Shown here: positions 1-64,000 of the stretch, piece by piece
Layout: each line of letters starts with the position of its first letter
Position numbering within the stretch: position 1 is the stretch's first letter
NCBI GenBank assembly: GCA_964016885.1
Contig: OZ024743.1
Coordinates: 161,572,001 to 161,636,000, forward strand
Reading direction: 5' to 3'
From: Eledone cirrhosa
Lineage: Eukaryota
DNA length: 64,000 bases
The notes under the pieces: generated by a model
Databases searched by the model: none
What the model saw: only the letters and a program-made list of their open reading frames with translations
What the model was told of the DNA's origin: nothing
Program-made: the position numbers and the translations under genes

Positions 1-105
1 TACTGACAGGTTTAGCTACCCCTTCCCCCACTAATTTGCCATCACAGAATTACTACTAACTTGTGACCAATCCTTGTGACAATCACTTTGACCATATATG
101 GAATT

Positions 106-199
106 ACCCCTTGAGAAGCTCGGCTATTTAAATACCAGGATAAATTTTCATTTAGTCCAGAATTAGCTGTCGAAACGGCTTGAGCTCAGCCGTCGGGGT
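106..199 (+). ncRNA. Type I hammerhead ribozyme motif (U3-A8 core variant) in a PLE pLTR-like remnant
   Basis: Stem I ACCCC/GGGGT; core TTGAGAA (111-117); long stem II region; GAAA (172-175); stem III ACGGCT/AGCCGT; GTC cleavage triplet (192-194); (TA)n follows at ~292. Confidence 0.7.
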
Positions 200-379
200 C
201 TTACTGGTTCTTATTACCCACTCTACTACCTTAAGTATTGAGTACTTTGGTGCGTTATGGTCCACCTGGTTCCTTACCACATTTCCTTCGTTATATATAT
301 ATATATATACATTATATATATATATATATATATTATGGAATACTGTTGGCTTCTTGCTACAATAATTTCTATACTTTTC

Positions 380-419
<40 letters not shown>

Positions 420-654
420 TAATAAAAAGCTGACGATTACTTTATTATTGAGATCTCTCCACCCAGATCATGACAGCAAACATTATAAGTGTGCATGTGT
501 ATGTGTAGATGTGTGTGTATGTGTCTTTCTTTACAACAAAGTTAACAATCCTATAGGTATTCAGTGGTACAACAACTGCTATAATAGCTATCTACCTATT
601 TATTTATATATCTCCAGAAAATAAAAACAACAATATTTATCAATCTACATACAT

Positions 655-705
655 CTGTCTTTTTGTCTGTCTGTCTGTCTATCTATCTGCTGGTCTGTCT
701 ATATA

Positions 706-744
<39 letters not shown>

Positions 745-795
745 GTCTGCTGGTCTGTCTATCTATCTGTCTGTCTGTAAATCTATAGCTATCTG
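655..795. repeat. (TCTG)n/(TCTA)n microsatellite
   Basis: Tetranucleotide tandem repeats seen directly. Confidence 0.9.
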
Positions 796-810
796 TGTAT
801 ATTTAATAAT

Positions 811-991
811 TGTTTCTACTTTCGGCACAAGGCCAGCAATTACCCAGTGCATTACTGGTACTTTATTTTATCGACCCCGTAAGGATGAAAGGCAAAGTCA
901 ACCTCGGCGGGATTTGAACTCAGATCGTAAAGGATCGTAACTATGCTGGAAAGCATGGCGTCCGACCCTCTACCGATACTGCCAATGCACC
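811..991 (-). mobile_element. tRNA-derived SINE, young copy with 15-bp target-site duplication
   Basis: Reverse complement of the SINE family at 30305, 33823 and 44607; A box TGGCAGTATCGG, B box GAGTTCAAATCC; TGTATATTTAATAAT at 796-810 and 992-1006. Confidence 0.9.
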
Positions 992-1020
992 TGTATATTT
1001 AATAATGTATCTATTTATCA

Positions 1021-1180
1021 TGGTGGCAAATTGGCAGAGTTGTTAGAACAGTGGATAGAATACTTTGTAGTATTCTTTCCTGTTCTTTTCTGTTTGCATT
1101 CAAATCCCACTGAGGTCAGTGCAGCCATTCATCCATTCGAGGTTGATAAAAAAAAAGTATCAGTCTCGTACTGGGGTTGA
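1021..1180 (+). mobile_element. Degenerate SINE of the same superfamily
   Basis: TGGCAGAGTTGTTAGA ... TTCAAATCCCACTGAGGTC ... TCATCCATTCGAGGTTGATAAAA. Confidence 0.6.
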
Positions 1181-1391
1181 TTCTTCCTCTGTATCTCTTT
1201 CTCACTTCCTTTCTCTCACACTCTATCCTTCTCTGGAAGAAATCTGCTGTACTCAGACCTGGAGAGGAGATGGGCTCCACCAGGTTTAGAAATACCCTAA
1301 GAAATGCTGTATATCAATACAGCGCCCCTACAACTCCATCAGGAATTATGAGTAAAGAAGAAGAATCTATCTTCTAACAAGAACATTAACA

Positions 1392-2440
1392 ACAAATCCT
1401 AAACCCTATCAACAGGCCACCTTACCTGTTAGATAGGGTGGCCTTGGCCTCTGGTCCCCAATCTCACTGGCTTTGCTGGCATTTCTTTCGTTGGTAACCT
1501 CATGCCGCATCCTAATCAACAAGGTTCTCCTAAACACAATGGAACCCACTGTGATCGAGGAACGTGAGGCCACCTGTGAAACATGGAACTGGCTTGGACT
1601 TAGCCCAGTTGACATCCCTCCTCCTATTCCCCCTGCTGATGCCAAGTCCCCCCAGAGTATATGGGATGCCATCCAGTGCAACCTGGCCTCTGACAGGGTA
1701 GCACGGCAGCTCGACCAACACTGCCTAGCATGTTTTCGTGCAGCCTCACAACCCCACATCGGTGCCTGGCTCCATGCCTTACCCTCCTTTTCTACTGGCA
1801 CACAGCTAGACAATGATAGCCTACACATCATGGTTTCCCTGAGACTTGGCCACCTCCAGGTCTGCAAGCCACACAAATGTCGCTGCGGATCCACCGTGGA
1901 CTCTTTCGGCCTCCACTCACTTTCCTGTCATTACAGTGCAGGCCGCCTTCCATGCCATGCTGCCAACAACGAGGTCATAAAGCATGGCTTGGATGCTACA
2001 GGCTTCCCCTCCCAGCTGAAGCTGGTGGGGCTGGACCGAGGGGGCGACAAAAGGCCAGACGGCATGACCATCTTCCCATTCCGCTGTGGTAAACCCCTCA
2101 TCTGGGATGCTACATACAGCAACACATTCTCCAACTGCAGACTGGTGCAGTCTGCAACTAACCCAGGTTCTGCTGCACTTTGGGCTGAGGAGGGTAAACT
2201 CTCCAAGTATTAGTCGCTCTCCAAGTATTAGTCGCTCTCCAACAGGTTTGCAGTCAAGCCCCTAGCAGTGGAGACTTTTGTGTGTCCTTGACCCTAGGGC
2301 TACATTCCTACGTACCACCATAGGCGCTGAGCTGGCTAGCCACAGGTGTGAGCCCCATGAGATGGAATGACTCTTCCAGCGCATCTCCCTTACCATCCTC
2401 CAGGTAAACCTTCTCCGTTCTGTCCACTGGGGCTGTGGGG
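1392..2440 (+). mobile_element. Decayed CRE-like non-LTR retrotransposon, 3' part (RT thumb, zinc knuckle, restriction-like endonuclease)
   Basis: LPVR*GGLGL; GAWLHALP; CRCG..VDSFGLHSLSC..GRxxH; KRPDG..GKPLIWDAT (PD-(D/E)xK RLE); internal stops; 18-bp duplication at ~2199-2240. Confidence 0.75.
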
Positions 2441-2959
2441 CAGCCAGCACGTGGGACCCCATTTACTCATGATACAGAGAGATGGAGGCGATGACAGTGG
2501 GAGTTCGGCTCTTCTGTGTTCATAAGAGATACCTTATGGTTTATGTAGCCTCTACATATTTACACTCTTAAAGATAGTGAATTGGTAGAAATAATAGTTT
2601 TCTTAATTTCCTCTAGTCTTGTCTGTATCTGTTACACTAGCAATCTAAAAATAAGTAGATTGGTAGGTAGAACAAAGTAATTGTAATTTAATGATATATG
2701 TTTTGATAAGGATGGAAGAAAACTATTGTAAAATAGAGTGACAAGAAGAAGGTCAAAGAAATAATTTTTTCCTATAAACATCCTTTTTTATGGATACTAT
2801 GCTAGTAAATCATCATCATCATCACTGTTTAACACCCATTTTTCCATGTTAGCATGGGTTAGACGAGTTGTCCCGTTGTAAGACAAGTCAGATCAGGTGA
2901 ATATGGTGGGTAGGACAGAACCTATCAACCTAGCTCAAAGTTATACTTGAAGTATGTAG

Positions 2960-3600
2960 CCAAGCGTTATCATGAAGGAATCGAACAGGACCATGGTGTG
3001 GGTACACCTTGGCAATAGACATCAGTTGTTATGCTAGTGTTTGGTGGGAGAATCTTCTGGTGGATGACACCCTTCCAGTCCCACCAGATGCTCAGTAGGG
3101 CCTGGAGAGGGTGGAGGCTAGCCTTTACTTGCCATTGTGGTGCACTTTCTTTATCAACTTATGATCGCTTGCACTTGATATTAATGTAGAGGCACCAATT
3201 TTTCATCACCAGTGACAATGGACTGTAATCAGCTGGTTGTTCAATGGTAGGAGAACAGCGAAGTTGCAGCTGCCGCCTATCATTCATGGATACAGTTAGT
3301 CAGATTGTGGGGCACTCATTGGTCCAGCTTAGACACCTTCCCTATTGCATACAGGTGATTGAGGATGGCTGGTTTCGATGCCCCAAGCACTTTGGAGGGT
3401 TTGTATGCTGTCTGCTGTGGGTCAGTTTCCACCAGCTCATGCTGTTGCTCATCATTGAAGTTAGATAGATGTCCTGTGCAAGGTCAGTCTTCAACACTAT
3501 AATCACTGAAATGGATGCATTATTAATGCTATGACTCAATGCACCTAGGCCAGATTTGAAATCATAAAGTAAGCAGTGTACTTCTTAGTGTTCGTTGGTA
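2960..3600 (-). mobile_element. Mariner transposase remnant
   Basis: Minus strand encodes (W)VPHNL and IVTGDEK/W mariner motifs with frameshifts and stops. Confidence 0.7.
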
Positions 3601-4062
3601 GTGGGTGCATAGTATTGTTGCTTTAGCCATGTCAGCAATGGAGGCAACCATAGGAGGTAGTCCTATACACATATATATTTAACTGATTGTTGCGTAAGAG
3701 TTTCCATCAAGTGCATCCTATATTTCATAAAGATACATATTGGTGTGTGTAAGTGTGTAAGCAAAAGGGAAAAGGAAAAAGGCTGGGCACATGGCCATGT
3801 CTGCTAGACAGCTAGTCGAATGGTGGTGGGTGAAGGATCCAGAGTCATCATCTGAAAGAGATAGGTAGATAGCTAGCTATCATGGTAAATAGCTGAAAGG
3901 TTAGTAATAAATATACAAAGAGTTAAAAGTTATTGTGAGAAATATGACTGAGCAGTTATTAATATGTAGAAGTAATGTTAGGAAAGAGAGAGAGAATAGG
4001 AATATAAAAAACCATGATCTTAGCTTTAAGATTTCAAGTCCACCATTCCCTCGGGCAGATTT

Positions 4063-4107
<45 letters not shown>

Positions 4108-4109
4108 GT

Positions 4110-4700
4110 GTCAGGTCACCAGTTGGTGCTACTGGTAACATGTATCCCAGTACAACCTGTCCCATGGTCGGGTCGTTGGCGACTAAACTGGCAACCCCAC
4201 CAAGGTTTCTTGGTGAGGAGGGTGACTTTGGACATCCTGCAGGACTAAAAACAAAACCTGTCAAAGGGCAAAGGAGCTCTTTAGAGTCAATGGCCATCCA
4301 AAATCACTGGGAGAGATGACCCCTTAGCCTTTGTCAAGGCAGAATTCTAGGAGAAGGAAAACTCTGATATAACACCTGCAACCCTGATGGTATCCAATGA
4401 TGTTGACTTGTTCTTCTTTTTGGTAAATATTATCTTGGTTAAGAGAGTGGGACTGGCTTTGTGCAGTGCCTTTGCTCACTATAAAAGCTTCACGGCACAG
4501 GCATTGCTTTATATCTGGAGATCTCTGATCTCTCTGCACTTGTCGTCACATGGTACCATGGGCCCAGCACTATGTGTCAATAATTGTCACAGGTGTAGTG
4601 TTTGTACCAGAGTTTTCAAGTCGCTGGCTGGACTAAAAAGTCACACTCGTTCAGCGCATTGGTAGGGGTTCTCCTACATGGATATAAAGTAGTGGCCGTA
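4110..4700 (+). mobile_element. LINE (RTE-like) fragments ending in a C2H2 finger
   Basis: CSVCTRVFKSLAGLKSHTRSAH at the end of a short ORF, resembling LINE ORF C-termini; no splice context. Confidence 0.4.
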
Positions 4701-5000
4701 CTCGAAAACGAGTTGGCAGCCACCATATATATATATACATACATATGACTTCTACAGGACTCTATACTTATATTGAATTTGTAAATTAGAAGCATCAACA
4801 TTTTTTACTCTAAAACCCCAGTGATGCCCATACAAATTTATCCACTTTACATTTTTTCCTGTTTCCAAGATTTATATGCCCAACCTATTTAACTATTTTC
4901 CACAGTCAAAAAATGTTGCTGCTTCTAACTTACAAATTAAAAACTTCCTATCACTCAACGATTCTAGAAATATGTTGTTTATATATATGTGTGTGTATAT

Positions 5001-5345
5001 AAAAAAAGTTTTTTTATATATTCTGTGGGTAGTTTGAACATATGTGAATTTTCTGTCAAAATTTCTTCTTATATATAAGTTCTTTATGAATATGTAGTGG
5101 TGAAGGTGGAAGTGGGGCTCAGCAAGTCAGGATTTAATTGAATTCACTTGGTTAAAGTGGAAAATTCTTTTACTATTCATAATAATGGGTCAGGTGGCAT
5201 TTTTAATGTGAGTATTTGTGAGAGTATTTAGGGGGAAGGGGTTCAATTGTGTGAAAAGATCAGGTTGTTTTGGGGAGGTGGGTGAAAGTAACTAAAAAAA
5301 TCTAAGAGTGGATATAGCATTTTTCTTTTGTCTTGTGGTGTGTTT

Positions 5346-5393
<48 letters not shown>

Positions 5394-8300
5394 CCCTTGT
5401 GTCAAGATTATTTTTAGGATTTGCAGATTAAAAATATAAATACAAATATAGATATGAACATGGTTGACAGGGCTCCTTGAATTTGGGGTAAAAAGTATGG
5501 GTTTCTGAAGAATTTGTTGAAAGAAAGCAGAACTTATATCAATACAATGATGGGAAAGAGTGAAAATTGGTTCCTTAAATATGAAAAGGAATTTAAGAAA
5601 ATACATCACCTATACAACCCCTTCATAAAGAAAGTTAACAAAACAAGAACCTTTGCAGAAACAGTCAAACAACCAAACCCAACACACCCGATCCACAGAC
5701 ATAATTTCCTTCAACTTAAAATATACACAAACAACAGAAAAAACACACACAAACACTACAATATTGATAATCACAGAAAAATCTCCCAAAGAACCAAAAT
5801 ACAAAACAACAAAGGACACCCCCATAACATAAACCTTATGAATTTCAAAGGAAATTTATCCAGTCCACATGACATTCCAACAGAACCCACACACAAGAGC
5901 AACTATAACAGGTACCAAACCTTACACTACAATAATTTCCATTAAAATCATTCTACAAAGTCACACAAAACAGACAAACAACGAATAACATCCATGATCA
6001 AAATAACAATCTTTTTTAGCACAAAGACAGAAATACCTAGACACACGAAGGTCCCCACACATGAGAAAGCAAAAGTAATCAACCTTTCAAAGGTATCATA
6101 AACAAACACCCAAATAGATATATTAAATAAGGGACTGAAATGTACACCAATCCCACAAAAATCAAATTTCCCCAACAAGAAAAAATGCATCATGGAATTC
6201 TGTCAAAAACTTAGGCTAGCTGAATTTTTCTCCCAAAACAATGACAATAATGACGAGTCACTAGTTACAAATAAAAGTAATTTCTGCCCCCAAAAAGGAA
6301 GGAATAAAGCTCTAAACTCCCACTGCGAACACATTATGAATTTCCCCCTTGGAAAAATTGGAATTAGAAACAGAAAATCAAATTTTTCAAAACATGAATG
6401 GAAGAACTTAATTAATTTACAAGAAAACATCAAAATCACCATTAAAGGTAGCACTGTTGTCATCATGAATACAGACTACTATAAAGATCTGGCATTTAAA
6501 GTGTTAGAAGACAACAGTTACTATGAAAAATCACCCAGCTGCAAACAATAAAGAATAATGGAAAATCTTCTAACTTTACTAAATAAGTGCCACAAAGGCC
6601 TAACCACGACAAAAATTAACTACATAAGCCACTTCAAATTTAAAACTAGCATATTTCATGGCCTACCAAAAATACACAAATGCAAACTGATAAATGACAC
6701 TTGTAAAACCTCGACAACTAATTACATCCAGTTAACACCTCCTAACATTTTAAAGCTCAGGCCAATTATAGCAGGCCCTGCATGTGAAACACACAGACTG
6801 CATAACTTCCTGGTCATCCTTTTAAAGCCCTACCTAAAGCATGTTCAGAGCTATATATGAGATGATCTAGACATACTCAATCATTTCCCCCAAAAGAGTA
6901 AGTGAGCACACAATTTTTGTTTCCTTCGATGTTGTCAACTTATACACGAATATACCCCATGACTGTGGAATAACTGCAAATTCGAATTAGTAACACACAT
7001 TAAAAAAGATTTCATCCTTGATGGACTAAAATTCATATTACAAAACAATTACATTTTATTCAATGGAGCTGTGTACCAACAAATATCAGGGACCACAATG
7101 GGCACAAAAGTAGCCCCTATTAGCCATGGGATTCCATGAACAAAAGATTTACAACCAATCCTTACTACTTTTGGGAAACACATTTCACACACAACTAAAA
7201 CACAACTGGAAAAGGTACCTGGATGATTGCTTTATCTTATAGCAGGAAAAGTTTCATACACTCACAGAATTTGAAAATATGATTTATAACCTTAACAGCA
7301 ACATCCAATTTACAATTGACTTTAATACCAAGGAACTAGCCTTTTTAGATTTCAAAATTTCAAAAACAGACAGAAGAATAGAAACATATTTTCTTTAAAC
7401 AGTACATTCTTTTTACATCAAGTCACCCAAAGCACATGAAACTGAACGTTCCATTTAAATGAAGCTAAAGAGATTTGCACAATAGTATCAGATCCGATCA
7501 AATGTTAGCAAAGACTGGATGAACTCAAAAATAAACTCACCCAAAGATCATTTCCACTGAGTATAATCACCAATGGCATAGTAAAGGCTAGACATATAGA
7601 TATCCAAGAGCTAAAGACAACAATAAGCAAACCCAGGGAAAACCTCCTAAATATCAAAATGTTTGATCACCTCCACAAAAAGTTTCCTAATCTATATGAA
7701 GATGAAAAAGTTCTAGAAACACACAAAATCATTAAAAGTAAATGAGAGCCAAAAATGCTAAAGCATATTCTTACTGGGGGAAAAACCCCACAAACAATTC
7801 TCCAGCCCCACTGTTATAAAATAGGGAAAAACAAATTGTGGTACCTGCTTATACCTAATGGGAGGACCAGAATCCAATTATGAGGACAGACAAACCTTCA
7901 GAATAAAAGGAAATTTCACTTGCAACTCAGATAACCTATCTCTGTGATTACATGCTGTGGATGTCTGCAAAATTACATAGGAAAGACGGGGATTTCATTA
8001 TGCAAAAGAATGACCATACACCAGCAACAAATCTGCTATGCTATGAAAACAGGAGATGAATCCCCTTAAGCAGCGACGTTGCAACATGTGCTGAAAATGC
8101 TCAGACTCCTTCAATCAATATCAGAGAATAAATAAAGAAAAACAATTCATTAACAAATATAAACCACAATTAAATATGTGTCTCCCATTCCACAATAGAT
8201 AATAATCTATTGATGGGAATAACCAATTTACACCTGTATACAAACATCTGCAGCTGCAGACACACACACCTGTATGCAAACATCTCCAGCTGCAGACACA

Positions 8301-9110
8301 CACCTGTATGCAAATATCTGCAGCTGCAGATACATATCACAAGATAAAAGGAAAAAATCATAACTCCAAGGAAACCGCTACTAAAAACCTTTTCCCTTTC
8401 TTTTCTTCCTTTTATTTTCTCTTTCTTTCTTTTCTATTTTTTTTTTCTTTCTCTTCTACAAATCTTTCAGAAACCCAGACTTTGTACCACCCCAAGAACC
8501 CCTTTCAATCATGCTTTTAACTGCAAACCCTAAAAATAATCTTCATCTCTTGACACAAATGTACACACACACAAGACAAAGGAAACATTCTATCTCCATT
8601 ATTAGCTTTTTTCAGCTACTTTCACAACCACCCATCTCCAAAATACGACCTGGCCTTTTGACACAATTGAACCCCACCTAAATACTTTCACAAATACACA
8701 CATCTAAAATGTTATTTGGACCATTATTATAAATAGTAAAAGAATTTTCTATTTTAACCAAAGGAATTCAATTGAATCCTGATCTATTGAACACCATGTC
8801 TACCTTCACCACTGCACCTTCATAAAGAACTTATATATAAGAAGAAATTTTTATAGAAAATTTACATATATTCAAACTGCTCACAGAATATATGGAAAAA
8901 CTTTTTTTAATATTTATTATTTGATAAGATTCATATACCAATCAAAACTGGTAATATTTGACAAAATTTAAATCCACTTAATGTACAATTATAAAATTAT
9001 TCATTCTGTTATATTAAAGAAAACATAATCTTTAAATATACTTCTGTACTTTTAAACTTTTAATTTTTAACTATAACCTTTAATTTGTATGGAACTTACC
9101 CCCTTTAAAA
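5001..9110 (+). mobile_element. Penelope-like element (Neptune-like), decayed RT + GIY-YIG ORF with inverted 5' pLTR segment
   Basis: KVINLS, KGLKCTP, FHGLPKIHK, LRPIIAG, FDVVNLYTNIP, GTTMGTKVAP, WKRYLDD, LAFLD, Cys linker GKTNCGTC, GIY-YIG-like ITCCGC..YIGKTG; 5001-5520 is a diverged reverse complement of ~8455-8908. Confidence 0.85.
8918..8956 (+). ncRNA. Degenerate minimal hammerhead motif in the PLE 3' pLTR
   Basis: TTGATAA, stem II GATT/AATC, AAAAC-TG-GTA; the sister copy at ~53965 keeps GAAACCGGTT, consistent with CpG decay here. Confidence 0.45.
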
Positions 9111-10397
9111 ATAACAATTTGGTTAGAGAATTGGCATTTGTTTGAGCATAGTACAAAATGCTTTGCAATATTTGTTTTAGCTCTCTGCACCCTGAGTTCA
9201 AATTTCACTGTGATTTACTTGGTTGATAGACGTAAGATGTTATTCAGTTTAACACCCTCGCCTGGCATTTTGATGCCTTTAGCACTCTGGTGCAAACATT
9301 CAGACAAGATCTTGGTTTAATAAAATCTTCCTTCCTCCTTCCCTTCAGTCTCAGAGTACCTGAAAAGAGTCATGGGTACTGCCCTTCCCTCCCTGACTAA
9401 ATGAAAACAAATAAAAAAACAAGCCCATTAATAGTTCAAAACCTTCTTGATCTCATCTTCAGAATAAGTGCTGCTATTATTGCAACATTTTTGGAGTAGG
9501 CATCATAGGGATGACGTTGTAACTGATAAAATCAACTTCACTGAATTTAAAATTGTTTAGCTATTAAGTCCAGGTTACTTATATAGTGTATTTCAGGGCC
9601 TCCAAAACAAATTTTGCAAAATAAAACAAGACTATGTTCTGGCCATCAAAAATGGGAAATGAGAGGGGAAGGAGTCTCAAATATTTACAGTGACTTTTGT
9701 TGGCTCTTCCCTCACCTCCCCTTAACTCCAGATCCATGTAGCAACTGAACGTCTCTCATATAGGCCTTGTCTGTATCTACATGTTGATTTATGGAAGTTT
9801 ATATCTTTCTCAAGTTCACACTAAAATTTGTTTGGCTGAGGTATGTCGGTGACTTGTAGGTTTGTGGTTTCATATTGATTAAATTTTTTTTTTTTTATTA
9901 ATTGTTAGTGTTTTGGATTATATTCTGTTTGTGATACATGTTACGTTCTGATGTATGAATTTTTTAATGATATATTCATCCATTCTGTAACTAGCATACA
10001 TTTGATTCATAACTACATATGGTTTGTGTATTCTTGCCTGTGATTATTTTAACATACAATTGAGTAGTTCTAAATCTAATTTTGTGCAGTAAATTTACAT
10101 TTTGCATCAAATACTACATGTGTTGGCATGGTTAATGATAGTTAAAAAACTTAAAACACTCATAAGATATTAAAAATAACAGTTATAAATAAATCAAACA
10201 CTGGGTTATAACACCTGCCTCAAAGATTTGTGCAGTTCTAAAATTTCCTTTAAATAAATCTAGCTTCATCTGCTAACATGTTTGGGAATCAATTATTCCA
10301 TATTGTGTTATTCTTATGATTATTTAAAACATCCTTTTCCCAGATGAAAATAATTAAGTATAAACACAGTCGCAATAACAAAATCAAGATTATTTTG

Positions 10398-10920
10398 TGC
10401 ATGTCATTTTTATGTATGTATGTGTGTGGGTGGATAGGTGAGTGTAAATGTATACAATGGAAATCATATCACATCAGTTTTGTATTTTAATTCCATAAAT
10501 CTTAATACAAATATTTTTCTTATATATTTTCTAATTATATGCATGTGCCATTATAATTAATCAACTTCCTGCATCTCTCACTTTCTATATACCTATCTGA
10601 CATATAACTAATACTACATTTCCTTTGTTATTAACAGCATGTTCTGTTTTATACTGGTATTCCTATAACCACCACTACTAGTACTGCTTTTACTCTGCTA
10701 GTAGTATTTCCAGCATGGTCACATGCATCATCACTATCGTTATTTCTGCTACTACTAAACTAATAATAATAACAATAACAACAACTTAGTCAGCTACGGT
10801 GTCGTAAAATGCCTGCCTCTGTTTTTCTGTGACAGTTGCAGTTCTACTAACGTTAACTAATGCTAACCTAACATGGTAAATATCTGTGAAAGGCAAAGTG
10901 AGCTAATGGTTAAACTAATA
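10398..10920 (+). promoter_or_regulatory. Candidate intronic splicing-regulatory cluster (TGCATG and CTAAY motifs)
   Basis: TGCATG at 10398 and 10540; TACTAAC 10845, AACTAAT 10855, GCTAAC 10862, CCTAAC 10867, GCTAAT 10902, ACTAAT 10914; non-repetitive sequence. Confidence 0.45.
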
Positions 10921-12375
10921 TTGGAATCAACCTCTCTGAGTTGAGATCCCAGGATTGCGAAGATCTGTCATTTATGTATCATGCCAATAATCTTTACTAC
11001 GCAATTTTCACTTGAAAAATGCTTTTAACCCTTTTCTTTTTAAATTGTACTTCTTCCCCAATTTTTAGAATAAGTTTAGAAAAGATAAAATAATAATTAA
11101 TTTCTTTATATATTGAATGTTAAATTGTCAGAATATAAAATAAAAAATAAAAAATAAAAAATAAAAAATAAAAGCGAATGTCATATACATTTTAAACCTT
11201 TATTTGGTAATTATTTTGTCTTCATTTTGCATTCAATATACAGATATGTATTATATGTAAACAATCCCATCTTGATAAAGTTAACAGAAAGTGATAATTG
11301 TAATAGTAATTTCAAAGATAAAAGGAAAATATTTGTATTTCATATTAAATCTTGAATTTATTAATAATAATAATTCTAATTAAAAATGATATTATAATGG
11401 TTAAATATTAGACCAATTACAATTTACAATTAATGTTAGAAGTTTCTACATAAAATATATTAAATGCAACAGGAATCTGAAAATAATTAACTCTCTCTTC
11501 GTATATACAACTGTCCAATTTAATGAATATTTTGTCAGTTTCAAATAGAGTACGGTTAGGTTTTCTGTTTATATTTTCATTAAGTGTAATTCTGTAATTG
11601 TTGTATTACTTGTTATCTAAGGTATTGATTATCTCTTCTCCTTTACTACTATCTTAATTTCCATTCCTAGTTAATCTACTCCCTTGTTGAAATTCACCAA
11701 ATGATGATATAAAATATTACAAAATGTCGGTCTTTCCTGCTTTGACTTTTATTAACATCAAGTTTATCAGAAAATATTGTTCCTTCTTAATTTATTGAAG
11801 TACAGTAGCTGTGAAGTTAATGTGCTGGGTATAGGTGAAATAGTCATAAGTTCAAATCATACTGCAGTCATTGTGTTGTGCCTTTGAAGAAGGCATAAAA
11901 CTACACTTACCTCAGTCTACATGGCTAAAAGCAGTTGCCACTCTATAGTTAATTGGTGAGAAGTAAGAAAAACACCCAAACATTTCATAGTTTGCAAAAC
12001 TATCTAATCCATGCTGAACAAAGGAATGTAAAAGAGTGGAAAAAAATGTTATTTTATTAGAAATTAATGAAAAGACATATAGTTAGAATAATAATCTACA
12101 TTTATCCAAAACAACTTAGGATGCCTCTTGTATTTTTCTAATACTAACACTATTATTATTGTTGTTGTCAGACAGACATTTGCTTTCTAGAGATCAATTC
12201 AAATGAGTTGTTTCAGCTGTTGAGAGAAGTGGGTGATGTAAAACCTAAGCAGTTGTTATCAAACTTCGTTGGTAACTTGCAAGTGTAATGCTGTCTCACC
12301 TCAGAGAGGTACTCACAAAAATAGGTTCCACCTGAGACACCTACTGTACTAATTTGTTATTTTCTGCCCTTACAG

Positions 12376-12537
12376 CATGACTCAAGGAAAGCTGAAAACT
12401 TTGACAAGATGTTCACCTCTAAGGATGTCAAAATGACCCCAACAGACAGTCTAATCATCATGAATATTGATGATAGTGCATTCAGGAACTTCTCTTTTGT
12501 CAATCCCTTTTTCAGTCAAATACAATCAGACTCTTGA
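12376..12537 (+). CDS. PRKCB: Conventional protein kinase C, alternative C-terminal (V5) exon A, PKC alpha/betaII-like
   Basis: Branch point TACTAAT 12347-12353, pyrimidine tract, TACAG acceptor; phase 0; HDSRKAENFDKMFTSKDVKMTPTDSLIIMNIDDSAFRNFSFVNPFFSQIQSDS*; NFD motif, turn motif TP, hydrophobic motif FxxFSF. Symbol is the closest vertebrate counterpart; the gene is co-orthologous to PRKCA/B/G. Confidence 0.85.
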   Translation, partial: HDSRKAENFDKMFTSKDVKMTPTDSLIIMNIDDSAFRNFSFVNPFFSQIQSDS

Positions 12538-13744
12538 GCAGTAGTATGTATACTTTTGCTTTTTTTCATTTCCTTTATCTCCACAAGAATGCTGCTTGTA
12601 ACTGTGATGACCATATTTTGTAAAGACTGGTTCCACTTAAAAACCAGCCTCATCATAGATGACAACCATCTAATAATCAAGTTTGCTAGGTTTGTTTTGA
12701 ATGCTTACTAAAGTGATATCAGTTATTATACTATTCAACAGTACAGCAAATTATCAAAGCCCATTAACAGTCTCTGTTTACTATGTCATTTATTAGTTGT
12801 CTTCCATTGATATTAGCAATCTCCTCACCAACCGAGGAGAGCCTGTACAGGTCATGGACACTGACTTTCCTCCCCAGACTAAAATGTAACCTCAAAAGGC
12901 TCTTACTCTGTTCATTCTAAGAATCATATCATTTTGTTACATTCAATTATCATTCACCATTATCATTTCTTTTACTCCATTTTATTATATGATTCAATAT
13001 AATAATCAATATAATTTGTCTCTTGAATGAGATACTGAGTGCATTGTGATGGTGATGCCAATGTCAATGAGGAGGAGAAGGAGGATAGCTACCCCAAATG
13101 TCATCTCCCGATCACATTTGAGCTGTGTCCCCTACTAACATAGCCCATCAGCCTACCTAAGGTTTTATGATGGAGATGATGGTAGACTCCATCCCTACCA
13201 CCAGCACTGCCACCACTGCGGTCAAAGGTTGACTAACACACAGCAACAAATGGTCACAGTTTGTTAAACCCACCTCATCTCTTACAACCTGCACCTGCTA
13301 AGAGATGGCAGTCATGTTGAGAGTGAAATATGTAAATACTGTGGTAATAGTGTAAATGAAGCTGAATATATTGCAAATATATTGTAATGTTCTTAAATCA
13401 CTATAGTTAATATACTATGGTTCACTTAATATTGTTCTTCTCACAATGTAGTTTAGATGCTCTGGTTAATGCATTATGGTTAACACATTCTGTTCCACAT
13501 ATTAATCCTTGGATCAATTTTTTTTTTAGTTTAACTCTTAAGAATTGATTCCATTCATCATATATACTAAGGTGATGTTATATGATATTTTGATTTTCGT
13601 TTCCCTAATTCCCATTAACTCCCAGTGTTATAAGTAAAGGAGACAAGGGTAAGTAGGTAAAGATTATCTGTCCAAAGGCCATTAGTTCCAATTCATTGCT
13701 GATATTTCATTGTTTCTGTCAGAGCTCTTATTCTACATTACCTA

Positions 13745-16700
13745 GATCACAGGCCTCCAATACAGTTCAACCTCATACCACAGTCCTCCATTATAATTCA
13801 GCCACAGACCACAGTCCACTAATATAGTTCAGTCACAGACCACAGTCCACTAATATAGTTCAACCACAGACCACAGTCCACTAATATAGATCAGCCACAG
13901 ACCACAGTCCACTAATATAGTTCAGCCACAGACCACAGTCCACTAATATAGTTCAGCCACAGACCACAGTCCACTAATATAGTTCAGTCACAGACCACAG
14001 TCCACTAAAATAGTTCAGCCACAGACCACAGTCCACTAATATAGTTCAACCACAGACCACAGTCCACTAATATAGTTCAGCCACAGACCACAGTCCACTA
14101 ATATAGTTCGACCAAAGACCACAGTCCACTAATATAGTTCAGCCACAGACCACAGTCCACTAATATAGTTCAGCCACAGACCACAGTCCACTAATATAGT
14201 TCAGCCACAGACCACAGTCCACTAATATAGTTCAACCACAGACCACAGTCCACTAATATAGTTCAGCCACAGACCACAGTCCACTAATATAGTTCAACCA
14301 CAGACCACAGTCCACTAATATAGTTCAACCACAGACCACAGTCCACTAATATAGTTCAGCCACAGACCACAGTCCACTAATATAGTTCAGCCACAGACCA
14401 CAGTCCACTAATATAGTTCAGTCACAGACCACAGTCCACTAATATAGTTCAACCACAGACCACAGTCCACTAATATAGATCAGCCACAGACCACAGTCCA
14501 CTAATATAGTTCAGCCACAGACCACAGTCCACTAATATAGTTCAGCCACAGACCACAGTCCACTAATATAGTTCAACCACAGACCACAGTCCACTAATAT
14601 AGTTCAGCCACAGACCACAGTCCACTAATATAGTTCAACCACAGACCACAGTCCACTAATATAGTTCAACCACAGACCACAGTCCACTAATATAGTTCAG
14701 CCACAGACCACAGTCCACTAATATAGTTCAACCACAGACCACAGTCCACTAATATAGTTCAACCACAGACCACAGTCCACTAATATAGATCAGCCACAGA
14801 CCACAGTCCACTAATATAGTTCAGCCACAGACCACAGTCCACTAATATAGTTCAGCCACGGACCACAGTCCACTAATATAGTTCAGTCACAGACCACAGT
14901 CCACTAATATAGTTCAACCACAGACCACAGTCCACTAATATAGATCAGCCACAGACCACAGTCCACTAATATAGTTCAGCCACAGACCACAGTCCACTAA
15001 TATAGTTCAGCCACAGACCACAGTCCACTAATATAGTTCAGTCACAGACCACAGTCCACTAATATAGTTCAGTCACAGACCACAGTCCACTAATATAGTT
15101 CAGCCACAGACCACAGTCCACTAATATAGTTCAACCACAGACCACAGTCCACTAATATAGTTCAACCACAGACCACAGTCCACTAATATAGTTCAGCCAC
15201 AGACCACAGTCCACTAATATAGTTCAGCCACAGACCACAGCCCACTAATATAGTTCAGTCACAGACCACAGTCCACTAATATAGTTCAGCCACAGACCAC
15301 AGTCCACTAATATAGTTCAGCCACAGACCACGGTCCACTAATATAGTTCAGTCACAGACCACAGTCCACTAATATAGTTGAGCCACAGACCACAGTCCAC
15401 TAATATAGTTCAACCACAGACCACAATCCACTAATATAGTTCAACCACAGACCACAGTCCACTAATATAGTTCAGCCACAGACCACAGTCCACTAATATA
15501 GTTCAACCACAGACCACAATCCACTAATATAGTTCAACCACAGACCACAGTCCACTAATATAGTTCAACCACAGACCACAGTCCACTAATATAGTTCAGC
15601 CACAGACCACAGTCCACTAATATAGTTCAGTCACAGACCACAGTCCACTAATATAGTTCAGTCACAGACCACAGTCCACTAATATAGTTCAACCACAGAG
15701 CACAATCCACTAATATAGTTCAACCACAGACCACAGTCCACTAATATAGTTCAACCACAGACCACAGTCCACTAATATAGTTCAGCCACAGACCACAATC
15801 CACTAATATAGTTCAACCACAGACCACAGTCCACTAATATAGTTCAACCACAGACCACAGTCCACTAATATAGTTCAACCACAGACCACAGTCCACTAAT
15901 ATAGTTCAATCACAGACCACAGTCCACTAATATAGTTCAGCCACAGACCACAATCCACTAATATAGTTCAACCACAGACCACAGTCCACTAATATAGTTC
16001 AGCCACAGACCACAGTCCACTAATATAGTTCAGTCACAGACCACAGTCCACTAATATAGTTCAACCACAGAGCACAATCCACTAATATAGTTCAACCACA
16101 GACCACAGTCCACTAATATAGTTCAACCACAGACCACAGTCCACTAATATAGTTCAGCCACAGACCACAATCCACTAATATAGTTCAACCACAGACCACA
16201 GTCCACTAATATAGTTCAACCACAGACCACAGTCCACTAATATAGTTCAACCACAGACCACAATCCACTAATATAGTTCAACCACAGACCACAGTCCACT
16301 AATATAGTTCAACCACAGACCACAGTCCACTAATATAGTTCAACCTCAGACCACAGTCCACTAATATAGTTCAACCACAGACCACAATCCACTAATATAG
16401 TTCAGCCACAGACCACAGTCCACTAATATAGTTCAACCACAGACCACAATCCACTAATATAGTTCAACCACAGACCACAATCCACTAATATAGTTCAGCC
16501 ACAGACCACAGTCCACTAATATAGTTCAACCACAGACCACAATCCACTAATATAGTTCAGCCACAGACCACAGTCCACTAATATAGTTCAACCACAGACC
16601 ACAATCCACTAATATAGTTCAACCTCAGACCACAGTCCACTAATATAGTTCAACCACAGACCACAATCCACTAATATAGTTCAGTCACAGACCACAGTCC

Positions 16701-19700
16701 ACTAATATAGTTCAGCCACAGACCACAGTCCACTAATATAGTTCAACCACAGACCACAGTCCACTAATATAGTTCAACCTCAGACCACAGTCCACTAATA
16801 TAGTTCAACCACAGACCACAGTCCACTAATATAGTTCAGCCACAGACCACAATCCACTAATATAGTTCAACCACAGACCACAGTCCACTAATATAGTTCA
16901 GCCACAGACCACAGTCCACTAATATAGTTCAGCCACAGACCACAATCCACTAATATAGTTCAACCACAGACCACAGTCCACTAATATAGTTCAACCTCAG
17001 ACCACAGTCCACTAATATAGTTCAACCACAGACCACAGTCCACTAATATAGTTCAGCCACAGACCACAATCCACTAATATAGTTCAACCACAGACCACAG
17101 TCCACTAATATAGTTCAGCCACAGACCACAGTCCACTAATATAGTTCAACCACAGACCACAGTCCACTAATATAGTTCAGCCACAGACCACAGTCCACTA
17201 ATATAGTTCAACCACAGACCACAGTCCACTAATATAGTTCAGCCACAGACCACAGTCCACTAATATAGTTCAACCACAGACCACAATCCACTAATATAGT
17301 TCAACCACAGACCACAGTCCACTAATATAGTTCAGCCACAGACCACAGTCCACTAATATAGTTCAGCCACAGACCACAGTCCACTAATATAGTTCAACCT
17401 CATACCACAGTACACTAATATAGTTCAGCCACAGACCACAGTCCACTAATATAGTTCAACCACAGACCACAGTCCACTAATATAGTTCAGCCACAGACCA
17501 CAGACCACTAATATAGTTCAGCCACAGACCACAGTCCACTAATATAGTTCAACCTCATACCACAGTCCACTAATATAGTTCAGCCACAGACCACAGTCCA
17601 CTAATATAGTTCAGCCACAGACCACAGTCCACTAATATAGTTCAGCCACAGACCACAGTCCACTAATATAGTTCAGCCACAGACCACAGTCCACTAATAT
17701 AGTTCAGTCACAGAACACAGTCCACTAATATAGTTCAGCCACAGACCACAGTCCACTAATATAGTTCAGTCACAGACCACAGTCCACTAATATAGTTCAG
17801 CCACAGACCACAGTCCACTAATATAGTTCAGCCACAGACCACAGTCCACTAATATAGTTCAACCACAGACCACAGTACACTAATATAGATCAGCCACATA
17901 CCACAGTCCACTAATATAGTTCAACCACAGACCACAGTCCACTAATATAGTTCAGCCACAGACCACAGTCCACTAATATAGTTCAGCCACAGACCACAGT
18001 CCACTAATATAGTTCAGTCACAGACCACAGTCCACTAATATAGTTCAACCACAGACCACAGTCCACTAATATAGTTCAGCCACAGACGACAGTCCACTAA
18101 TATAGTTCAGTCACAGACCACAGTCCACTAATATAGTTCAGTCACAGACCACAATCCACTAATATAGTTCAACCACAGACCACAGTCCACTAATATAGTT
18201 CAGCCACAGACCACAGTCCACTAATATAGTTCAGCCACAGACCACAGTTCCCTAATATAGTTCAGTCACAGACCACAGTCCACTAATATAGTTCAACCAC
18301 AGACCACAGTCCACTAATATAGTTCAGCCACAGACCACAGTCCCCTAATATAGTTCAGCCACAGACCACAGTCCACTAATATAGTTCAGTCACAGACCAC
18401 AGTCCACTAATATAGTTCAACCACAGACCACAGTCCACTAATATAGTTGAGCCACAGACCACAGTCCACTAATATAGTTGAGCCACAGACCACAGTCCAC
18501 TAATATAGTTCAGTCACAGACCACAGTCCACTAATATAGTTCAGCCACATGCCACAGTCCACTAATATAGTTGAGCCACAGACCACAGTCCACTAATATA
18601 GTTCAGCCACAGACCACAGTCCACTAATATAGTTGAGCCACAGACCACAGTCCACTAATATAGTTCAGCCACAGACCACAGTCCACTAATATAGTTGAGC
18701 CACAGACCACAGTCCACTAATATAGTTCAGTCACAGACCACAGTCCACTAATATAGTTCAGCCACATACCACAGTCCACTAATATAGTTGAGCCACAGAC
18801 CACAGTTCACTAATATAGTTCAGCCACAGACCACAGTCCACTAATATAGTTCAACCACAGACCACAGTCCACTAATATAGTTCAACCACAGACCACAGTC
18901 CACTAATATAGTTCAACCACAGACCACAGTCCACTAATATAGTTCAGCCACAGACCACAGTCCACTAATATAGTTCAGTCACAGACCACAGTCCACTAAT
19001 ATAGTTCAGCCACAGACCACAGTCCACTAATATAGTTCAGCCACAGACCACAGTCCACTAATATAGTTCAACCACAGACCACAGTCCACTAATATAGTTG
19101 AGCCACAGACCACAGTCCACTAATATAGTTCAGCCACAGACCACAGTCCACTAATATAGTTCAACCACAGACCACAGTCCACTAATATAGTTCAACCACA
19201 GACCACAGTCCACTAATATAGTTCAGCCACAGACCACAGTCCACTAATATAGTTCAGCCACAGACCACAGTCCACTAATATAGTTCAGTCACAGACCACA
19301 GTCCACTAATATAGTTCAGTCACAGACCACAATCCACTAATATAGTTCAACCACAGACCACAGTCCACTAATATAGTTCAGCCACAGACCACAGTTCACT
19401 AATATAGTTCAGCCACAGACCACAGTCCACTATTATAGTTAAACCACAGACCACAGTCCACTAATATAGTTCAACCACAGACCACAGTCCACTAATATAG
19501 TTCAGCCACAGACCACAGTCCACTAATATAGTTGAGCCACAGACCACAGTCCACTAATATAGTTCAGTCACAGACCACAGTCCACTAATATAGTTCAGCC
19601 ACAGACCACTAATATAGTTCAACCACAGACCACAGTCCACTAATATAGTTCAGTCACAGACCACAGTCCACTAATATAGTTCAGCCACAGACCACAGTCC

Positions 19701-20098
19701 ACTAATATAGTTCAGCCACAGACCACAGTCCACTAATATAGTTCAGCCACAGACCACAGTTCACTAATATAGTTCAACCACAGACCACAGTCCACTAATA
19801 TAGTTCAGTCACAGACCACAGTCCACTAATATAGTTCAGCCACAGACCACAGTCCACTAATATAGTTCAGCCACAGACCACAGTCAACTAATATAGTTCA
19901 ACCACAGACCACAGTCCACTAATATAGTTCAGCCACATACCACAGTCCACTAATATAGTTCAGCCACAGACCTCTAATATAGTTCAACCTCAGACCACAG
20001 TGCCTCAATATAGTTTAAGCTCAGACCACAGTCCTCTAATATCGTTCAACCTCAGACGACAGTCCATTAATATAATTCAACCACAGACCACAGTCTCC
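13745..20098 (+). repeat. 31-bp tandem satellite, about 200 copies (CCACAGACCACAGTCCACTAATATAGTTCAG)
   Basis: Highly homogeneous head-to-tail units with degenerate edges; stops in all frames; no spacers. Confidence 0.98.
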
Positions 20099-20989
20099 AA
20101 ATCAATTCATTTATCTGTTGGGAATAGATAACTACCAGGTCAATTTGATTCACTCTCTTTGATCCATAAACTGGTTTTGTCTATGCATCTGATGTCTCAT
20201 ATGGTCGACAGTCTGTTCCAAATTAAACTTATCACACAGAGACATCCATCATCACCACATATGTGTCTTCCTCAGCTATCGGTGATTCTCAACTTTAGTC
20301 TCTGTCATAAATTATGTCTTCAAATAAAGCATTTCACTCTGATTTTCTACAATCTGTTTCTTCTATCAATCCTCTTCAAACAGTTGAATGGTTATCATTC
20401 AGTTAAATATTTATCTATAATCAATCACTTGAATCCAACTTTTTCATGGAAATATAAATATCTCTATTATATTGGCTGGATCTTGTCCAAGCTTGTGGGT
20501 AGCTGCTAAGTGCTGAACCAATTGGCTCGATGCATCTGCTTGAATAGTGCTGATCAGAGGTACTGAGCAACAATACTAACAAGAGCATCCAATGTCAACA
20601 TGAGGAGCTACCATGACATTAAACCATCATAGTGGTAAATGTAGTTCAATGAAAAACAAAAGTATTTGAAAGAACCTGAACTGTTCTTATTCTTGATTGA
20701 GTATTTGTGAACTGTGATCTGTAACCCTTATTATCAATCAAATACAATATTATGGAAGCACATAATAACTAGTTTCCAGGAACTAGTTAAATCTTAAGTA
20801 GATTCCTATAGAAACACTCTTACATTGAAACACATATCATCATCATTCTTTTTACATTTGCTTTTCCATGCGTGCATGGGTTGAATGAAACTTTTTAAGG
20901 CAGTTTTTTCCTGACAACTCATACCTTATTGTAACCAAGGTATATATTACTGATATTTGGCTAAATGTTACATGACATATTTTTTAACG

Positions 20990-22330
20990 GTGACATAAAT
21001 AATATGTCCAGTCCTTGGTCTTCTTCCACTTGGAACTCCTGGCATGTCTTTATCCAACTTACTTTATCCATATGTATTACATGTGCATACTAGCACACTC
21101 CTCTTACACCAAGTTTTCCTCTCAGCTCATCTCTGTTTCATCATTTATGCACATGTCCAGTGGAGCATGTTCACTTCATTATTTTTCAGCTTCCCCCACA
21201 TCTGTATGACTGAACTACTGGTTGACTTTGCAAGTGACTAGTTTGAGCTCTATGTCACCAGATATTTTCAGCATCTCAGTGATGAGGCGCTGCTTTCCCT
21301 CCTTTCATGTCCTTAATGACTATTTCAACAATGTAGATGTCAACCTCAATAGCTGGTCCTTCTGTTTGGTCTAATTGTGGCAGTTCCTCTTCCTTCCATG
21401 AATTCTCAACATTCAGCAACTTTTCATAATAATTTTTCCAAGCCTCTTTCTTCTATTCATCTGTAATTCTGAACTCACTCTTCATTTTCTCTGATACACT
21501 GCTTTGTAATCTGGAAAGCCTTGTTTCTATCATTCTCCCAATACATAATATTGACAAATGTTCTGCTTTCAGCTTCTTCCCAAGCTGTGTAAACATGGCA
21601 TCTAGCTTCTTTTCTAGCTAGTTATTATTCATTCTGCCCCCATTCTTCCACTTTTTCTAAGTTTGCCATTTTGCTTTAATGGCTCTATCTACAGTTTTAT
21701 TCCACAAAAGTGTTACCTTCTATCCACCTAAAATCACATTTGTGGCCTATAGCAGATTGTCCCATAGAAACTTCCAGTTACCTCTATATTATAAGTCTAT
21801 TTCTCTTCCTCTTTTTCATCTTATGTTTCACATATAACTACCTTGTGCATATTTTTAGCTGAGGGTTCTTTCACTTTCCACACTTTTCTTCTCCAGGCTG
21901 TTATATTTCTGTGTCAATGTAGCTCTTACTCCAAACTCACAAATCATTTGTCCATATTGAGTGGTACAGTTTTCTCAAGGAAACTATATATCTATCCTAT
22001 TTCCTAGTGAATATAAAGTTAATCTGACCTGCATGTTTGCCTGGTTGGTAGGTGATGAAATGGCTGGTTGGTTTCTTGAAATTAATATTGCAGATATTTG
22101 TTAGATCAATTGTATTGTAGAACTCCAGGAACCTTCATCCTTCTTCATTTTTTGTACCATATCGATAACCATCATATACTCCAGAGTAGCCATCATTGTG
22201 TTACCCAGCATGTCCATTAAATTCATCTGCCAAGATAATGTAGTTGCTGTCATTTGTTATTGATATGGTCTGCAAGAAGACCACATAGAAACAGTCTTCT
22301 TGCTCATCAGACAGTTTCAATTGTGGTTCA
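20990..22330 (-). mobile_element. Decayed RTE-type LINE (APE endonuclease and linker)
   Basis: Minus strand DEFNGHAG (GDFNGHVG-like), FKKPTSHFITY, GKAA..ITEMLK; many stops. Confidence 0.65.
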
Positions 22331-22628
22331 ACAGCAGATTGGTTTGAGCAAAAGCAATCTCCTCCATATGTAACAGAGCTGCACTGCAGCTTGGAGTGCT
22401 AAGTAAAATTACAGGCAAGTTGGACAAGGAAGAAAGAGCCACTATTTACAAAGCACAAATCTGAAGCAAATACATTATCAACAATTCTGGCAATCCACCA
22501 CTTTCAATTGCTACTTTATTTTATCTACTCCAGGAGAGTGAAAAATAAAGTTGATCTCAGAGTACAAGGAATTTTGTCTTACACTTTATCACTATATTAA
22601 TTCTACCAATTCACCACCTATACACACC

Positions 22629-22662
<34 letters not shown>

Positions 22663-23185
22663 GTACACCATTTCCGAGAACAATTTGTTTCACCCCAAAC
22701 GGATCATCAGCTCGGCTTCAATGGGATAACATGGAAAAGACAGACAAAGGCACAAATAAACATGTGCAGAAGATATTCTCAAAGGCTAGTCAACTCACTT
22801 AGATCAATACCATAGAGGCGACTGCAAAAGATCAGAATACAATAGATTATTCAGGATACCAAGTCTAGGGGTGTCATCTCCGACAACTAGTCAGGGTGTC
22901 TAAAAGTTAACAGATGATTTAGGAAGCATTCTTTAAACCGGCCCTCTGCCATACTTACATAGGATTTGACCTCTTGTTGTTGATTTGGTCAGTTGAAAGT
23001 GACTACAGGTTCATAAATTACAGCTGGTGTGTTGCACTGTTGCTGAAGGAGGCAAACTTCTGGCCTTCAGCAAGAGCATCCAGGTGGGGTTGCACTCTTA
23101 GAGTTGTTGGTGATGTGGGCCAAACTCATCCCATGGACTGGCAGTTTTACTACTGTGGATATAACCCACCAGTGTTCTGCCACCA
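22663..23185 (-). mobile_element. 3' end of a Naiad-like Penelope element between (TA)n tracts
   Basis: Minus strand CSC*RPEVCLLQQQC..VIY..KSYVSMAEGRFK (CxCx5C linker + GIY-YIG), followed by a 3' hammerhead and (TA)n. Confidence 0.7.
22674..22715 (-). ncRNA. Minimal type I hammerhead ribozyme motif, canonical core
   Basis: CCGAG CTGATGA TCCGTTTGGGGT GAAAC AAATT GTT CTCGG; stem I CCGAG/CTCGG; near-palindromic stem III; GUU triplet; weak stem II. Confidence 0.75.
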
Positions 23186-23779
23186 TATATATATATATAT
23201 ATATGAAGTTTCATAAAATTGTAGTATTCTCAGTGTGAAGAGTAGCCATAACAGCTGGATACTATATGTATAGCAAAAAGTCAGGTTAAGATTTAACCTC
23301 ATACCGAACGGAGAGCGGTGGAGAAAGAAAGAAAGAAAGAGAGTCTAAGGCATGAGATGAGAAATGAGAGGGATATATATAGAGAGAGAGAGAAGAGGAA
23401 AGGAGAAATGCGGGAATGAGATCGATGGAACAGGACTTATGGAAAATGACAAAAAATGATAAAAAGATAGAGAAAGGATGGAAAAACTAAACAAACAAGA
23501 AATAGAAGTTCAGTGTCATACGAATCATCAGCTTCCATCAAGACTAACATGGTTTCTCATGGGAGAGGAGGGACTATGTATATAAGTCTTGTCCGTGCAA
23601 CAGAACTTCAATTTCTGTTGTTCTGACGCTGGAATAGGGGAACAAGAGAGCAATAGGGCACCTCCATGCCAAGACGTAGTTGGTAAAAAAAGAGGCTGTT
23701 TGGTATTCTGAAGGGAACAGCAGCAGCAGTAGGCAACAAGAGAACAAAAGTATCAGTAGCAGCAGTGGCAACAACCGGA

Positions 23780-24700
23780 ACCAAAACCATGGTTCCACTG
23801 GGAGAATGGGTTTGGCGCGGCCAAATGGCCTGTGCTACCTCATAGTAAAGCCATGCAGTGTCTGACACCTGAACTGAGGGTCCGCTGTATGAAAGGTTTG
23901 GTGCAGCCAACTGGCTTCTCGCTCCTCATAGCAGTGCCATTCACCTCCAGGCTCCCAAACTCTGGCTCTGCAGTGAGAAGGGTTCATTGTGGCCAAATGT
24001 CCTGTCCCACCTCATGGCAGTATCATCCAGTACTGGGTTCCCCAACCATGGTTCCGCTGTGAAAATGGGTTTGAGGCAGCCAACTGGCCAGTCCCTCCAC
24101 ATAGCGGTGCCATGTGGCATCCAACATCTGAACTGATGATCTGTTGTGTGAAGGGTTTGGCGCAGCCCGCTGGCCTGTTACTCCTCATAACAGTGCCATC
24201 CAGTTCCCTTTCTGAGCTATGGGTCCGCTGTATGAAAGGTTCGGCACAGTCAACATGCTTGTCCCTTCGCATAGCGCAGTTCCGGGCTCCCAATTCCAGA
24301 ATGTAGCATGACCAACTGGCCTTTCCTTTCTCATAGTGGTGCCATGCATCACCTGAACTGAGGGTCTGCTGTGTAAAGCATTCAGCACGACTAACTGGCT
24401 TGTCCCTCCTCATAGTGATACCATTCAGTTCCGGTCTTCCAAACTCAGCTGGCCTATCCATCTGCATTGTGATTGCCATCCAGTGCCAGGCTCTCACTGT
24501 GGTTCCGCTCCTGCCCCTCCTCATATTAGTGTCATCCAGTATGGGGCCTCAAATCTATGGCTACGCTGTGAGATGGGTTAGGCTCCTTGTATCAGTGCCA
24601 TCCAGTACTGGGCTCCAAAACTATGGTTCCACTGTGAGATGGGTTCGGCATGGCCAACTGGCCTGTCCCTCCTCATAACGGTGCCATCCAGTTCCACACT
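23780..24700 (+). repeat. Degenerate GC-rich tandem repeat, unit about 86 bp
   Basis: CCAACTGGCCTGTCCCTCCTCATAGCAGTGCCATCCAGT-like units near 23821, 23907, 23993, 24080, 24167 and onward. Confidence 0.75.
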
Positions 24701-24704
24701 GTAA

Positions 24705-24885
24705 ATGTGTTGGTGCTAGGAAGGGCATCCAGCTGTAAAATTCCTGGCCAAATTTAGTCCTCATCGGAGCAAAGTACAGCGTGGCCAACTCTAGCCAGAC
24801 TTGTCTCCCAATGTGGACAACCCAACTAACTCATGCAAGCATGGAAAAATGGACGCTGAACAATGATAATGATGAGGATGATGAT
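24705..24885 (+). mobile_element. SINE/LINE 3' tail ending in (GAT)n
   Basis: GGAAGGGCATCCAGCTGTAAAA ... CATGCAAGCATGGAAAAATGGACG ... GATGAT; related tails in reverse near 2815, 20840, 39880, 46000 and 62745. Confidence 0.6.
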
Positions 24886-25988
24886 ATATATAAATATGTT
24901 GGTGATATATATTTGGATGGGGTAAAGTATAAACCTCACAACTTCTCACAATAGACTTGGAATAGAATATAGTGTCAAGTTAACATGCCATTGTCACAAT
25001 ACAAGAAAAGCTTACAATGCAATTAGTTATTGGACTGTACTAAAAAGTATTACAGCCAAATAACTTGCTTTGCTAGTCAATGTATTGGCCTATGACAGAT
25101 ATTTATTATCTTCTTCAATAATATAGAGTTTGGTAGCAACAAGTTAATGTTCATGTGTGTATATTTTTTTTTCACTCATCTGACAGATATTGAAGAATTA
25201 AACCAAAGATGTTCTGCTTGATACAGAAGTGGATTGGTGGCAATAGTGTATATACTCAGTTTACTTTTAGCTGACTCAAGAGTTTATCTTCACAATGTTT
25301 ACAAGCTTCACCACACATAGTTATTTTTGTGACAATGGTTTAGCAGGTTACATTATGTTTAGAGGCTTTCTTTACAATTTATGGGTATATCACAGTCATG
25401 GCAGCTTCTAATTCATTCTCTCCTCCAATTTTTGTTTGTTAAACCTTTTTATTTTTGCATGTTCCTACTTTTATTTTGTTTATTTTTGTTTAAACCATGT
25501 ATTTTTATTTATTTATTATTTTACACTTTATTTGCATTTCTTTCTGAAAGTCCAATTGTTGCTTTTTTTTTCCCGATCCCCTTATTTATTTTTTCTCCTT
25601 TGTTTCACCAATTCTTATACTTCCCATTCCACCCACCTCATTTCCAGATTTCTTTCAGTTTTTTCCCTTGCAAAATTATTTACACTTGCCCACATTTAAT
25701 TTTCTCAACCTTAACGCATTACACCAAATATGAATGCCTTCACCAAGTTCAACCACTTAATTTTTCCTCATCTTACAACTCTTAAATTCTTAATCACTCT
25801 CCATGAATGATGTAGTACCAAAATTAATCAAATTATTTGCAATGAGATTTTCTAAGACAGAAACCATGTGTAAGATTGTGTATGATGTAACTCAAGACAT
25901 TGTTGTATGAACATGATGGGATTTCCAAATTGTGTGGAGTTCATGTGTAATGACTATGATAGAATTACCATATAATGTGGTGACCAAG

Positions 25989-26066
25989 ATAAAACTATCA
26001 TATAGAAATGGTATATAAAACTATCATATAGAAATGGTATATAAAACTATCATATAGAAATGGCTA
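25989..26066 (+). repeat. 26-bp tandem triplication
   Basis: ATAAAACTATCATATAGAAATGGTAT x3. Confidence 0.85.
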
Positions 26067-26084
26067 TGTTCGGGCTACCACAGT

Positions 26085-26700
26085 GTATGATTAAACTACT
26101 ATAATGTGGTGACTATAAGACTACCATAGTGTTGTGACTATGGTAGGATTACCATAGTGTGGTGAGTGTGGTAGAACTACCATAGTGTAGTGACTATGGT
26201 AGGATTACCATAGTGTGGTAGAACTACCATAGTGTGGTGACTATGGTAGGATTACCATAGTGTGGTGACTGTGGTAGAACTACCATAGTGTGGTGACTAT
26301 AATAGAATTACCATACTGTGGTGACTATGGTAGGATTACTATAGTGTGGTGACTGTGGTAGAACTACCATAGTGTGGTGACTATAATAGAATTACCATAG
26401 TGTGGTGACTATGGTAGGATTACCATTGTGTGGTGACTGTGGTAGAACTACCATAGTGTGGTGACTATAATAGAATTACCATAGTGTGGTGACTATGGTA
26501 GGATTACCATAGTGTGGTGACTGTGGTAGAACTACCATAGTGTGGTGACTATGGGAGGATTGCCATAGTGTGGTGACAATGATAGGACTACCATAGTGTG
26601 GTGACTATGAAAGGACTACCATAGTGTGGTGACTATGGTAGGATTACCATAGTGTGGTGACTATGGTAAGACTACCATAGTGTGGTGACTATGTACAATG
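26085..26700 (+). repeat. 28-bp hairpin-unit minisatellite with an 84-bp higher-order repeat
   Basis: ACTATGGTA-GGAT-TACCATAGT-GTGGTG units; A-B-C variant triplet repeated three times at ~26240-26490. Confidence 0.92.
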
Positions 26701-27363
26701 ACCAAAAGTATGGTCGATAGCTATGATAGTATGGTTGGTAGCTATGATAGAAATACCATAGTATCTTTGGTAACCGTGATAGAACTAAGTAGAGTTTTTG
26801 AGGCTATTGTAAATGCAATAATGCCAATCAGTTTGATTACTTTAGAATGTCAACCAGTTTAGAGATAATTCAAAAGATCAAAGACATATTTATGAGAATA
26901 AGTATGAGGTTGTGAACTTTTGTTCCAGAGAAGCTTCTCATAAAATTTTGAATCTTATTACTATTTGCTCTCTTTAGCTTGATTGTGACTACCATTTTTA
27001 TTTTTACACTTCTCACCTCTCACTAATGTATGTCTGATTAATCTGAAAGTTAATTCTATATTTTATAGCCAGCATGTTTCTCTTTAATGTACTTTAAATT
27101 AAGTATTTCAATTAGTTTACATATGACATTAATGTAAAGATAATTACTAATTTCATATAACAGTTATCTCCCTAAAAAATTACCTCAGTGAAACATTTTA
27201 ATTAACTTTTCTATTATTAAGATATGACATACAATCTGTCATAGTGTTATCCTTAGGTATAATATGTATTATAACTGTGTGTAGTGTATCTTATAGTTAT
27301 ATGCAGTATATTTTATAATCATGTGTAGTGTATATTATACTTATGTGTACTGTTTGTTAAATG

Positions 27364-27565
27364 AACACCCATGTAATGTATGTCCAGTTGCTAACACCCA
27401 TGTAATGTATGTCCTGTTGTTAACACCCATTTAAAGTATGTCCAGTTGCTAACACCCATGTAATGTATGTCCAATTGCTAACACCCATGTAATGTATGTC
27501 CTGTTGTTAACACCCATTTAATGTATGTCCAGTTGTTAACACCCATGTAATGTATGTCCAGTTAT
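27364..27565 (+). repeat. 29-bp minisatellite, about 7 copies
   Basis: AACACCCATGTAATGTATGTCCAGTTGCT units. Confidence 0.9.
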
Positions 27566-28460
27566 AAATAATACACATGTAATATGTCTGCAATTGTTAA
27601 TACACATATACAGAATATTAAATTGTTACCAAGCGTGTAAGTTTAATTATCAACACCCATGGCTGCATCAACCTACTAACTTCAGATGCTGTTGCAATGA
27701 CTACCAAAATCAGCTGCTGTGTAAATTATACAAAAAAAAACAAAAGATAGCAACCACTGTTTTAAAGGAATTGACTTATTTAATATAATTGAAATACGTC
27801 TACTACAGTTTCTTTCACATCAGTGCCAACTAACATAATACTAATCCTTTCTCCTCTGCTGGCCATTTTCCTCCATTTTTCATGGAGGCAGTAAAATCGT
27901 CAACTATCTGAATTGTCATTCTTTGTTTTTTCCTTCCTTGACTAAATCGTGTGTACTTTCTTCATCAAATCACATTGTCTTCAGCACTCTCTCCACAATT
28001 CATAAGCTGGGAGTTTCACTAAATTCACTGAAAGGTATTTTATATGTTCTAACATTTTTGCCTTCCTCTTTGATGTCTTAATAAATTATATTTTAATGTC
28101 ATGATGACAAGTTAAACTGAAAGAGTAACCAGTCATTAATAGCATCAGTTGGTGTGTGCAGGAAAGATAACTGAGGTTGTATAGATGTTTGGATGAATAG
28201 AGGATACATTCTGGATGAAAAACCTGCAATGATACCTTGATATTTATAATATGCAGGTGAATTTATATTTATAATATGACAAGAGAGGAGGTGGTGGTCA
28301 TATTTTGAATGCTGATCCTCACATACAAGAGAAGAGAAGAGTGAAACTAGTTGTGATATGCTATAGAGCAGGCTGACTCTACTAATATCAGCATCATTGA
28401 CTTAAAAACAGCAGTGATAAAATAAACTGTAATCATTTTATGGTTCTCAGTTAAATATAA

Positions 28461-29322
28461 CTAGCTGATGTACCCAACTTTGCCCGGGTAAACAGATGAT
28501 AAGAGAAGACAGGTAAAAGAGAAAATGACTGTATTGGATGTTTGTCTGGTTACAGTATGAGGCGAGTCCGTGGTGTCTGTGTGATACAGAAAACAGTAAA
28601 ATAAAATCTTCCAGATATAACAGATTCTTCGTTGTACCGTTTGTGCATAGTATATGAACAATTCTAGGTGTTCCCACCTAGAATAGTGACCTCTAGGAGA
28701 TGGTTCATCTTCTGCCTGACTGTAAAATGTGTATCATTGCATAGACGTGGTTGTTCCACGTTTCTCAAAAGGATGATGGAAGTTCCAATCTTTTATATTA
28801 TATGAAGATATAGATATAGATAATTAATATAAAAGATGATGCTCAGCCAGTTCGTCTTCAACCATCGCAGCACGCCGTCGCTGCTTGGCTCCAGTGTTTC
28901 GTTGGCGTTGTTTTGCCAGCTCCTCTTCATTCATGGCGGCACGTCTTCGCCTCTGAAGTTCGGCGTTCCGATGGCGCTGTTTGGCCCGTTTTTCTTCATT
29001 CCTGGCTGCACGCCGTCGCCGCTGTAGTTCACTGTTTGATAAAGTTGAATTGCTTTTACTTTCTGTGGAACGCTGCACACACGCACGCACACACACACAA
29101 ACATATACGCACGTACGTACACACGTACACATGGTAATAGTTACAGTGTTCACTTTGCCTCTCTGTTTCTTACTCTCCCCTCTCACTCCCTCATTGGCAT
29201 TATGCGTATTAATTTAAGTTTGGCGTCGTTGAGGTGGGCGGAGTTGTTTGAAACCTATGAACCAATGATAATCGAGAATTATGACACACGGAATACTGAC
29301 GTTGTTGAAATTAATATATAGA
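28461..29322 (-). mobile_element. Internally deleted non-autonomous Helitron
   Basis: 5' TCTATATA at 29322; 3' hairpin TACCCGGG..GTTGGGTA then CTAG at 28464-28461; inserted between A and T; R/E-rich N-terminal coil; helicase remnants IILLRNVEQPRLCNDT and VGTP..TKNLLYLE. Confidence 0.85.
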
Positions 29323-30304
29323 TTAGGAGACTTTTTCAATCAGTAACTATCATGTTTCACATTTAAATATGTGTAGATAATAGTTTAATTTATAATTAAA
29401 CTGAACTGCAATGAAAGGGAGAAGACTACAAGCAAAGAATACAACAAATTATTTAATCAGTCAGCTTCTACTTTAATCAATTGTTGGATATAATTTTACC
29501 CAATCATTGTTAACTGGAGCTACTCAACACCAACAACAACACCAACAAATACTATTGCTATTACTAGTCCATGCACATCACCTGAAATAAGTGCTGACTA
29601 TAGTCAACTGTTACACTCTAAGACAGCCTTGCTTTCCTTCATTTTAACGACCATCAGAACCTCAGGATGGTCAACGCTGGAATGCTATTGATCACAGGTC
29701 TGGTTTATTAGGATTAACTCAATGCTGAAAAACAACAACGACAAAAAGAGAAGAGATTTGAGTATTCAGTACATTCCTCAAATAAATAAGAGTGTGGTAT
29801 ATCTAGAGCACATAGTCTTTCAACTATATACCAATATGCTGTTAGGTCTGTTCACTCAGACCTAACAGAAGGGTTCAATACTTCTATTACTACTATTGCT
29901 ATTTCCAATATTAATCATAAACATCTTACCTGATTGTCATTCTTATCTATTCTTATTCCTTGCTTCTTCTGATCTCTGTCACCTTGCAACCACCACTATT
30001 TACTTCTGTCAAAGTTTTATTAATATTTTCAGATGAAGTATCAATATTCTATTTATTTCAGACTATACCATCTACAGGCTGATCTTCTAACACTGTTATT
30101 TTCCATTATTTCTCAGATTCTCCACTAGTTGTTAATCTTGACCAACTAAAATACTAATTTTAAAACCTTTTTATTTTATCTCATGTATTATTATTATGCT
30201 TTGTGTTTTTCCCCTTCCTTCAGTTTTGTTTCCATGTCTTGCCGGGTATTTTCCCAACATCCATTAGGATTATGATTATTATTATTATTATTGTTGTTGT
30301 TGTT

Positions 30305-30493
30305 ATGTGGTGGATTGGCAGTATCGGTAGAGAGTCAGACGCCATGCTTTGCAGCAAAGAGTTACGGCCCTTTATGGTCTGAGTTCAAATCCCGCTGAGG
30401 TTTACTTTGCCTTTTATCCTTACGGGGTCGATAAAATAAAGTACCAGTAATACACTGATATAATTGCTGGCCTTGTGCCAAAAGTAGAAACAA
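30305..30493 (+). mobile_element. tRNA-derived SINE
   Basis: A and B boxes, central GCCTTTTATCCTTACGGGGTCGATAAAA, 3' GTAGAAAC then simple repeat; degenerate second copy at ~30556-30700. Confidence 0.88.
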
Positions 30494-31030
30494 TTGTTGT
30501 TGTTGTTGTTATTGTTGTTGTTGCTACTACTACTACTACTACTACTACTATTCTGAAGGGCAGTGAATTAGAAGAATGAGAGCTTTGGACAAAGCACCTT
30601 GCTGTATTTATTCGGGCTCTTTATGTTCCTAATGTAAATCCCACTGTGGTCAACTTTACCTTTCATCACTCTAGGTTTGATAAAATAAAGTACCTATCAA
30701 GTACAATTTGATTGTTCTACCTCCACTAGCCCCAATTCAGTTCTAGATATTTATGTCAAAAGCAGCAGTTTCTGGTCCACCCAGATATTATCTTATTATC
30801 TCTTTGGTGGTCTGCCTCCTTTTCTCTGGCCTTGGAAAGCTCCCTTGAATACTCAATAGACCATAGATGTATCCAGTTGGCAAATGGCATGACCAAACTA
30901 TTGAAGTCAGCTCTTCTGGATGACTTGTAAAATCATAGTACTAGCTACCAGTCCTTTTCTTACTAAATGAACCAGTGATGATCTTATTAACACTGATTCA
31001 TTTGACTCCTAATCAAATTACGTAACCTCA

Positions 31031-33515
31031 TTATTATTATCATGAATTTGATATCTCGATCATTAAAGTTATTTAACCGAAAAAACTGCCGAAATGAACA
31101 TCAAGCCACTACTTGCAGCCTCAGATATTCCGGACATATTGGAGGGTCTTTGCTATTCCCAGTGGGCATGCCTTTTGAAGTGTTCCAAAAAAGGTGACTG
31201 GAAAGCCTTGAAAACTCTTTGAGACAGTACCTAGTGCAGCTATGATGATGGAGACGGCCTTTATCTCAAGACAGTCCCAAATACTTTTTAGTTCCCACTT
31301 TAGATCCTGGTACCAGTTAATTTTCTCCCTCTCCTTTTCTTGTATTCTTAAATCAAAGGGGTAAACTACATCATTGATCAAGCAAGATCTTTTTTCCATA
31401 GCAAGAACCACCAATTCAGGCTTATTGTGTTCTAATTCTTTATCTACTTGTATCCTGAAATCCCACAACACCTTCACCTGATTGTTTTCTATCATTGAAC
31501 CTGGCTTATGCTCTTACCACTTCTCAGAATGTGATAAATTATTCTGTTTGCATAAATGCCAGTGAATCACTTTTTCTATTATATCATGCCTTCATCTTTT
31601 ATGAGTCTGGATACGATGTGAGCCACAGTTTCTTCTCTCTTGCTCCACCGATGTTACAGAGTGAGCTAGCCTTCTCCTTGTCAGTATAATGTTTCACCCA
31701 CTTCATTCGAAGGGCTTTTTCTCTACAACCAGTAGCAACCCCTCTGTAGCTTTCTTAAGGTCCCCTTTCTTTAATCAGTTCCATGTCTGCAGATCTCTGA
31801 ATTTTGTTTTTGTCAAAAAGTTGCTATGAAGAGCTTTTTCATTCAGGTTGTTTTTCCTCTTTGTCATTACTTCTTTCTTGAATATCCTCTGGTCTATTGA
31901 CTCCTCCTTCTATACAGCCTTAAACATTGACTTGTTACTCTCAGACACATATTTATGTAAACAGCTCTTCTCTATCTGAACACAGTCCTCAATATTGATA
32001 AAATCTCTCCTGTCTTCAGCACTAAGTACAGTCGACCCTCCTTATGAAACGTACTGTTGGTAGTCATTAATTTCCTTGTCTTTCTAGCCAATTTTTTTTT
32101 GCTCGTTTACATTCCATTTAAGAATTCCTGCACTGTACTTAATAATAGACACAGCTTGGAAATTTATTGCACTAATGGCATTCCTACTGTTCAGATAGGA
32201 TTTTAGTACTCTTTTTACTCTCCTTATGTATTCAAATCTTATCATCTTCATTTTATTGTCCTTGATGGTATCTGCCTCCAAAACACAGAAATACATATCT
32301 CCTTCTTTGGCATCAATGTCCTTTATCACCTCACCCATTGGTATCTCGATTCCTTTACTTCTCTTCAATTTGCTCCTCCTCAGCACTAGGACTCCACATT
32401 TAGTCATATCAAATCCCATACAAATATTATTGCTGAAAATACAAACAGTGTTAACAAGTACATCTAACTCCTTCTCATTCTTCCTAGAGAGCTTTAGGTC
32501 ATCCATGAAGAAGAGATGGTTGATAGTAAGCTCTCCTCTTCCCAGTTCATATCCTGCCTTGACTATTCGCAATACGAGGGACAAGGGTACGAGGTTAAGG
32601 ACAAACAATAAAGAAGACAGACTATCTCCTTAGTAGATACTTCTCTTGATTTTCACTCCTCCCAAGGATTCTCCCTGTGATGTTAACTCTGTCTCCCAGT
32701 TCTTCATACTATTACTTAATAACAGTCTGGTGTTGTCTGCCACCTTGAAGATTTTTAGGTACTTGGTTATCCAAGAATGAGGAACCTTGTCAAATGCCTT
32801 CTTGTAATCTATCTATCCCATGGCAAAACCAGTACGCCTCCTCCTTCAGTTCCTTATTATCATCTTGTTAATAAGTAACTGGGTTTTTTTGTACCACAGA
32901 ACTTCTTTCAGCATCCTTTCTGTTCCTCTGGCAATAAGTTGTTTATGTCAAAATGGCGGTAGATTTTCTCAGACATAATGCTTGTTAGCAATTTCCACAG
33001 ACATGTGATAGTTCTATTGTTGGTAACATCAGTTCCTTTAGCTTGGTCTTTCATCATTAAAACTATGATACTTTTTGTCAACCACTGTGGTGCTTCACCC
33101 GACATCAACCAATCATTGAACATGATTGTCAGTATCGGATGGAGAGATCTTATATTCTTAGTCCTATATTCTTGCACACCATCAAGGCTTGGTGACTTTC
33201 AGTTGGTTAATTTATTGGCTTGGTTTTTAAAGGTTTAACCGAGATACTCAAATCAGGTTATTGGTGTGCTTGTTCATTAATTTCCTTTTTAACAGTCTGA
33301 ATCCACTCTGCCCGACTATTATGCTCAGTATCCTACTCCCAAATCACTCTCCAAAATCTGTTTGTCTGTTCAGCCTCAGGGATAGCATCATTACCTCTTT
33401 CTTTCCTTTTTAGTTGTTCAAATAACATTTTTTGGTTGTTGTTGAACATGTGGTTTTGTCTATACTGGTTAACTCTGCTCTCATATCTTTTGATTTTGCA
33501 CTTTTGGCTATGACA
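31031..33515 (-). mobile_element. 5'-truncated R4/Dong-like non-LTR retrotransposon (RT + RLE), decayed
   Basis: RTITCL..WKLLT, LPEEQKGC, GDSLS, HLFFMDDLKL; RLE region LWDF..HNKPELVV..CLIND..PFD..EK..YQDL..IIIAALGTV; 3' end at (TAA)n. Confidence 0.85.
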
Positions 33516-33596
33516 TGTTAATTTAGTTCCAACATTTAGCCCTTTTCCCTTTATTATTATCATTGTTGTTGTTAATATTATCATCATTATTATTAG

Positions 33597-34510
33597 GGTG
33601 GTGGATTGGCATTATTGGTTGGGTGTCAGACAACATGCTTTGTGGTATATAGTTATGGCCCTTTATGCTCTGCGTTCAAATCCCGCCAAGGTTAGCTTTG
33701 TCTTTCATCCTTACGGGGTCGATAAAATAAAGTACCAGTCATGCACTGAGGTTGATTTAATCAACTTTCCCCTCCTACCGAAAATTGCTGGCCTTGTGCC
33801 TATATAAGAAACCATTATTATTTGGATTGGCAGTATCGGTAGAGGGTCGGACGTCATGCTTTCCAGCATAGTTACGTCCCTTTACGATCTAAGTTCAAAT
33901 CCCGCCGAGGTTAACTTTGCCTTTCATCCTTACGAGGTCGATAAAATAAAGTACCAGTAATACACTGGGTAATTGCTGGCCTTATGCCAAACGTAGAAAC
34001 AATTATTATTATTATTATTATTGTGCAGTGGATTGGCAGTATCAGTAGAGGGTTGGATGCCATGCTTTGCTGCATAGAGTTACAGCCGTTACAGTCTGAG
34101 TTCAAATACCACCAAAGGTAACTTTGCCTTTCATCCTTATGGGGTCAATAAAATAAAGTACCAGTAATGCGCTGAGGTAATTGCTAGCCTTGTGCCAAAA
34201 ATAGAAACAATTATTTTAAATATGTCACAGTATTTGTTCCAACATTCTGAGTTCAAATCCCACAAAGATCAACTTTGCCCCTCATCCTTCCGACGTCGAT
34301 AAAATAAATGTTAGTTAGGTACTCAAGGAGATTTAATTGACTTCCCCTGCCCCAAACATTGCTGGTCTTGTGTTTAAGCTAGAAATCATTATTCTTATGG
34401 GCAAATCCTTTTGGGATCCATAAAATAAAGTACTAGTCAAGGTGAGGAAGATATTGTTTGATGAGATACTTAGTAGTATCTGTTCTGATTCTTTACATAC
34501 TGAGTTCAAT
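33597..34510 (+). mobile_element. Head-to-tail cluster of 4-5 SINE copies
   Basis: Copies at ~33597-33812, 33823-34000, 34027-34210, partial 34230-34390 and 34415-34510, separated by (ATT)n. Confidence 0.88.
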
Positions 34511-34795
34511 TGTTCTTTGACCTACTTGGTTGATTGACTTAATCTGTTTCCAGCATCCAGGCCACATTTCCCCCACCCCTCCTTCATTCTTCCTCCCCAT
34601 CTATGCAATAAAAACAAAAAAGACACAGTAATATACTGGTTTGATTGGATGAACAACACAAATTCGAGGCTTTATTCCAAAGATAAAAATCCTTATTATT
34701 GCTACTATAAACTTTTACCCTTATATTATAGCGCCAACCAAAAAACATATTGTTGCTTTTATTTTCATTTCTTTTATTTCACTTTCTTTTCACAG

Positions 34796-34948
34796 AAAAG
34801 CAAAAAAGATGTCAGCAATTTCGACCGTGAATTCACCAGTGAAGCTCCAAAATTGACACCAACGGACAAACTATTCATTATGAATTTGGACCAGACTGAG
34901 TTTTCTGGATTCTCCTACATCAATCCTGAATTTGTTATCTCTGTTTGA
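34796..34948 (+). CDS. PRKCB: Conventional protein kinase C, terminal (V5) exon B, PKC betaI-like
   Basis: Long pyrimidine tract and CACAG acceptor; phase 0; [50 protein letters not shown], close to the betaI tail ([31 protein letters not shown]). Confidence 0.95.
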
Positions 34949-36730
<1,782 letters not shown>

Positions 36731-37246
36731 TGTTGTAATTTACTTTCAAATAATATATTGATAACTTATAAAGATAAGGAATCACAGGTAATTAAAATTT
36801 CAATTATCTACTGAAAAGTATTTAGTTTCATGATTAAAGACATGATGCTGTGAAACGTTAGTTACATAACATCACACCATGTAGCATATAGATATTTGAG
36901 AGACCTACATGGTGTTACAAGAGTTAAGAGTAACGCAACTAGCACCTTCCTATCTTATACATATATAAAGTTCTACTTTCACAACCTCAGCAACTTACTA
37001 TAATATTGCTGTGAACAAACTTCTTGTTTCTCTGAGATGCAGCTGGCACACATATTCACATCTATATGCCTCCTTCCACCAGTCTCCCAAGAGATTTTCT
37101 AGATTTTTTATCAATACCAATTTTTCTAGAGTAAGCTATATTAAATGACATATGTATATATGCAAATCCAAAATATATTGATTCAAAAATGTCTTGTGAC
37201 CATGATAACTGTGAAAGAATCTCAGCTTCTGATTTTAATATATATA

Positions 37247-38070
37247 TATGATGTGGTGCCAGTATGTTCCTGGACCAGGCCTAAATCATGTATGCTGTAC
37301 ACCAGTAAATAATGAATTTCATGTATTATTTATATTTGAGAACTCTCCCCTTTGAAATAATCCCTTTAGGAATATACACTGCAATCTCAGTACATCTTCC
37401 ATGCCTCAAAAGTACTGCAGAAGTCTTCTTTCTAAAGGTAATTGAATATCACTTGCAATTTAATTTGAATTTCATTTACCATCTACTTCAACTTCAGTTT
37501 CATTTTGGGAAATATGGTGAAGTCTTAGGAGGATAGGCATTGATCGAATGTCAAGAGCCAGGACCCATTTTTTATAGCAATGTGATGCATGTTCGCAGTA
37601 TTTGTGAGTATCTCCTGGCAGACTTCATAATTGATTCCAATTAGAACTGATGGATTCGTGGATGAGACCACAGATTTTTCTGGCATTTTGCCAAAGATTG
37701 GTTTCTCTGAACACTCATCAACTTCTTGAAACATGCGTTCCTGTCAAAAACATGTGTTCAACCTAAAGATTATTCACCAAAAGCCTGACAAATCATATTG
37801 AATATCTGGGTAGCAAATTTGTTGAGCTTCATTCAAATTTTGATGCATAAATGTTGCATAAATTTGTCATCTATTATAAAGATTGCAGAGGTATTTTAAC
37901 ACAATGTTACTAACTCTCATAGAATTATTGAACTTGAATAGATAGCATAAAGCTTATTTAGGGACTGACTCAGTAAACTGGCTGCCAATGATCATCAGGT
38001 CTTCACACTCTTCCATTGGACAGTATAATTATAGCACATGTAGTCCGAAACTTTCTGATAATATCTCGCA
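37247..38070 (-). mobile_element. Old Tc1/mariner-type remnant
   Basis: Loosely complementary ends (TATGATGTGGTGCCAGTATGTTCCTGGAC vs GTCCGAAACTTTCTGATAATATCTCGCA) next to TA; no intact ORF. Confidence 0.4.
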
Positions 38071-38372
38071 CATGTATGTGTACAAATTTACACATGCATG
38101 GACATATACATGCTCATACATCAATCAAGTGAAACCCTCATTAACTCTGGCTTTCCTATAAGGTTTCACTCTTTCAAAAAAACACTCTAATATGTTTTAC
38201 CTGTTGTACTTGAGGTCATTTCAGTGAGGCTACATTCCACCACCTCTATCTATCACTCCCCAACTATGCTCTCCCTATTTCCTTCTTTCTCTCTTTTCCT
38301 CTACATTCTGTATACATTTTTAACATATTTTTGGCAAGAATATTGTTTTTCATTATTGTTATTATTATTATA

Positions 38373-38584
38373 AGGTTAGTAGATTGGCAGTATTGGTAGA
38401 GCGTCGGACAACATGCTTTGCAGCATAGAGTTATGGCCCTTTACATTCTGAGTTCAAATCAAGGTTAGCTTTGCCTTTCAACCTTATGGGGTCGATAAAA
38501 TAAAGTACCAGTAACGCACTGGGGGTCGATTTAATCAACTTTCCAATCCCCAAAAATTGTTGGCTTTGTGCCTAAATCAGAAAC

Positions 38585-38585
<1 letters not shown>
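38373..38585 (+). mobile_element. tRNA-derived SINE with (ATT)n tail
   Basis: Same family as the 33597 copy. Confidence 0.88.
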
Positions 38586-38630
<45 letters not shown>

Positions 38631-38834
38631 TTTCAATTTTACAATTTTACAAAATATTGTTGACTTTTATTTCAACCTAAACTCCAAATATTTTATGGCC
38701 AAAAGGCATTAAAAAGGGTTAAAAAGGATTAAAAACAAAAACACTAAAGTTTGTTGTATGGGGTTTCTTTACATTTCCACCCGCCAACCTATCATTTCAA
38801 ATTTTTTTATATGCTACATGTTTGTTTCTTTGTT

Positions 38835-38873
<39 letters not shown>

Positions 38874-39864
38874 TGTGTGTGTATGTATATATATATGTAT
38901 ATATATATTTGCACTCTTTAAGATTTCGTAAATATGTTATTTTGAAATATATATTCTTGAAGAACATAACAAAAATACTAAAAAATAATTCATAATAGTA
39001 ATAATAATGATAATACTAATAATAATACTTATATAGTCATATACTGGCTCCCTTCTGTCGTTCTTCACCGCACTTTGCACTACAATTCAACTATATGAGT
39101 TACTCATCTATCCTATTATCATCGCAAAGGGGGAAATAAACAAAAAACAAAGGGTCAGCAACCCCCACTTCCTTTCTTTGGTGCAATTTTTTCCCTTCTG
39201 TAAACTTTTATGACATCTGAAAAATAAATCCCCTCCCATGAAAATTAAATATGCATCGATTTCATTTGTTTGTTTTTTTTTCTTCATTTTTTTGTGTTAT
39301 AAATAAATAAATTAAAAAGTAATTTTTATTTTTTTTTTATTTTTTAATCCCTTTTTTATTCCAATAATGCATAAATATGACCTAAGAAGCAATTTAACCC
39401 CCTATATACACACAACCTAAACACATGTCCTAAATATATATATATATATTCTATCGTTCTCTTGGCACCTTTAATTTAATAATGCATTGTATGGCTTTTA
39501 AAATTATCTAAATATATATGTATATATATATGTGTTTGTATATATATATATATATATATACACATATATATTCATATATATATACATATATATATATATA
39601 CATATATATACATATATATATATACATATATATAGATATATATATATAGATATATATATATATACATATATATATATACATATATATAGATATACATATA
39701 TATAGATATACATATCTATATATATATATATACATATATATACATATATTTACATCTATATATACATATATATATACATATATGTCTATACACATATATA
39801 TATACATATATGTGTATATATATATATGTATATATACATATGTATATATGTATATATACATATG

Positions 39865-40185
39865 TATCATCATCATCATCATCATCATCATTTTACGTCC
39901 GCTTTTCCCTGCTTGCAAGGGTGAGACGGGAACTGATTCTGGCTTGATTTCTACAGCTGGATGCCCTTCCTAACACCAACCTCATTTACAGTGAGTGCTG
40001 GGTGGTTTTATGCCGTGGCACCTCCACGACCACTTTGCAGTGGAATGATATGGACCCCAGTCCCTATCATCTCATTTCTACAGCTGAATAAACTGGAGCA
40101 ATGTGAAATAAAGTGTCTTGCTCAAGGAAACAACACATCACCCGGTCTGAGAATTGAACTCACAACCTTTCGATTGCAAGGCCAA
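39865..40185 (-). mobile_element. Second SINE family with (GAT)n tail
   Basis: Minus strand B box GAGTTCAATTCTC; related + copy at ~48630-48960. Confidence 0.7.
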
Positions 40186-40289
40186 TATATGTATATATAT
40201 ATATGTATATATATATGTATATATATGTATATATATATATGTATATATATGTATATATATATGTATATATATATGTATATATATGTATG

Positions 40290-40324
<35 letters not shown>

Positions 40325-40453
40325 GTATATATATATGTACATATATATATATATATATTCTTATATACATTTATGTACATATATATATATTCTTATATAC
40401 ATATATGTACATATATATATATATATATAAATATATTTACATATATATATATG

Positions 40454-40504
<51 letters not shown>

Positions 40505-40835
40505 GTATATATATATATGTATATATGTATATATATGTATATATATATGTATATATATGTATATATATATATGTATATATATATGTATATATATATATAT
40601 GTATATATATATATGTATATATATATGTATATATATATGTATATATATATGTATATATATATGTATATATATATATGTATAAATATATGTATATATATAT
40701 GTATATATATAAGTATATATTAATAAGAGGAATTCCAACTTTGTCTGATTTACTTGTTTTATTTACAATCCTTTAAAATTTATAATGGTATTATAATGAA
40801 ATAGTATGATAGAATATTAAATTCTAAGTGTTAAT

Positions 40836-40874
40836 TGAACAAGTACTTTCATGCTTTCGCAATCTTCAGGTTCA
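40836..40874 (-). ncRNA. Minimal hammerhead motif, left arm
   Basis: Mirror image of 40947-40985. Confidence 0.7.
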
Positions 40875-40946
40875 TAATATGTGGTGACAGTCAAGTTTGC
40901 AATTTCCACAGTTGAAAATTGCAAACTTGACTATCACCACATATTA

Positions 40947-40985
40947 TGAACCTGAAGATTGCGAAAGCATGAAAGTACTTGTTCA
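40947..40985 (+). ncRNA. Minimal type I hammerhead motif, right arm
   Basis: TGAAC CTGAAGA TTGC-GAAA-GCAT GAA AGTACT T GTTCA; stem I TGAAC/GTTCA; palindromic stem III AGTACT; CUU triplet; U-U at the base of stem II. Confidence 0.7.
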
Positions 40986-41176
40986 ATTAACACTTAGAAT
41001 TTAATATTCTATCATACTATTTCATTATAATACCATTATAAATTTTAAAGGATTGTAAATAAAACAAGTAAATCAGACAAAGTTGGAATTCCTCTTATTA
41101 ATATAATCTTCTATACACAATCATACACACCCGTGTATATTTATCTATCTATATATATAAGTATATATATATATAC

Positions 41177-41226
<50 letters not shown>

Positions 41227-41333
41227 ATTTATATTTATATATATATATATTTATATTTATATATATATATTTATATATATATATATTTATATATATATAT
41301 TTATATATATATATATTTATATATATATATATT

Positions 41334-41403
<70 letters not shown>

Positions 41404-41687
41404 AAAATATATATATATGTAAATATATATATGTAAATATATATATATGTAAATATGATATCCCTGAAATATATATAATGAAATAAATATGGTTTTATAA
41501 ATATAGTTTCCATTTATTTAATATCATATATATGTAAATATATATATATAAAAAAATATATATATGTAAATATATTTATATATATATATATGTACATATA
41601 TGTATATAAGAATATATATATATATATATATGTACATAAATGTATATAAGAATATATATATATATATATGTACATATATGTATATAA

Positions 41688-41726
<39 letters not shown>

Positions 41727-42208
41727 TATATGTATATAAGTATATATATATATATATATATGTACATATATATATATAAGTATATATATATATATATATA
41801 TATACATGTGTGTGTAAATATATATATATGTATATTTTATAATATATGTATATATGTATATGTTTATATGTATATATATATGTGTATATACGTATGTATA
41901 TATATAAGCATAGAAACACATACTTCATCGTCATAATTTAATGTCCACTTTTCTTGCTAGCAAGGATTAGACAATGTTTATGACAGAATTGGTAAGTGTC
42001 AGATGAATTACCTTGTGGTATTTGATTTCTTCTCTTTACTTACTGAGTTTGAATCCCACCCAAGTTACAATTGCCTTTCATCGTTGCTGCATCAATAAAA
42101 TATCGACCAGTCGAGTATTGGAGTCAATGTTATCATATGCATGAATATATGTAATCAACTAGTCTTTCAAGATAAACAATCAATTTTTTATTAAATGCCA
42201 TGTGCGTG

Positions 42209-42256
<48 letters not shown>

Positions 42257-42260
<4 letters not shown>

Positions 42261-42669
42261 TACTTGGGGAGGGTCATATTTGTGTAATATTGCCAGAATT
42301 AATAACAGAACACACTCACTGTTTGGTTGGTTTTCGCTTCTTGCTGTCTTTTATATCTGCGATCTAACTTAATCGGTCTTCAATGTTGCCATTGACTGAC
42401 CGACGGTCAAAAATAATACAGATACAATATAGACACAAACACATATATATAGTTTACATAATTTACATAAATCTTTCGTTGCACATCTGCAACATCGTCA
42501 GTGGTGTTATATTTTTTCCTCCTGTAGAAGCGAAAACCAACCAAACAGTGAGTGTGTTCTGTTATTAATTCTGGCAATATTACACAAATATGACCCTCCC
42601 CAAGTATAACAATATTTGTTTCGACACACGATTTCATATAAAAAACCTCGCTAAACTAATTCATCGCCG

Positions 42670-42670
<1 letters not shown>
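42257..42670. mobile_element. Fold-back pLTR-like element, MTLPK family
   Basis: 85-bp perfect inverted arms 42257-42341 / 42526-42610 containing ATGACCCTCCCC; right extension reads [27 protein letters not shown] into (TA)n. Confidence 0.8.
42466..42503 (-). ncRNA. Hammerhead core motif
   Basis: CTGACGA T GTTGCA-GATG-TGCAAC GAAAGATTTA; perfect 6-bp stem II; stem I poor. Confidence 0.55.
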
Positions 42671-42713
<43 letters not shown>

Positions 42714-42769
42714 TGCAAGCAGGGAAAAGCAGATGCAAAATGATGATGTTGATGATATATATATGTGTG

Positions 42770-42830
<61 letters not shown>

Positions 42831-42895
42831 GTATGTTTGTATGTATGTATATGTTTGTATGTATATATATGTTTGTGTGTATATATATATATATG

Positions 42896-42926
<31 letters not shown>

Positions 42927-43042
42927 GTTTGTATGTATATATGTATATGTATGTATATTATATATGTATATATATGTGTGTGTGTGTATGTATGTATATA
43001 TATATGTATGTGTGTATATATGTATGCATATATTTATGTACT

Positions 43043-43095
<53 letters not shown>

Positions 43096-44498
43096 GTATA
43101 TATATGTATGTTTGTATGTATGTATATGTTTGTATGTATATATATGTATGTGTGTATATATATATATGTATGTATGTATATATGTATGTATATATATGTT
43201 TGTATGTATATATGTATATGTATGTATATTATATATGTATGTGTACATATATGTATATATATATGTGTGTGTGTGTATGTATATATATATGTATGTGTGT
43301 ATATATGTATATATATGTATGCATATATTTATGTACTTATATGTGTATATATATATATGTATATATGTAATGTGTGTATATATATATGTAGTGTGTGTAT
43401 ATATATGTAGTGTGTGTATATATATATATATATGTATGTATATATATATATAATTGACACAGTCACACCAACATAAATGACGCAGAAATGGGCTGGAGTA
43501 CCTCAGACAACATTTTTCCATCTCCAGGTGTACTTCATCTGATTTACTCAACTTTCATTTATAGTGATCAATTATTGCTATAATCATTTATGTTGGGACA
43601 ACTACATTTCAAATACTCCCATTGCTTATATATGGATAGGTGGGTAGCTATCTTGGTAGAGTGTCTGACAAATTACCATGTAGTGTGTTTATAGTTCTTT
43701 AATTCACTTCATTCACAGGCTGGTTTGTTTTTCATATTTCTGAGATAAATAAGACAAATACTAGCTTAGAAATACTGAGGTAAGGAGTCAATGCAATTGA
43801 CTATATCTTTGAAGGTGGTGACCCAACCTGGTTCTAGTTCAATGATAAACCAATAAAAGAATATTCATTATTGTTTATTTGGCAGTATATGAGGGAAAGA
43901 AAGCGAAAAATAAAGAAAACATCTCTCCAATTAGATCCACATCCATACCACATAAAAAAAACAATAAAGAAAAAAACGAAAACAACATTGTTGTAAATTT
44001 TACTTGAATGAGTTATGTACTTTGTGTGTGTGGGTGTATCTCTCTCTATATATATATAGAGAGAGAGAGAAAGAGAGAATGTAGAAAAGTAACACACGAG
44101 TTGATATATATAAAAACAAATAGTAGAAAGGAAAAAGATTTTTTCAGTAGAAAATGCTGAAGAGATTCTTTCAGTGTAATATCAAAACATTTATTTATAA
44201 ATTGGATATTTCAACATTTAATAATGGTACCGGTTTCTGCATTATATGCTTTGCAACTGCGGATATGCATAATATAGTTAAGATCCATATTTATACAAAT
44301 AATAATAATAAAAAGGGGAAGAAATATTATTAATTTTTACATACATATTTTGAGAGGAGAGTTAATATCTCTGCCCGCGTTTGTCCTTTCTCTGTTTGTT
44401 GGCGAACAGACTTCTGACAAATTACACAGTACAATGAAGAAATGTATTAGTTTAACATTTGATATTGTAAAAAAAGACTCTAAACTTTCGGACACAAG

Positions 44499-44532
<34 letters not shown>

Positions 44533-44570
44533 TAAATATACACGGGTGTGTATGATTGTGTATAGAAGAT

Positions 44571-45135
44571 TATATTAATAAAAGGAATTCCAACTTTGTC
44601 TGATTTGTGGATTGGGAGTATCGGTAGAGGGTCGGACGCCATGCTTTCCAGCATAGTTACGTCCCTTTATGATCTGAGTTCAAATCCCGCCGAGGTTGAC
44701 TTTGCCTTTCATCCTTACGGGGTCGATAAAATAAAGTACCAGTAATGCACTGGGTGATTGCTGGCCTTGTGCCTAAAGTAGAAACATTTATTTACAATCC
44801 TTTAAAATTTATAATGGTATTATAATGAAATAGTATGATAGAATATTAAATTCTAAGTGTTAATTGAACAAGTACTTTCATGCTTTCGCAATCTTCAGGT
44901 TCATAATGTGTGGTGACAGTCAAGTTTGCAATTTTCAACTGTTGAAAATTGCAAACTTGACTGTCACCACATATTATGAACCTGAAGATTGCGAAAGCAT
45001 GAAAGTACTTGTTCAATTAACACTTAGAATTTAATATTCTATCATACTATTTCATTATAATACCATTATAAATTTTAAAGGATTGTAAATAAAACGAGTA
45101 AATCAGACAAAGTTGGAATTCCTTTTATTAATATA
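44571..45135. mobile_element. Second copy of the 390-bp hammerhead palindrome, left arm interrupted by a SINE
   Basis: Nearly identical to 40716-41105; hammerheads at 44865-44903 (-) and 44977-45015 (+). Confidence 0.9.
44607..44787 (+). mobile_element. Young tRNA-derived SINE nested in the palindrome arm
   Basis: Nearly identical to the reverse complement of 811-991. Confidence 0.92.
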
Positions 45136-45197
<62 letters not shown>

Positions 45198-45360
45198 GGG
45201 TGGTGGATTGCCAGAATCGGTAGAGCATCTTCAGTATTTAGTTATGCCGCTTTACGTTCTGAGTTCAAATCCCGCCAGGGTTAGCTTTGCCTTTCATCCT
45301 TACGGGGTCAATAAATAAAGAACCAGTAATGTACTGGGACCGATTTAATCAACTTTAGTA
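45198..45360 (+). mobile_element. SINE, 3'-rearranged
   Basis: A and B boxes and central domain present. Confidence 0.75.
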
Positions 45361-46172
45361 GAAATACGCAATCATACAGTGTCTGAGCATTGCTGATTTG
45401 TGGGTTTATGTCGAACACCTGCTGTCTCATGTAGGTCAAATTCGGTTATCAACTGAGTCCATTGTGATGGTTGTCCCGTCGCCTTCAAGAGGGGCAGGCC
45501 ATTTTTATATGTCTTGTGGCCATGGAAAAAGAGGTTTTATAGTGGACATGCTTGAAAGGTTTGAAGATGAGCACTTTCCTCTTTGGAGAAGCCCTGATTA
45601 ACTTTTTCAGATTCCACTTGAGGAGGAAAATAAGGGGGTGGAGAGAGAAGTGCTGCCTTCAAAACAATTTGTTGAAAGGTGGGTGAGAGAAGCGAGCATA
45701 GCCCGAGTGAATGGGCCCGCTCTGGGTGTAAGCCTGTAGATTGGAGTACAACTGGGACAGGGCACTTCCCCAAAAGATCAGGACATCCGTGGCTTTATGG
45801 GGGTTTTTCCACGAATGACCCTTGAACGTCTCCTCCCTATTGAGGAGCATTCTTTGTTTTAATTTTATTTTTAACTTTGTTAAAATTTGTTTACATGCAA
45901 AACCCATACACGAACACACACTCTATGTTTTCGTCCTGTACTATCATTATGTTTTTTTCTTGATGTGGACCCTTTGTGGATAATAAAGAAATTATCATCA
46001 TCATTTTATGTCCGTTTTTCATGGTTAGATGGGTTGTCATGATTTGAGACCAGATTAATTGGATTGACTGATCTTGCTATTTAGCATTGCTACTATGGCT
46101 GGATGCCCTTCCTAACATGAACCACCTTACAGAGTATATCGGTGCAATTTTGTCACAGCACCACCACTACCA

Positions 46173-46205
<33 letters not shown>

Positions 46206-46448
46206 TAGCACTAAGACAGTGTTAAATTATAATAGAGGTGCATATGAAAATATATAATACATTTATATAAAAGAAACATTGGTAGCCTTGCTGCCAAAAA
46301 AAATATTTTTTTCATTATTTTTGTCTATTTTCCTTGGAGAATATATCACTGAGTTGCCAGTATGTTCTGACAGCGCTGTTTCAAGATTTGTTAATTTTTC
46401 CTCAGTGACACTCACTCAAGACATACTGGCATGAAATAGACTGTAGTC

Positions 46449-46479
<31 letters not shown>

Positions 46480-46791
46480 ATGTGTGTGTGTATATAATAT
46501 TCTAATAAAAAAAATATATATTATATCATGTACTGAGTATTTTCCTCCTTTTTTATGCCCAGATGTAAAGCCTTTTTCAGAAGTAACTTCCATGGGCTAC
46601 CAAATATAATTTTACTCTAAGCTGCATTATACAACACATAGAATATAAAACTCACCATGGACCACCAAATCTTTGATGTGGCCTCTGTTGACCCACCTGC
46701 ACCACATTGTGCATATATTATCCTAATGCATGCACACACATATGCACATATATATGTGTGTGTGTATATATCATCATCATCATCATATATA

Positions 46792-46824
<33 letters not shown>

Positions 46825-46984
46825 ATATAATATATATATATATATAAATATATATAGTGTAGTAATGGTTTGGTAAAGATATCCAAGCACTCAGTCCATG
46901 GGAGGTTGAATAAGTTGAGTTCACTCAACGAAATGCATGTTCTTGTATTTCTCTGTGTTGGAGTATTGAATTTAATAATATATA

Positions 46985-47470
46985 CTGTACATACTTGAGT
47001 AAAAATCAACGCCCTACTTTTGGTATTCTATTGAACTCATAAAGTTCAACCTTAGTATTTCATTAATAACAGGTCAACATTTGTTGGTCAAGATATCATT
47101 CTGTACATAGAAATAACACTGTTACAAAATCGTCAGGAATTTAAGGCAAATTTATTTTTATTGCATGTCTGAAACTAAAAATTTACCCAAACATGCGCAT
47201 ACCTTAGTGTAGCCTGCCCTATAGCTGGAATGCTTGTTACTTATAGTAAAACACCATATAATAGCGGGCACTACACATGTTGATGGGTGTTACGACACCA
47301 TTACTAAAATGTATGCACAAGATGTGCTGCAAGCCTGCAATCTTTATATTTTCCTCATTTCCTGAATTTGTGCAGTGGTATGACTTCGGATATATGTGTA
47401 ATAGCTGACCCCATTAATTTAACCTTAAAAAATGGTCTAAAGAATTTGATTTTTACACAAGTATATATGG
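46985..47470. mobile_element. MITE with ~25-bp TIRs and TA flanks (Tc1/mariner-type)
   Basis: TATACTGTACATACTTGAGTAAAAATCAA vs TTGATTTTTACACAAGTATATATGGTATA. Confidence 0.65.
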
Positions 47471-47585
47471 TATATATTTATACACACACACACATATTTA
47501 TATGTATGTGTGTATGTATATATAGTTTGACATTTTTATGCATTACCAGGAGTTTTACATAAGTAAACACATCTAAATCATTCAA

Positions 47586-47638
47586 ATGTATATAAAGAGT
47601 TAGATATGTTTATATCTATGAAACCATTGGTAATATAT
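47586..47638 (+). ncRNA. Degenerate hammerhead motif
   Basis: 7-bp stem II TAGATAT/ATATCTA, GAAAC-CATTG-GTA, stem I ATGTAT/ATATAT; 5' core decayed to ATAAAGA. Confidence 0.4.
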
Positions 47639-48183
47639 AAATAAGCCAAACTGTTAATACAGATATTATCAACTTCCAAATTATGTCTAGATTGCTTTTT
47701 TTTCTTTTATTTGTACCTACATTTATATTTTAAACATAAAGTAAATGTATTTTACTTTATGTATTGAGTGCTTTTCCACGTGTTTTACATCCTTATATAT
47801 ATGTGTGTGTGTGTGTACTTAAGATATGTATGTAGACTTCATTGTAAATAGGTGCTAATTCCTTTCCCTAAAATGAAGGCATCCAATTGCAAAATATCTT
47901 ATTTGAATAATTTATATGCAAATATTTGAATTTGCATAAAATATCACACCCATGCTAGCATGGTAAAACAGACCATACCTACATATATATATGTATAAGT
48001 ATGTATGTTTGTATGTATGTATAAAGATTTTTAAAGTATTTTTATGGCTGTAACTGTCAGCCATGTTTGTGTTTTGCTAATATGCTTTTTAACTATTTTT
48101 TGAGTCTTTGTCACTTCTTTAACCTCACACTATACAACTATATCACTTTTGAATTGTCTAGTATATAAATGTGTTTATTTTAC

Positions 48184-48383
48184 TAAGGCTAAATAGTGAG
48201 TCTTGTTACTCTGGAGTTTTGCCTGTTTATCACAGGGTCATCAGACATCTTGTCTGATGACTCTGTGTTAAACAGGCGAAACCCCAAAGTAACAAGACTT
48301 ATTATTTAGCCTTAACAAAACAAATATTAAAACTCTACTCTGGTATTGAGTACTCTTTTCTCTCAGCCGTCAACCACATTTGG

Positions 48384-48385
<2 letters not shown>
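48184..48385. mobile_element. Fold-back pLTR-like element with back-to-back hammerheads
   Basis: Palindrome 48184-48314 centred at 48249, plus a right tail ending in (TA)n. Confidence 0.8.
48248..48297 (+). ncRNA. Type I hammerhead ribozyme motif, canonical core
   Basis: TCTTGT CTGATGA CTCTGTGTTAAACAGGC GAAAC CCCAAA GTA ACAAGA; stem I TCTTGT/ACAAGA; GUA triplet; mirror copy 48201-48247 (-) has stem III ACTC/GAGT but G12 mutated to A. Confidence 0.75.
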
Positions 48386-48418
<33 letters not shown>

Positions 48419-48629
48419 GTGTATGTTCATTTAGCTTTTGATTTTGTTTGATTTATGTTATAAAAACAAAGTGCTTAATACATGTTTGTGTTAAAATGTG
48501 TAGAATTTCATTGTCTTCTGAATCCACTGATGTTTACAGTTAACTAAAAGGCATATTCAACAAAACTATGTTTTGTATATGTAAACTGGCTTACCTTACA
48601 TATGAATAAACAAACACATATGTATATGG

Positions 48630-48960
48630 ATGCTCATAGGCTTAGTGGTTAGAGCATTGGACTTGCAATGAGGACATTGTGAGTTCGATTCTCGGACCTG
48701 GTGATGTAATGTCTCTTCAGCAAGACTCTTTATTTCATGTTGCTCCAGTTCACTCAGCTGTAGAAATGAGTTGCAACATCATGGTGCTGAGTTGTATTAC
48801 CTTTCCTTTGGACAACATTGATGGCATGGAGAAGGGAGGCTGGCATGCAAGGGTGACTGCCGGTCTTCCACAAACACACCTTACCCAGGCTTGTGCCTCG
48901 GAAGAGAACTTTCCAGGTGCAAAACCATGGTCATTTGAGACTGAAGGAGGCCTATGATGA
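48630..48960 (+). mobile_element. tRNA-derived SINE (second family)
   Basis: GGCTTAGTGGTTAGAGC A box, GAGTTCGATTCTC B box. Confidence 0.75.
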
Positions 48961-49089
48961 TTCTATATATGTATATACATATGTTTTTCTTGTGTGTATG
49001 TATGTGTGTGCATGTGTCTGGTAAGTGAGATTGAATATAGATTTATGGACTCTGTTTGTTCAAGTTCATGTATAATGTTGGTCTAAAAT

Positions 49090-49390
49090 CCCACCTTGTC
49101 TAAAATCTGTGGCAAACTCCCTCGCGCCTCTGCCCTTCTAAAATCCTGGAGAGCTCAATTTGCTGACCACTGTCACCGTGCCAGCAATGAAATCATATCC
49201 GCTCTCTTGCTCTGGAACCCTGACTCCAGCCTGACTAGGAGTAGGAAGCTGTCATTCACTGACGTTATCTCTAGGGATACGGGAATCAGTAGACAGGACC
49301 TGGGGGCAGCGATGGGGGACAGGGGATTCTGGGGCATGAGAGTGAGATCCATCATCTCGACAGTAGTCGACGAGTGATGATGATGATAAT
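49090..49390 (+). mobile_element. LINE 3' end with (TGA)n tail
   Basis: [21 protein letters not shown], typical of LINE ORF2 C-termini. Confidence 0.6.
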
Positions 49391-49553
49391 GTTGGTTTGG
49401 TGTAAATTTGTTTGTGTTCAAATTATGGCAAATGATTATCATATATCTGCATATATACATACATATATATGCATATATATATACATATATATGCATATAT
49501 ACATATATATACATATATATGCATATATATATATATATATATTTACATATATA

Positions 49554-49620
<67 letters not shown>

Positions 49621-52600
49621 AGAGGTTAATGGGACTAGCATAAGGTTACCTTGCTAGTACCGGTTGCATCTCAGCATACTCAATAGGTAAGGTTATGTAT
49701 AAATCCCAGAGTAGACACAAAGTTATTTGCCTTGATACAACACATATAAATGGGTACTATATACACATAGATATACATATATAAGGCATCTATCCATAGA
49801 AAAGCAGCTAAACAATGAGTCAGAAATAGTCTTACATCAAGAGAAATGACAACCTCTCTAGTGCTGGCACCACAATAAAATGCACTCAGTAGTGCACTCT
49901 CTAGAGTGTAGAAACATATATAATGGAGATGCATTATATATATATATAGATATATATTTCTATAAATTTGCACAGACATGCAAAATCTTGCATCATGGAT
50001 TAGTGCTTGCATCATGGTTTCAATACTCAACTACAGTTACTTCCCATTATTTTGCTAGTAGAGTCAGTAAGGCATAGAAGAAAATGTTTTGGGGTACCTG
50101 TTCTGGTTTTCTATGCTCTGAGTTCAAATCCCATCTAGATTAACTTTGACTTTCATTCTTTATATCAGTGGTGGTCGGTTGGCGTAATAGTTAGGATGTC
50201 ATGAAATAAGCTGTGTTATTTATTTTGGCTCCTTGCATTCTGAGCTTGAATCCCACCATGGTCTACTTAGGTGGCAAACTTAATCTGCCACCCAGTTTAA
50301 CACTACCAATTAGCCATAGGCACCATTAGCAGAAATCTCCTTGTTGCAAGTATTCAGGCTAAGTCTCTGGTTTGAGAATACTTTTCTCCTTCTTTCCCAC
50401 CAGTCGCGGAAACTCTGAATAATATCATGGGCACAATCCTTCCCTTGTTGATGAAACTGTTAATAAAACTGAATAATAGAGTAATGAATGGTTTAAAATA
50501 TGGCAGATTCTTAGAGGAAGCTTTGGAACTAATAAAATGGAAGGACTTGATAAATAGCTTCCTTTACATGCTAGTGACCATTGAGACATCTAGTGCTCTC
50601 AGTCTTTGAACTGATATTTTCTTCACAAAATTGAAAGGAGCACTGTGAGGTGGAGTGGCTGATGCAACGGGTGTTACTGGCTGTTCTTTGTGACAAAGTT
50701 TTTGCCATTTTGTCTGAGGGGCACAGCTGAGATGTAGCACCTAAACTAGGGAGTAGAGTCTACTGCTCCCTTTCCTTTACTTTCACTATTAAATTATTTT
50801 TCTCTTACAAACAGTATATAATCCTGTTTCAATTCTTAGTTTGAAACTGTTTCCAATAAAAATACTATCTCTCCATGAAGAATGAAAGGCATGACACCAC
50901 AGCCTTTCTCCACACTCTCTTTTCCTTCATTCTTTCATTCTTAAGGTTTAAAAGTCTCCTATGTCTGTCTCAAACCAGGACACTTGTCAGGCCGGTACTT
51001 ACCCAAATTTCATTGCATGAAGCGACTGGGAGTACAATCGAGCCCATGGTATTATGATCGTAAGGCCAACACCCTTACCACAAGGTCACGTGCCTCCACA
51101 TATTATAAAAGTGAGACTATGAAATCCAAACACTGTTGCCATGGCAGATAATGTAGAAGCATGGTAGGTTTAATTTTAACTTTGCAAAACCCAACCAAGT
51201 TTTGTTTTGTCTTGGACTGTTTCAGCTTCGCATCTGAAAAGAGGGTAATAGCCTTGAAATAGCATGCTAAAATACACTGGATAAAACATTACTTTGTTTT
51301 GTTTTGTTTCATTTGTCATCATGTGCTCTTTGTATTTTTCTACCTATTATACTGGCTTTTAAAAAAGGTTTATCGGTCTTTTACAACCTAATTTTAATTT
51401 CCACATGGAAAAGCATTATATCACTGACTCCTTAAGAAAGGTATAAATACCATAATTCCCTATTTTCCTCTTTGGCTCTTTCCATGCCTTACCTTTCTCT
51501 GACTCATATTTAAAATCTTCATGCCAAAATAAATTTTAAAAGAAATCACAGCTGTTTGTTATTGTGAATGCTTTTGACAGTTAGTTTCCTCTTGTTGCCA
51601 TTGGCAACTTCCCTCTCCACTACACACATATTTTTACCACTACCATTCACACCTTACTATCTTTGCCTTCCAGAGAGATACATCTGCAACACACACCCAT
51701 TTCTTATTTTTTATATACCACCCATTATTATTTTTCCCTTTTGTCAATCTCACGTTTTCATCTCTACTACTACTACTAGTAGTAGTAGTAGTAGTAAATA
51801 ATGATGAGAAAATTAGAAAAACAATGAACTCTAGGAAGAAACAATAAATTAATATTTGTTTAACAAGAACAAAAGCAGATATTTCCACCTTCTGTTTCAA
51901 ACCTCTCTCCCCTGCCCACTTCTGCAAAGAATGACTGCCATTTTAAAGGTTACTCTTTTTAATGCAATGAACCTTGTTAAGAAAAAAGAAAGTTAATTAG
52001 ATAATGACAGAGAAGCAGGTATATTATTGATGATGGTGATCATGGATTTTTTGATTTTTTTAAATTTGTTCATATTATTATTTTTCTAATTCTACTACTA
52101 CGTAACTCTTTCTTCACACACAGACAGACAGACACACACACACACATATATATATATATAGTGGTAAAACTTCATTCAAATCAAAGATTCTAAATAGAAA
52201 ATAAAAGTAGAAATGCAAAGAATCTCTTCAATCTAACAAAACAAATATTTCTATATTTGGCACATGAAATAAAATTAAATTTTATCAAATAATTGTACAT
52301 GTTATATAATACATGTACTAGATTTATGTTGTTTCAACACACACTTAACAATAAGTGGCATTATTTTCTCATTCCCAATATGTATTATATATATAGTAAG
52401 TTTGTGCATCATTAATATATCATTAATATGTCGTCATGTCATTTTCCTTCTCCTGCCATCTAGAAGAATAATTCACTTTCTTGTCTTGGAAGTTCAGAAA
52501 AGGGTCATGGGCACCACCTTTCCCTCCATTGTAAGACAGTATAAAGGACAATGTAAAATGTATGGTGGCTATTTGAATTCAGTTATTAAAGTGTAGTACT

Positions 52601-53035
52601 CTATATTTTATTCCATTGTCTGTATGTAAAACATAAAGTGAAGGTTCAAACTGTGTTAAACTTAACTATTTCTATATTGTTGTTTCTGTTATCCATCATC
52701 TGTACACTGACATTTTCGTATCTTATTGGTATAACCCATGAATAATATATTATTGGTGATTTTAATTTATGCAGAATTGCCAGATCGCACTACAAATATT
52801 TTCATTAAAGAAGTAGTCCTCCAAAGGTACAACTTTTCTTTTTGGCTTGCTGAATCCCAAGTCATTATATAACCATTTATTGTACTTCTCCATATGTACA
52901 ATATTTAATAATGCTTTGTTATACTCAATATTTTTTCTTTCACTAAATTGAAATAGCATAGCATTAATTGAATAAGATGTATTGAAACATTTGTAAAGCT
53001 ATTAAATGGTTTCAAGAAATCTACTCTGTCATTGT

Positions 53036-53107
<72 letters not shown>

Positions 53108-53689
53108 AACTTATACAAAATCACCACCAGTTAGATTCCTTGAAAAGTTACCTAAAACAAGAAAACTTTACAAGCATCTTTCCTTTCAAAGAAACCTTCT
53201 TATGAAAGAATCTTTCTATATTGATTGTCTTAATTTATCAAGATGGTCAATGATGTTTCTTAGTTCTCAAAACTGCAGTATGGGAGAGATGCTAGTGAAG
53301 CCTTCTAATTTGACGTTACTTTACTAGGAATCTACTCGTAGGAAAAGATACTAGTGAAGCTGTCTAGTTTTATCTACTAGGAATCTACCCATCGGTGACT
53401 TTGTATAAGCTATTCTCTAAGTATATGTTTCTCTGAATTAGATATATTTTAGCGATCTTTTCATTAAGATACTCTGTATATTAATGACATATAACCTTCT
53501 ATATGATATATATGTATATATATATATTTATCATTTAGTCAGAGGAAAAAGAGCAGCACCAATGACCTTTTGCAGTTTCTTTAAGACTTATAGGAAATAG
53601 GGAATAGAGAAAAGAGAGGAAGAAACCACAAGTCATTTGTTTTCTTCATATCAGTGATTTGCTCTAATAAAATATTACTCTACACAGAT

Positions 53690-54118
53690 TTTTTTACACA
53701 ATTCAACCCCACCTTAATACCCACACAAAACACACACACACACATCCAAAATGCCATGAAGACCATGAAGGGTAAGAACATTTTCTATTTTAACCAAGTG
53801 AATTTGATTGAATCTTAACCTGTTGAAGCCCACCTCCACCTTCACCACCCTACCTTCATAAAGAACATATATATATAAGAAGAAATTTTAAAAGAAAACC
53901 CACATATATTCTAACTGCTCATAGAAAACACAACAAAATATTTTTTTTTATATTTAATACAAATCGAAACCGGTTATATTCAATGCAACAATTATAAAAC
54001 TATTTATTCTGTCGGATGGAAGAAAAAATAATCTTTAAATATACTTCTGTGCATTTTGAACTTCAATTTTGCACTATAAACTTTGCTTTGTATAGAATTT
54101 ACACCTTTTTCCAACCAT
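53690..54118 (+). mobile_element. Solo pLTR of the same Neptune-like family as 5001-9110
   Basis: Collinear similarity to 8660-9110 (TTTTCTATTTTAACCAAG, CCTTCATAAAGAAC, ATAATCTTTAAATATACTTCTGT); ends in (TA)n. Confidence 0.75.
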
Positions 54119-54119
54119 A

Positions 54120-54159
<40 letters not shown>

Positions 54160-54161
<2 letters not shown>

Positions 54162-54392
54162 GAATAGAAAACGAAAAATCAGTGATGCATCTGAACTCAA
54201 TTTATTGTGTGTTACAATTGTTTCGCTGAGAGAATATGCTCCGAAATCATTAGATCTGTCCGTCGAACCTGCGGGTCCAGAATCAGACAGATCCACACAA
54301 TGATCGCGTCTCGAGCTGTCTGCCGGCGAAAGAATTGTAACAGACAATAAATTGAGTTCAGATGCATCACTGATTTTTCGTTTTCTATCCTA
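54160..54392. mobile_element. Fold-back element with 67-bp arms
   Basis: Arms 54160-54226 / 54326-54392; the left arm (minus strand) reads GAAAC-AATT-GTA, the 3' half of a hammerhead. Confidence 0.75.
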
Positions 54393-54497
54393 TCATACTC
54401 TGCTCTGTGAGCAGACACACACACATATATATATTTTTGGCATTTAATAAATTCAAATTGGCTAGAGATTTAAAGACGCTGGTTTGAGACCTTTACT

Positions 54498-54535
54498 TCC
54501 CTCCGAAGAAGAGATATTATCTCGAAAATTAAGGA
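54498..54535 (+). ncRNA. Minimal hammerhead-like motif (U4C variant) in a PLE remnant
   Basis: TCCCT CCGAAGA A GAGATA-T-TATCTC GAA AATT A AGGA. Confidence 0.45.
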
Positions 54536-54693
54536 CATTTAAATAAATTCAAGGTGAAAGACGAATTCACATCAATATCTTTCACTATTGCATTCTTTTT
54601 TCTATGTCCATACCTGCATTGTCTTGGCCTTATTACACATATTCAAATGTTTATACCTCATTACACAATGCTTCAAGTGAACTATAACCTCCT

Positions 54694-54751
<58 letters not shown>

Positions 54752-55084
54752 GCATAAGATGCATAGATATATACATATAAGTACTCATATATAAACACTC
54801 ACATATACACATACATAAAAACCTATGCATACATACACACACACACAAAGACAAACACATACATACAAACAAAAATATACATATTTACATGTACTTATAA
54901 TTAAACTCATATACACACATATGCACACACGCCCCAAAAAATGTATACAAAAGAGGCTTACAACAAGTATACATATATAAAAATAAACACATACATACTA
55001 CATCAATATCTGCACACTATATATATATAAAAAAAGAAGGCAACCCTAAATTAAGTATAACACTAGTAGATTGCTTAATTTTAT

Positions 55085-55920
55085 AGTAAAAAGAGTAATG
55101 TGTCTTATGTTAACAAGAAGGAATTACCTCATTTTTGGCATTTAATAAGTTCAAATTGGAGGTCAATATTTCGAACACCTCAACAAAGATTACATTTGGA
55201 TCTATTTTTTGCATATGGCCTTGTTGTATTAATTAAAGACCATTTAATATTATAATTAACCTTTTCTTCTTTAAAGGACCAGATTAATTTTGAGAGGTTG
55301 TATTTCTCAGCTTCTTATTGCTAAATGAATGAGTAGGAGCATAAAATCTTGTTTTGAATTTATTGGCAGTAGTACCTATATAAATAAAGCAATTATCACT
55401 AGTTGAAACCTCACATCTATAAATAACATTAGTTTTAAGACATTTACCCTCAAATGGGCAATTATTAAAATTTCTACAATTACAATTGATCCCAAAAGGT
55501 CGACTAGGCAGTATCAGTAGAAGGTCAGATGCCATGCTTTGCAGCATAGAATTACGCCCCTTTATGGTCTGTATTCAAATCCCGTCGAGGTTAACTTTGC
55601 CTTTCATCCTTACGGGGTCAGTAAAATAAAGCACCAGTAATACACTGGGGTAATTGCTGGCCTTGTGCCAAAAGTAGAAACAATTATTATTGATTATATT
55701 ATTGTTATGATCCCCACCAACAAAAGTGTAACTGGTATACTTAGTTTTACCAAATTTCTAATTGTCAATATCAATTCCAGACACCCTACTATTGATCTGA
55801 GTGTTTACATTGTTAACAATACTACCATTATTCCAAATATCAGTTTCACTACCATTAAGACAGTGATTATTACCAACATTAATGGGTGTTGTATTTATGA
55901 TATTAAGAGTGGAAATACAT
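55085..55920 (-). mobile_element. Naiad-like Penelope element, GIY-YIG C-terminus, decayed, with SINE insertion at ~55498-55682
   Basis: CNCRNFNNCPFEGKCL..VIY..YIGTT..FKTRF..LSKLIW..IKWS..CNLC..LLNAKNE..C*H. Confidence 0.8.
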
Positions 55921-55989
55921 TCATATATATATATATATATGGTTGAAAAAAGGTGTGTATGTATATATATATATATATACATATGTATG

Positions 55990-56047
<58 letters not shown>

Positions 56048-56086
56048 CATACATATGTATATATATATATATATATATATACATAT

Positions 56087-56150
<64 letters not shown>

Positions 56151-56212
56151 TATATACATACATATATATATTAGAATTGGTGCTCTGAAATTGCAAAATA
56201 CACTATATATAC

Positions 56213-56255
<43 letters not shown>

Positions 56256-56401
56256 TGTATATATATGAATGTATATATATATATATATATGGCATATATA
56301 TATATATATATATATATATGAATGTATATATATGAATGTATATATATATATATATATGGCATATACACACATATATATATATATATGGTATAAACATATA
56401 T

Positions 56402-56469
<68 letters not shown>

Positions 56470-56476
56470 TATATAC

Positions 56477-56559
<83 letters not shown>

Positions 56560-58270
56560 TATATACATATATATGTGTGTGTGTATATTGTATATATATA
56601 TATATGCTATATACATATAAACATATATATATATGTATATAAGTTAGTTAGGTGTATAACAACAGTTACAGGTGGCGTGCCATTCGAAGCACTCAATGCT
56701 GTTACAGGGTTCATTTTGTTTGGGTCGTATTCCAGTGTTTTCACATACAAGCTTGCATATCTGACAAGATTTTGTAAAAGAGTTGGGCCCCATCACATTG
56801 ATTGTACCCTGAGTTGATTGATGTCGAAACTATTTTGATATACAAATAAAGTTTGTACTTATGCTGTAAAACTGACTTCGACTCTCTTAAACATATATAT
56901 ATAGCATACATATAAATATATATATATAGCATACATATAAATATATATGTATATATATTATATGTGTATATATCTATATCTACATCTATATATGTATATA
57001 TATATATGAAGACAACCAGACTGGGTTCATTCACTGTACAAGAGCATCATGCTGCTGAAAGTGCTTTATGCAAGCAAAACCTGGAAGAGAACGTCAAAGA
57101 CATAGAGACAGCTTAACACATTCCACTAGCAATGCATGTGAAGGATCCTTCAGGTGTTTTGGCAGAGGGTGGTCATGGAGTACTGGTGTCACCTGGCTGG
57201 CCATATTCTGCGCCTGCCCAACGAAAGACCCTCAAAAACGGCGTGAACTAAACTCCCCCTAGCAGCAAACAGAAGCAGCATTGCCCCAGGATCACCTGGA
57301 GATGAATATTCCAGAAAGTCCTGATGGCAGTCAACATCACTTGGCACAGACATTGAAAAAGCTGCCACTGATCGTGATCATTGGTGACTATTTACTGTTC
57401 AATGCGCTGAAAGGCACGAAAGAACTTAAGACTATGACTAAGAAGATATATACTAATTTAAGGTATCACAACATATATAATATGTATGATGCTTATGTTT
57501 CTCTTAATTTTATATATATAGTATATTTATTATATGTAATATATAAAATTAATAAGAATAACCAGGAGTAAATTATCTAATTGATTTATGGACATTTCTT
57601 TCAATACAGTAGGTAGTACCATTTCATTCCTCTGTACCAAATTCTTTAGAATCTATTCAACCATATAAGAAGCATAATTATTTGCCAACTGCATGTCTGA
57701 ACATATATATATATATGTGTGTGTGTGTGTACTTGTAGATAAGATAAGTATGAGGTTTATTTACTCGAAAATCAGGTGCGAAAAATAACACAGAACTTAT
57801 TTATTGAACATTGCTTTGGGCTTGAATTATGTAGTATTCACTAACACACACACCCAGGTAAATGATTGAGAGTATAGAATGGTCTGAATGTATTCACTCT
57901 ATATGAATATCAGCTTCATAAAAAAAAATACACTGATGACATCTAATGCAAAACAAAAATCAATTCTATGTTTGCAGCAGTAATCTTAATGCTCATTATA
58001 TGATATATACATTGTCAGTCAATTAGGGGTGGTGATTTATAAAAACAATCTATTCATTCCAGTTATAAGAATACATTGCTACAATATGTATGGTTTAAGG
58101 AGTCTGGTAGCCTGTTTTAAATACAACTGCAAGTGAAGTTGCTGATAGTGTGTATGAAAAGCAGCATATGACTTATGTACAGGTCAAAGGCTGAAGCCAT
58201 AATATTATAAACATATGGGGGTACAACTTTTCTACCATTGCAACATATATATATATATATTTATATATAC

Positions 58271-58353
<83 letters not shown>

Positions 58354-58398
58354 CATATATATATATATATTTATATATACATGTATATATATATATAT

Positions 58399-58468
<70 letters not shown>

Positions 58469-58595
58469 GAATAAAAATAGACTGATAAACAGGATTGTCC
58501 ATCATCAGTAGTCTGCTGATTATCATTGGTATTTATTTGTATTATATATATATATATTTATATATACATATATATATATATAATATATGTATATA

Positions 58596-58669
<74 letters not shown>

Positions 58670-58671
58670 TG

Positions 58672-58734
<63 letters not shown>

Positions 58735-58778
58735 TTATATATATATATATATATATACACATATATATTTATACATAT

Positions 58779-58811
<33 letters not shown>

Positions 58812-58893
58812 GATAGATATATATATATATATACATACATATATATATGTATATATATATATATATATATTTATATATACATATATATATGTT

Positions 58894-58952
<59 letters not shown>

Positions 58953-58985
58953 TTATATATACATATATTCTCGATACGTAAATAC

Positions 58986-59035
<50 letters not shown>

Positions 59036-59082
59036 CATTTATATATACATTTATATATACATTTATATATACATTTATATAT

Positions 59083-59125
<43 letters not shown>

Positions 59126-59242
59126 TATATATATATACATATATATACTTATATATATACATATATATATATATATACATATGTATATATTTACATATGT
59201 ATATATTTACATATGTATATATTTACATATGTATATATATAC

Positions 59243-59289
<47 letters not shown>

Positions 59290-59290
59290 C

Positions 59291-59343
<53 letters not shown>

Positions 59344-59433
59344 CATATATATATATTTATATATACATATATATATATATATATTTATACATATATATAT
59401 ATATATATATTTATATATACATATATATATATT

Positions 59434-59488
<55 letters not shown>

Positions 59489-59792
59489 ATATATTTATAT
59501 ATACATTTATATTTATATATACATATATATATATATATTTATACATATATATATATATATATTTATACATATATATATATATATATTTATACATATATAT
59601 ATATATATATTTATACATATATATTTATACATATATATATATATATATTTATACATATATATATATATATATTTATACATATATATATATATTTATATAT
59701 ACATATATATATATATATTTATATATACATATATATATTTATATATATATATATATATTTATATATACATATATATATATATTTATATATAC

Positions 59793-59841
<49 letters not shown>

Positions 59842-59869
59842 CATATATATATACATATATATATATATT

Positions 59870-59901
<32 letters not shown>

Positions 59902-59982
59902 CATATATATATACATATATATACATATATATATACATATATATATACATATATATACATATATATATACATATATATATAC

Positions 59983-60185
<203 letters not shown>

Positions 60186-60261
60186 CATATATATTTATAT
60201 ATATAGGAATATATTTATATATACATATACATATATACATATGCATATATATATATATATA

Positions 60262-60614
60262 GTAATAATATTAAATTTGAAGACTAAAATCCAAAGAGGA
60301 CTCGATAAGGATAAATATATATCAAATATATAAGAACCGTAGTGCAAATATTTATTAAAATAACAGATTAAAGTTTAAGCAAAGAATCGCTGCTTTCACC
60401 CTTAACGGGATCTTCTGAAACTAAAAAAGTCAATCTGTGAATGCAGAAACTTCGATACTTCGCAGAACGACAATACTTCGTCTTCCTCTGGTTGAAACGT
60501 TTTTTGAAACATTTACTTCTGCATTCACAGATTGACTTGTTTAGTTTCAGAAGGGTGTTAAGGGTGAAAGCAACGATTCTTTGCTTAAATTTTAATCTGT
60601 TACTTTAATAAATA
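60262..60614. mobile_element. Fold-back element with ~100-bp arms in (TA)n
   Basis: Arms 60348-60448 / 60517-60614; non-canonical hammerhead-like CAGAAGA-TCCCGTTAAGGGT-GAAA on the minus strand. Confidence 0.75.
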
Positions 60615-60720
60615 TATATATATATATATATATATACATACATATATATATATATACATACATATGCATACATATATGTATATATACATATGCATACATA
60701 TATATATATACATACATATG

Positions 60721-60767
<47 letters not shown>

Positions 60768-60771
<4 letters not shown>

Positions 60772-61113
60772 CGTTTCTGAATTTGTTTAGCAAGATTCTT
60801 TATCTGAAAACATGTGTTGAAACCGATTTTGTTATGCTTTGGGAGAGTCATGTTGCCAATAAGAAACACACGCACCAGTTGCTTTCGCTTCAATTTATTA
60901 TAAATTAAATTTATAAATTTAGTAATTTATAAATTTCCGGTTGGTTGGTTGGTTCCACAACCAGACGATTGTTCATATATTGTCAAAGTTCTTTCATCAC
61001 AGATTCTGTGACCTCTTCAGTGACTGGGTGTTCCTAAATTTAATTTATAATAAATTGAAGTGAAAGCAACTGGTGTGTGTGTTTCTTATTGGCAACATGA
61101 CCCTCCCAAAGAA

Positions 61114-61120
<7 letters not shown>
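60768..61120. mobile_element. Fold-back pLTR-like element, MTLPK family
   Basis: Arms ~60830-60912 / 61036-61118; minus strand [28 protein letters not shown] runs into (TA)n. Confidence 0.8.
60982..61024 (-). ncRNA. Minimal hammerhead ribozyme motif
   Basis: GTCA CTGAAGA G GTCACAG-AAT-CTGTGAT GAAAGAACTT TGAC; stem I GTCA/TGAC. Confidence 0.7.
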
Positions 61121-61178
<58 letters not shown>

Positions 61179-61181
61179 ATT

Positions 61182-61214
<33 letters not shown>

Positions 61215-61225
61215 TTATATATATT

Positions 61226-61280
<55 letters not shown>

Positions 61281-62289
61281 GTATATATACATACATATAT
61301 ATATCATATTTATATATATAAATATATAAAGTGTGTAGTTTTACAATTTCATTAGAGTTTGAATTTACCCCTTGTGGCTCAACTGTTTATTTTCAACTAT
61401 TTTGATATTGGAGTTTATTTCCTTCATCTGTTGCTAATTATTTTGAATTTGGTTTCTTTAACATATAGATCATAACATGATAATATTTGATTTTTTTTTT
61501 TTTTTGTCATTATATCCAAACTTGTTGTATTTGTCTCACTTAAACTAAATATATAGATAAGCCAATTGTGGTGCCTTTACACAGTCACTCAAATCACACC
61601 TTGCTATCTTAATAAAGCAAAGGAGACATTGGATAATGTGTTCCTGGGTGTACTGTACCTATGAGGCCTGCTTGATCATGTCTGAACTGACCTAGATAAA
61701 CAATATAATCGGCAACTAAATATAAGGGAAACTAAACAATCAATTCAATTAATCAGGTCTTTTTCCTGCTTTAATTTCCTCAGAAATGAAGTATTTTTCA
61801 ATTAAATTATATACATTTATATGTATGTGCATGTATTTGCATATTTGCTTTTGTCCTCATCTATATCTGTGTGTATACATGTGCATTTTATCTTTAAATC
61901 ACTTTAATGTTAATTCTAATGTACTTTCTTCTTAACTGACTTTTCAAATATTTACACTTTGATAGGTATGAATGTCATATTCCTGTTCCTCGAAAAAAGT
62001 TCCACTGAGGCTATCATTAGTATTTTCTAGAATATGTTCTCATGTGTTGTGTATTCATTCATTTCTGAATTGACTAAACCATATTTTATTAGTATACTCT
62101 ATCACACTTCTAGCCCATGGGAGGAGTATTATATATATATATATATACATATAAAACTGTATAATGCTGCTGTTTGTTCTCACTTCTTTTTACCTACATA
62201 TATCCATGTAGACTGGATTGTTGAAAGTCAAGTGTCTTAACATAGAAACCAGAGATATGATGTGAGCCACTGTATGTCACTCATCCATA

Positions 62290-62680
62290 GGTATTACACT
62301 CTACTCCTTGTTAACACTACACCACATGTTTACATTACTTCACATGATTACACTACACCACATGTTTACATTACTTCATGTTTACACTACACCACATGTT
62401 TATACTACTTAAAATGTTTACATTATTTCATACAGACAACTTCACATGCTTACACTACTTCACACATTAACACTACTTCACATATTCATCTTTACACTAC
62501 TTCACATCATGTTTACACAACTTTACATGTTTAGACTACACCACATGTTAAGATTACTTCACATGTTGACACTATTCCTAACATTTAGACTCCTTCACAA
62601 TTTAGAGACTACAACCACATGTTTAATCTATTTCATGTGTTTACACGAGTTTACATGTTAACACTACATCATATGTTTAG
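62290..62680 (+). repeat. Degenerate ~18-bp minisatellite (TACACTACTTCACATGTT-like)
   Basis: Seen directly. Confidence 0.7.
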
Positions 62681-63190
62681 ATTACAAGTGTACATTAAAA
62701 TGTTGATAAGTAGACAATGGTGATGTTATTTTACTAAACATCATCATTATCATCATTTAATGTCCATTTTTCATGCTAGCATGGGTTAGACGAGTTGTCC
62801 CGTTGTGAGCCAAGCCAGATCAGATGACCATGTCTTGCTCATACTGGGCTGATTTTGGCTTGGTTTATACAGCTGGATGCACTAGCTAACACCAACCACA
62901 TTCACAGAGTGGACTGGGTGTTTTTTGTTGTGACACCTACATGACAACTTTACAGTGTGGCCTGGGTGCTTTTAGTTGTGGCACCAGAAATGACCTCTTT
63001 AAATATACCTCCATTTCAAAGCCTGGCTTATTTTTGTAATCTCATAATACTCTACTAATACACTACATAAAATCAACTCTTCTTTAATAATATTATTTGA
63101 TGTTTCACATAATTAGTTGTTATTCAATATGTCTCTATTTGTAGTCAACAGGTAATTTTGATAACATTCTACTCCTATATTATATAATTA

Positions 63191-63616
63191 ACTTTTGGGG
63201 AGTAATGCTACCAATGAAAATATGCACACATATTGGTTTTCACTTTAATTTATTATATTAATAACTGGATGGTTGTTTATTTGTTTATAGTCAAAGCTCT
63301 TTCATCACACATTCTTTGACCTCCTCAATGACTACTTTTGTTGTTATTTTGTGTCTCTCCTGTATTCTGTCCTACACCATCTTGTTTTTCTGAGATGGTG
63401 TAGGATAGAAACAAGATGGTGTAGGACAAAACAAGGAGGGACATAAAATAAAAAAATTAGTCACCGAGGAGGTCACAGAATGTGAAGAAAAAGCTTTGAC
63501 TATAAACAAAAAAACAGCCATCCAGTTATTAAACTAACCAACTGGCAGTTTATGATAAATTGAATCGAAAACCAACAGATGCATATGTTTTATTGGCAGC
63601 ATGACCCTCCCAAAGT
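63191..63616. mobile_element. Older fold-back element, MTLPK family, with a decayed hammerhead in each arm
   Basis: Diverged inverted arms; hammerheads 63288-63334 (-, TTGAGGA) and 63458-63502 (+, CCGAGGA), consensus CTGAGGA, stem I TAGTCA/TGACTA; ATGACCCTCCCAAAG at 63601. Confidence 0.75.
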
Positions 63617-64000
63617 ATTAAAATATCTGTCTGATTATCTCAAGCTGTCAATTGGTTATAGAATATATAGTGTAATGTGTGTTTCTAGATGGCCGTGGCA
63701 TGAATTGAAATTGACTGTGAGTCACTCAACAGTTATATGGAATATCCACCCTACTTTTTCAGACACTTTATTTTCTAAATCCTAGAGGTATGTAAGTAAA
63801 AAAATTGGGTTGAAACAGGATTTGAACTGTACACAGCAAATTCAGCTACCAATTCAATGCAACAGAATAAATTGCAGAGCTTCCTTTCTCTAATTCCCAC
63901 AAGTGACTCTGTTCACTTTTTTCTGTTTCTAGTGGATTACATACCCAACTGGTTCTGCTATTTTATAGTAAAACCTGCATTGAAGCAGCTTACTACAAGT

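What the first reader, a model, noticed from the sequence alone, without database searches (positions are those of the whole stretch)
12376..34948. Two alternative PKC C-terminal exons mirroring vertebrate betaII and betaI in sequence and order
Seen: exon A (53 aa; AENFDK..FT..TP.D..I.NID.S.F..FSFVN) and exon B (50 aa; [35 protein letters not shown]), both phase 0, 22 kb apart, both with intact turn and hydrophobic phosphorylation motifs. Exon A is below the ORF-track cutoff and easily missed by annotation. Established: vertebrate PRKCB makes betaII from an upstream and betaI from a downstream V5 exon; alpha carries a betaII-like tail. From memory, nematode pkc-2 also has two C-terminal exons, so novelty may be limited to this lineage. 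Inference: the exon pair predates the protostome-deuterostome split. Tail B ends in a PDZ-ligand-like VISV and tail A (QSDS) does not, suggesting different targeting.
Basis: partly seen in the sequence, partly recalled or inferred. Interest (0 to 1): 0.85.

Follow-up and report, generated by a model that had tools for sequence, protein, structure and literature searches.

The report
Octopus PKC betaI/betaII-type tail switch
An octopus calcium-dependent protein kinase C gene has two interchangeable tail exons arranged and spliced like the mammalian PKC-betaII/betaI pair, likely inherited from the common ancestor of bilaterian animals; it is real, but its ancient age is already in print.

Summary
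Observation confirmed. Exons A (12376-12543) and B (34796 onward) end one octopod conventional PKC gene with a single penultimate exon 27 kb upstream. Contigs from 4 of 4 runs join penultimate exon to A and A to B. So A is a stop-containing cassette exon that turns B into 3'UTR, as in mammalian betaII inclusion. The direct skip junction was not displayed; RefSeq models of three Octopus species carry it.

Both tails occur in molluscs, annelids, nemerteans, brachiopods, a nematode, ambulacrarians and vertebrates, A first wherever order was visible. A tails form one group (98/87). Octopus-, mollusc- and vertebrate-specific duplications are rejected (p<=0.01); separate protostome and deuterostome duplications are not (p=0.08-0.09). 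A is no closer overall to betaII than to betaI; the link rests on a few columns. One is the betaI F648/betaII V647 allosteric site: F in 26/27 B tails, 0/21 A tails.

The PRKCB event is already dated to Bilateria (PMC8373072), RefSeq annotates both tails, and this scan found the pair before in an arthropod. Added here: mollusc splice evidence and conservation of the F648 switch.

The parts
12336..12375 (+). 3' splice region of exon A (polypyrimidine tract and CAG); intron from the penultimate exon is 27,392 nt (penultimate exon ends at G000:C4:161556983, outside the window)
   Evidence: junction at 12376 in contigs of 4 of 4 runs
12376..12543 (+). Exon A: 168-nt cassette exon; 53 codons of a betaII/alpha-class V5 tail, TGA at 12535-12537, then 6 nt of 3'UTR
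   Evidence: identical tail in RefSeq Octopus isoforms
12544..12549 (+). 5' splice donor GTATGT of exon A, 6 nt after the stop
   Evidence: contigs leave the genome after 12543 and go on in exon B; reciprocal join
12544..34795 (+). A-B intron, 22,252 nt; no second penultimate exon; first AATAAA/ATTAAA after A lies at 20222
34756..34795 (+). 3' splice region of exon B (polypyrimidine tract and CAG)
   Evidence: junction at 34796
34796..34948 (+). Exon B coding part: 50-aa betaI-class V5 tail ending VISV; coding when A is skipped, 3'UTR when A is included
34874..34876 (+). Codon 27 of exon B, Phe, aligned to human betaI F648; codon 27 of exon A (12454-12456) is Ile, aligned to betaII V647
34949..35110 (+). 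Start of the 3'UTR of the last exon, covered by contigs; its end was not determined; first AATAAA at 35838

Best explanation
This is the 3' end of one octopod conventional PKC gene in which a stop-containing cassette exon A is spliced between the penultimate exon and the last exon B, giving an A-tailed kinase with B as 3'UTR, while skipping A likely gives the B-tailed kinase, and the pair likely descends from one tandem exon duplication in the bilaterian ancestor that also gave vertebrate betaII and betaI. The stop lies only 6 nt before the last junction, so the A-included mRNA is predicted to escape nonsense-mediated decay (50-55 nt rule, established knowledge). The two enzymes share all regulatory and catalytic domains and both phosphorylation motifs. 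By analogy with human structures, the B form (Phe at the betaI F648 position) is predicted to dock its C1b domain less tightly and activate on membranes more readily, and the A form (Ile) to be more firmly autoinhibited, like betaII. The B form also ends in a fixed-length hydrophobic terminus that would bind PDZ proteins such as PICK1, which the A form lacks. Shown: exons, single gene, both junctions of A, distribution, residue pattern. Inferred: the skip junction in this species, the single origin, and the functional difference.
For: One copy of each upstream exon matched on C4; one penultimate exon in a continuous 80 kb. Penultimate-to-A and A-to-B joins in 4 of 4 runs; reciprocal A-to-B join in 2 of 4 runs. 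The skip form is supported by contig breaks at both ends of A in X1 and 2 nt before B in X1 and X14, by B-tailed RefSeq models of O. bimaculoides, O. vulgaris and O. sinensis, and by Aplysia Q16974. The vertebrate mechanism is the same: betaII exon inclusion with a stop leaves the last exon untranslated (PMC3537621 figure legend), and the betaII exon lies upstream of betaI. Both tails occur on one core in Liolophura, Owenia, Lineus, Lingula, Ptychodera and Glandiceps. All 21 A rows lie on one side of a branch at 98/87, and 19 rows at 99/99 without long rows. Glu before NFD in 22/22 A and 0/27 B; Phe at column 27 in 26/27 B and 0/21 A; 117/131 versus 2/138 among all stored distinct tails. F648/V647 mechanism: PMC13385876 section 10. 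The Aplysia classical PKC C-terminus is cited as binding PICK1 (bioRxiv 620633 passage), and its stored sequence has the B tail.
Against: No contig displayed the direct penultimate-to-B junction in the 4 runs laid on B. Separate protostome and deuterostome duplications were not rejected (p=0.09, 0.083), with only 50 columns and fast-evolving A tails (mean identity 0.50 versus 0.74 for B), so long-branch attraction could help group them. Octopus A matches betaII/alpha tails at 20-23 of 48-52 residues, betaI tails at 23-24 of 50, and its best PDB hit is betaI. Hemichordate A tails share much of the B mid-section. The human F648V mutant was intermediate or near wild type, and only F648A changed clearly; octopus A has Ile, so the predicted effect may be small. 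No non-bilaterian tail was identified.
Confidence: 0.78

Rival explanations
1. Same splicing, but independent duplications of the last exon in the protostome and deuterostome stems. The upstream copy evolved faster each time and converged on the same few residues.
For: AU test does not reject it (p=0.09 with outgroups, 0.083 without long rows). A tails are fast-evolving. Convergent tandem-exon events are common, and PMC9741552 lists PRKCB/Pkc53E/pkc-2 in its convergence section. ACOX1 is a stated case of three origins despite similar conserved residues.
Against: The best tree joins all A tails (98/87, 99/99). A tails share states absent from B and from the nPKC and PKN outgroups (Glu at column 7; no acidic or Gln residue at column 12 in 138 of 138 Glu-class tails). 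Order and splice position are the same. The Drosophila event in that paper is scored as a different region.
Confidence: 0.14
2. A recent octopus- or mollusc-specific duplication of exon B.
For: A and B share a TPTD-L-IMN stretch, and A's best PDB match is betaI.
Against: AU p=0.003 (octopus pair) and 0.005 (all mollusc tails); A-class tails occur in annelids, nemerteans, brachiopods, a nematode and ambulacrarians.
Confidence: 0.03
3. Exon A belongs to a separate paralogue, is a pseudoexon, or acts only as a decay-triggering poison exon.
For: A carries a stop upstream of a further junction.
Against: Single penultimate exon; spliced in 4 of 4 runs; stop only 6 nt from the junction; tail identical in O. 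sinensis and O. bimaculoides and 98% in Argonauta; 1 difference in 162 nt in run X1 versus 21 in 160 nt of neighbouring UTR.
Confidence: 0.05

Closest known systems
Mammalian PRKCB betaII / betaI V5 exons
   Same: Same splice position after the PPxKPK motif; upstream exon with a stop is included as a cassette and turns the last exon into 3'UTR; same order; last exon codes exactly 50 aa; tail B matches vertebrate betaI tails at 36-38 of 50 residues; Phe versus aliphatic split at the F648/V647 site.
   Different: Octopus has one conventional PKC gene found here, not alpha/beta/gamma. Tail A matches betaII/alpha at only 20-23 residues. The gap between the two exons is 22 kb versus about 5 kb in human. 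Insulin/Akt/SRp40 control (named in the search listings and reference titles; mechanism recalled) was not tested, nor was the vertebrate stop-to-donor distance.
Aplysia PKC Apl I (calcium-dependent PKC, Q16974)
   Same: Same named family; the cloned protein carries the B tail; its C-terminus is cited as binding PICK1.
   Different: The Aplysia cluster showed only the B form (2 of 2 members); two searches turned up no paper on an A-tailed mollusc isoform.
Caenorhabditis pkc-2 alternative 3' exons
   Same: A C. auriculariae gene model holds an A-class tail followed by a B-class tail; pkc-2 is listed with a tandem exon event. Two C-termini in C. elegans pkc-2 is recalled from memory, not read.
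   Different: The nematode A tail is very divergent (branch 2.44); whether it is spliced onto B was not tested.
Vertebrate PKC-alpha tail
   Same: Groups with betaII inside the A class.
   Different: Alpha is known (recalled) to carry a PICK1 ligand on its A-class tail, whereas octopus A ends QSDS and the hydrophobic terminus sits on B.

Membership tests
Conventional (calcium-dependent) PKC | C1a, C1b, C2, kinase and AGC C-terminal tail in one gene | tested here: met
   P0001 carries PF00130, PF00168, PF00069 and PF00433; its exons map in order on C4 at 67-97% identity of the matched stretches, up to exon A
Conventional PKC V5 tail | NFD, turn motif and hydrophobic motif in the last coding exon | tested here: met
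   Both exons
PRKCB betaII/betaI tandem exon pair | Two homologous tail exons in one gene after a shared penultimate exon | tested here: met
PRKCB betaII/betaI tandem exon pair | betaII-class exon upstream of the betaI-class exon | tested here: met
   window order; human coordinates; class by tree and columns
PRKCB betaII/betaI tandem exon pair | Upstream exon is a stop-containing cassette spliced onto the last exon | tested here: met
   vertebrate statement
PRKCB betaII/betaI tandem exon pair | Skipping joins the penultimate exon directly to the last exon | tested here: inconclusive
   not displayed in 4 of 4 runs; indirect support from contig break points and RefSeq/Swiss-Prot proteins of relatives
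PRKCB betaII/betaI tandem exon pair | Common descent of the duplication (each exon closer to its class across species than to its partner) | tested here: inconclusive
   favoured by the tree (98/87, 99/99); octopus, mollusc and vertebrate origins rejected; separate protostome/deuterostome origins p=0.08-0.09
PRKCB betaII/betaI tandem exon pair | Phe (betaI 648) versus small aliphatic residue (betaII 647) | tested here: met
   Phe in B, Ile in A; 26/27 versus 0/21; site described
PRKCB betaII/betaI tandem exon pair | Signal-regulated inclusion (insulin, Akt, SR proteins) and different lipid affinity | not testable with these tools
   needs tissue RNA-seq reads and biochemistry

The most novel reading that the evidence does not exclude
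The mammalian betaI/betaII switch was inherited whole from the bilaterian ancestor: exon pair, stop-cassette wiring with the stop next to the donor, and the F648/V647 allosteric residue. Mollusc neurons would then make an unstudied betaII-like form of PKC Apl I that is more tightly autoinhibited and lacks the PICK1 ligand, whereas the cloned Aplysia enzyme is the betaI-like form.
Probability: 0.5. Interest if true: 0.55.

Novelty: new member of a known kind. Interest (0 to 1): 0.36.

Why it matters
It supplies explicit protostome evidence for a date that the 2021 catalogue illustrated with a starfish, itself a deuterostome. It shows the same splice wiring in a mollusc, and it shows that the residue proposed in 2026 to explain betaI/betaII differences separates the two exon classes across phyla. 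That gives a testable prediction for the main invertebrate memory kinase (PKC Apl I and its PKM). The core claim, an ancient PKC tail switch, is not new.

Tried and rejected
Search for a second penultimate exon or other kinase exons between and around A and B: none. The C22 PKC gene, first suspected to be a second conventional PKC, has a novel-PKC-like tail and one tail match in the 40 kb examined; it served as outgroup. The run search listed no holder on record as RNA; the laid contigs join exons across 27-kb and 22-kb introns, so they are read as spliced RNA. Contigs cannot rank the isoforms, so no claim is made on which form dominates. The direct skip junction could not be displayed with the two layings available. 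Raw identity and phmmer scores do not assign A to betaII. A profile search of cluster representatives and a name look-up of 10 hits (2 with a species name, both arthropods) gave no identifiable cnidarian or sponge tail. Of 10 clusters, 5 showed both tails; the decapod, sandfly, Aplysia and Gordionus clusters showed only B, and one Alosa model switches from A to B in mid-exon. The chiton's extra 14-aa insert before A had no separate match in the octopus intron at E<=0.05. Two Abascal 2015 papers do not mention PRKCB in their main text. Earlier-finding look-ups by place and by sequence were empty. No formal dN/dS, structure prediction or complex prediction was run.
Full report
Observation. Exon A (12376-12537) reads 53 aa and exon B (34796-34948) 50 aa; both follow a polypyrimidine tract and CAG. 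Both pass Pfam Pkinase_C (38.0 and 56.8 bits, cut-off 20.9) and keep the NFD, turn and hydrophobic motifs. They are 2 of 7 PF00433 matches in the 3.0-Gb genome. The host is an octopod by protein identity: tail A is identical to RefSeq isoforms of Octopus sinensis (X1, X2) and O. bimaculoides (X1) and 98% identical to Argonauta. Tail B is 98% identical to B-tailed isoforms of O. bimaculoides, O. vulgaris and O. sinensis. Annotation therefore already holds both forms.

One gene. A search with the full O. sinensis protein placed one match per upstream segment, in order, on C4 from 161.20 to 161.56 Mb (a stricter first look was used, so weak matches may be missing). In a continuous 80 kb from the penultimate exon through the window there is one penultimate exon, then A, then B. 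The penultimate exon ends in phase 0 at a GT donor, 27,392 nt before A. The PKC gene on C22 has a novel-PKC-like tail and one tail match in 40 kb.

Splicing. Contigs of 4 of 4 runs (coded organisms F, A, D, C; four studies) join the end of the penultimate exon to 12376 and go on from exon A into the first bases of exon B. Three leave at 12543; X1 differs in the 6 post-stop bases. The donor GTATGT begins at 12544, 6 nt after the stop. Laid on B, 2 of 4 runs (X19, X6) show the end of A before 34796; in the other two (X1, X14) the contig starts 2 nt before B. Both A and the penultimate exon end in TA, and the X1 contig over A is flanked by 30 upstream and 28 exon-B bases. That pattern is what an assembly bubble between inclusion and skipping gives (inference). 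The direct skip junction was not displayed. No AATAAA/ATTAAA follows A until 20222. A is thus a stop-containing cassette, and B is the last exon, coding only when A is skipped. A figure legend of PMC3537621 describes the same for mammals: betaII exon inclusion brings a stop and leaves the last exon untranslated (passages). Human betaII lies upstream of betaI (PMC8373072 supplement rows). A stop 6 nt from the last junction should escape decay under the 50-55 nt rule (established knowledge, not tested).

Constraint. Over exon A the three heterospecific contigs differ from the window at 1 of 162, 2 of 168 and 3 of 168 bases. In X1 the UTR after B differs at 21 of 160 bases by the contig total (19 listed; Fisher p=2.7e-6). 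The 7 X1 differences in B's coding part are all silent; X6 and X14 have 3 differences, one of them S to A. No formal dN/dS was computed.

Distribution. Both tails occur as isoforms on one core in Liolophura and in 5 of the 10 clusters examined: Ptychodera, Glandiceps, Lineus, Owenia and Lingula. The decapod, sandfly, Aplysia and Gordionus clusters showed only B. Gene models that fuse both tails give A then B in Paralvinella, Dimorphilus, Nucella, Owenia, Nymphon, Caenorhabditis auriculariae, Anneissia, Acipenser, Chiloscyllium and Ophiophagus (some A parts are truncated). I saw none in the reverse order among the printed tails. No non-bilaterian tail was identified.

Descent. A tree of 50 tails over 50 columns (left out: two distant AGC tails and the 25-aa Nymphon A piece) puts all 21 A rows, including octopus A and vertebrate betaII and alpha, on one side of a branch at 98/87. 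Without outgroups and the Caenorhabditis and Dimorphilus rows (44 rows) support is 99/99, though that bootstrap had not fully settled. AU tests reject octopus A+B as sisters (p=0.003), all mollusc tails as a clade (p=0.005) and all vertebrate tails as a clade (p=0.010). They do not reject protostome tails as a clade apart from deuterostome tails (p=0.090 and 0.083). A tails evolve faster (mean identity 0.50 versus 0.74), so long-branch attraction is possible. Overall identity does not assign A: 20-23 of 48-52 residues to betaII/alpha, 23-24 of 50 to betaI, 22 of 50 to its own B; its best PDB stretch is betaI (40.2 bits versus 39.2 alpha and 34.6 betaII). B is clearly betaI-class (36-38 of 50; 68.7 bits). 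The assignment of A rests on shared columns: Glu before NFD in 22 of 22 A and 0 of 27 B, with Asn and Ser in the two outgroups; and no Asp, Glu or Gln at column 12 in 138 of 138 Glu-class tails against 131 of 131 others. Part of the A set was found with an A profile, but the A tails reached through the B search (isoform clusters and fused models) show the same Glu.

Likely working. PMC13385876 (section 10 and passages) attributes the easier membrane activation of betaI to F648, against V647 in betaII, which shifts helix alphaB and displaces C1b. F648A reduced protease sensitivity; F648V was intermediate or near wild type. That site is column 27 of the tail. It is Phe in 26 of 27 B rows and in 0 of 21 A rows that have the column (Val, Ile or Leu; Ile in octopus), and Phe in 117 of 131 versus 2 of 138 among all stored distinct tails classed by column 7 (these sets are rich in near-copies from fishes and insects). 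The words invertebrate and evolution do not occur in that paper's main text. I infer that octopus B activates more readily and A is more tightly autoinhibited; the effect may be small. All 27 B rows are 50 aa and 26 end in Val or Ile, while 15 whole A tails run 48-60 aa with varied ends. A passage of bioRxiv 620633 cites the Aplysia classical PKC C-terminus as binding PICK1, and that protein has the B tail. PDZ binding by octopus B is therefore plausible but untested; a structural role for the terminal residues is an alternative.

What is known. PMC8373072 (section 17 and supplement rows) dates the PRKCB C-terminal event to Bilateria, names the crown-of-thorns starfish as its example, and notes residues conserved in one exon but not the other. 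PMC9741552 (sections 15 and 17, supplement rows) keeps the Bilateria date, scores Drosophila Pkc53E as 'different region, convergent' and lists pkc-2. Searches turned up no paper on an A-tailed mollusc isoform (listings only, apart from the papers named); the library lacks most subscription papers, and the bioRxiv supplements were not seen.

Verdict. Real, spliced and conserved; most likely the orthologue of the betaII/betaI switch (0.78). It is a new member of a known kind. The additions are the cassette wiring shown in octopods, spiralian breadth with topology tests, and conservation of the F648/V647 site. Interest 0.36.

Noticed in passing
window:30043-30077 (+): A minor contig of run X6 (depth 4.3) joins exon B to sequence matching this spot in the A-B intron (3 mismatches in 30; 0 expected by chance). 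In the window it is followed by GC rather than GT. Possibly a rare extra UTR exon or splicing intermediate; one contig only.
   Followed up: partly
P0008, P0014 (Liolophura): Chiton isoforms carry a 14-aa cysteine-containing insert just before tail A; no separate match in the octopus intron.
   Followed up: partly
P0003 (Octopus sinensis X1), outside the window: A 3-aa insert in the kinase domain relative to X2, like a microexon or alternative splice site.
   Followed up: no
P0319, P0331, P0340, P0350, P0380, P0171: Some B-class tails (P0171 is a teleost; the others are unnamed) have Val at the F648 position, and those whose end was printed lack the terminal Val: apparent drift of a duplicate toward the betaII state.
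   Followed up: no
window:1437-2213, 6102-6860, 31121-32629: Open frames that look like broken non-LTR or Penelope-type reverse transcriptase fragments (recognised from memory of the motifs).
   Followed up: no
window:14001-20000: Strong GC and AT skew (GC skew about -0.45, AT skew about +0.3) inside the A-B intron, probably a tandem repeat array.
   Followed up: no
window:857, 30445, 33736, 33955, 44740 and others: Many copies of one short interspersed repeat on both strands, seen as a recurring translated motif.
   Followed up: no
window:12544-12570: U-rich tract right after the donor of exon A; a related unnamed contig (P0005) appears to keep the same stop-to-donor spacing, judged from its read-through translation.
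   Followed up: no
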